Shown: in pieces, positions 1-32,000 of the stretch
Position numbering within the stretch: position 1 is the stretch's first letter
Layout of the letters: each line of letters starts with the position of its first letter
DNA from: Minisyncoccota bacterium
Lineage (GTDB): Bacteria > Patescibacteriota > Minisyncoccia > Minisyncoccales > Minisyncoccaceae
Length of the DNA stretch: 32,000 nucleotides
Assembly (NCBI GenBank): GCA_041657325.1
Contig: JBBACA010000001.1
Coordinates: forward strand, 1-32,000
Direction of reading: 5' to 3'
The notes under the pieces: generated by a model
Told to the model about the DNA's origin: nothing
Database searches by the model: none
The model's input: the letters and a program-made list of their open reading frames with translations, nothing else
Translations under genes and position numbers: made by a program

Positions 1-2
1 TG

Positions 3-698
3 CCGATGTCTTGTATCGGAGACAAAACCAGAATGATTTTGAAAAACGATATTAAAAGTCGTTTGATTAATCTTGATCCGGAAAAGAATTACGAAAAAAA
101 TTATGCTTCTTTGATAGATATTTATTTAAAAGAAACAACCGTTACCTCCACACATCCTTTGACGATAATGTTTGCGGTCGGAGGAGCGGGAGCACAAAAA
201 AATATCGGTATTAAACTTTTAACCAGTTTTAAAAAAGATATTGAAAAGAATGAAGCTAAAATAGTGTTGGTTGCCGGAACAAAGTTGAAAATTAAGCAGT
301 ATTTTGAAGAAGAGATAAAAAATCTACAAATGGAGAAGCTTAAAAACATAGAGATTGTCTATGCCGATAACTTCAATGATTATTTCGATGCTTTTAATAA
401 AGCCTTAAGTAAGGCGGATATTCTTTGGACTAAGCCTTCGGAACTTTCTTTTTATACCGCTTTAGGCGTACCGATAGTTATTGCTCCAACCATCGGTTCT
501 CAGGAAGATTTTAACAAAGAATGGTTAATAACGAGCGGTTTCGGTGCCGAACAAGGAAATGTGGATTATTCTCATGAATGGATTTCCGATTGGTTGCGTA
601 ACGGACATTTTGCCGAAATGGCGATGGAGGGATTTGTAAAAGAAGAACAACTAGGCGCTTTAAATATTAAAAAAATAGTTTTTGGAGAAAAGGAATAG
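3..698 (+). CDS. Glycosyltransferase, GT28 / MGDG-synthase-like C-terminal half (5' end outside window)
   Basis: The frame is open to the window edge. FAVGGAGAQ and ADILWTKPSELSFYTALGVPIVIAPTIGSQEDFN resemble the nucleotide-sugar-binding half of UgtP/MurG-type glycosyltransferases. The call rests on motif recollection only. Confidence 0.5.
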   Translation, partial: PMSCIGDKTRMILKNDIKSRLINLDPEKNYEKNYASLIDIYLKETTVTSTHPLTIMFAVGGAGAQKNIGIKLLTSFKKDIEKNEAKIVLVAGTKLKIKQYFEEEIKNLQMEKLKNIEIVYADNFNDYFDAFNKALSKADILWTKPSELSFYTALGVPIVIAPTIGSQEDFNKEWLITSGFGAEQGNVDYSHEWISDWLRNGHFAEMAMEGFVKEEQLGALNIKKIVFGEKE

Positions 699-723
699 CG
701 ATTTTAGGTCATTAACTACGGTT

Positions 724-2280
724 ATGAACATACGGGAAGAAATTAAGAGTAGTGTCTTAAAATCAATCAAAGCCCTTGATTATAAAGGTGATTTTTCAGT
801 TAAAGTATTGCGAACTCAGAAATCATCTCTCGGAGATTACGTTATCGGTGTTGCGATGGAGATAGGGAAGAAAGAAGATAAGGATCCGATGGAAATAGCC
901 GAGAAGATTAAAGACAATATTAAAGGCAAATATTTTGAAAAGATTGAAGTTATAAATCCGGGATTTATTAACTTTTTTATTTCCAAAGAATATTATTTAA
1001 AAGAGATTACCGAAGCTTTGAAAAAAGGAAACAAGTTTGGGCAGTTTCCAAAAAAGAAAGAAAAAATTCAAATTGAGTTTATTTCGGCTAACCCTGTTGG
1101 CCCTTTAACTCCGAGTCAGGGAAGAGAAGGTGTTTTTGGTGACGTCTTATCCAATGTTTTTAAAAAATACGGGTTTAATGTTAAAAAATCATACCATCTT
1201 GATGACCAGGGAAAATCAATTTTGGCTCTTGGACATTCGGTTTTAAAAGATGACGAATCTGAATATGCCGGCGATTATATTGATAAGCTGCATAAAAGTA
1301 TAAAAAGCAAAGATCCTTATGTTGTCGGCAAGAAAGCAGCTAAGATTATTATGCAAAAAATAATCAAAAAGACGATTAAAAGATTGAAGATTAAATTTGA
1401 TGAATGGCCGACGGAAAGTGTTGTATCTAAAGCCAAAGAAGTTGATAAGGCAATCCATCTTTTAAGAGAGGAAGGGTTGATTTATGAACAGGAGGGGGAA
1501 GAGTGGTTCATGTCAACGGCCATGGGAGACGAGAGAGATAGAATGATTATCAAAAGCGATGGGAAGATTAGACCTCTGTTAAATGATATTGCTTATCATA
1601 AATACAAGTTCGAGAAAAAGAAGTTTGATAGAATTATTGATATCAAGCCGATAGATTATTCCTCTGATCTTCCGGGTTTAATAGCCGGAGTCGAGGCAAT
1701 GCTGCATATCAATAAATTACAGGCTGTTCTTTTGCAGTTCGTTGTTTTAGTTGAAGAAGGAAAGACGGTCCGTATGTCAAAGAAGGGAGGAGAGTTTATT
1801 GTTTTAGATGATTTATTAGATGAATTATCAGTTGATGTTATCCGTTTTTTCTTTTTAATGAAATCAGCCGATACTTATCTGAACTTTGATTTGGATTTAG
1901 CTAAAGATCTTTCTGAAAACAATCCGGTTTTTTATGTTCAGAATGCTTATGCAAAGATTTCATATATTCTCAAGAGTTTTAAAAATATACTGGGAATCAG
2001 GAAGATTAAAAATATTGAACTTTTGAATAGTAAAAGAGAAATAGAATTGATTAAGCAGATTTTGAGATTTTCAGAGATTATTGAAGACACGGTTAATGAT
2101 TACGAGGTACAGAGAATTCCTCAATATGCGATTAATCTGGTAAATTATTTTTACAAGTTTTATTCTCACTGTTATGTTTCGAATAAAAACAAGGAAAGAA
2201 GGGAAGCTCAACTGAATTTAATTAGTATGACCAAGGCTGTTCTTAAAAATACATTAGATTTAATGGGAATTTCGGCATAG
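724..2280 (+). CDS. Arginyl-tRNA synthetase paralog with degenerate catalytic motifs
   Basis: 518 aa counted from ATG 724 (MNIREE), which aligns with the start of the copy at 13908. The two are collinear over the full length, including the DALR-type C-terminal domain. The HIGH position reads TPSQ (1108-1119). The WGADH block reads KPIDY. YVQYAHAR reads YVQNAYAK. The terminal PEQM is absent. The ORF is intact. Confidence 0.75.
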   Translation: MNIREEIKSSVLKSIKALDYKGDFSVKVLRTQKSSLGDYVIGVAMEIGKKEDKDPMEIAEKIKDNIKGKYFEKIEVINPGFINFFISKEYYLKEITEALKKGNKFGQFPKKKEKIQIEFISANPVGPLTPSQGREGVFGDVLSNVFKKYGFNVKKSYHLDDQGKSILALGHSVLKDDESEYAGDYIDKLHKSIKSKDPYVVGKKAAKIIMQKIIKKTIKRLKIKFDEWPTESVVSKAKEVDKAIHLLREEGLIYEQEGEEWFMSTAMGDERDRMIIKSDGKIRPLLNDIAYHKYKFEKKKFDRIIDIKPIDYSSDLPGLIAGVEAMLHINKLQAVLLQFVVLVEEGKTVRMSKKGGEFIVLDDLLDELSVDVIRFFFLMKSADTYLNFDLDLAKDLSENNPVFYVQNAYAKISYILKSFKNILGIRKIKNIELLNSKREIELIKQILRFSEIIEDTVNDYEVQRIPQYAINLVNYFYKFYSHCYVSNKNKERREAQLNLISMTKAVLKNTLDLMGISA

Positions 2281-2302
2281 AGAAGGCTATGGGAATTGTA
2301 AG

Positions 2303-2326
2303 ACACCGCTTAAACGGTGTTTTTTG
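2303..2326 (+). terminator. Rho-independent terminator after the ArgRS paralog
   Basis: ACACCG (2303-2308) pairs with CGGTGT (2315-2320) across a 6-nt loop and is followed by TTTTT. Confidence 0.6.
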
Positions 2327-2390
2327 AATAAAGAATAAAACTTGCTAATTGTTAGCATTATTTTCTAATTCTCAGCTGGGGATAATAATT

Positions 2391-2419
2391 TTGCTATGCC
2401 TGCGAGCGAAGGGTAGTAT
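2391..2419 (+). promoter_or_regulatory. Possible sigma70-type promoter of the lipid operon
   Basis: TTGCTA (2391-2396), a 17-nt spacer, then TAGTAT (2414-2419), about 35 nt upstream of ATG 2454. A second TTGCTA lies inside the palindrome GCTAA-TTG-TTAGC (2344-2356) and could be an operator. Confidence 0.3.
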
Positions 2420-2453
2420 TAATTAGTAATCTGTAAGAGATTGTTTTTTATTT

Positions 2454-3587
2454 ATGAAGCAAAAGATGTATATCAAAGGAGTGGGAATGACCAAATTCGA
2501 TTATTCTCAGAAATATTGGTGGCAATTCGCCTACGATGCAGCTATTGAAGCCTTAAAGGATGCAAAAACAGGGATATCCGAGATAGATGCGATTGTTTTC
2601 ACCGGAATGTCGAGTGCGGCTGGCGGAGAGCATCAGACACACAAAGTGTCTTTTCTTTCAGGTTTGTTTAAAACAAACGTTCCGATTATTGAAGTTCCTT
2701 CGGTTTGCGGAGGAGGAGGCGTGGCTTTGTGGACAGCTTTGCATTTAGAAGGCTTTAAAAACATTCTTGTTTTAGCCGGAGAGAAATTGGTTGATAATAA
2801 AAGCGAGGTTGTGGTTGATTATATCTTGTCAGCAGCAGAGAGAGTGATGGAGCAGACCGAAGGAATGCTTTTTCCGGTTCAGAATGCTTTAATCTGGCAG
2901 CAATATATGAAGAAATACGGAGGCAGTATGGACGATTTGTCTTTAATTGCTTTTAAGAATCATACTAATGCCGCTTTAAATCCCAATGCTTATTTTTATA
3001 ACCGTCCGATGGATTTGGAAAAGATAAAGAATTCTCCAGTTGTTTCGTCACCTTTGCGTTTGATGGATTGTTCGCTTTCAATTAACGGTGGAGCGGCAGC
3101 GGTTGTTTCAACTGAAACGACAGACATTGAGATTATCGGTTCCGGTTTTGCAACCGACTACATCTTAACTTTTGAAAGAGATGATATTACTCATTTTAAA
3201 GCAACTAAATTAGCAGCTGAAGCGGCATATGCTCAAGCGGGAATAACTCCGAAAGATATTAATATTGCCGAAGTTCACGATGCTTTTACCTCAGTTGAAT
3301 TGATTTCCTATGAAGATTTGGGATTTGCCGAAGAAGGCAAGGGAGGGGAATTAATCAGATCGGGGAAAATTAATCTTAAAGGAGAAATGCCGATTAATAC
3401 TTCGGGCGGATTAAAAGCCAAGGGTCATCCTATCTCCGCCACTGGCTTGGCTCAGGTGTTTGAAATAGTTAATCAGTTGAGGGGTAAATGTGGAGAGCGT
3501 CAGGTTTCGAATCCGAAGATAGGATTAACGCATAATATCGGAGGAGCGGGAGGAAGCGTTACAGTTCATATATTTAAAAAAATATAA
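2454..3587 (+). CDS. Thiolase-superfamily condensing enzyme (SCP-x / archaeal-type thiolase-like)
   Basis: Nucleophile context VPSVCGGGG (Cys85). EVHDAFT at 3276-3287. NTSGGLKAKGHPISATG. C-terminal HNIGGAGGS. Length 377 aa. The next gene is a DUF35-type partner. Confidence 0.8.
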   Translation: MKQKMYIKGVGMTKFDYSQKYWWQFAYDAAIEALKDAKTGISEIDAIVFTGMSSAAGGEHQTHKVSFLSGLFKTNVPIIEVPSVCGGGGVALWTALHLEGFKNILVLAGEKLVDNKSEVVVDYILSAAERVMEQTEGMLFPVQNALIWQQYMKKYGGSMDDLSLIAFKNHTNAALNPNAYFYNRPMDLEKIKNSPVVSSPLRLMDCSLSINGGAAAVVSTETTDIEIIGSGFATDYILTFERDDITHFKATKLAAEAAYAQAGITPKDINIAEVHDAFTSVELISYEDLGFAEEGKGGELIRSGKINLKGEMPINTSGGLKAKGHPISATGLAQVFEIVNQLRGKCGERQVSNPKIGLTHNIGGAGGSVTVHIFKKI

Positions 3588-3588
3588 T

Positions 3589-4605
3589 ATGGTTTTTTAT
3601 CAATGTTCAAAATGCAAAAAGATTTGGCAGCAATCAATCGGGGTTTGTCCGGAATGTTTTTCCGAATTGGAAAAGGTAAAAACTAACAAAACTAAAGTGA
3701 TAGGAATTTCTAAGGTAAGTATTCCATCTCTTCCTCATCCTGAAGTTCCGTACTTTGCTTTGGTTTTGGAAGATGAATTAGGAAACAAGTGGGCCCATAA
3801 ATCGATTAAAGAATATGTTGTTGGAGAAGAAATCAATTTTACTACTAATGAAAATTCGGTGGCGGTCTGGAGAACAAAATACGATATTATTGATTCGATT
3901 GAAAAAGTATTCAGCTTATTAAATATATCTTTAAATGAAAATTCAAAGATTGTTATCTTGCCGACTTTAGTTTCTCCTAATCAATCTTATTTCAGAGACA
4001 ATACCTCTCCCGAGTTTCTCGAGGCGGTGATTAAATTTCTTTTTGAGAAGAAGATTAAGTTGGAGAATATTAAAATAGCGACTCAGAGTTTTGATGAAGT
4101 TTCAATTGAAGGTATGGCTCAGAAGTCAGGCTTGCTCGATGTTTGTTTGAAAAATAAAATAATGCCGGTGGATTTATCAAAATTGAATTTTGTTAAAAAG
4201 GGCAGTTTAGAAATAGCAGAAGATATTTTAAATGCTGATATGATCTTGAATTTATCAATGATGAAGATAGGGAGGGCTAGTGCTTCAGAAAACATATATA
4301 GAGTATTAAAGAAAGAAAACTTTGCTGCTTTGAAATATCTGCAATCAGAAGAGGATATTGTGAATGAATTAAAGAATAACTTAACAAACACAATTACCTT
4401 AGGAGAAGCTGATTTCGTTCAGAAACAGAATAAAACCATTGTTTATCCCGGTTTAATCTTAGGTAGCAAGAGCTTCCTTAATTTAGACAGAGTTTTTAAC
4501 GAGATAGTTGCGAGCGATCTGCCAGAGATTTTAAAAGGAGTCGAGATTCAAAATATTAAAATAACAGGTAGAGATATTAAAGAAGTAAAACTTATTAATA
4601 ATTAA
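3589..4605 (+). CDS. DUF35-like (Zn-ribbon + OB fold) protein fused to a DUF362-like domain
   Basis: The N-terminus CSKC..x..CPEC is a zinc ribbon, followed by an OB-like segment (KVIGISKVSIP..PYFALVLEDELGNKW). The C-terminal ~220 aa (VILPTLVSPNQSYFRDNTSPEFLEAVIKFL .. ADMILNLSMMK) follows the KPNLV..THPEVV..K pattern I associate with DUF362. Confidence 0.6.
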   Translation: MVFYQCSKCKKIWQQSIGVCPECFSELEKVKTNKTKVIGISKVSIPSLPHPEVPYFALVLEDELGNKWAHKSIKEYVVGEEINFTTNENSVAVWRTKYDIIDSIEKVFSLLNISLNENSKIVILPTLVSPNQSYFRDNTSPEFLEAVIKFLFEKKIKLENIKIATQSFDEVSIEGMAQKSGLLDVCLKNKIMPVDLSKLNFVKKGSLEIAEDILNADMILNLSMMKIGRASASENIYRVLKKENFAALKYLQSEEDIVNELKNNLTNTITLGEADFVQKQNKTIVYPGLILGSKSFLNLDRVFNEIVASDLPEILKGVEIQNIKITGRDIKEVKLINN

Positions 4606-4614
4606 ATTAAAAAT

Positions 4615-5340
4615 ATGTTTAAAGACAAAGTTGTTTTAATAACCGGTTCTTCTCAGGGGATAGGCAGGGTGATGGCATTAAAGTTTGCTTCACTGGGAGC
4701 TAAGGTTGCTTTAAATGATATTCCTTCGCAGGAAGAAAATTTAAAAAAGGTAGCAGCAGAAATAAACGGCAAATATTATTTAGCAGATGTTTCTAAAATG
4801 GACCAGGTTGAAAATATGATGAATAAAATTGCTGAAGAATTGGGCGGGTTAAATGTTTTAGTTAATAATGCTGGCATAACTCAGGACAGGACTTTAGCCA
4901 AAATGACGGTTGAAGAATGGCAGCGAGTAATCGACATTAATTTAACCGGAGTTTTTAATTGCACTAAAGCCGGTTTGACTTTCCTTATCCCTAATCAAGG
5001 GAATATCGTGAATGTTTCATCGATTGTCGGACAAAGAGGTAATTTCGGACAATCTAATTATTCGGCTTCAAAAGCAGGAATCATCGGCTTTACCAAATCG
5101 GTTTCCAAAGAAGTAGGAAGATTTAATGTTCGAGTTAATGCTGTCGCTCCTGGCTTTATTGAAACTAAAATGGCCGAGGCTATTCCCGAAGAATTAAAAG
5201 TCATGGTCAGAAAGCTAACTTCATTGGGCAGATTCGGCAAGCCGGAGGAAGTTGCTGCAACGGTAGCCTTCTTAGCTTCTACTGAAGCCAGCTTTATCAC
5301 CGGTGAAGTAATAAATATTGATGGCGGTTTATCCTTATAA
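4615..5340 (+). CDS. fabG: 3-oxoacyl-(ACP/CoA) reductase, classical SDR
   Basis: TGSSQGIGR cofactor motif, NNAG, and the catalytic YSASKAG. Length 241 aa. Confidence 0.85.
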   Translation: MFKDKVVLITGSSQGIGRVMALKFASLGAKVALNDIPSQEENLKKVAAEINGKYYLADVSKMDQVENMMNKIAEELGGLNVLVNNAGITQDRTLAKMTVEEWQRVIDINLTGVFNCTKAGLTFLIPNQGNIVNVSSIVGQRGNFGQSNYSASKAGIIGFTKSVSKEVGRFNVRVNAVAPGFIETKMAEAIPEELKVMVRKLTSLGRFGKPEEVAATVAFLASTEASFITGEVINIDGGLSL

Positions 5341-5341
5341 T

Positions 5342-6847
5342 ATGCTTTATTCTAAAGAACAAATTAAACAAATAATACCGTATGCCGATCCCTTCTTGTG
5401 GGTGGATGAAATTGAATCAATTGAAAACGATACGATTATCGGTTTTAAGCAAACAAATTCTACGGATGAATACTTCAAAGGACACTTTGTTGATTTTCCC
5501 ATTATGCCTGGAGTTTTGGTGGTTGAGGGAATTGCTCAGACCGGAACTTTATTATTAAGAGAGAAAATAGGGAAAGATCATCAGAAAAAGCATCTTTTAG
5601 CTTATCAGGTGAGAAGCGCCTTGTTCTATGACCCTATCTGGCCAGGAGATAAAATCAAATACAAAGTTAAACTTCTCGGAATTTATAATAATAAGATTGC
5701 TAACTTTTTAGGGGAAGCATTTGTTGATGACACCAGAAAATGTGAAGTGAGATTCAGTGTGGCGATTATGGATAAGACAGAGATGGAAGAAAAGAAATTA
5801 TCAGCCAATAAAGAAAATAAAGATCATTCAATAAAGATGTTTAAATTGCCTAATTTGAAAATAGGAAACATCTTTTCTAAATTACCCATTATCCAGGGCG
5901 GAATGGCGGTTCGGGTTTCTTTGCACAAATTAGCTGGTAATGTTGCGAAAGAAGGAGGAGTAGGAATTATTGCTGTGTCGGGAATGAAAGATGTAGAAGA
6001 AGTTAAAAGTGAAATCAGAAAGGCGAGAGAGATTTCTGGGCACAATGGAGCTATTGGAATAAATATTATGGGAGTGGTGGGAAGATTTAAAGAATTAGTT
6101 AAAGCTGCCGTAGAAGAGAAGATAGATTTGATTATCCAGGGAGCCGGTTTTAGAAAAGACATTTTTGATATTGCTAAAGAAGGTAATGTACCGGTTTTTG
6201 CCATTGCTTCTTCAGCTAAAGTGGCAAAGAGAGCAGAAGATTCCGGAGCAACCGCCGTTGTTATTGAAGGAAGTGATGCCGGAGGTCATTTGGGATTTCC
6301 CGAAGGACATCCTTTCAGACATGCGATAGATATTGTGAGAGAAGTGGTTAAAGAAGTTAAGATTCCAGTGATTGCAGCCGGAGGAGTTTTTAACGGAAAA
6401 GATATTGTGGAAATGCTTCGGGCAGGGGCTTCGGGCGTACAAATGGCAACTCGCTTTGTGGCAACCGAAGAATGCGATGCCGATTTGAAATTCAAAGAAG
6501 CATATTTGAAAGCTAAAGAAGAAGATATTGTGATTATTCATTCTCCGGTCGGATTGCCTGGTCGGGCGATTAAAACTTCTTTTGTTAATAAATTATTAAA
6601 TAACAATGCTCCCAAAGTTAATATTATTGAATGCGAAGGATGTATCGGTCCGGTTTGCGATAAGAGTTATTGTATTTTAAAAGCCTTGGAGAATGCCAGA
6701 AAAGGAGATTTGGAAAACGGATTAGTTTTTGCCGGGGCTAATGCCTGGAGGATTAACAAGATTGTGAAAGTTAAAGATTTATTAAAAGAACTGGTAGATG
6801 AAGCAGAACAAATATTAATCAAAGATCCTTTAATCAGAAATATATAA
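5342..6847 (+). CDS. FabZ-like hot-dog dehydratase fused to FabK/NMO-type enoyl reductase
   Basis: Start placed at ATG 5342, 2 nt after the fabG stop. The N-terminal region (PFLWVDEI .. GHFVDFPIMPGVLVVEGIAQ) is FabZ-like. PIIQGGMAVRVS .. DAGGHLG .. GASGVQMATRF marks an FMN TIM-barrel of the FabK/nitronate-monooxygenase type. A CX2CX4CX4C motif lies at 6632-6673. Confidence 0.75.
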   Translation: MLYSKEQIKQIIPYADPFLWVDEIESIENDTIIGFKQTNSTDEYFKGHFVDFPIMPGVLVVEGIAQTGTLLLREKIGKDHQKKHLLAYQVRSALFYDPIWPGDKIKYKVKLLGIYNNKIANFLGEAFVDDTRKCEVRFSVAIMDKTEMEEKKLSANKENKDHSIKMFKLPNLKIGNIFSKLPIIQGGMAVRVSLHKLAGNVAKEGGVGIIAVSGMKDVEEVKSEIRKAREISGHNGAIGINIMGVVGRFKELVKAAVEEKIDLIIQGAGFRKDIFDIAKEGNVPVFAIASSAKVAKRAEDSGATAVVIEGSDAGGHLGFPEGHPFRHAIDIVREVVKEVKIPVIAAGGVFNGKDIVEMLRAGASGVQMATRFVATEECDADLKFKEAYLKAKEEDIVIIHSPVGLPGRAIKTSFVNKLLNNNAPKVNIIECEGCIGPVCDKSYCILKALENARKGDLENGLVFAGANAWRINKIVKVKDLLKELVDEAEQILIKDPLIRNI

Positions 6848-6848
6848 T

Positions 6849-7790
6849 ATGTTTGAAAATAATAAATTAACAAAGCTTTTACATATTCAGTATCCGATTA
6901 TCCAGGGCGGAATGGCTGGAGTTTCAGAACATGTTTTAACGGCTGCTGTTTCTAATGCCGGAGGATTGGGAATAATCGGTTCCGGCTTTGCTTCACCTTC
7001 ATGGTTGGAAGAAGAAATTAAGAAGACCAAAGAAATGACTGACAAGCCGTTCGGAGTAAATTTATTAATGCAAAATCCTAATATTGCTGATTTAGTTAAA
7101 GTTATCATTAAAGAAAGGGTTCCGGTTGTTTTTACCGGGGGAGGAAATCCTTTGCCTATCCTTCCTTATCTAAAACAATCGGGGATTAAAGTCATTGCGG
7201 TTGTTCCTTCGGTCAGATTGGCTTCCAAGATGGAGCAGAATGGAATTGATGGAGTGGTGGTTGAAGGAATGGAATCAGGCGGACATATCGGAGAAAATTC
7301 AACTTTCTGTTTAGTTCCTCAGGCTAGAAAGGTGGTGAAGAATATTCCTTTAATTGCGGCCGGTGGAATATTTGACGGAGCAACTTTTGCTGCGGCGATA
7401 GTCTTAGGAGCTGACGGAGTTCAAATCGGAACCAGATTCATGGCTTCGACCGAATGTCAGATTCATGAAAACTACAAGCAGGCTATTATTAATGCGACCG
7501 ATGAAGATATTACCGTTGTGGCTAGGTTCACCGGTCATCCGATTCGGGCCATTAAAAACAAGCTTTCGGAAACAATCAAGAAGATGGAAGAAAAGAGTCC
7601 TTTCCCGGAAGAATTGAATTCAGAAAGATTTGCTGGGAATAAAGGTTCGGCCAATATCGATTTAACTCCTTTATTATGCGGTATTTGTGCCGGAGGAATA
7701 GACGAAATTAAAAGTTGTAAAGAGATTGTCGATGAGATTATTGATGACGCTAAGAAAGCGATAAAGGAAAGCGAACATTTCTATGAATAA
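6849..7790 (+). CDS. fabK: Second FabK/NMO-type enoyl reductase
   Basis: YPIIQGGMAGVS, ESGGHIG and GADGVQIGTRF. Length 313 aa. The start lies 2 nt after the previous stop. Confidence 0.7.
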   Translation: MFENNKLTKLLHIQYPIIQGGMAGVSEHVLTAAVSNAGGLGIIGSGFASPSWLEEEIKKTKEMTDKPFGVNLLMQNPNIADLVKVIIKERVPVVFTGGGNPLPILPYLKQSGIKVIAVVPSVRLASKMEQNGIDGVVVEGMESGGHIGENSTFCLVPQARKVVKNIPLIAAGGIFDGATFAAAIVLGADGVQIGTRFMASTECQIHENYKQAIINATDEDITVVARFTGHPIRAIKNKLSETIKKMEEKSPFPEELNSERFAGNKGSANIDLTPLLCGICAGGIDEIKSCKEIVDEIIDDAKKAIKESEHFYE

Positions 7791-8442
7791 AATACTTTCA
7801 ACAATATTAAGAATTACCTTGGCTCCTTTAATCGGTTTATTATTTATTAAAGAAGTGAAAGGGAAGGATAATTTTCCAGATCGAAATGTGATTTTAGCTT
7901 CCAATCATCAGAGTTATTTGGATATTCTTCTTTGCGGATATATTTGTGTACCTAGAAAGTATACTCATATCGGACAGGTAGACAGAGAGAATAAAGGATG
8001 GAGCGGTTTCCGTGATTTTATTTATTCCTTAGGCGAAGTTATTCCGGTAAACAGAAAAGATGAAAATTCAAAAAAGTTAGCTTTTGAGAGAGCTATAGAA
8101 TTTTTAAATAAAAGATATTCATTGGTTATCTATCCTGAAGGAACCAGAACCAGGACCGGAGAAGTTGGAAAAGGAAAATGGGGAGTGGCAAAGTTTTTTC
8201 TTGAAACAGGAGTGCCGATTTTGCCTTTGGGAATCAGAGGAGCATTTGAATTGTTTCCTCCGGGAGAAAAACCGAAAGTTAAAAAGAACATCAGATTGAA
8301 TATTGGTCAGCCACTTTTCTTTAAAGAAGAATTAGAATTGGTTAAAGGAATGAGTCGTGATTCAAAAGAGTATGAAGATGTCTGTATTAAGATTACAGAA
8401 AAAGTAATGGAAGAAATTAAAAAGCTAACCTATGAAGATTAA
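7783..8442 (+). CDS. plsC: 1-acyl-sn-glycerol-3-phosphate acyltransferase family
   Basis: NHQSYLD (HX4D motif) and YPEGTRTR (motif III). Hydrophobic N-terminus. Overlaps the upstream gene by 8 nt. Confidence 0.75.
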   Translation: MNKILSTILRITLAPLIGLLFIKEVKGKDNFPDRNVILASNHQSYLDILLCGYICVPRKYTHIGQVDRENKGWSGFRDFIYSLGEVIPVNRKDENSKKLAFERAIEFLNKRYSLVIYPEGTRTRTGEVGKGKWGVAKFFLETGVPILPLGIRGAFELFPPGEKPKVKKNIRLNIGQPLFFKEELELVKGMSRDSKEYEDVCIKITEKVMEEIKKLTYED

Positions 8443-9979
8443 GAAAATCAAAAAGATTTTAATTGCCAATAGGGGAGAAATCGCCTTGCGGATAATAAGG
8501 ACATGCAAAGAGATGGGAATTAAAACCGTCGTTCTTTGTCCTAATCCGGGAGACGAAAAGAACTTTCTTGAAACCACCTTGGCTGATGAATATTATTTCT
8601 TAGAAGAAGATGGAGTTAAAGGATATCTTAATATGAAAAAGATTGTGGAAATAGCTAAGATTGCTAAGGCTGATGCGATTCATCCCGGTTACGGATTTTT
8701 AGCTGAGAATTGGAGATTTGCCCAGCTTTGTGAAAGAAATAAAATCAAATTCATCGGACCGAATCATAATCTTTTAAGTAAATTTGAAGACAAGATTGAA
8801 GCCAAGAAGATTGCCAAGAAGATTGGTATACCAACTTTGCCGGCCAGTGATAAACCGATTATGAATAAAAAACAGTTGGCGATGTGGGCTAATAAAATCA
8901 AGCCGCCTTTTATTTTAAAAGCTCAGAAAGGCGGAGGGGGAATGGGAATCAGAATTATTGAGAATAAGATAAACTTAGGAGAGTTGTTTGCTATTTCTTT
9001 AGCGGTGCAGCGACAAATGGCGACTGCTTTTGCCGATGCCGATTTCTTTTTAGAGAAATATCTTCCCGAGGTGAGACATATTGAATTTCAAATATTAGGC
9101 GACGGAAAGAATGCCGTTCATTTGGGAGAAAGAGACTGTACGATTCAAAGAAGATTTCAAAAGCTTTTAGAAGAAGCACCTTCTTCTTTTCTTGATTCTA
9201 AAACCAGAGAAGAAATGGGTGTTTGGGCGGTGAAGATAATAAAGGAATTAAAATACAAGGGAGCAGCCACCGTTGAGTTTTTGGTTGATAACGACAAGAA
9301 TTATTATTTCATGGAGGTGAATCCGAGAATTCAGGTTGAACATCCGGTTACCGAAGCCATTACCGGAATTGATATTGTTGAACAGCAGATAAGAATTGCT
9401 CAGGGAGAATTATTATCTTTTACTCAAAAAGATGTTCATTTCAATGGTTATGCGATTGAAGCCAGAATTAATGCCGAAGATCCACAGAGAGATTTCCAAC
9501 CTACTCCAGGAACAATTGAAAAGTATTTTCCTTCTGGAGGACAGGGAGTATTCTTACATAGCTTCTTGCATCACGGACAAGAAATATATCCTTATTTCGA
9601 TTCTTTGTTAGCTAAAGTTGTGGCAACTGGAAAAACAAGAAAGGAAGCGATTAATAAATTAAAGAGAGCTTTAGACGAGATTATTATTCAGGGAGTTGAT
9701 ACGACTATTCCTTTTTTCAAATTATTATTGGAGGACAAGGAATTCATTAAGGGAAACTTTAACACCAATTTTATCGAAAAGAACGGAATTATAAAGGAGT
9801 TGATGCTGAAGCCTTATCTTAAAACAAAGATGAAGGGGAAATTAGTTGAAGAAATGAATGAAGAGGAATTGGCAGATATTGTTTTCCATATTTATGAAAA
9901 GATTAAGAAGGTGAGCGGTTTTTCTCATACGTATGTTTCCAAATGGCTTAATTCGGAAAGATTAAAAATGATCGATTAA
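8432..9979 (+). CDS. accC: Biotin carboxylase
   Basis: ILIANRGEIALRIIRTCKEMGI, the GGGGMGIR glycine loop, and EVNPRIQVEHPVTE. It carries about 60 extra C-terminal residues. Confidence 0.9.
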   Translation: MKIKKIKKILIANRGEIALRIIRTCKEMGIKTVVLCPNPGDEKNFLETTLADEYYFLEEDGVKGYLNMKKIVEIAKIAKADAIHPGYGFLAENWRFAQLCERNKIKFIGPNHNLLSKFEDKIEAKKIAKKIGIPTLPASDKPIMNKKQLAMWANKIKPPFILKAQKGGGGMGIRIIENKINLGELFAISLAVQRQMATAFADADFFLEKYLPEVRHIEFQILGDGKNAVHLGERDCTIQRRFQKLLEEAPSSFLDSKTREEMGVWAVKIIKELKYKGAATVEFLVDNDKNYYFMEVNPRIQVEHPVTEAITGIDIVEQQIRIAQGELLSFTQKDVHFNGYAIEARINAEDPQRDFQPTPGTIEKYFPSGGQGVFLHSFLHHGQEIYPYFDSLLAKVVATGKTRKEAINKLKRALDEIIIQGVDTTIPFFKLLLEDKEFIKGNFNTNFIEKNGIIKELMLKPYLKTKMKGKLVEEMNEEELADIVFHIYEKIKKVSGFSHTYVSKWLNSERLKMID

Positions 9980-9983
9980 AGAT

Positions 9984-10349
9984 ATGGATTTTAAGATAAA
10001 GATTAAAAATAAAGAATATCAGGTCGAACTGAAAGAAAATGGTGGAGCCGTCAAGATTAAGGTTGGAGGAAAAGAGTTCGTTTTTGGCTCAAATAAAGGC
10101 TTAATTGAGGCTCAGTCTGCAACTAAGAAAGATTTAAGCAAAGAGGTTGTTTCTTCTTTATCAGGGGTAATAATTAATATTTTTATTAAGGAAGGAGAAA
10201 AGGTTAAATCGGGCAAGAAGTTTTTAACCTTATCAGCGATGAAGATGGAAAATGAAATTGTGGCGGAAAATGATTGTAAGATTAAAAAGATATTAGTTAA
10301 AGAGAATCAACAGGTTAAAGAGGGAGAAGTCTTAATTATTTTAGAATGA
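9984..10349 (+). CDS. accB: Biotin carboxyl carrier protein / biotinyl domain
   Basis: SAMKMENEI biotinylation motif within a 121-aa protein. Confidence 0.8.
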   Translation: MDFKIKIKNKEYQVELKENGGAVKIKVGGKEFVFGSNKGLIEAQSATKKDLSKEVVSSLSGVIINIFIKEGEKVKSGKKFLTLSAMKMENEIVAENDCKIKKILVKENQQVKEGEVLIILE

Positions 10350-10350
10350 T

Positions 10351-10878
10351 ATGCAAATAGAAAAATTCAAAATAATTTCTTCAACCAATAAAAAAGCTAA
10401 AGAGATGAGCAATCTTGGTGTTGCTCCCTGGACGGTTATCGTTTCCGAAGTTCAGGAAAACGGATACGGGAGAAAAGGGGAGGCTTGGTATTCTCCTTTG
10501 GGAGGATTGTATTTTTCTATTATTCTTCCTCGTGGAAATATTGAAGACTTGCAGACGATAACTATTTTAGCTGCTTTCATTGTCGCTAAAGTAATTAAGG
10601 AATCTTTTAATATTGAACCCTTAATTAAATTACCGAACGATGTTTTATTAAACGGGAAAAAGATTTGTGGAATATTAACTGAAAATGTTATCGGTTCGGA
10701 GGTTAAACTTTCGGTGATTGGGATAGGAATTAATACTAATATTGAAAGTTTCCCAAATGAATTAAAAGATATTGCCACTTCTTTAAAGATGGAATTGGGG
10801 CATGAAGTTGATAATAATGTCTTATTAGAAAAAATAATTACTGAATTGAAAAATCAATTCAAAACAATTAGCGAATAA
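10351..10878 (+). CDS. birA: Biotin-protein ligase, catalytic domain only
   Basis: GRKGEAWYSPLGGLYFSIIL and KLPNDVLLNGKKICGILTE. At 175 aa it has no HTH and no C-terminal SH3-like domain. Confidence 0.75.
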   Translation: MQIEKFKIISSTNKKAKEMSNLGVAPWTVIVSEVQENGYGRKGEAWYSPLGGLYFSIILPRGNIEDLQTITILAAFIVAKVIKESFNIEPLIKLPNDVLLNGKKICGILTENVIGSEVKLSVIGIGINTNIESFPNELKDIATSLKMELGHEVDNNVLLEKIITELKNQFKTISE

Positions 10879-10883
10879 ATATT

Positions 10884-12422
10884 ATGAAATTTAAAAAGGA
10901 AATAGAAAAATTGAATAATACTTTATCAGACATTGATAATTCTAAGCTGATAGATAAACAGCATCAGAAAGGAAAACTGGGAGCCCGAGAAAGAATTAAT
11001 CTGTTATTAGACGAAAACAGTTTTACCGAATTGGATGCTTTTATCGAAAGTCGTTTTTCCGGTCTGGATTTAGACAAGAAGAAGTTCTTAGGAGATTCGG
11101 TGATTACTGGATTCGGTAAGATTAATAACAGAAATGTCTATTTATACAGTCAGGACTTTTCTAAGATGGGAGGGTCATTAGGAGAGATGCATGGCAAAAA
11201 GATTGCCAAAATCATTGAATTGGGGCGCAAAACCGGCTGTCCGGTGATTGGAATCATTGATTCAGGGGGAGCGAGAATCCAGGAAGGAGTTTCTAGTTTA
11301 GACGGTTATGCCGGTATTTTTAGAAGTATGGTTAAAGCTTCGGGAGTTGTTCCTCAGATTAGCATCATGGTTGGTCCTTCGGCCGGAGGAGCTTGTTATG
11401 CTCCTGGACTGTCTGATTTTATTTTCATGACTGAGGGAATTTCCCAAATGTATATCACTGGTCCAGAAGTGATTAAAAGAGTGACTGGAGAAGACGTAAC
11501 TTTTGAAGGGTTGGGAGGAGCGAATGTTCATTCTACTAAAAGCGGTTGTGCTCATTTTGTTTATATCAATGAAAAAGATTGTTTTAATGGTGTTAAGAAT
11601 CTTTTTTCTTATCTTCCTCAAAACAATACCGAAGATTCAATGATGAGACAGGAAACAGTTGAAGAAGTTAAAAATGATAAACTGTTAGAAATAATTCCTG
11701 AAGAACAGGAAAAGGGATACGACATTAAAGAGGTCATTAAAGAGGTTTTTGATACAGATACTTTTTTTGAAGTTCATGCCAAGTTTGCTGTTAATGCGGT
11801 TGTCGGGTTTGCCCGATTAAACGGAAACGTGGTGGGAATAGTTGCTAACCAGCCCAAATCAATGGCCGGAGTATTGGATATTGATTCTTCGGATAAGATT
11901 GCTCGATTTGTTCGCTTCTGTGATGCTTTCAATATTCCTTTGATTAATTTAGTTGATACTCCGGGCTATCTTCCCGGAACCAATCAGGAATATCAGGGAA
12001 TTATTCGTCACGGAGCTAAAATATTATATGCCTATGCCGAAGCAACGGTTCCAAAGATCAGTTTGATATTAAGAAAAGCTTTCGGCGGAGCATATATTGC
12101 TTTAGCTTCCCGTGATTTAGGATACGATTGTGTTATCGCCTGGCCCTGTGCGGAAATAGCGGTGATGGGAGCTGAGCAGGCAGTCAAGATTATCTTTAAA
12201 AAACAATTAGCCGATTCTAAGAATCCGGATAAATTAGAGAAGGAGAAGATAAAGGAAATCAAAGATTGTTTCCTTGATCCTTTTTGTGCTGCTAAACTTG
12301 GTCAGGTGGATATGATTATTGATCCAAGAGAAACAAGAAGCGTTTTAATTAAATCGCTAGAATCCCTATCAACCAAGCGAGAGGGATTGATAACAAGAAA
12401 ACATGGCAGCATGCCTTTGTAA
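10884..12422 (+). CDS. Acyl-CoA carboxylase carboxyltransferase subunit (fused beta/alpha, PccB/AccD5-type)
   Basis: GKLGARERINLLLDENSF, GGARIQEG and GPSAGGACYAP, with duplicated crotonase-like halves. Length 512 aa. Confidence 0.9.
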   Translation: MKFKKEIEKLNNTLSDIDNSKLIDKQHQKGKLGARERINLLLDENSFTELDAFIESRFSGLDLDKKKFLGDSVITGFGKINNRNVYLYSQDFSKMGGSLGEMHGKKIAKIIELGRKTGCPVIGIIDSGGARIQEGVSSLDGYAGIFRSMVKASGVVPQISIMVGPSAGGACYAPGLSDFIFMTEGISQMYITGPEVIKRVTGEDVTFEGLGGANVHSTKSGCAHFVYINEKDCFNGVKNLFSYLPQNNTEDSMMRQETVEEVKNDKLLEIIPEEQEKGYDIKEVIKEVFDTDTFFEVHAKFAVNAVVGFARLNGNVVGIVANQPKSMAGVLDIDSSDKIARFVRFCDAFNIPLINLVDTPGYLPGTNQEYQGIIRHGAKILYAYAEATVPKISLILRKAFGGAYIALASRDLGYDCVIAWPCAEIAVMGAEQAVKIIFKKQLADSKNPDKLEKEKIKEIKDCFLDPFCAAKLGQVDMIIDPRETRSVLIKSLESLSTKREGLITRKHGSMPL

Positions 12423-12435
12423 TTTTAAAAAACAA

Positions 12436-12630
12436 ATGAATTTATACAAAATTGATAAAGTGAAGTGTCTTGGCTGTGCCGGTTGTACAATTTTCTGTCC
12501 TAAAGGGATAGAAATAATGAGTAATGGGAGAGCGAGAATAATAGATTGCAAAGAATTAGAGAAATGCGGGGGAGAGAAGCTCTGTCCTCGCAAAGCAATT
12601 ATTAAAAAGAATAAGAAAGACACTGTTTAA
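12436..12630 (+). CDS. Small 4Fe-4S ferredoxin-like protein
   Basis: CLGCAGCTIFCP (CX2CX2CX3CP) plus a second incomplete Cys cluster, CX6CX5CP. Start moved to ATG 12436 to avoid overlapping the carboxyltransferase gene. Confidence 0.6.
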   Translation: MNLYKIDKVKCLGCAGCTIFCPKGIEIMSNGRARIIDCKELEKCGGEKLCPRKAIIKKNKKDTV

Positions 12631-12644
12631 TAATAGTGTTTTTC
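12618..12644 (+). terminator. Weak terminator-like hairpin at the end of the lipid operon
   Basis: ACACT (12620-12624) pairs with AGTGT (12635-12639) across a 10-nt loop, followed by TTTTTC. The stem is short and AU-rich. Confidence 0.35.
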
Positions 12645-12687
12645 TATAATAGGCGATGTTTATTTGTAAAGTTATTTTACATAGCTA

Positions 12688-12716
12688 TTGACAAATATAT
12701 TTACAAAGATTATAAT
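12688..12716 (+). promoter_or_regulatory. Consensus sigma70 promoter with operator-like half-sites for the TA pair
   Basis: Perfect TTGACA (12688-12693), an exact 17-nt spacer, and perfect TATAAT (12711-12716), 10 nt upstream of ATG 12726. TGTAA-N7-TTACA lies at 12665-12681 and another TTACA lies inside the spacer (12701-12705). Confidence 0.6.
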
Positions 12717-12725
12717 TAAAATAAT

Positions 12726-13505
12726 ATGATTGGTCAATTTATTCTAAATCAGCGTAAAAAACGCAATATAACCCAAGAATCTTTGGCTTCTTTGCTTAAT
12801 ATTTCTCGTCCGACTTATGTACAGATAGAGCAAGGAGAAAGAGATTTGACCGTAACCGAAGCGCAGAAGCTTTCGGAGGTTTTTGATATTTCATTAGAAG
12901 ATTTATTAAAAGGTAAAGAATTTCAAGAACCAAAATTTAAGATTGAAGAGAAAAAATCTAAAGTTGAAAAAGAAGAAGTTCGTATTAGCGTTCCTCAGGA
13001 AAAAATAGAAAAGTTTCGTCAAGTTTTACTATATATTCTTAAAAAAGTTGGTGGGAAGCCTAATGTCGGAATGACTGCGATATATAAATTTTTGTATTTT
13101 ATAGATTTTGACTACTACGAAAAATATGAGGAACAGTTAATGGGATTGAATTATATCAAAAATCATTATGGACCGACCCCTTTATTATTTGATAATCTTA
13201 TTAAAAAAATGATTAAGGATGGGGAGGTAGAAACAGTGAAGAGTAAATTTTATCAATATCCTCAAACTAAATATTTAGTTAATCCGGAAGTCGAGCCAGA
13301 TTTAACTGTATTGGACGGGAAAGAGAAAGAGCATATAGATTTTGAACTTCAAAGATTGTCTGATATGACAGCAATACAACTTTCAGATCTTTCCCACAAA
13401 GATGTGCCGTGGATAAGTGCGGAAAACGGCAAATCTATTAATTACGAATCGGTTTTTTACCGAACTAGTGATACTTCTTTGCGCGACTATGGAGAATCAG
13501 ATTAA
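12726..13505 (+). CDS. XRE-family HTH fused to DUF4065/Panacea (SocA-like) antitoxin domain
   Basis: The N-terminus (RKKRNITQESLASLLNISRPTYVQIEQGERDLT) is an HTH_XRE. The C-terminus (GMTAIYKFLYFIDFDYYEKYEEQLMGLNYIKNHYGPTP) matches the DUF4065 core pattern. Confidence 0.75.
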   Translation: MIGQFILNQRKKRNITQESLASLLNISRPTYVQIEQGERDLTVTEAQKLSEVFDISLEDLLKGKEFQEPKFKIEEKKSKVEKEEVRISVPQEKIEKFRQVLLYILKKVGGKPNVGMTAIYKFLYFIDFDYYEKYEEQLMGLNYIKNHYGPTPLLFDNLIKKMIKDGEVETVKSKFYQYPQTKYLVNPEVEPDLTVLDGKEKEHIDFELQRLSDMTAIQLSDLSHKDVPWISAENGKSINYESVFYRTSDTSLRDYGESD

Positions 13506-13860
13506 ATATGAAGAAACGAATGGTTTTCGTAAAGATTTTAAACGACTAGTTAAGAAATATAGAACTCTTAAAGAAGATTTAGAAGTTGTTAAAAGCAATA
13601 CAATCGAACTTTATCATTTAAAGGGCATAGAAAATCAGAGTATTTTTCCTATTCCTGGATTTTGTAATGAATCTTTGCAGATTTGTAAGATTAAAAAATT
13701 CGCTTGCAAAGCTTTGAAGGGACGAGGAGCTATGAGTGGAATAAGGGTTATTTATGCTTTTCATTTATCGTCTCATGTAGTTGAGTTTATAGAGATTTAT
13801 TTTAAAGGAGAGCAAGTCAATGAAAATAAGGAACGCATTAATGATTATTTGAAAAAATAG
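13489..13860 (+). CDS. RelE/ParE-superfamily-like type II toxin
   Basis: Start at ATG 13489 overlaps the antitoxin gene by 17 nt. FRKDFKRLVKKY .. GIRVIYAF .. VEFIEIYFK follows the RelE/ParE sequence pattern. Length 123 aa. Confidence 0.5.
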   Translation: MENQIKYEETNGFRKDFKRLVKKYRTLKEDLEVVKSNTIELYHLKGIENQSIFPIPGFCNESLQICKIKKFACKALKGRGAMSGIRVIYAFHLSSHVVEFIEIYFKGEQVNENKERINDYLKK

Positions 13861-13867
13861 TTACTGG

Positions 13868-13896
13868 TTTTCAATTGGCTCTTTTTTTGATAGAAT
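13868..13896 (+). promoter_or_regulatory. Possible extended -10 promoter for argS
   Basis: TTTTCA (13868-13873), a 17-nt spacer, then TG-A-TAGAAT (13888-13896). It would give a near-leaderless transcript for ATG 13905/13908. Confidence 0.3.
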
Positions 13897-13907
13897 ATGG
13901 ACATATG

Positions 13908-15470
13908 ATGAATGTGAGAGAAGAGATAAAGAATAGTGTCTCTAAATCACTTAAATCTCTGGGATACGGAGATGAGTTTGTGGTTAAAGTTTTAAAGCCT
14001 AAAGAGGCTTCTTTTGGTGATTATTCAGTTAGTGTGGCTATGGAAATAGCTAAAAAAGAAGGGCATAATCCTGCGGAAATTGCTGAAAAGATAAAAGAGA
14101 AAATTGATAATAAATACTTTGAAAAGATTGAAGTGGTTAATCCCGGCTTCATTAATTTCTTTATTTCTAAGGATTTAGTTTTAAATGAGATTCAGGAGGT
14201 TCTGAAAAAAGGAGACAAGTTCGGAGATTTGAATATTTCTAAGTCTAAGACTCAGGTTGAATTCATTTCTGCCAATCCAACTGGTCCTTTAACGGTCGGA
14301 AATGGCCGGGGAGGCCCCTTTGGAGATGTTTTAGCTAATGTTCTTGCTAAGACTGGGGCTAAGGTTGAAAAAGCCTATTATGTTAATGATTACGGTCAGC
14401 AGATACTGTCTTTGGGCCATTCGGTTTTAAAAGATGCTGACGCTAAATATGCAGGAGAATACATCGATGAATTGGCTTTATTAATTAAAGAAACAGATCC
14501 TTATAAAGTTGGAGTTAAAGCTTCTTCAATTGTTTTAGAAGGAATTAAAAAAACAGTTGCTAATTTAAATATTAAGTTTGATGAATGGTTTTCGGAAACT
14601 TCTTTGCATGATAAGGGGGAAGTTGAGAAAGTAATTGATTTTTTAAAGAAGAAAGGTTTTACCTATGAATCAGAAGGAGCTTTGTGGTTTAAATCAACTA
14701 TGTTCGGAGATGAGAGAGATAGGGTAATAGTTAAGACTGATCATAATAATACTTATTTAGCTGGAGATATTGCTTATCACCGCAACAAGTTTGAGAAAAA
14801 GAAATTTGATAAAGTGATTAATATTTGGGGAGCGGATCACTTTGGTGATGTTCCCGGGCTAATGGCCGGAGTTGAAGCCATCGGACACAAAGGACAATTA
14901 GAAATTGTCTTATTACAGTTTGTCACAGTCATGAAAGACGGCAAGCCGGTAAAGATGTCAAAGAGAATGGGCACCGCTATTTTAATGGATGATTTACTAT
15001 CTGAATTGCCTCCTGATGTAATAAAGTTTTTCTTTTTACAAAAATCAAACAATACTCATTTGAATTTTGATATGGATTTGGCCCGTGAGCAGTCAGAAAA
15101 GAATCCTGTTTACTATGTTCAATATGCTCATGCCCGTATTACAGGTGTTTTAAGGAATGCCGGCACTTCTTCAATCAAGAAGATTAATAATGTTTCTTTG
15201 CTTACTCATCCGAGTGAAATTGAATTAATGAAAGAGATATTGAAATTACCAGAAATAATAGAAGATACTTCTGTTGATTATCAAGTTCATCGTATTCCCC
15301 AGTATGCACTTGATTTGGCGACCTCTTTCCATAAGTTTTATAACGATTGTCATATTTTAGTCGAAGATGAAAAATTAAAAGAAGCAAGATTGGGCTTAGT
15401 CTGTGCTACCAAGATTGCTTTAAAGAATACATTAGAATTAATGGGAATATCTGCTCCCGAGCAGATGTAA
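13908..15470 (+). CDS. argS: Arginyl-tRNA synthetase
   Basis: SANPTGPL, WGADH, KMSKR, TYLAGDIAYH and YVQYAHAR, with the canonical C-terminus GISAPEQM. The HIGH position reads TVGN (14292-14303) rather than HxGH. Confidence 0.9.
   Translation: MNVREEIKNSVSKSLKSLGYGDEFVVKVLKPKEASFGDYSVSVAMEIAKKEGHNPAEIAEKIKEKIDNKYFEKIEVVNPGFINFFISKDLVLNEIQEVLKKGDKFGDLNISKSKTQVEFISANPTGPLTVGNGRGGPFGDVLANVLAKTGAKVEKAYYVNDYGQQILSLGHSVLKDADAKYAGEYIDELALLIKETDPYKVGVKASSIVLEGIKKTVANLNIKFDEWFSETSLHDKGEVEKVIDFLKKKGFTYESEGALWFKSTMFGDERDRVIVKTDHNNTYLAGDIAYHRNKFEKKKFDKVINIWGADHFGDVPGLMAGVEAIGHKGQLEIVLLQFVTVMKDGKPVKMSKRMGTAILMDDLLSELPPDVIKFFFLQKSNNTHLNFDMDLAREQSEKNPVYYVQYAHARITGVLRNAGTSSIKKINNVSLLTHPSEIELMKEILKLPEIIEDTSVDYQVHRIPQYALDLATSFHKFYNDCHILVEDEKLKEARLGLVCATKIALKNTLELMGISAPEQM
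15423..15470. repeat. 48-bp direct repeat, copy 1 (native argS 3' end)
   Basis: Identical at 47 of 48 positions to 17177-17224. Contains the 8-bp inverted repeat ATCTGCTC-CC-GAGCAGAT (15449-15466). Confidence 0.9.
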
Positions 15471-15474
15471 TTAT

Positions 15475-16161
15475 ATGGAACATTTTATTCAAATTAATTA
15501 TGGGGATTTATTTGTAGAAATGTTGAAGGTATTTGCTCAGCTTTGGTATGTATGGGCAATTATTATAGGAATGTTCTTTTTGAGATTATTTATTGATATT
15601 TGGTTACCGAAAATTGTCAAAAGATGGAATAATAATAGAAAGTTTAAAAGCGGAGAAAAATATAGGTCAGATGATGATTTAATAAGATGGCTTAGAGGGA
15701 TGACCCCAAATGAATTTGAAGAGTATATTGCCAATCTATTTAATCGTCTTGGATATAAAGCAGAAAAAGTCGGTGGTTCTTACGATGGAGGAATAGATGT
15801 GATTATTAAAAAAGATGGAGAAACGGGATATATTCAATGCAAGAAGTTTATAATAAAAGAAGTTCCAGTCGGAGCAGTTAGGGATTTTTACGGAGCTTTT
15901 ATTGGAAAACTCGCTACCAGTAAAGGCTATTTTATTTCTACGAATAAGTTTACCTTAGAAGCTATTAAGTTTGCAGAAGATAAGCCAATAGAATTAGTAG
16001 ATCATTTTAAATTAATTAAATATATTAATTTGGCAAATAAAAATAATATTTGTCCTCAGTGTGGAAATTTATTGATTGAAAAAAATGGAAAGTTTGGAAA
16101 GTTCTATGGGTGTTCTAATTATCCTAAATGCGATTTTACTAAAAATATTAAAAATGAATAA
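15475..16161 (+). CDS. Mrr-type restriction endonuclease domain protein with N-terminal TM helix and C-terminal topoisomerase-type C4 zinc finger
   Basis: Hydrophobic WYVWAIIIGMFFLRLFIDIWL. FEEYIANLFNRLGY .. YDGGIDVII .. YIQCKKF is a PD-(D/E)xK core of the Mrr_cat type. The finger is CPQCG..x..GCSNYPKC. Confidence 0.75.
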   Translation: MEHFIQINYGDLFVEMLKVFAQLWYVWAIIIGMFFLRLFIDIWLPKIVKRWNNNRKFKSGEKYRSDDDLIRWLRGMTPNEFEEYIANLFNRLGYKAEKVGGSYDGGIDVIIKKDGETGYIQCKKFIIKEVPVGAVRDFYGAFIGKLATSKGYFISTNKFTLEAIKFAEDKPIELVDHFKLIKYINLANKNNICPQCGNLLIEKNGKFGKFYGCSNYPKCDFTKNIKNE

Positions 16162-17140
16162 AATGCAATCTAAATTTAATTTACCCTTAATCAACGCTCA
16201 TACTCATGCTGCCATGGTCGGTTTCCGTGGTATGGCTGAAGATTTGCCATTGGATAAATGGCTTAATGATGTTATCTGGCCGATGGAAGCTAAATTTAAA
16301 ATGGAAAATCCATCTTTTGTTTACGAACAAACTATGGTGGCGATTGATGAAATGAGAGAAAACGGAATAGCCGCTTTCATGGATATGTATTTCTATGAGA
16401 ATGAAGTCGGCCGAGCTTGTGAAGAAATGGGAATGCCAGTTGTTTTAGGAGAAGGATTAATCGACTCAAAAGGACAAGAGATATTTGATAAGGACTTGAA
16501 GACAACGGAGATGCTGTTAGAGAAATACAAGAATCATTCTTTTGTTAAAGTATCGGTTGCTCCGCATTCTCCCTATGCCGTTAATAAAGATAATTTAATC
16601 AAAGCTAAAGAATTAGCGAGAAAGTATAATGCTATTTATCAGCTTCATGTAGCGGAAACAAAAAAAGAAGTTGATGATTCTTTGAATAAGCATGGTTTGA
16701 CTCCGGTGCAATATTTAGAGGAGATTGGAGTGTTGGATGAAAAAACAGTTTTAATCCATTGTGTTTGGTTAACTGATAATGATATTTCAATTATTGCTAA
16801 GCATAATTGTAAAGTGGTTCATTGTCCGCTTAGCAATTTAAAGCTCGGTTCGGGAGTTGCTCCGATTGCCAAATTATTGAAAGCGGGAGTGATTGTTGCT
16901 TTGGGGACAGACGGAGCAGCTAGTTCTAATCGATTAGATATTTGGGAGACAGGGAAGTTTGCCGCTTTATTACAAAAAGGAATAAACTATGACCCGACAC
17001 TACTTCCGGTCAAAGAGGTTATCAAAATGGCAACGGTTAACGGGATGAAGACACTGGGATTTGATAATATTATGGGTAAAACCATTAAGGATATAGAGGA
17101 GGAGATAGAAAAGGGGGATTTTGTTAATTTATATAATTAA
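16154..17140 (+). CDS. Amidohydrolase-superfamily deaminase (MtaD / SAH-MTA deaminase-like), trimmed ends
   Basis: INAHTHAAM (HxH metal site), VAPHSPY, HVAET, HCV and GTDGAASSN. At 328 aa it lacks the usual N- and C-terminal beta-sandwich segments. Confidence 0.75.
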   Translation: MNKMQSKFNLPLINAHTHAAMVGFRGMAEDLPLDKWLNDVIWPMEAKFKMENPSFVYEQTMVAIDEMRENGIAAFMDMYFYENEVGRACEEMGMPVVLGEGLIDSKGQEIFDKDLKTTEMLLEKYKNHSFVKVSVAPHSPYAVNKDNLIKAKELARKYNAIYQLHVAETKKEVDDSLNKHGLTPVQYLEEIGVLDEKTVLIHCVWLTDNDISIIAKHNCKVVHCPLSNLKLGSGVAPIAKLLKAGVIVALGTDGAASSNRLDIWETGKFAALLQKGINYDPTLLPVKEVIKMATVNGMKTLGFDNIMGKTIKDIEEEIEKGDFVNLYN

Positions 17141-17176
17141 CAAAATTTTTAAAGAAATAAGATTATATAAAGTTAC

Positions 17177-17224
17177 AAGAATACATTAGAATTAATGGGA
17201 ATATCTGCTCCTGAGCAGATGTAA
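17177..17224. repeat. 48-bp direct repeat, copy 2 (orphan duplicate of the argS 3' end including its stop codon)
   Basis: The only difference from 15423-15470 is C to T at 17212, inside the 2-nt spacer of the inverted repeat. No argS coding sequence lies upstream of it. Confidence 0.9.
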
Positions 17225-17231
17225 TGAGGTT

Positions 17232-17269
17232 GGTTCGAATCCTAGTACCTCTGCCAACTTGAGCGTAGT
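17232..17269 (+). repeat. tRNA 3'-end-like fragment (GGTTCGAAT .. CTGCCA) plus 19-bp direct repeat, copy A
   Basis: A T-loop-like GGTTCGAATCC is followed 16 nt after the loop by a G-CCA end. CTGCCAACTTGAGCGTAGT (17251-17269) is identical to 18261-18279. No matching 5' acceptor or D arm is present. Confidence 0.6.
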
Positions 17270-17318
17270 CCAAGAAAATTTTCTTTTCTTTTAATCATAA
17301 CAATTTGTTATAAATAAT

Positions 17319-18122
17319 ATGTCAAACAAAAGACCAATTGAACAACATTCTGATGATGGATTTATTCAAGGATTTGAAAAATACTTTTTAATAGATACTA
17401 TATTAAAAAGCAATTCTTGGGATGAATTAGTATCTAATATAGAAAAACTAAAAGTAAAATTTCCTTGGGAAAGTTTACTATTTAAAGAATTTAAGTTTTA
17501 TAACCTACTTAAAAAGGTGGAACAAAACATAAGTGACTTGCTCATAACTTTTTTAATAGAAAATAATTTCATCAATAAATCTCACGAAGACATCAAAAAA
17601 TATTTATTTGATAGAATAAAACAATATAGAAAAGATGGAGCAATTAGCGAAGCAATGAATGAAATTGAAGAAAAATTAAAAGAATGCAAGGATGAAAATT
17701 GCAAGTTAAAAAGATTACTTAATCCCGATTGTCTATTTTATATATCGGGAAGATATCTTGGAGATCTAATTTATATTATCAGGGAATATACTAATGACTT
17801 CGAAGATAAAACGGAATTGCTAGAAAAATTAAACAATTTTAACGATGCTAGGACAGACATCATACACAATTCATTGACTAGTAGAGGAGAAGGTTTATCA
17901 GAAATAATAGATAATGGACTAATATTGGGAAAAGAAATATTAGAAATAATTGATTTATTGCCCGAAGACGTTAATAATTCGAAAAACAATGAAGAATGTC
18001 CATTCTGTAAGCATAAAATAGGCCACCATCAAAAAATTGAATTAGAAAAAGATGGATCAAAAGAAATTGCCTATAAGTGCAAAGAAAAAGAATGCCCTTG
18101 CATTAAAATAGGGGAATGGTAA
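17319..18122 (+). CDS. Hypothetical protein with HEPN-like Rx4H motif and C-terminal Cys/His zinc-ribbon-like tail
   Basis: The protein looks alpha-helical. NDARTDIIHN (R178..H183, nt 17850-17867) lies where the HEPN Rx4-6H motif sits, ahead of a final helix. The tail is CPFCKHKIGHH..x..CKEKECPC. Confidence 0.4.
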   Translation: MSNKRPIEQHSDDGFIQGFEKYFLIDTILKSNSWDELVSNIEKLKVKFPWESLLFKEFKFYNLLKKVEQNISDLLITFLIENNFINKSHEDIKKYLFDRIKQYRKDGAISEAMNEIEEKLKECKDENCKLKRLLNPDCLFYISGRYLGDLIYIIREYTNDFEDKTELLEKLNNFNDARTDIIHNSLTSRGEGLSEIIDNGLILGKEILEIIDLLPEDVNNSKNNEECPFCKHKIGHHQKIELEKDGSKEIAYKCKEKECPCIKIGEW

Positions 18123-18170
18123 TAATTACACTATAGTGTAATTTTATATCTAATTTTGTGTCACTTTTTA

Positions 18171-18265
18171 GGTAGCTCAAGTCGCGTCGATATGGTAAGA
18201 TAAAAGTACTTAAATTATCCTTATGGGGTATATATCCCTGGGGTTCGATCTCGACTTGGCCTGCC
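18171..18265. repeat. Imperfect 14-bp inverted repeat enclosing 67 bp
   Basis: GGTAGCTCAAGTCG (18171-18184) pairs with CGACTTGGCCTGCC (18252-18265): 11 Watson-Crick pairs, 2 G-U pairs if RNA, and 1 mismatch. The interior holds two small hairpins and the GGTTCGATC motif. Confidence 0.4.
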
Positions 18266-18279
18266 AACTTGAGCGTAGT
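18242..18279 (+). repeat. tRNA 3'-end-like fragment (GGTTCGATC .. CTGCCA) plus 19-bp direct repeat, copy B
   Basis: Same geometry as copy A: GGTTCGA, then 12 nt, then CTGCCA. The 19-mer at 18261-18279 is identical to copy A, 1010 bp downstream of it. Confidence 0.6.
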
Positions 18280-18398
18280 TAGAGCGCACGAGTCGCGTAG
18301 TTTTAAAAAAAACAATGATTACACCAAGAAACAATTTATTAACTATTATAATTGATGGAAGCACCTTATTATTTTGAGGTGTTTTATTTTGTAAAAAT

Positions 18399-21300
18399 AT
18401 GACAACCGATTTAACATTTATAACAAACGAGGAAGGTAAAAATCTAAAAGATAGATTTAATATACTTGTAAAAGATACTCGCTTTTTTGATGTGCTAGTT
18501 GGTTATTTTTACACAAGTGGGTTTTATGCAATATATCCTCAGTTGGAAAAAACGGAGAAAATAAGAATTCTTATTGGGATAAGCACTAACCAGCAAACAT
18601 ATAATCTGCTTCAAAAAATACAGTCTCACAAAGAAATTAACGAAGAAGTTGGCAATAAAGTAGTATCAGAAATGGATGAATGCGAAAATAATTTTCGTAT
18701 TGAAGAAGGTGTTTATAAATTCCTTGAATGGCTTAAAAGTGGAAAATTAGAAATTAAAGCATATCCGGAAGAAAAAATTCATTCAAAGCTTTACATAATG
18801 ACCTTTGAGGAAGATGATCGAGATATCGGCAGAGTCATCACAGGATCAAGCAATTTTACCAGAAGTGGTTTAATCGACAATCTAGAATTCAATGTCGAAC
18901 TTAAAAATCCATCAGACTACAAGTATGCGAAAGAAAAGTTTGATGAATTATGGAAAAAAGGAATTGATGTCAGTGAGAAATATATAGAAGCAATAACAGA
19001 AAATACTTGGCTGAAAGAAAACATAACACCTTACGAGTTATATCTTAAATTTCTCTACGAATACTTTAAGGAAGAAATAAATGAAAAAGACGCACTGGAG
19101 CACAGCTATCGGCCAGATAATTTTAAAGAATTAAAATATCAAGATCATGCAGTTATAAATGCGAAAAAAATTGTAGAAGAATATGGTGGCGTATTTTTAT
19201 CAGATGTAGTTGGGCTTGGAAAGACATTTATGGGCACAATGCTTTGTGAAGAATTGCCGGGCAGAACCCTTGTTTTGGCACCACCTCACTTAATTGATGA
19301 AAGCAATGAAGGTAGCTGGGAAAATGCCTTTAAAAATTTTGGATTTCGTTCGAAGGATTACAAATGCGAATCTATTGGAATGTTGGAGAAAATAATTAAA
19401 AAAGAATTATATAAAAAATTTGATATAGTCCTTATTGATGAATCGCACCGCTTTAGAACGGAAGATACCGAAACATATGCAAAACTTGCTCAGATTTGTC
19501 GTGGGAAAAAAGTAATACTTGTTACTGCTACGCCATACAACAACTCCCCAAAAGATTTATTGGCTCAAATTAAACTTTTTCAGCGTATAAAAAACAGCAC
19601 TATTCCAAATCTACCAAATATTGAAGGATTTTTTAAAAAACTCGAAAGGAATTTAAAAGGATTAGATAGAAAAAAAGATAAAACAGAATATTTAGAGATA
19701 ACGAAAACGAATTCAAAACTTATTAGAGAAAAAGTCCTTAAATATTTAATGGTAAGAAGAACCAGAAAAGAAATCCAGAAGTATTATGGCGAAGATCTAA
19801 AAAAGCAAAAAATGAAGTTTCCGGATATTGCCGATCCACAACCTATTTATTATGAATTTAATAAAAAAGAGGATCAAGTATTTTTTAAAACAATTGAAAT
19901 AATATCAAAAGATTTCAAATATGCACGTTATACGCCACTTCTTTATCGTAAAGGTGAATTAGGTTCGGAAGAACAACGACAGAAAAACATGAGGAAGTTT
20001 ATGAAAATGATGCTTATTAAGCGTTTAGAAAGCAGTTTTTTTGCTTTTAATCAATCTGTATATCGTTTTATTAATTCATATCAAAAATTTATCGAAGAAT
20101 ATAAGTTAGGTAGCGTCTATGTAAGCAAAAAGCACATAAAGAAGGTTTTTGATTATTTAGAAAGTGGAAATATAGACGCAATAGATCTATTAATATCTGA
20201 AGAAAAAGCAGAAAAATTTTCCAGTAAAGATTTTAAAGAAGACTTTATAAAAGATTTGCAAAAAGACTTAGAAACATTACTGAAAATCAAAGACTTGTGG
20301 AAAGATATAGATAGAGATCCTAAAATAATTGCCTTCAAAGAAAAATTAGCGGATCAGGAACCACTGAAGGCAGGCAAATCGATAATTTTCACAGAGTCAA
20401 AGGAAACTGCTGAATATCTTGTTAAGAATTTACAAGACACATTTCCAGATCAAATCCTTTATTTTTCAGGTGGAAGCTCGCAGAACGAGAGAGAGATTGT
20501 AATGGAAAATTTTGATGCAAATTCAAAAAAAATAAAAAATGATTATAAGTTTTTAATCACTACAGATGTTTTGGCTGAAGGAGCAAACTTACATCAGGCG
20601 AATGTGGTTATCAACTATGATATACCTTGGAATCCAACTCGCATTATGCAAAGAGTTGGTCGTATCAATCGTGTAGACACAAAACATGACAAAATATATA
20701 CCTATACATTTTTCCCCACAGAACAATCAAATGAGCAAATTAAGCTAAAGGAGCTAGCTGAAGCAAAAATACAAGCTTTCATAACACTGCTTGGCACTGA
20801 TGCAAAATTATTAACCGAAGGCGAAGTCCCAGAAGGACATAGTTTATTTAAGAGAATTCTATCAAAAGAAATGATTGAGGGAGAAGAGAATGAGAGTGAG
20901 AGTGAATTAGGATACTTACAGGAAATTAGAAAAATACGAGATGATAGTCCAGCCCTATTTGAAAAGATTAAGAAGCTACCCAAAAAAGCACGTACCGCAC
21001 GAAAATTCCAAGGAGTAAATTCAGAGCTTTTAACATATTTTAGAAAAGGAAAATTACAAAAATTCTTCATAGTTCAATCTGGCACAACTTCTATTTCGTC
21101 TGAAATTGATTTTATGGAAGCGGCGAAAAAACTTGTAGCAAAACAAAATGAAAAACAATCAAAACTAAACAAGTTGTTCTATGAAATGCTAGACAAGAAC
21201 CTAGAAATGTTAAAAAAAGTAGATGAATATGATATTGATGAATATTCTTCTAAAAGAGGCAACGGAGACAATGCGGCTCGTCTCTCTAAAATTTTAAACG

Positions 21301-21584
21301 CCAAAGAAATAAAGAAATATCAAGGCTTTACGGATGATGACGAACTTTATCTTAAACACGTTATTAATGAGCTTGATTCGGGTGGTATACCAAAAAAGAT
21401 TACCCAAAAATTATATAAAAAAATACAAGAAACTCCTGAAATAATTCAAAATCCTATAAAACTTTTGGCTATTTTAAAAACAACACTCCCAAGTGATTTC
21501 CTCCAACCAACACAGAACGATATAGATAAAGGGATAAATAGCAAAAAAGAAATTATAATTTCTGAATATTTTAATGCTGAATAA
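18399..21584 (+). CDS. HKD (phospholipase-D-family) nuclease domain fused to SNF2-family helicase/translocase
   Basis: There is a single HKD motif, HSKLYIM..x..GSSNFTRSG, starting at nt 18780 (H128, K130). SNF2 motifs are VVGLGKTFMG (I), LIDESHRF (II), VTATPYNN (III), and TDVLAEGANLHQANVVINYDIPWNPTRIMQRVGRINR (V-VI). A ~270-aa C-terminal region is unassigned. Confidence 0.85.
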   Translation: MTTDLTFITNEEGKNLKDRFNILVKDTRFFDVLVGYFYTSGFYAIYPQLEKTEKIRILIGISTNQQTYNLLQKIQSHKEINEEVGNKVVSEMDECENNFRIEEGVYKFLEWLKSGKLEIKAYPEEKIHSKLYIMTFEEDDRDIGRVITGSSNFTRSGLIDNLEFNVELKNPSDYKYAKEKFDELWKKGIDVSEKYIEAITENTWLKENITPYELYLKFLYEYFKEEINEKDALEHSYRPDNFKELKYQDHAVINAKKIVEEYGGVFLSDVVGLGKTFMGTMLCEELPGRTLVLAPPHLIDESNEGSWENAFKNFGFRSKDYKCESIGMLEKIIKKELYKKFDIVLIDESHRFRTEDTETYAKLAQICRGKKVILVTATPYNNSPKDLLAQIKLFQRIKNSTIPNLPNIEGFFKKLERNLKGLDRKKDKTEYLEITKTNSKLIREKVLKYLMVRRTRKEIQKYYGEDLKKQKMKFPDIADPQPIYYEFNKKEDQVFFKTIEIISKDFKYARYTPLLYRKGELGSEEQRQKNMRKFMKMMLIKRLESSFFAFNQSVYRFINSYQKFIEEYKLGSVYVSKKHIKKVFDYLESGNIDAIDLLISEEKAEKFSSKDFKEDFIKDLQKDLETLLKIKDLWKDIDRDPKIIAFKEKLADQEPLKAGKSIIFTESKETAEYLVKNLQDTFPDQILYFSGGSSQNEREIVMENFDANSKKIKNDYKFLITTDVLAEGANLHQANVVINYDIPWNPTRIMQRVGRINRVDTKHDKIYTYTFFPTEQSNEQIKLKELAEAKIQAFITLLGTDAKLLTEGEVPEGHSLFKRILSKEMIEGEENESESELGYLQEIRKIRDDSPALFEKIKKLPKKARTARKFQGVNSELLTYFRKGKLQKFFIVQSGTTSISSEIDFMEAAKKLVAKQNEKQSKLNKLFYEMLDKNLEMLKKVDEYDIDEYSSKRGNGDNAARLSKILNAKEIKKYQGFTDDDELYLKHVINELDSGGIPKKITQKLYKKIQETPEIIQNPIKLLAILKTTLPSDFLQPTQNDIDKGINSKKEIIISEYFNAE

Positions 21585-21586
21585 TT

Positions 21587-24500
21587 ATGAATAAAAACGA
21601 AGCAAAAGAAATAATCAGTTCAACCTTTAGTAGTGATTTTGATGGACAAAGATATGAGAAGTTTGTAGCAAATCTATTCAAAAAGTATCAACCAATAGAT
21701 AAAATCATTGAGGGACAATATATAAAGTTGGCCTATAAATCTTTTGTAATCAAATACAAAATCACAGGTACTTTTGAGGACGGGGAGGGACATAAAATTG
21801 ATATTCTTGAGGTTAATCTAAGTAATGCATCAACTTTGGAGCGCGCTAGAACAGCACAAAGAAATTTTGTTGCTGAATATCTAAAAGATAGAAATAAAGA
21901 TGCTGCCCTAGTTGCATTTGTTTCCCCAGATAATAAAGAGTGGAGATTATCGCTGGTAAAGATAGAAAACTTCTTAGAAGTCATAGATGAAAAATTAAAA
22001 ACTAAAGAGGAGATAACACCGGCAAAAAGATGGTCTTTTTTGGTGGGTAAAAATGAAGGAAGCCACACCGCTCAAAGTAGATTTGTAAAAATGCTTATAA
22101 GCGATGAGGATCCAAACCTAGCCGAACTTGAATCAGCTTTTGATATTGAAACAGTAACCAAAGAATTTTTCCATAAATACACGGAACTATATTTCCAGCT
22201 TAAAGGTCATTTGGATTCTTTGATGGCAAGAGATGAGATAATCAAAAAAGACTTTGAGGGAAAAGAAATATCAACAATTGATTTTGCTAAAAAAACATTA
22301 GGACAAATAGTTTTCTTGTATTTTTTACAAAAAAAAGGTTGGTTTGGGGTTTCTCCTGATAAACAGTGGGGCGAAGGTCCTAAAAGATTTTTGCGAGAAG
22401 TGTTTGAGAGAAGAAACAAATATGGTAAAAACTTCTTCAACGACATCTTAGAGCCATTATTTTATAAAGCACTTGCTCAAGATAGAGGGACAGAATCAAT
22501 TTACCCAGATTTAAATAATTGCAGAATGCCATTTTTGAATGGTGGCCTTTTCGAGCCGATGAACGGCTATTTGTGGGAAACGACAGACATAATTATTCCT
22601 GATGAATTATTTTCTAATGACATAACGGATAAAAAAACAGGAGACAAGGGAACTGGAATTTTGGATGTATTTGATAGATACAATTTTACGGTAAATGAAA
22701 ACGAACCTTTAGAAAAAGAGGTAGCAGTTGATCCTGAAATGCTCGGAAAGGTGTTTGAAAATCTTTTGGATATAAAAGATCGCAAGAGTAAGGGGGCTTT
22801 TTATACTCCTCGTGAAATTGTGCACTATATGTGTCAAGAAAGTTTAATCAACTATCTACACGCCGAAACGAACAATGAAATCTCGCGCAATGATTTAGAA
22901 TTGTTTATCCAAAAAGGAGATAGAATAATTGAAAATGATAAAATTGCTTTGGAGAGAAAAGAAGAGAGAATAAAAAAGTACAGAAATGATAAATATAAAG
23001 ACTCGACTTACAGCTTATTACTGCCAATATCAATACGGACAAAGGCCGAAAAGCTTGATGAACTTTTAAAAAACATAAAAGTGGCTGATCCTGCCGTTGG
23101 TTCCGGAGCTTTTCCACTTGGAATGATTAATGAAATTGTGCGTGCGAGAAAAGTTTTAAATGTGTATCTAAAAAGCGACATATCAGATTATGAGCTGAAA
23201 AAGCACACGATCACTCATTCTATCTATGGCGTTGATATTGACCCGGGTGCGGTAGATATTGCCAAACTACGACTATGGCTGGCATTGGTGGTTGATGAAG
23301 AAACTCCTCACCCATTGCCAAACCTTGAGCATAAAATTATGCAAGGGAACAGCCTTATTTCCGAGTATGAAGGAATCAAGTTATTTAATGAAAGTATTTT
23401 CGAAGAAGATGAGAAGAAAGAGATGAAACAAGCTCAGCTTGGACTTGGAAAAACAAGATCGGAAATAAAAATGGAGATACTGCAAGATAGAATCGCATCA
23501 TTTGTAAATGAATCGCAGAGAACCAAAAAGCAAAATCTCAAAAAAGAGATTGACGATTTGAAGTGGGAACTTATTGAAGAAACACTCAAAGAACAAGGTA
23601 AGGAAGATAAACTGGAAGATATCAAAAAACTCCGTCGAAAAAATATCCGCCCGTTTTTTATTTGGAAACTGGAATTTAGTGATGTTTTTAAAGAAAAAGG
23701 CGGGTTTGATGTGGTAATTGGGAATCCACCGTATATACAACTCCAAAAAAATAAGGGAGAGTTATCCAATATGTTTGAAAAATGCGGATTTGAAAGTTTT
23801 GCCAGAACCGGGGATATCTATTGTTTGTTTTATGAATTGGGAAATCAGCTTTTGCAAAAACATGGCCATCTTGTTTTTATTACTTCTAATAAATGGATGC
23901 GAGCAGGATATGGTGAAAAATTGAGACAATATTTAGCGGAAAATACTACGCCCGAATTATTAATTGATCTTGGTCCGGGAGTTTTTGAAACTGCAACGGT
24001 TGATACCAATATTTTACTTTTCCAAAAAGAAAAAACAGAAAAAGCTTGTGTTGCATGTAGCGTGAAAGAAAATTTAACAAAAAAGAATGTTCATTTTACA
24101 GATTATATTGTTAAAAACAAAGTGGGATTAAATCAATTTTCTGGTGATGCCTGGATTATTTTGAATCCAATTGAAATGAAAATAAAAGAAAAGATAGAAA
24201 AAATAGGCACACCATTGAAAGATTGGGATATAAAAATAAATCGTGGAGTTTTAACAGGTTACAATGAAGCGTTTATTATTGATGGGAAAAAGAAAGATGA
24301 ATTGATTGCTAAAGATCTAAAAAGTGCCGAGATTATCAAGCCGATTTTGAGGGGGAAAGATATTAAAAGGTATCATGCTGACTTTGCTGATTTGTGGTTG
24401 ATTGCAGGTCATAATGGCTACAAAAAGGAAAGCGAAGAAATGGTTGAATCAATAAATGTTGAAAAATATCCTGCTATAAAAGAGTGGTTAGATAGTCATT

Positions 24501-25024
24501 GGGAGCAAATATCAAAGCGAGGAGATAAGGGGAAAACTCCTTATAATCTCAGAAATTGTGCGTATCAAGAAGAATTTGAAAAGGAGAAGGTGGTATATTC
24601 TGAAATTGTGAGAGAACCGCAATTTTATTTTGATAATGATAGATATTTTCCAGAAGCAACATCATTTTTAATGACAGGAAAAGATGTTAAATTTCTAACC
24701 ACGATTCTAAATTCAAAATTTTTTACTTATTTATTTACAAACTTTTATGCAGGAGGAGGGCTTGGAGACAATGGTTATAGATATAAAAAGATATTTTTAG
24801 AACTTTGTCCTATCCCTCAAATCTCTCCCGAAGCTCAAAAACCATTCATCGACCTCGTTGATCAAATCCTTGAAATTACTTCCTCTCCCGACTATAACCC
24901 AAAAAATCCTCCAGTTAAACAAAAAGAATTGGAAAAGCAAATTGATGAGTTGGTTTATAAACTCTACGACCTTACCCCAGAAGAAATTGAAATTGTAAAA
25001 AATTCAAGCAAGAAAAATGAGTAA
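21587..25024 (+). CDS. Eco57I/type IIG-like gamma-class N6-adenine DNA methyltransferase with TaqI-C-like target-recognition domain
   Basis: FYTPREIV, DPAVGSGAFP (motif I), YGVDIDPGAVDIAKLRLWL, and VIGNPPY (motif IV, NPPY at 23723-23734). TRD-type signatures are GVLTGYNEAFII and PILRGKDIKRY. The start lies 3 nt after the helicase stop. Confidence 0.9.
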   Translation: MNKNEAKEIISSTFSSDFDGQRYEKFVANLFKKYQPIDKIIEGQYIKLAYKSFVIKYKITGTFEDGEGHKIDILEVNLSNASTLERARTAQRNFVAEYLKDRNKDAALVAFVSPDNKEWRLSLVKIENFLEVIDEKLKTKEEITPAKRWSFLVGKNEGSHTAQSRFVKMLISDEDPNLAELESAFDIETVTKEFFHKYTELYFQLKGHLDSLMARDEIIKKDFEGKEISTIDFAKKTLGQIVFLYFLQKKGWFGVSPDKQWGEGPKRFLREVFERRNKYGKNFFNDILEPLFYKALAQDRGTESIYPDLNNCRMPFLNGGLFEPMNGYLWETTDIIIPDELFSNDITDKKTGDKGTGILDVFDRYNFTVNENEPLEKEVAVDPEMLGKVFENLLDIKDRKSKGAFYTPREIVHYMCQESLINYLHAETNNEISRNDLELFIQKGDRIIENDKIALERKEERIKKYRNDKYKDSTYSLLLPISIRTKAEKLDELLKNIKVADPAVGSGAFPLGMINEIVRARKVLNVYLKSDISDYELKKHTITHSIYGVDIDPGAVDIAKLRLWLALVVDEETPHPLPNLEHKIMQGNSLISEYEGIKLFNESIFEEDEKKEMKQAQLGLGKTRSEIKMEILQDRIASFVNESQRTKKQNLKKEIDDLKWELIEETLKEQGKEDKLEDIKKLRRKNIRPFFIWKLEFSDVFKEKGGFDVVIGNPPYIQLQKNKGELSNMFEKCGFESFARTGDIYCLFYELGNQLLQKHGHLVFITSNKWMRAGYGEKLRQYLAENTTPELLIDLGPGVFETATVDTNILLFQKEKTEKACVACSVKENLTKKNVHFTDYIVKNKVGLNQFSGDAWIILNPIEMKIKEKIEKIGTPLKDWDIKINRGVLTGYNEAFIIDGKKKDELIAKDLKSAEIIKPILRGKDIKRYHADFADLWLIAGHNGYKKESEEMVESINVEKYPAIKEWLDSHWEQISKRGDKGKTPYNLRNCAYQEEFEKEKVVYSEIVREPQFYFDNDRYFPEATSFLMTGKDVKFLTTILNSKFFTYLFTNFYAGGGLGDNGYRYKKIFLELCPIPQISPEAQKPFIDLVDQILEITSSPDYNPKNPPVKQKELEKQIDELVYKLYDLTPEEIEIVKNSSKKNE

Positions 25025-25025
25025 T

Positions 25026-25253
25026 ATATCTGATAAAATTAATGAGCTGGAGATGGCTGATTATTTTGATGATTTGGTGCAATACGCCAACGAGCAAGTC
25101 AGCCCGATTGAAAAAGCTTGCTGATGGCTCTAGCGAGATGGGAGAAGCAGCTCTAAAAGATGGACTAATAGATAAAATTGGCATATATCAGACGTATTAA
25201 ATTTTCTCTCCGAAAAGATAGGCACGACAGCTGATATTTGTTGGGAAAATTAA
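25026..25253 (+). pseudogene. Frameshifted 3' fragment of an sppA paralog
   Basis: It translates in two frames to ..YFDDLVQYANEQVSPIE / KKLADGSSEMGEAALKDGLIDKIGIY / DVLNFLSEKIGTTADICWEN. This is collinear with the last ~75 aa of SppA (26440-26667). By hand alignment, 62 of 73 nt are identical between 25114-25186 and 26533-26605. It has no 5' part. Confidence 0.8.
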
Positions 25254-25268
25254 ATAATTAATAAAAAT

Positions 25269-25769
25269 ATGAATATTCATAATATCGAGTTCTCAAGAAA
25301 TTTAGTAAAGGGACGAATCGCTGAAATATTATTTGAACAAATGCTACGTGATACTGGATATTTTACTATTCTTGCTTTTGGATATGAAAATATACTTCCA
25401 GAACTGGCACATCGTCAAAATGATATGCAGGCACAAGAAACAATGGAGATTATCCGACGTGCACCAGATTTTGCTGTTATTGATAATGAATCTCATGAGG
25501 TATATTTAGTCGAAGTAAAATACATGATGCGTCCTACGGTTGAAAAGATTATCGCGGCTTCTAAAAGAATGTTTGAATCTTGGAAACCATCTTACCTTTT
25601 TCTAGCGACCCCAGATGGATTCTTTTTTGATAAAGCTAGCGATATATTAGAAAAAGAGGGAATTATTTCTCCAATTAATAATCCGAAAATACCTAAAGAG
25701 CTTCAAGATAAATACAGGGAAATTCTTAATGAATTTATTGTTCAAAATTCAGAAACAAGTGAAGATTAA
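25269..25769 (+). CDS. Small hypothetical protein with PD-(D/E)xK nuclease-like motif
   Basis: GRIAEILFEQML .. APDFAVID .. VYLVEVKY gives an E..D67..E82-x-K84 arrangement, as in YraN/Hjc-type nucleases. Length 166 aa. Confidence 0.4.
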   Translation: MNIHNIEFSRNLVKGRIAEILFEQMLRDTGYFTILAFGYENILPELAHRQNDMQAQETMEIIRRAPDFAVIDNESHEVYLVEVKYMMRPTVEKIIAASKRMFESWKPSYLFLATPDGFFFDKASDILEKEGIISPINNPKIPKELQDKYREILNEFIVQNSETSED

Positions 25770-25794
25770 GTAGTTTTTAAAAATATAGCAAAAT

Positions 25795-26667
25795 ATGAAA
25801 ATAATTATTCCCAGAACCATTAAATCTTCTTTTAATGTAATCTCTATTCTTGTAGTAATAGCTCTTTGGTCTGGTATTTCATATTATGTGATATCAAATA
25901 TATCAAAAACATCTCCTAGTATAACAACGACAGACACTTCTACTACTGAAGAATCATCTGAACCAGAAAACTGTAATGTTTACGGAATCAATCTACATGG
26001 TGACGTTGTGACCTACAACAGCAATGACTCATACAATGACCAATATGACGTAATATATGATCAAACATCAGCTGATGATATAATTTGGGCTGTAAACGAA
26101 GCTCAAGGTAATGACAAGATAAAGGCAATAGTAGTGGAAATAGATTCATATGGAGGTTCGGGTGTGGCCGGAGAAGAAATGATGACAGTTTTTAAACAAT
26201 CTAGAAAACCTGTAATAGCTTTTATCCGTAATGCTGGTTTATCAGCTGCATATTTGGCAGCTACTGGAGCAGAAACTATTTTTGCTTCTAACTTCTCTGA
26301 TGTTGGAAGTATTGGTGTTACTATGTCTTACCTACAAGAAGCGGAAAAGAATACAAAAGAAGGATTATCATATGTAAACTTAAGTTCAGGAGCATATAAA
26401 GACACTGGCAATCCTGCTCGTACATTATCCGAAGATGAAAAACAGCTATTAATGAGAGATATTAAAATAGGTCATGAGTATTTTGTAAAGCTTGTTTCAG
26501 AGAATCGTAATTTGAGTATTGAAACAGTGAGAAAGCTTGCTGACGGTTCTAGTATGATGGGAGAGGCAGCACTAAAAAATGGACTGATAGATAAAATAGG
26601 AATATTTCCAGATGTAGTAGATTTCCTTTCTGAAAAAATAGGTACTCCTGCTGAAATTTGCTGGTAA
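25795..26667 (+). CDS. sppA: Signal peptide peptidase SppA (S49, 36K type)
   Basis: N-terminal TM helix. IDSYGGSG, the GLSAAYLAATGA Ser context, and the GAYKDTGNP Lys context. Confidence 0.85.
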   Translation: MKIIIPRTIKSSFNVISILVVIALWSGISYYVISNISKTSPSITTTDTSTTEESSEPENCNVYGINLHGDVVTYNSNDSYNDQYDVIYDQTSADDIIWAVNEAQGNDKIKAIVVEIDSYGGSGVAGEEMMTVFKQSRKPVIAFIRNAGLSAAYLAATGAETIFASNFSDVGSIGVTMSYLQEAEKNTKEGLSYVNLSSGAYKDTGNPARTLSEDEKQLLMRDIKIGHEYFVKLVSENRNLSIETVRKLADGSSMMGEAALKNGLIDKIGIFPDVVDFLSEKIGTPAEICW

Positions 26668-26715
26668 AGCTAATTATTTTAAAGTAAAGTTATTATATAA
26701 AAAAATAATATAAAT

Positions 26716-29046
26716 ATGGGTGATTTATTTTATATTTTTATTTGTGTATTCATAATCGGACTTATCTCGTGGTGTTTTAATGGTGGCAAAAAAAATAATC
26801 AAAAAAGTGAATCTATAGGAAGAGGACTAAAAGAAGAAATTATAGAAATACAAAAAAATGAAGAAAAAAAAATTAGAGAATTAATTTTAGAGAGACAAAG
26901 AAAAAAAGTGGAACGAATTAAGAAAGGAGAAGATGCTGTAGAAAAAATAAAAGCAGACGAAGAGCGAACTAGAAAAGAGACGGTGAAAATAATAAAGGAA
27001 GAAAATCAAAAAAACGAGAAAAAGATTCTAAATGAAAAAAGAATCGTAAATACAATGAATAAAATTGTTTTTAACGAGGAAAAAAAACACCTCCTAGGCG
27101 TCTTGAGTGCACTAAATGAAGAAAGTAAAAAAATAGAAAATTTAATGCCTCCAAAGGCTGATTTCAGTGGAGTCATGGAAGAAAGTCAAAGAATGTATGA
27201 AGTTGAAAAAAATGCAAAAATTGTCGATATAAAAAAAGAACTGAAAAATATTGAATCTCTAAAGAACCGTCCATACTATGCAAGGATAGACTTGCTTGTT
27301 GATGGAGAAGAAAACCCTAGCATTAATTATATAGGCGCTTGTGCTTTTAATATTGAAGGCTACCTTGTTAGTAGTGTATGGAGCGAAGTGGGAAGTAGAT
27401 ACCGTGCAAAAAATATTTTAGAGTTTAAGGTGAATAGCGGTATCACGTACCAAATTTTGAAAAGAAGAATAATTGATATAAAAAGTGGGAACTTAGTGGA
27501 GTGTCACGATGAATACTCGATTGATAATGAATTTTCAAAAAATAGTATAACCGATCCATTTTTATTAAAAATTCTTCATGAAAAAAAAGGGGATCGTAAA
27601 CTAAGTGACATAATTAGAACAATCCAACTTAATCAAAATGACATTATTGAATACGATTTTAATAAAAGTTTAATTGTTCAGGGTTGTGCCGGATCTGGAA
27701 AAACAATGATACTTCTTCATAGATTAGCAAATATTCTTTTCAATAAAAATGATTTAAATTTGAAAAAAATAAAAATTATTACACCTAGTGAAAAATTTAT
27801 TGATTATATTGATGAATTATCAAAATTTTTAAAATTAGAAGAAATAGAGAAAAATACAATAGAGATATACTATCAAAATTTACTATTTCGTTACGGCGAA
27901 AAAACAAATAAATGTCAACCTTTATCTGATTATGATATTGATTATGATTTGTTAGTTTATGTTTATTCAAATAATTTTATTAGTGACTGTGAAAAAAACA
28001 TTGAGTTATTGAAAGTAGAAAATGATAAAAAAAATTCTGAGATTGATAGGAAGAAAAAAGATAAGTATCTACAGAAAATTATTCAGAAAATAATAGAGAA
28101 AATAATCAGAGAGAAAGGATTTAAAATAAAAATAAACCATAATGCTCGTTTTTGTTTATATGCAAGACTAGTATTCTATTATTTATGTAAAGGAAAGACA
28201 CGATCTCCAGATACCATGTTACACATCGACGAAGGACAGGATATTTCTAAGGTAGAATACGAACTACTTAAAAAAATTAATCCTGGAATAATATTTAATA
28301 TTTATGGTGATACAAATCAACTTATCCGCCAAAAAGTTGGGATAAACAATTGGGAAAATTTTTCAAAAGAAACTGCTTTCTTTCTTCTGAATGAAAATTA
28401 CAGAAACACTAGAGAGATAACAAATTATTGTAACAAAATGTTAAATATCAATTCAATACCGATAGCTATTGATGGAAATAAAGTTTTAGCCATTGAAATT
28501 GATAAGTTCAATAATGTAATTAATAGTGAGCATTTTAACAAAAGAATAGCAATAATTGCAAAAGACAATGAACTGCTTGAAAAAGTAAAATTAAATAAAA
28601 CAATAAATCTTGCTATTAAAAATGGTAATTTATCTTGTCTTACCGTTGCTCAAGCAAAAGGATTTGAATTTGATAAGGTCTATGTCTTTGTTCAGGGAAT
28701 GAATAGAAACGAAAAGTATATTTCATTTACTAGAACCTTAAACGACTTAATAATTATTGCGCCAAGAATACCATTAATATACGAATCTGGAGAGGGAAAC
28801 TTGCAAAATATTAAAAAAATATTGGACTCTGGAGTGAATATTGATGAAAAGGATTATAATCTCGGAATTACTTCATTAATGATAGCTTCTGCAAGGGGAC
28901 ACTTTGAGATTGCAAAAGAGCTAATTAACAGAGGGGCAGATATTAATATGCAAAGTATTGAGGGAAAAACAGCCTTGTTTTATGCCAAAAATAAAGAATA
29001 TTATGATATCGTTAATATTTTGAAAGAAGCTGGAGCAAAAGAATAG
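26716..29046 (+). CDS. Membrane-anchored HelD/UvrD-like SF1 helicase with K/E-rich coiled coil and C-terminal ankyrin repeats
   Basis: TM segment LFYIFICVFIIGLISWCF, followed by ~100 aa of K/E-rich helix. RPYYARIDL..INYIG is HelD-type by my recollection. Walker A is GCAGSGKT. The DExx box is HIDEGQD. Also ENYRNTREI and AQAKGFEFDKVYVF. Two to three ANK repeats follow (GITSLMIASARGHFEIAKELINRGADIN .. GKTALFYA). Confidence 0.75.
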   Translation: MGDLFYIFICVFIIGLISWCFNGGKKNNQKSESIGRGLKEEIIEIQKNEEKKIRELILERQRKKVERIKKGEDAVEKIKADEERTRKETVKIIKEENQKNEKKILNEKRIVNTMNKIVFNEEKKHLLGVLSALNEESKKIENLMPPKADFSGVMEESQRMYEVEKNAKIVDIKKELKNIESLKNRPYYARIDLLVDGEENPSINYIGACAFNIEGYLVSSVWSEVGSRYRAKNILEFKVNSGITYQILKRRIIDIKSGNLVECHDEYSIDNEFSKNSITDPFLLKILHEKKGDRKLSDIIRTIQLNQNDIIEYDFNKSLIVQGCAGSGKTMILLHRLANILFNKNDLNLKKIKIITPSEKFIDYIDELSKFLKLEEIEKNTIEIYYQNLLFRYGEKTNKCQPLSDYDIDYDLLVYVYSNNFISDCEKNIELLKVENDKKNSEIDRKKKDKYLQKIIQKIIEKIIREKGFKIKINHNARFCLYARLVFYYLCKGKTRSPDTMLHIDEGQDISKVEYELLKKINPGIIFNIYGDTNQLIRQKVGINNWENFSKETAFFLLNENYRNTREITNYCNKMLNINSIPIAIDGNKVLAIEIDKFNNVINSEHFNKRIAIIAKDNELLEKVKLNKTINLAIKNGNLSCLTVAQAKGFEFDKVYVFVQGMNRNEKYISFTRTLNDLIIIAPRIPLIYESGEGNLQNIKKILDSGVNIDEKDYNLGITSLMIASARGHFEIAKELINRGADINMQSIEGKTALFYAKNKEYYDIVNILKEAGAKE

Positions 29047-29414
29047 GAAGTAGATAAAATATATAGTGAGTAGCAAGGTAGGGTAAAATATAAACAATGA
29101 TCCCGTAATAGATTCGTTTATATAACAATAAGCAATTAATAATTAATTAGTAATCTTTCTAGTTTTTCCATGCTAATTTTAATCTTTGGATAGATGTTAT
29201 ATAATTCGGTAAATATATAATCTGCGCTGGGAGTAGCCGAATCTTTAACCAATTCGGTGAATCAAGAAGCTGTTAATTTTATTTTTTTATTCTGATAATT
29301 TCTATACCTCTTATATTATTAAGGTTAATAATTGAGATGGCTAAAAAAAAGAAATAATATAGGATTATTTATAATTTTATTGCCCTCTCTCATAAAATCT
29401 GCTATTTTTAACGT

Positions 29415-30011
29415 ATGAAGCTTAATCTCAAAAACAGGTATTTTTTCTTAAGACATGGCCAGAACAATCATCAGGCCGAAAATAATGGAATAATATATAA
29501 TTGGCCTGACGGCAATCCTCCGTATTATTTAACTGAACAAGGAAAAGAGGAGGCTAAAAAAGTCGGAGAAACATTAAAAAAAGACAAAATTGACTGTCTT
29601 TTCTCTTCAGATATTTTGCGTTGCCGAGAAACAGCTAAAATAGTAGCTGAAATCATTGATTATGATATTACTAAGATTATATACGATATAAGGCTCAGGG
29701 ATTTGAATTGGGGAGCTTTTGGTGGTAAAACTAAAGAAGAGTATTGGAATTTCTATAACAATGACCGCATGAAAGCCTTTGATATAGCTATTCCCGGCGG
29801 AGAATCATGGAATCAATGCCAAGAAAGAATGATCAAGCTTTTAAATGAAATTGAAGAAGAATTTGAAGACAAGAGTATCCTGATCGTTTCTCATGGTGAT
29901 CCTTTATGGCTCTTAGAAGGATATATTAAAGAATTAGACAATCAGACTCTTTTAAATAAAAGAAAAGAAATATTACTTAATACAGGAGAAGTAAGAGAAA
30001 TACATGAATAA
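29415..30011 (+). CDS. Histidine phosphatase (phosphoglycerate mutase-like) family protein
   Basis: FFLRHGQ (RHG catalytic motif), SDILRCRETA and VSHGDPL. Confidence 0.8.
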   Translation: MKLNLKNRYFFLRHGQNNHQAENNGIIYNWPDGNPPYYLTEQGKEEAKKVGETLKKDKIDCLFSSDILRCRETAKIVAEIIDYDITKIIYDIRLRDLNWGAFGGKTKEEYWNFYNNDRMKAFDIAIPGGESWNQCQERMIKLLNEIEEEFEDKSILIVSHGDPLWLLEGYIKELDNQTLLNKRKEILLNTGEVREIHE

Positions 30012-32000
30012 AGAAGAAGAAATATTAAAATTCTGGGAAGATAACGATATCTTCCATAAATCAATCGAGAACAGAAAAGGTTCTCCGTATTTCAGTTTCT
30101 ATGACGGTCCTCCTTTTGCGACCGGAAAGCCTCACTACGGTCACATTTTAGCAACCACCATTAAAGATGCGGTTTTGAGATATTGGACAATGAAAGGATA
30201 TCAGGTGCCGAGAAGAGTGGGCTGGGATTGTCACGGTTTGCCGGTAGAAAACTTAATTGAAAAAGAATTAGGAATTAAAAACAAAAAGCAGATTGAAGAG
30301 ATGGGTATTCAGAAATTCAATGACGCTTGTCGAAATTCTGTATTTGCTTGCGTTGATGATTTTCAGAAAACATTACAAAGGGTAGGCAGATGGGCTGATT
30401 ACGATACTGCTTATTCCACTCTTGAAAATAACTATATTGAATCAGTTTGGTGGGTTTTAAAACAATTATGGGATAAAGAACTAGTAAATAGGAATTATAG
30501 AGTTTCTCCGTATTGTCCTCGTTGCGGAACCACTCTTTCTAATTTTGAAGTTAATCAGGGATACAAAGAAACCAGAGATAAGTCTGTTTATGTTAAATTT
30601 AAGATAACTGATAATAAAGAATTCGAAGATACTTATTTATTAGTTTGGACGACTACTCCATGGACCTTACCCGGCAACGTGGCTTTAGCGATAAACAAAG
30701 ACTTAGAATACAGCTTTATTAAAACTGCGAGCAATCAAGAATATGTTTTAGCGACTGACCGATTGTTTATTATTGAAGAAGAATATAAGACCATCAGAAA
30801 ATTCAAAGGTAGTGAATTAGTCGGAATAAAATACGAACCTTTATTTAATTATTTAAAAGAAGAAAAAGTAGATAACATCAAGAATGCTTATCAGGTATTA
30901 AATGGTGATTTCGTTTCTAATGAAGACGGAACGGGAATCGTTCATTTGAATCCCATGTATGGTGAAGATGATTTTAATATGGGCAAGACATATGAATTAC
31001 CTTTATTCCATACGGTTGATATTGCTGGTAATTTCAAAAAAGAAGTAACTGACTTTGCGGGCATGTCGGTAAAGGAAGCTAATCCGAAGATTATTGAAAA
31101 TCTTAAAGAAAAAGAACTTTTCTTTAAAGAAGAATTGATTGTTCATGAATATCCGCACTGCTGGAGATGCGATACTCCTTTATTGTATTATGCGATAGAA
31201 AGCTGGTATGTCATGGTTACTAAATTAAAAGAAAGATTAATAAAGAATAATAGTCAGATTCATTGGGTTCCCGATAATGTTAAAGAGGGAAGATTTGGTA
31301 AATGGCTGGAAGGAGCGAGAGATTGGGATATTAGTAGAAGCAGATTCTGGGGTGCTCCCATTCCGATTTGGCAATGTCCTGATTGTAAAGAAAAGATTTG
31401 TATCGGTTCAATTGAAGAAATAAATTCATTGGCGGTTAAAGAATATGATTTAAAAGACCTTCATCGTCCGTATATTGATGAAGTTGAATTGAAATGTAAA
31501 TGCGGAGGGAAAATGAAAAGAACTCCCGAAGTATTTGATTGCTGGTTTGAATCAGGGAGTATGCCCTATGCTCAATGGCATTATCCTTTTGAGAATAAGG
31601 AACTAGTTGAGAAAACATATCCCGCTGACTTTATCGCTGAAGGATTGGACCAAACCAGAGGTTGGTTCTATACTCTCCATGTTTTAGCTACTGCCTTAAC
31701 AATCGATGATATTGGACTAGGAAAAGACCATCCGGCTTTTAAGAACGTTATTGTTAATGGTTTAGTTTTAGATGATAAAGGAAGAAAATTATCTAAGAAA
31801 CTGAAGAACTATCCTGACCCGGCAGAAATGTTTGATTCTTATGGTGCTGATTCCTTAAGGTATTTTCTTTTGGCTTCAACTTCAATCGGAGAAGATTACA
31901 GATTTTCCGGAGATAAAGTTAAGGAATACTGGAGAAAGATTATTTCGGCTCTGGAAAACTGTTTTGTTTTCTATGAAACATATAAGGGGGAAGTTAAAGA
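30004..32000 (+). CDS. ileS: Isoleucyl-tRNA synthetase, 3' end outside window
   Basis: It is absent from the ORF track because no stop codon falls inside the window. My translation from ATG 30004 gives MNKEEEILKFWEDNDIF .. GPPFATGKPHYGHIL .. GWDCHGLP .. FIAEGLDQTRGWFYT .. KLSKKLKNY. The HYGH/KLSKK type resembles type-2 IleRS. Confidence 0.9.
   Translation, partial: MNKEEEILKFWEDNDIFHKSIENRKGSPYFSFYDGPPFATGKPHYGHILATTIKDAVLRYWTMKGYQVPRRVGWDCHGLPVENLIEKELGIKNKKQIEEMGIQKFNDACRNSVFACVDDFQKTLQRVGRWADYDTAYSTLENNYIESVWWVLKQLWDKELVNRNYRVSPYCPRCGTTLSNFEVNQGYKETRDKSVYVKFKITDNKEFEDTYLLVWTTTPWTLPGNVALAINKDLEYSFIKTASNQEYVLATDRLFIIEEEYKTIRKFKGSELVGIKYEPLFNYLKEEKVDNIKNAYQVLNGDFVSNEDGTGIVHLNPMYGEDDFNMGKTYELPLFHTVDIAGNFKKEVTDFAGMSVKEANPKIIENLKEKELFFKEELIVHEYPHCWRCDTPLLYYAIESWYVMVTKLKERLIKNNSQIHWVPDNVKEGRFGKWLEGARDWDISRSRFWGAPIPIWQCPDCKEKICIGSIEEINSLAVKEYDLKDLHRPYIDEVELKCKCGGKMKRTPEVFDCWFESGSMPYAQWHYPFENKELVEKTYPADFIAEGLDQTRGWFYTLHVLATALTIDDIGLGKDHPAFKNVIVNGLVLDDKGRKLSKKLKNYPDPAEMFDSYGADSLRYFLLASTSIGEDYRFSGDKVKEYWRKIISALENCFVFYETYKGEVK

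Follow-up and report, generated by a model that had tools for sequence, protein, structure and literature searches.

Gene content and boundaries of the operon

The window (the whole 32,000-nucleotide stretch of DNA analyzed) belongs to a Minisyncoccales/Paceibacteria (CPR) bacterium, a reduced-genome host, the case that the initial annotation had raised as a condition. Positions 2454–12630 hold an 11-gene operon on the + strand, as are all the features described below. Every junction is an overlap of at most 11 nt or a gap of at most 13 nt, and the ORF and junction coordinates thus bore out the tight packing first described. Gaps of 1 nt separate the thiolase (KT) from the DUF35-DUF362 protein, FabG from the FabZ fusion (FabZ-X, ATG at 5342), FabZ-X from FabK, and the biotin carboxyl carrier protein (BCCP) from BirA. 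Gaps of 9, 4, 5, and 13 nt follow DUF35-DUF362, AccC, BirA, and the carboxyltransferase (CT), respectively, the last preceding the ferredoxin-like gene (Fdx, ATG at 12436), while FabK and PlsC overlap by 8 nt and PlsC and AccC by 11 nt.

Two ArgRS paralogs flank the operon. After ArgRS1, a hairpin (ACACCG/CGGTGT) followed by a T-run was found at 2303–2325 by direct reading, being absent from the consensus-scan list, and is likely a terminator that marks the upstream limit. The downstream limit is marked by a perfect sigma-70 consensus (TTGACA-17-TATAAT, 12688–12716), detected by consensus scan before the next gene (HTH/SocA). The GT28-like gene formerly placed 1.7 kb upstream is not there, as ORF 682–2280 encodes an ArgRS and the sole match of ORF 6–698 was DUF6938.

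The first gene (2454–3587) encodes an archaeal/SCP2-type thiolase of 377 aa (Pfam Thiolase_C_1, 3e-48; NCBIfam PRK06064, 332 bits), whose best PDB matches were 7yvy, a Thermococcales thiolase (8e-68), and 6esq_A (3e-53). Judged by its sequence, it is a member of the DUF35-partnered thiolase clade, with Cys85 as the nucleophile, His275 within H-D-A-F, and His325 within G-H-P. No feature marking a decarboxylating thiolase was seen in the KT sequence, and its HDAF motif comes without the acid/base Cys of SCP2-type thiolases. HDAF was present in about a third of the 150 nearest representatives and in all 99 Thermococcales orthologs in which the motif could be read; because the Thermococcales thiolases share it, the motif is not diagnostic for malonyl-CoA use.

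The second gene begins with a DUF35 domain (3589–3888), composed of a C4 zinc ribbon (C6, C9, C20, C23) and an OB fold. Pfam did not call it, but the assignment made at the outset was upheld by the Cys motif (C-x2-C-x10-C-x2-C, the canonical DUF35 spacing; PMC12329534), by a profile match to 6esq_E, and by Foldseek matches of the structural model (pLDDT 93) to BbsA, the ChsH2 DUF35 domain, 6esq_E, and 3irb. This domain is presumed to be a thiolase-binding scaffold. Fused to it is the DUF362 domain (3940–4605; Pfam DUF362, 4e-07, also as annotated), of LarA-like fold in the AF2 model, with Foldseek matches to the malate/lactate racemases 7s91, 6d6z, and 9eia (E 2e-6 to 3e-4, 9–14% identity).

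FabG (4615–5340) is an SDR-type 3-ketoacyl reductase (adh_short_C2, 1e-69; TIGR01830, 282 bits; NF009466, 258 bits, exceeding the family cut-off). It is followed by a FabZ hotdog dehydratase domain (5342–5800; PF07977, 3e-18; NCBIfam FabZ, 99 bits), which keeps both the catalytic His (GHF) and Glu (VEGIAQ). The fusion partner of FabZ, an FMN domain of the Pfam NMO family (5828–6847), had been taken for a second FabK, but it is closer to Helicobacter pylori FabX (7e1q, 2.8e-54, 188 bits) than to FabK (7l00, 1.4e-40, 143 bits). Its catalytic His (GGHLG) is present, and the four Cys of a C-x2-C-x4-C-x4-C motif (nt 6632–6673) align with the [4Fe-4S] region of FabX; among 40 orthologs, the motif was retained in 38 and the fusion to FabZ in 37. 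A FabX-like function is suggested for this domain. The canonical FMN-dependent enoyl reductase FabK is encoded next (6849–7790; TIGR03151, 351 bits; Clostridioides difficile FabK 7l00, 2e-86).

The remaining genes encode a PlsC-type lysophosphatidate acyltransferase (7783–8442; PF01553, 3.5e-25), recognizable on reading by an N-terminal hydrophobic anchor and the motifs NHQSYLD (HX4D) and PEGTRT (PEGTR); the biotin carboxylase AccC (8432–9979; NF006367, 565 bits); BCCP (9984–10349; PF00364, 2e-14); a short biotin-protein ligase with the BirA catalytic domain only (10351–10878; TIGR00121, 151 bits, above cut-off); and a single-chain 12S/PccB-type acyl-CoA carboxyltransferase (10884–12422; PF01039, 3e-175; TIGR01117 subfamily, 706 bits). 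With the exception of the fused FabK and the GT28, the initial domain assignments mostly stood, those of the thiolase, DUF362, FabG, the FabZ domain, FabK, PlsC, and the four carboxylase-related genes being confirmed by Pfam and NCBIfam. For the last gene (12436–12630, 64 aa), the ferredoxin-like motif CxxCxxCxxxCP is indeed there, but the matches to Fer4 families (E 2.6e-4) lie under the Pfam cut-offs, and tblastn matches were obtained in eight loci, close relatives only. This gene is peripheral to the operon.

Conservation and genomic context

All the named sources of the operon are Paceibacterota, Parcubacteria, or Minisyncoccales. Among the 42 informative loci (non-duplicate, with at least 9 kb downstream), 29 had the complete order KT, DUF35-DUF362, FabG, FabZ(-FabX-like), FabK, PlsC, AccC, BCCP, BirA, CT; FabG was present in every one, FabZ, FabK, and PlsC in 40 each, and AccC in 39. 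Because this order is repeated across species-level genomes with 37–97% protein identity, it is not due to chance. Complete genomes such as OZ246399.1 and NZ_AP038758.1 carry the operon. In the complete genome of the cultured Minisyncoccus archaeiphilus, it is MNSC_05910-05970 (locus L044). Recurrent neighbors include the lipid genes FakA/FakB (22 loci), CarS/CdsA-like (16), PlsY (13), and CDP-alcohol phosphatidyltransferase (11), as well as an archaeal-type dephospho-CoA kinase (28) and BioY (14). A cyclopropane-fatty-acid synthase was found in eight loci, every one with the FabX-like domain.

As first noted, the window holds no ACP, malonyl transferase (FabD), AcpS, or KAS, its remaining ORFs carrying unrelated domains. 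Probes for ACP, FabD, FabH, FabF, and AcpS gave no match in 1.06 Mb, comprising the window and 68 related loci. A published survey of 675 CPR genomes likewise reported no ACP-producing or ACP-requiring enzymes, and described some Parcubacteria in which FAS-II homologs occur but AcpS and FabD do not, and in which PlsY and PlsC are present but PlsX is missing.

A probable CoA-based fatty-acid synthase

Paceibacteria are ultra-small, and it is usually assumed that such CPR bacteria steal their lipids from others. The combination of an archaeal-type KT/DUF35 pair with FabG, FabZ, FabK, an acyl-CoA carboxylase (ACC), and PlsC, and no ACP, makes it possible that these bacteria synthesize membrane fatty acids themselves, with CoA as the carrier. 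We consider it probable, with some reserve, that the operon encodes an ACP-independent, CoA-thioester fatty-acid synthase of Paceibacteria (CPR), directly coupled to phospholipid acylation. CoA rather than ACP would be the carrier. KT, held by the DUF35 domain in a putative physical complex, would be the chain-elongating enzyme and perform the Claisen condensation on acyl-CoA, replacing KAS and ACP. The 3-ketoacyl-CoA would then be reduced by FabG, dehydrated by the FabZ domain, and the resulting enoyl-CoA reduced by FabK, while the FabX-like Fe-S flavoprotein domain may introduce or isomerize a double bond, giving unsaturated fatty acids anaerobically. PlsC would transfer the acyl-CoA product to lysophosphatidate. 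Malonyl-CoA would be supplied by the biotin carboxylase, BCCP, BirA, and carboxyltransferase of the operon; in the simplest reading, it would be the extender unit that renders the condensation irreversible.

The CoA-based, ACP-free synthase linked to membrane lipid assembly that the initial annotation proposed is partly supported. All the results obtained agree with it, and it is strengthened by the CPR host, the deeply conserved operon with PlsC in 40 of the 42 loci, the lipid-gene neighbors, the lack of matches to ACP machinery in the 1.06 Mb, and the survey of 675 CPR genomes, but it is weakened by a mevalonate context in three genomes. In these (loci L016/L068, L017, and L021), the trio KT, DUF35-DUF362, and FabG is directly followed by genes for HMG-CoA synthase, HMG-CoA reductase, and a GHMP (mevalonate-type) kinase, and KT may therefore supply acetoacetyl-CoA to isoprenoid synthesis, either in addition to its proposed role or in place of it. 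Were that its only product, the Fab enzymes would work on scavenged fatty acids, by elongation, desaturation, or remodeling, and would not make them de novo; KT has its closest solved homologs among archaeal thiolases of the mevalonate type, genes for polyprenyl synthase or UppS often lie nearby, the neighboring FakA/FakB handle free fatty acids, and Minisyncoccus encodes a long-chain acyl-CoA synthetase (PMC12281837). We nevertheless find this division of labor rather unlikely, since the window has no HMG-CoA synthase, nor have 39 of the 42 informative loci, and FabG comes after DUF35-DUF362 in all 42. In 39 of them the Fab genes are found together with ACC, whereas no ACC was seen in the flanks of the two loci without FabZ and FabK. 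Moreover, elongation would still require a condensing enzyme, for which KT is the sole candidate.

FabG, FabZ, FabK, and PlsC belong to families that normally act on acyl-ACP, which counts against a CoA carrier and would fit a conventional type II synthase whose ACP, AcpS, FabD, and KAS are encoded elsewhere, the thiolase/DUF35 pair having an unrelated job; the sequence inspected covers ~32 kb of the host genome and at most ~21 kb per relative. Such an arrangement appears improbable in view of the negative probes around the 68 loci, the survey of 675 genomes, the incomplete pathway reported with the complete Minisyncoccus genome (PMC12281837), and the position of KT and DUF35-DUF362 as the first two genes of one translationally coupled operon.

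A fermentative reverse beta-oxidation, or redox sink, yielding butyrate or hexanoate (or PHA-like storage) instead of membrane lipids, is very unlikely. The thiolase, ketoreductase, dehydratase, and enoyl reductase could convert acetyl-CoA into butyryl-CoA, and the operon is flanked by the ferredoxin (window) or by NuoF-like and [FeFe]-hydrogenase-like genes (six loci, Minisyncoccus included), but an ATP-consuming carboxylase with BirA would be senseless in a redox sink, and PlsC lies within the operon in 40 of the 42 loci; the FabX-like domain and CFA synthase also occur in the loci, the enzymes are of the biosynthetic FabG/FabZ/FabK types and not Hbd, Crt, or Bcd-Etf, and the 30 recurrent neighbor families annotated by Pfam/NCBIfam include no butyrate kinase, phosphotransbutyrylase, CoA-transferase, or PHA synthase. 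Acylation of a small molecule in specialized metabolism, as by PhlABC/MucABC, is scarcely credible. Although PhlC and MucABC components were among the structural and sequence matches of KT and DUF35, archaeal thiolases matched far more strongly; a KAS III-like partner of the PhlA or MucA kind is missing, and the operon and its neighbors are lipid-biosynthetic.

The lipids of methanogens are isoprenoid ethers. The archaeal host of Minisyncoccus, a parasite of a methanogen (PMC12281837), would thus be a poor source of fatty acids.

Comparison with known systems

An ACP-independent route in Parcubacteria is prior art: near-complete FAS-II without ACP machinery was described in Nealsonbacteria, and the possibility of such a route was raised (Probst et al. 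2020, PMC7242380). Minisyncoccus MNSC_05910-05970 has a gene set and order identical to those of the window operon; its authors name only AccC, FabK, FabG, a FabA-like protein, and an acyl-CoA synthetase, terming their role unclear (PMC12281837). Neither study identified a condensing enzyme or DUF35, the conclusion being an incomplete pathway or scavenged lipids; the condensing-enzyme assignment in CPR appears to be new.

The closest functional parallel is archaeal. The thiolase/DUF35 fatty-acid route was initially regarded as proposed but not proven, a view now outdated, as in Sulfolobus acidocaldarius KT (Saci_1121) and DUF35 (Saci_1120), with a FabG-like reductase (ACR), a MaoC dehydratase, and an MDR enoyl-CoA reductase, were shown in vitro and in vivo to produce fatty acyl-CoA without ACP (Schmerling et al. 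2024, bioRxiv 10.1101/2024.07.05.601840). Both systems have an SCP2/archaeal-type thiolase gene adjoining a DUF35 zinc-ribbon/OB gene, and an SDR ketoreductase, and the CoA-based, ACP-free operation of the archaeal synthase is what we propose for the CPR operon. The latter, however, resides in a bacterium, encodes FabZ instead of MaoC and FMN-dependent FabK instead of MDR, has its DUF35 fused to a LarA-like DUF362, and adds a full acyl-CoA carboxylase with BirA, the FabX-like domain, and PlsC; in S. acidocaldarius, malonyl-CoA is not used and was shown to be unnecessary, which, like the lack of a decarboxylating feature in KT, counts against the proposed reading of the operon.

With bacterial type II synthesis, the operon shares homologous reductase, dehydratase, enoyl reductase, and acyltransferase, and malonyl-CoA formation by a biotin carboxylase system, but the CPR loci have no detected ACP, AcpS, FabD, or KAS, a thiolase occupies the condensing slot, and the carboxyltransferase is single-chain 12S/PccB rather than AccA/AccD. 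The thiolase/HMG-CoA synthase/DUF35 complex of Methanothermococcus thermolithotrophicus (6esq/6et9) has a homologous thiolase (3e-53) and DUF35 (structural match, canonical C4 ribbon), whereas the CPR operon lacks HMG-CoA synthase, seen only in the three related loci, and carries the extra DUF362. Finally, H. pylori FabX, a [4Fe-4S] flavoenzyme that works as a dehydrogenase/isomerase in unsaturated fatty-acid synthesis (7e1q; PMC8626469), is the top PDB match of the FabZ-fused domain, with the catalytic His kept and four Cys in the same C-terminal subdomain, spaced C-x3-C-x3-C-x11-C in FabX and C-x2-C-x4-C-x4-C in the CPR domain, which differs in being fused to FabZ and in its putative substrate, acyl-CoA instead of acyl-ACP.

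Organization of the operon

With a GC content of about 34%, the window is AT-rich, and it is coding almost throughout, on the + strand. Eleven ORFs occupy positions 2454–12630, with ATG starts taken at 5342 and 12436, and their ten successive junctions measure +1, +9, +1, +1, −8, −11, +4, +1, +5, and +13 nt. The initial annotation had described eleven ORFs joined by overlaps of up to 11 nt or gaps of up to 13 nt, and re-reading the ORFs gave an exact match. A hairpin with a T-run (2303–2325) follows the upstream ArgRS gene, and a perfect TTGACA-17-TATAAT promoter (12688–12716) lies ahead of the next gene downstream. Because of this upstream edge and the next gene's own promoter, the eleven genes look like a single transcription unit. 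No tRNA or Rfam matches were found in the window.

Products were assigned by Pfam and NCBIfam. The first gene (2454–3587) encodes an archaeal/SCP2-type thiolase, here called KT. The second product is a DUF362 protein according to Pfam, which leaves its DUF35 part uncalled. The DUF35 assignment, made earlier from the sequence alone, was borne out in several ways: residues 1–100 contain C-x2-C-x10-C-x2-C, the canonical DUF35 spacing; a family profile matches the DUF35 chain of the Methanothermococcus thermolithotrophicus thiolase/HMG-CoA synthase complex (6esq); and an AlphaFold model (pLDDT 93) matches BbsA, MucB, the DUF35 domain of ChsH2, 6esq_E, and 3irb. The DUF362 domain is predicted to adopt a LarA-like fold, resembling malate and lactate racemases at 9–14% identity, which is a fold similarity only.

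The operon further encodes FabG, a FabZ domain fused to an NMO-family flavoprotein domain, a stand-alone flavoprotein that is a canonical, FMN-dependent FabK, a PlsC-type acyltransferase with intact HX4D and PEGTR motifs, AccC, BCCP, a short BirA, and a single-chain carboxyltransferase of the 12S/PccB type. FabG, FabZ, and an enoyl reductase, all with their catalytic motifs, are present. For the last product, of 64 aa, the proposed identity as a ferredoxin is favored by the motif CxxCxxCxxxCP, but the score falls under the Fer4 cut-offs.

The domain fused to FabZ had been read as a FabK and is better described as FabX-like, since it is closer to Helicobacter pylori FabX (7e1q, 188 bits), its best PDB match, than to FabK (143 bits). 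In FabX, an NMO TIM barrel bears a catalytic His, and the place of the NAD(P)H site is taken by a C-terminal subdomain containing four Cys. The operon domain keeps the catalytic His, and its C-x2-C-x4-C-x4-C motif aligns with the [4Fe-4S] cysteines of FabX, with a spacing that differs from that of FabX. Of 40 orthologs, 38 keep the His and the four-Cys motif and 37 the fusion to FabZ.

Upstream of the operon, the GT28-like glycolipid synthase reported previously was not recovered by Pfam (E up to 5), NCBIfam, or PDB sequence search; the ORF at 6–698 matches DUF6938 only, and that at 682–2280 encodes ArgRS. This ArgRS and a paralog at 13875–15470 (56% identical) flank the operon on both sides, an arrangement also seen in six related loci (L004, L005, L007, L008, L009, and L010). 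Both window copies are without the canonical HIGH histidines, having PLTPSQGR and PLTVGNGR instead, and KMSK is present in the second only. Between the operon and the second ArgRS sits an HTH and SocA/Panacea antitoxin-like gene (12726–13505) with its own perfect sigma-70 promoter, which is present in some close relatives only. The stretch at 15475–29046 is defence-like and includes a Mrr-type nuclease with a Top1 zinc ribbon, an S49 peptidase, a PLD-SNF2 helicase followed by an Eco57I/MmeI-type methyltransferase (18399–25024), and a UvrD-like helicase with C-terminal ankyrin repeats (26716–29046). An isoleucyl-tRNA synthetase ORF (30003–32000) continues past the right end of the window.

Absence of the acyl carrier protein machinery

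Probes for Escherichia coli and Bacillus subtilis ACP and for E. coli FabH, FabD, FabF, and AcpS were run by tblastn (E ≤ 1e-3) and gave no matches in the 1.06 Mb formed by the window together with 68 related loci. Domain searches of the window likewise agree with the earlier statement that ACP, FabD, KAS, and AcpS are missing from it, the remaining ORFs carrying unrelated domains. In the annotation of the cultured Minisyncoccus archaeiphilus, up to about MNSC_06xxx, none of the terms PP-binding, ketoacyl, malonyl, fabD, fabH, fabF, acpP, acpS, or plsX occurs.

Our scan covered the window and related loci, and genome-wide absence of ACP is taken from the literature, which supports the lack of this system in CPR genomes. 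Among 675 CPR genomes screened by Probst et al. (2020, PMC7242380), none had enzymes for producing ACP or dependent on it. The same authors noted that Nealsonbacteria (Parcubacteria) have FAS-II homologs without AcpS or FabD, that these Parcubacteria carry PlsY and PlsC without PlsX, and that an ACP-independent route was possible.

Distribution and conservation

We found at least 377 full-length homologs of the DUF35-DUF362 fusion; of those with a named source, nearly all are from Candidatus Paceibacterota or Parcubacteria. Scanning one genome per GTDB species yielded 61 loci, all in Patescibacteria-type MAGs. The closest locus belongs to a Minisyncoccales MAG (L007; operon proteins 91–98% identical), another relative, OZ246399.1 (L009; 84–94%), has a 655-kb chromosome, and M. 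archaeiphilus, with the complete genome NZ_AP038758.1, is among the operon-bearing organisms (L044). In all 58 loci having both genes, KT and DUF35 are adjacent.

Gene content was surveyed by tblastn in the 42 loci, duplicates removed, that extend at least 9 kb downstream. FabG was found directly downstream of DUF35-DUF362 in every one (42/42), FabZ, FabK, and PlsC in 40 each, AccC and BCCP in 39 each, BirA in 33, and the carboxyltransferase in 32; the complete set in the same order was found in 29 of the 42, and part of the shortfall in these counts is due to flanks that end early. Since the identities of the operon proteins across loci span 37–97%, the arrangement is an old one in this lineage and no chance juxtaposition.

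Genes recurrently found next to the operon

Clustering of neighboring ORFs and annotation of the recurrent families revealed what, judging from the predicted products, is a lipid neighborhood. The most frequent family (DUF359; 28 of the 68 loci) has the archaeal GTP-dependent dephospho-CoA kinase as its best NCBIfam match and usually lies between KT and DUF35-DUF362, which suggests a tie to CoA supply. This gene is on the opposite strand, for example in L006 (9498–10007, −) and L033 (9406–9918, −). Other families are UppS (18 loci), a CarS/CdsA-like cytidylyltransferase (16), BioY (14), PlsY (13), and a CDP-alcohol phosphatidyltransferase (11).

FakA-FakB fusion and DegV proteins are encoded in 22 loci; in L067 (3670–5448) and L006 (2866–7428), for example, the fusion and additional DegV genes lie next to PlsY and the operon. 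A fatty-acid kinase could be the source of acyl-phosphate for PlsY without PlsX, and is a candidate answer to the gap noted by Probst et al. (2020). A cyclopropane-fatty-acid synthase gene occurs in eight loci, only where the FabX-like domain is present, and lies between FabG and FabZ (L037, 5719–6936, and seven more); this confinement is consistent with the production of cis-unsaturated acyl chains. In six loci, L024 (6066–8685), L032, L041, L044 (Minisyncoccus), L063, and L011, NuoF-like and [FeFe]-hydrogenase-like genes of the HndC/HndD type adjoin the operon and are a possible source of reducing power.

The candidate condensing enzyme and its possible extender unit

KT belongs to the thiolase clade that works with DUF35 partners, and its best solved relatives are 7yvy, 6esq_A, SCP2-thiolases, BbsB, and PhlC. 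The nucleophile, Cys85, is retained, as are the two His residues, His275 and His325. In SCP2-thiolases the Cys of the H-D-C-F loop is the acid/base, whereas KT is without that Cys: the loop reads H-D-A-F in all 55 orthologs, and the site that remains is a KAS-like Cys-His-His. The replacement was considered as a mark of decarboxylation and rejected, given that 47 of the nearest 150 cluster representatives also have it and that the closest structure, 7yvy, is a Thermococcales thiolase, with HDAF in 99 of 99 orthologs with a readable motif. Because Thermococcales thiolases have HDAF, the motif is compatible with thiolase chemistry.

The carboxylase, BirA, and the nearby BioY travel with the Fab genes and are missing from the flanks of the two loci without FabZ and FabK. 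This co-occurrence argues that malonyl-CoA feeds the pathway. Its use would have to fall to the thiolase, as there is no second condensing enzyme.

We propose, by analogy with Sulfolobus acidocaldarius, that KT and DUF35-DUF362 act as the condensing module and that the remaining steps of the cycle, on CoA thioesters, fall to FabG, FabZ, and FabK; the cis double bond would come from the FabX-like domain, and the resulting acyl-CoA would be used by PlsC. We consider it somewhat probable that the operon encodes an ACP-free synthase of this kind. A bolder version strikes us as rather unlikely: here the thiolase and DUF35-DUF362 would be a new condensing machine, in which a Cys-His-His site uses malonyl-CoA by decarboxylation and the LarA-like DUF362 domain holds or presents CoA thioesters in place of ACP. 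If it were true, this machine, together with the FabZ-FabX-like protein, FabK, and PlsC, would amount to a complete, self-sufficient ACP-free route in CPR bacteria to saturated and unsaturated membrane fatty acids, and would overturn the view that they obligatorily scavenge lipids.

A less probable alternative is that the Fab enzymes only remodel scavenged fatty acids. In favor of this are three loci in which KT, DUF35-DUF362, and FabG are found beside mevalonate genes: L068 (Parcubacteria DG_74_1, the same as L016), L017, and L021. There the trio is accompanied by HMG-CoA synthase, HMG-CoA reductase, a GHMP kinase, and a polyprenyl synthase; in L021 the mevalonate genes are placed between FabG and FabZ. 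In L068, where this isoprenoid stretch covers 5332–18826, a UbiA prenyltransferase and a geranylgeranyl-reductase-like gene are found downstream, and a CarS-like gene, whose best NCBIfam match is CDP-archaeol synthase, lies upstream of KT. Because of this adjacency, the thiolase may also supply acetoacetyl-CoA for isoprenoids. Together, these genes look like an archaeal ether-lipid set in a CPR bacterium. Degradative and fermentative roles were rejected from gene content. Domains of acyl-CoA dehydrogenase/ETF, crotonase, and (S)-3-hydroxyacyl-CoA dehydrogenase are missing both from the operon and from the recurrent neighbor families that were annotated.

Implications for CPR membranes

CPR/Patescibacteria make up a large share of bacterial diversity, and the proposed ACP-free synthase touches on the source of their membranes. 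They are generally called unable to make lipids, and phospholipid synthesis of the phylum is still regarded as incomplete in a 2026 review. The gene set is already on record, unexplained: the description of Minisyncoccus reports the genes and calls their role unclear (PMC12281837), and FAS-II homologs were recorded by Probst et al. (2020, PMC7242380). Our literature search returned no paper linking CPR bacteria with thiolase/DUF35 condensation. The operon offers a candidate condensing enzyme, the piece missing from the "incomplete" pathway of Nealsonbacteria and Minisyncoccus, and ties this pathway to an archaeal synthase demonstrated in 2024.

The operon is a chimera, in which the thiolase, DUF35, carboxylase, and BirA are archaeal-like and the Fab genes bacterial; the neighboring dephospho-CoA kinase and CarS-like genes are archaeal-like as well. 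It is also found in a cultured species, Minisyncoccus, that grows on an archaeon, a host that has isoprenoid ether lipids only. Its mixed composition is relevant to the "lipid divide" as well as to gene flow between archaeal hosts and CPR bacteria.

Comparison with known systems

Bacterial type II synthesis uses ACP, AcpS, FabD, and a KAS (FabH/FabF/FabB), none of which was found in the window or the 1.06 Mb of loci; being without ACP, FabD, and KAS, the operon is no canonical type II synthase. The mevalonate module of thiolase, HMG-CoA synthase, and DUF35 has HMG-CoA synthase encoded alongside, whereas neither the window nor most loci have this gene; it is present downstream in L016/L068, L017, and L021.

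The closest parallel is S. acidocaldarius, in which KT/DUF35, a FabG-like reductase, a dehydratase, and an enoyl reductase constitute an ACP-independent synthase, as demonstrated in vitro and through gene deletion (Schmerling 2024, bioRxiv 10.1101/2024.07.05.601840). Both systems have an SCP2/archaeal-type thiolase gene beside DUF35 (a C4 zinc ribbon plus OB fold) and an SDR (FabG-like) reductase, assigned in the operon by homology. The archaeal synthase uses a MaoC-type (R)-hydroxyacyl-CoA dehydratase and an MDR-type NADPH enoyl-CoA reductase, whereas the operon has a FabZ hotdog protein and an FMN-dependent FabK. The archaeal enzymes form a stable KT/DUF35/reductase/dehydratase complex and condense acetyl-CoA only, and the presence of an acyl-CoA carboxylase in the operon argues for a difference on this point. 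Because the dehydratase and enoyl reductase families differ, the DUF35 protein is larger by one domain, and a carboxylase belongs to the set, the operon is no strict member of this group; by analogy, it would work like the archaeal KT/DUF35 synthase while standing outside it in the strict sense.

Follow-up and report, generated by a model that had tools for sequence, protein, structure and literature searches.

The DNA stretch analysed here, referred to as the window (32,000 nucleotides), carries two adjacent genes that probably constitute a self-contained, horizontally mobile, two-gene ATP-dependent restriction-modification (R-M)-like defence system (probability of about 0.62). One encodes an HKD nuclease fused to an SNF2 motor, the other an Eco57I-like adenine methylase. 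The architecture has been in print since 2009-2018 and the locus is another member of this known two-gene design. No mechanistic study of an HKD-SNF2 plus Eco57I-like pair was found in the literature searched, in agreement with the original prediction, which described the pairing as recognised but without a mechanism (PMC6098607, PMC9881135, PMC2731913).

Domain content of the two proteins

Both open reading frames were confirmed at their predicted places, with a spacer of 2 nt between them (21584 is the last position of the helicase stop codon and 21587 the first of the methylase ATG). The upstream gene comprises the following features:

18399-21584, + strand: HKD(PLD)-SNF2 nuclease-translocase gene, 1061 aa (ORF, Pfam, PADLOC, homologues)
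18558-18953, + strand: PLD-family (HKD) nuclease domain, aa 54-185 (Pfam PLDc_2, E 4e-10; invariant residues; motif scan)
19125-20675, + strand: SNF2-type motor, N-lobe aa 243-496 to C-lobe aa 655-759 (Pfam, Foldseek, invariant motifs)
19212-19226 and 19437-19448, + strand: motor motifs GLGKT and DESH, respectively
20796-21581, + strand: C-terminal region, aa ~800-1061 (conserved positions; BLASTP)

The 1061-aa protein has more than 7900 homologues and is matched over its full length by the PADLOC model C3a139 'HKD+Snf2' (170 bits), the match to DrmD being partial. Pfam assigned ResIII/SNF2-rel_dom to aa 243-496 and Helicase_C to aa 655-759 (E 9e-24), and a motif scan located Walker A GLGKT (aa 272-276), DESH (347-350), TATP (376-379) and QRVGRINR (751-758). 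The same scan detected one HxK...GSxN signature per chain (H128-S-K130 and G149-S-S-N152), so that each chain holds one half-site. The HKD, Walker A, DESH, TATP and QRVGRINR residues are all invariant among 18 homologues of 60-84% identity, which, for the HKD site, argues for an active nuclease. These data bear out the predicted association of an HKD motif with a complete SNF2 motor. The AlphaFold model matched the SNF2 motors CSB, Chd1, ISWI, Mot1, ZorD and RapA in Foldseek, model confidence being only moderate for the two proteins (pLDDT 69 for the helicase and 74; pTM 0.44 and 0.43). Downstream of the motor, aa ~800-1061 gave no family match in Pfam. This region is kept within the clade and diverges in a distant Lactococcus homologue (locus L081), the BLASTP alignment ending at about aa 811, and it is a candidate partner-binding region. 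Weak precomputed matches to PF09565 RE_NgoFVII were also observed on homologues of the helicase.

The downstream gene comprises:

21587-25024, + strand: Eco57I-like gamma-class N6-adenine DNA methyltransferase with its own target-recognition domain (TRD), 1145 aa (ORF, Pfam, PADLOC, Foldseek)
21587-22276, + strand: family-specific N-terminal domain, aa 1-230 (column counts, model secondary structure)
23087-23734, + strand: methyltransferase catalytic core, with motif I DPAVGSGAF at 23087-23113 and motif IV NPPY at 23723-23734 (invariant columns)
23735-24843, + strand: exchangeable target-recognition block, including TaqI_C at 24338-24751 (windowed identity, blastn break points, Pfam TaqI_C)
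24844-25018, + strand: conserved C-terminal helical tail, right end of the cassette homology (blastn against locus L083, 87% identity)

Pfam identified Eco57I (aa 544-797, E 5e-42), N6_Mtase and TaqI_C (aa 918-1055), and the motif scan gave the gamma-class order, with DPAVGSG (motif I) at aa 501, then NPPY at aa 713 and a C-terminal TRD. Pfam and motif order thus agree with the predicted gamma-class Eco57I-like N6-adenine methyltransferase carrying a TaqI_C-type domain, and the proposed domain scans gave PLDc_2, SNF2-rel_dom, Helicase_C, Eco57I and TaqI_C in the pair. The suggested PADLOC comparison returned, besides 'HKD+Snf2' and partial DrmD and DrmMI matches, an end-to-end match of the methylase to REase_MTase_IIG (PDLC03596, a REBASE-derived type IIG model) with 998 bits. 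Its fold matched CamA, BseCI, PglX, MmeI and BpuSI in Foldseek, PglX being the full-length match.

The N-terminal domain of the methylase is confined to this methylase family, where it opens proteins of 1000-1340 aa (1283 clusters). Its topology in the structural model is alpha-beta-beta-beta-alpha-beta, which is restriction-endonuclease-like, and column counts revealed conserved D65, D72, R88, Q91, R92 and N93. No match to MmeI, BpuSI or another nuclease was obtained with sequence profile, PDB or Pfam searches. A conserved PD-(D/E)XK triad was not found in the methylase, since the lysine position is L/I74 in all 26 sequences compared and E75 and N77 vary; the earlier statement that no nuclease motif could be recognised in this protein therefore holds. 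The pair did not pass as type IIG in a membership test, despite the REBASE-derived HMM match. We propose that the domain may be a degenerate nuclease-fold docking domain.

Pairing, exchange and insertion of the cassette

The helicase family is encoded in at least 584 species genomes from many phyla. A methylase gene lies downstream on the same strand in 65 of the 70 loci with room downstream, usually after at most ~5 nt (no more than 40 nt in 42 of the 65), and the order is kept with 2-5 nt spacing across phyla. When loci were sampled from the methylase side, the HKD-SNF2 gene was directly upstream in six out of seven. Beside this near-obligatory pairing, orphan methylases (L088) and an orphan helicase (L076) were recorded, which count against the main reading. 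No third conserved gene was found, other gene families each being present in at most 8 of 80 loci. The genomic behaviour of the loci is R-M-like: in 19 of them, genes of the SLFN/AlbA_2, Bro-N, KilA-N, Fic and AbiEii kinds, which are frequent passengers in type I R-M operons, lie between the helicase and the methylase. Some loci possess inverted spare TRDs together with an invertase, and defence genes often neighbour the cassette, such as CBASS in L090.

Helicase identity across phyla (50-57%) is far above the conservation of the methylase TRD, and tblastn alignment is lost across loci within the target-recognition block. A variable, recombining TRD in a methylase lacking a nuclease triad, next to a conserved helicase-nuclease with invariant catalytic residues, fits the division of labour suggested originally, namely recognition and self-marking by the former and translocation-coupled cleavage by the latter.

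Three further features lie at or near the ends of the cassette:

18261-18279, + strand: left flank, outside the system; second copy of an exact 19-nt direct repeat (repeat search)
18372-18398, + strand: short upstream leader travelling with the cassette (blastn against L083, left end of the 97% block; terminator scan)
25026-25245, + strand: right flank, outside the system; frameshifted relic of an S49 peptidase 3' end (direct repeat D1; tblastn)

Blastn located a second copy of the cassette (18372-25018), 97% identical in DNA, at locus L083, whose genomic context is unrelated. Only the specificity block is replaced between the two copies (14-48% identical, the rest of the cassette being at 97%), with a breakpoint immediately after the NPPY codons. 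Measured against this copy, dN/dS amounts to 0.093 in the helicase gene and 0.091 in the methylase gene, both being under purifying selection. A terminator-like hairpin (18358-18385) overlaps the leader. At the right end, the S49 relic is a paralogue of 25795-26667 (78-81% identity in two frames, tblastn) and marks the insertion point. Insertion scars had been predicted on both sides; the right one stands, but the left one belongs to a neighbouring 1-kb insertion, the first copy of its repeat being at 17251-17269 (chance expectation, none) and its two copies bracketing the upstream ORF 17319-18122. The surroundings of the locus in the window are housekeeping genes. Both the insertion scar and the recent exchange of the TRD are signs of an active, mobile module. 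Taken together, synteny, joint transfer, purifying selection and the lack of a third conserved gene support the view that the two genes form a functional unit.

Relation to known systems

The same gene order, with an Eco57I-like methylase bearing a TaqI_C TRD behind a PLD plus SNF2 helicase, is present in a putative 'type IIG' system of Lactococcus lactis plasmid pLd8 (orf33-orf35) and L. cremoris pJM1F (L081), in the description of which the authors judged the methylase to be devoid of a restriction domain and the PLD protein to be the probable cutting enzyme (PMC6098607). Both proteins are homologous to those of the window, with 25-30% identity across HKD and motor for the helicase and 33% over aa 233-1138 for the methylase. 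This system belongs to a distant clade; its helicase is longer (1233 aa), no alignment is obtained for the first 230 aa of the methylase or for the helicase C-terminus, and a spare TRD gene in inverted orientation and an Mpi invertase are additionally present. The same logic is seen in B. subtilis DnmA(YeeA)-YeeB-YeeC and Vibrio yeeAB, where the type IIG/IIL nuclease has been lost from a large methylase-TRD protein, to which a separate SF2 helicase and nuclease are linked in every case (PMC2731913, PMC7261158, PMC9973331). There, however, the methylase is of the MmeI family, whereas that of the window is Eco57I-type without an MmeI sequence match in PDB; the nuclease is a separate GIY-YIG/T5orf172 protein instead of a fused HKD, the methylase gene comes first and the B. 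subtilis copy is inactive.

Type ISP enzymes LlaGI and LlaBIII, which methylate one strand, share the functional set of nuclease, ATP motor, gamma-class adenine methylase and TRD (PMC2790903, PMC3553950), and their translocation-collision cleavage is the best model for the way in which the pair might work. They differ in being single polypeptides with an Mrr/PD-(D/E)XK nuclease and a type I-like helicase-like ATPase, not SNF2, and their effector half is not homologous. The proposed split relative of type ISP/III is hence retained as a functional analogy and abandoned as homology; the pair is an analogue of type ISP/I/III systems, with a methylase nearest to Eco57I/PglX/DrmMI-type enzymes.

Class 1 DISARM (DrmD SNF2 helicase, DrmMI adenine methylase, DrmC PLD nuclease, DrmA, DrmB), to which the pair had also been compared, shares the three domain types SNF2, Eco57I-like N6A methylase and PLD, and the HMMs of DrmD and DrmMI match in part (110 bits each). 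The PLD is, however, fused to SNF2 here and NCBIfam scores are far under the cut-offs (133 vs 610). In type-2 'BREX-related' DUF499 systems the effector is built alike, with an HKD endonuclease at its N-terminus joined to a Swi2/Snf2 helicase, and is predicted to restrict while an N6-methylase protects (PMC12839542); these systems differ by a DUF499 AAA+ ATPase, DUF3780 and another methylase. Membership in DISARM, BREX or DUF499 systems was rejected, PglZ, BrxC, DrmA and DrmB being neither present in the window nor conserved in the 80 related loci, and DUF499 and DUF3780 being absent from both.

An N-terminal single-HKD nuclease that dimerises to cut is also found in SauUSI and in HKD restriction enzymes of the BfiI/NgoFVII type. 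SauUSI, a type IV enzyme, couples it to an ATP-dependent helicase-like SF2 motor and reads modified cytosines via its own C-terminal domain; we know of no methylase partner for it and, to our knowledge, its motor is not of the SNF2 family.

Proposed mechanism and alternative readings

In the mechanism we favour, the 1145-aa protein would be the sequence reader, its exchangeable C-terminal TRD binding an asymmetric target and its gamma-class NPPY domain methylating adenine there to mark self DNA. The PD-(D/E)XK nuclease of true type IIG enzymes may have been lost or never present, and the family-specific N-terminal domain would instead recruit or license the partner by physical interaction at unmethylated sites. 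The 1061-aa effector would then hydrolyse ATP with its SNF2 motor and move on double-stranded DNA away from the unmethylated site. HKD nucleases such as Nuc and BfiI function in dimeric form, and ATP-dependent restriction by a PLD-helicase enzyme is known from SauUSI. With a single HKD half-site per chain, a complete PLD active site would require two chains to come together, so that cleavage would be expected at points of convergence or stalling of two motors, far from the recognition sites. Two unmodified sites would probably be required, and this would also take care of the problem that methylation affects only one strand. Morgan et al. 2009 proposed the same logic as type I-like R-M (PMC2731913), and yeeAB, the analogous pair of a nuclease-less MmeI-like methylase and a helicase, protects Vibrio from phage (bioRxiv 10.1101/2021.05.05.442762).

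A BREX-/DISARM-like exclusion, with the methylase marking self and the SNF2 protein, through remodelling or occupancy, preventing unmarked DNA from being replicated or injected, is unlikely, although it would suit the nearest named relatives by HMM (DrmD/DrmMI, PglX, BrxHII) and the full-length fold match to PglX. BREX and DISARM (SNF2 plus methylase) do not simply cut unmethylated DNA (PMC12839542), which also counts against the main reading. Exclusion would dispense with translocation-collision cleavage and leave the HKD as an accessory or acting on something other than bulk target DNA, but its catalytic residues are invariant, and PglZ, BrxC, DrmA and DrmB are absent from the window and not conserved in the 80 loci. 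Somewhat less probable still is a true single-chain type IIG methylase with a non-canonical N-terminal nuclease, the HKD-SNF2 protein being an enhancer or a second independent effector. The nearly invariant D65 and D72, spaced like D-x6-D-x-(K), could belong to such a nuclease and count against the main reading, and the fold topology and end-to-end type IIG match agree with it; the lysine position and the lack of nuclease profile matches do not, the authors describing the Lactococcus homologue likewise found no restriction domain (PMC6098607), and the near-obligatory helicase partner would be left unexplained.

We consider it about as improbable, or slightly more so, that in this genome the locus survives as a relic or serves in epigenetic regulation, with an orphan or regulatory methylase and a helicase-nuclease that no longer restricts. 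The precedent is DnmA-YeeB-YeeC of B. subtilis, which showed no plasmid or phage restriction and to that extent also speaks against the main reading (PMC7261158, PMC9973331). Orphan methylases of the same family exist and the locus sits among housekeeping genes, but both ORFs are intact with all catalytic motifs, dN/dS is ~0.09, and the TRD swap and insertion scar are those of an active module. Very improbable is functional independence of the two proteins, the HKD-SNF2 protein being a stand-alone SauUSI-like modification-dependent or repair enzyme beside the methylase. Stand-alone PLD-helicase restriction by SauUSI and the single orphan helicase locus would allow it, but Pfam recognised no modification-reading domain in the helicase, a modification-dependent nuclease beside an active methylase would be self-destructive, and the two genes, closely spaced across phyla, move together as one cassette.

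The HKD-SNF2 protein and the downstream methylase

Both open reading frames were recovered on the forward strand where the original prediction had placed them, with a spacer of 2 nt between them. The two proteins and their main Pfam domains are as follows.

18399-21584, + strand: helicase, 1061 aa, PLD nuclease fused to an SNF2 motor
helicase residues 54-185: PLDc_2
helicase residues 243-496: ResIII/SNF2-related N-lobe
helicase residues 655-759: Helicase_C
21587-25024, + strand: methylase, 1145 aa, Eco57I-like methyltransferase with its own specificity domain (TRD)
methylase residues 544-797: Eco57I
methylase residues 918-1055: TaqI_C

The 1061-aa protein had been described as joining an HKD nuclease to a complete SNF2 motor, and Pfam domains, a motif scan and structure matches all agreed with this description. 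The scan detected one true copy of the HKD signature (H128-x-K130, then G149-S-S-N152) together with the full SF2/SNF2 motif set (GLGKT at 272, DESH at 347, TATP at 376 and QRVGRINR at 751), and these motifs were invariant across 18 aligned homologues sharing 60-84% identity. An AlphaFold2 model (pLDDT 69) gave CSB, Chd1, ISWI, Mot1, Zorya ZorD and RapA as top PDB matches, and it is on account of these matches that the modelled motor is assigned to the SNF2 family. The C-terminal region (residues ~800-1061) belongs to no known family. In PADLOC the protein matched C3a139 'HKD+Snf2' best, a family regarded as a candidate accessory of type III CRISPR (PMC6546367); its matches to DrmD and BrxH were partial. 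No close solved relative of either the helicase or the methylase was found by PDB sequence search, and no NCBIfam model reached its cut-off for either protein.

The 1145-aa protein was confirmed, from Pfam and motif order, as a gamma-class N6-adenine methyltransferase with its own TaqI_C-type specificity domain. N6_Mtase and MmeI_Mtase were also matched. Motif I (DPAVGSG, 501) lies ahead of NPPY (713), with the specificity domain at the C-terminus, hence the assignment to the gamma class. The structure model (pLDDT 74) gave Foldseek matches to CamA and M.BseCI over the catalytic and TRD part, and matches of some 1000 columns to PglX/BrxX, MmeI and BpuSI. The REBASE-derived PADLOC model REase_MTase_IIG matched the methylase end to end with 998 bits.

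The absence of a recognisable nuclease motif from the methylase, as originally reported, also held: the conserved (D/E)XK is missing, with L/I74 at the lysine position in all 26 sequences compared. Searches of Pfam and of PDB sequences with the first 230 residues, a profile search included, gave nothing beyond chance-level matches at E<=10. In the structure model, this domain has an alpha-beta-beta-beta-alpha-beta topology resembling the restriction-endonuclease core, and across the same 26 sequences D65 and D72 are nearly invariant while E75 and N77 vary. We read the domain as a probable degenerate nuclease fold, although it might still have a non-canonical active site. When 1.84 billion representative proteins were scanned, it was present in 1283 clusters. 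Among the 150 best matches listed, it almost always occupied the very N-terminus, in most cases of a protein of 1000-1340 aa; this distribution and position mark it as characteristic of the methylase family. The PADLOC type IIG model ranked second aligned only from residue 232 onward, and related REBASE families therefore have the core but not the N-terminal domain.

Pairing, spread and exchange of specificity

The cassette is spread over the genomes of at least 584 species in many phyla, as counted from helicase relatives in a scan using one genome per species. The hosts include Bdellovibrionota, Campylobacterota, Chloroflexota, Nitrospirota, Omnitrophota and Verrucomicrobiota, as well as many CPR lineages and one nanoarchaeon. 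Pairing was analyzed in the best 80 loci, in 70 of which the sequence continued for 600 bp or more past the helicase gene. The methylase N-terminus was encoded downstream on the same strand in 65 of these 70 loci, and the gap was 40 nt or less in 42 of the 65, typically 2-5 nt. The five remaining loci comprised an orphan helicase (L076), a truncated methylase (L019) and three contigs ending too soon, one of them (L071) within an inserted gene. When proteins were sampled from the methylase side, the HKD-SNF2 gene was directly upstream in six of seven, the exception being L088. Clustering of all flanking ORFs of the 80 loci gave no third conserved gene, the next commonest family occurring in 8/80. 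These data show that the pairing of helicase and methylase is obligatory.

The two genes were separated by 0.6-2.1 kb in 19 of the 65 paired loci. The intervening genes were varied (SLFN/AlbA_2 with HATPase_c_4, Bro-N, KilA-N, Fic, AbiEii), examples being L016:7228-8586, L032:11208-12041, L045:11192-12253 and L008:11441-12088. Genes of these kinds are frequent passengers within type I restriction-modification (R-M) operons. A role as a further subunit was considered and rejected, the genes being heterogeneous hitchhikers. At L090:1053-1277 and L092:1090-1308, a gene for a 72-74 aa HTH_3/HTH_19 protein lies directly upstream of the helicase; it resembles R-M controller (C) proteins and has no counterpart in the window. 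The orphan helicase occupies L076:169-3378, with no methylase within 8 kb, and the methylase at L088:6001-9723 stands without a helicase in housekeeping surroundings.

A near-identical cassette (L083) was found in an unrelated genomic context, where its neighbours are an element with a serine recombinase and an ATPase of the AAA_15/AAA_21 kind. Its DNA is 97% identical to that of the window over 18372-23734 and 87% over 24844-25018, whereas the block between, corresponding to methylase residues ~717-1100, shows only 14-48% protein identity. The break falls directly after the NPPY codons (23723-23734 / 23735), with homology resuming at 24844. Specificity has therefore been exchanged as a block, the rest of the cassette staying nearly identical, and 23735-24843 defines a precise swappable specificity block. 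Comparison of the two copies gave a dN/dS ratio of 0.093 for the helicase gene; over the first 700 methylase codons the ratio was 0.091. Both genes are kept by selection.

Three related loci (L063:13879-15732, L064:13775-16865 and, on Lactococcus pJM1F, L081:8763-10230) have spare TRD segments in inverted orientation downstream of the methylase, and these segments share inverted repeats with the expressed TRD. The pJM1F locus additionally carries an Mpi-family invertase. This arrangement suggests phase-variable specificity in some members, in agreement with the programmed inversions reported for a 'type II R-M CDS with an adjacent PLD+SNF CDS' (PMC9881135). No spare TRD was found for the window copy.

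Relation to named systems and a proposed mechanism

The pairing of an HKD-SNF2 protein with an Eco57I-like methylase had been said to be a recognised architecture whose mechanism is uncharacterised, and the literature bears this out (PMC2731913, PMC6098607, PMC9881135). Morgan et al. (2009) noted nuclease-less MmeI homologues invariably flanked by a helicase and proposed a type I-like system (PMC2731913). In the L. lactis plasmid pLd8, van Mastrigt et al. (2018) described exactly a PLD+SNF2 gene followed by a nuclease-less 'type IIG' methylase, and suggested the PLD protein as the cutter (PMC6098607). Such pairs were also among the inverting loci of Milman et al. (2023) (PMC9881135). The literature searched contained recognitions of this architecture and no experimental study of the pairs. 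Only the analogous YeeA/B/C family has been studied by experiment: in B. subtilis it was inactive (PMC7261158, PMC9973331), and in Vibrio it gave protection (bioRxiv 10.1101/2021.05.05.442762). The two-gene defence cassette is real, but it is not new as an architecture.

Several named systems share parts with the cassette. The methylase has the type IIG combination of a gamma-class N6A methyltransferase with an Eco57I/MmeI-like core fused to its own TRD, but it lacks the N-terminal PD-(D/E)XK nuclease which type IIG enzymes carry in the same chain and with which they cleave, independently of ATP, a fixed short way from their site. Class 1 DISARM requires drmA (a DUF1998-associated helicase) and drmB, neither of which was found among the window ORFs of at least 80 aa (the plus-strand ORFs 10351-10878 and 13417-13860 lying outside the Pfam scan) or among the conserved genes of the 80 loci. 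The cassette proteins are not equivalogs of DrmD, DrmMI or DrmC either, since the matches were partial: NCBIfam DISARM_DrmD gave 133 bits for the helicase against a cut-off of 610, and PADLOC DrmD and DrmMI gave ~110 bits, covering part of the proteins. BREX types 1-6 combine PglX with a PglZ phosphatase and a BrxC/PglY ATPase; PglZ and BrxC are not in the window, and PglX models scored 111 bits against a cut-off of 500. In type ISP enzymes, an Mrr nuclease, a helicase-like ATPase, a methylase and a TRD form a single chain, whereas here the functions are split over two polypeptides, with PLD and SNF2 domains instead.

The same HKD-Snf2 effector was described in a 2026 survey of DUF499-centred systems (PMC12839542). 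The window locus is not one of these, the DUF499 AAA+ ATPase and DUF3780 of the type-2 BREX-related system being absent from the window and from the flanks of the 80 loci. It does correspond to the unnamed cassette of the pLd8 orf33/34 type: an N-terminal single-HKD PLD domain is fused to SNF2, and a nuclease-less Eco57I-like methylase-TRD follows immediately downstream on the same strand. In alignment with the distant Lactococcus homologue the cores align, but the methylase N-terminal domain and the helicase C-terminal region do not.

Taken together, these data show that the nuclease-motor and the methylase-TRD are both intact and that specificity resides in the methylase. Nucleases with a single HKD motif, Nuc and BfiI among them, dimerise to cut, and in SauUSI a PLD nuclease is coupled to an ATP motor. 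Type ISP enzymes cleave upon collision of converging translocases (PMC3553950). From the pair and from these precedents, we infer an ATP-dependent R-M-like mechanism, in which restriction would be guided by the methylase and executed by the HKD-SNF2 protein; we give this general statement a probability of 0.62. In such a scheme the methylase would bind its own site and, where the site is unmethylated, its N-terminal domain would probably serve to license the SNF2 motor. The licensed motor would then translocate, and two motors would have to meet for one PLD active site to be assembled. This specific collision model is put forward tentatively, with the odds leaning slightly against it. It is likewise conceivable, if somewhat short of probable, that the pairs form a distinct and very widespread ATP-dependent R-M class, in which a type IIG-like methylase without a nuclease would load an SNF2 dsDNA translocase by means of a dedicated N-terminal domain with a degenerate nuclease fold. 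Cleavage would then occur only where two single-HKD motors collide and so complete one PLD active site, which would make the class a metal-independent, SNF2-driven and independently evolved counterpart of type ISP.

If the pairs do form a distinct class, they deserve a subtype of their own. This very widespread, mechanistically uncharacterised kind of system is likely mis-annotated by current tools: the helicase-nuclease would be ignored or called DrmD-like, and the methylase would likely be labelled a single-chain type IIG enzyme in curated resources, because the PADLOC type IIG model matches it end to end and REBASE lists the Lactococcus homologue as such (PMC6098607). For annotation, the pair should be treated as one system and the methylase not counted as a type IIG nuclease. 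If it works as proposed, the pair would offer compact, re-targetable ATP-dependent restriction whose specificity is changed by swapping a single block directly behind NPPY. No simpler context would be available for studying the coupling between a bacterial SNF2 motor and a reader of methylation, a question shared with BREX and DISARM.

Flanks of the cassette and the remainder of the window

Insertion scars had been predicted on both sides of the cassette. The right-hand one was verified: at 25026-25245, directly behind the methylase stop, lie the frameshifted remains of an S49 peptidase gene, which cover its final ~80 codons and correspond to 26450-26667 in the intact paralogue (25795-26667). 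The cassette therefore inserted into a gene and cut it short. A 166-aa ORF without assigned family (25269-25769) lies between the relic and the intact paralogue 0.8 kb downstream. The left-hand scar at 18261-18279 is a real repeat, but it belongs to a neighbouring element. It is the second member of a perfectly matching 19-nt direct repeat (17251-17269 and 18261-18279; the wider copies span 17232-17269 and 18242-18279), none being expected by chance, and the two members bracket a single 267-aa ORF (17319-18122) with no family. Each copy is preceded by a GGTTCGA...CTGCCA string, called only tRNA-3'-end-like because no tRNA or tmRNA gene was found anywhere in the window by ARAGORN, or by Rfam even at E<=1. 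The two copies resemble att sites on either side of a small integrated element. A sigma-70 promoter scan performed no better than on shuffled sequence.

Apart from a few genes with a hint of defence, the remaining window is housekeeping: it encodes fatty-acid synthesis functions, an acetyl-CoA carboxylase and two paralogues of ArgRS. The latter (682-2280 and 13875-15470) are both full-length and lie on the same strand within 13 kb. Immediately after the second, 15475-16161 encodes a small Mrr_cat nuclease fused to a topoisomerase-type C4 zinc ribbon; its PADLOC matches, with type IV restriction enzymes and the nuclease domain of ZorD, are weak. Another such gene, at 12726-13505, encodes an HTH_3 + SocA/Panacea antitoxin-type protein, a candidate toxin-antitoxin or defence regulator for which the overlapping downstream ORF 13417-13860 is a possible partner. 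The third, at 26716-29046, encodes a UvrD-like helicase of SF1 that carries ankyrin repeats at its C-terminus and has weak PADLOC matches to GajB.
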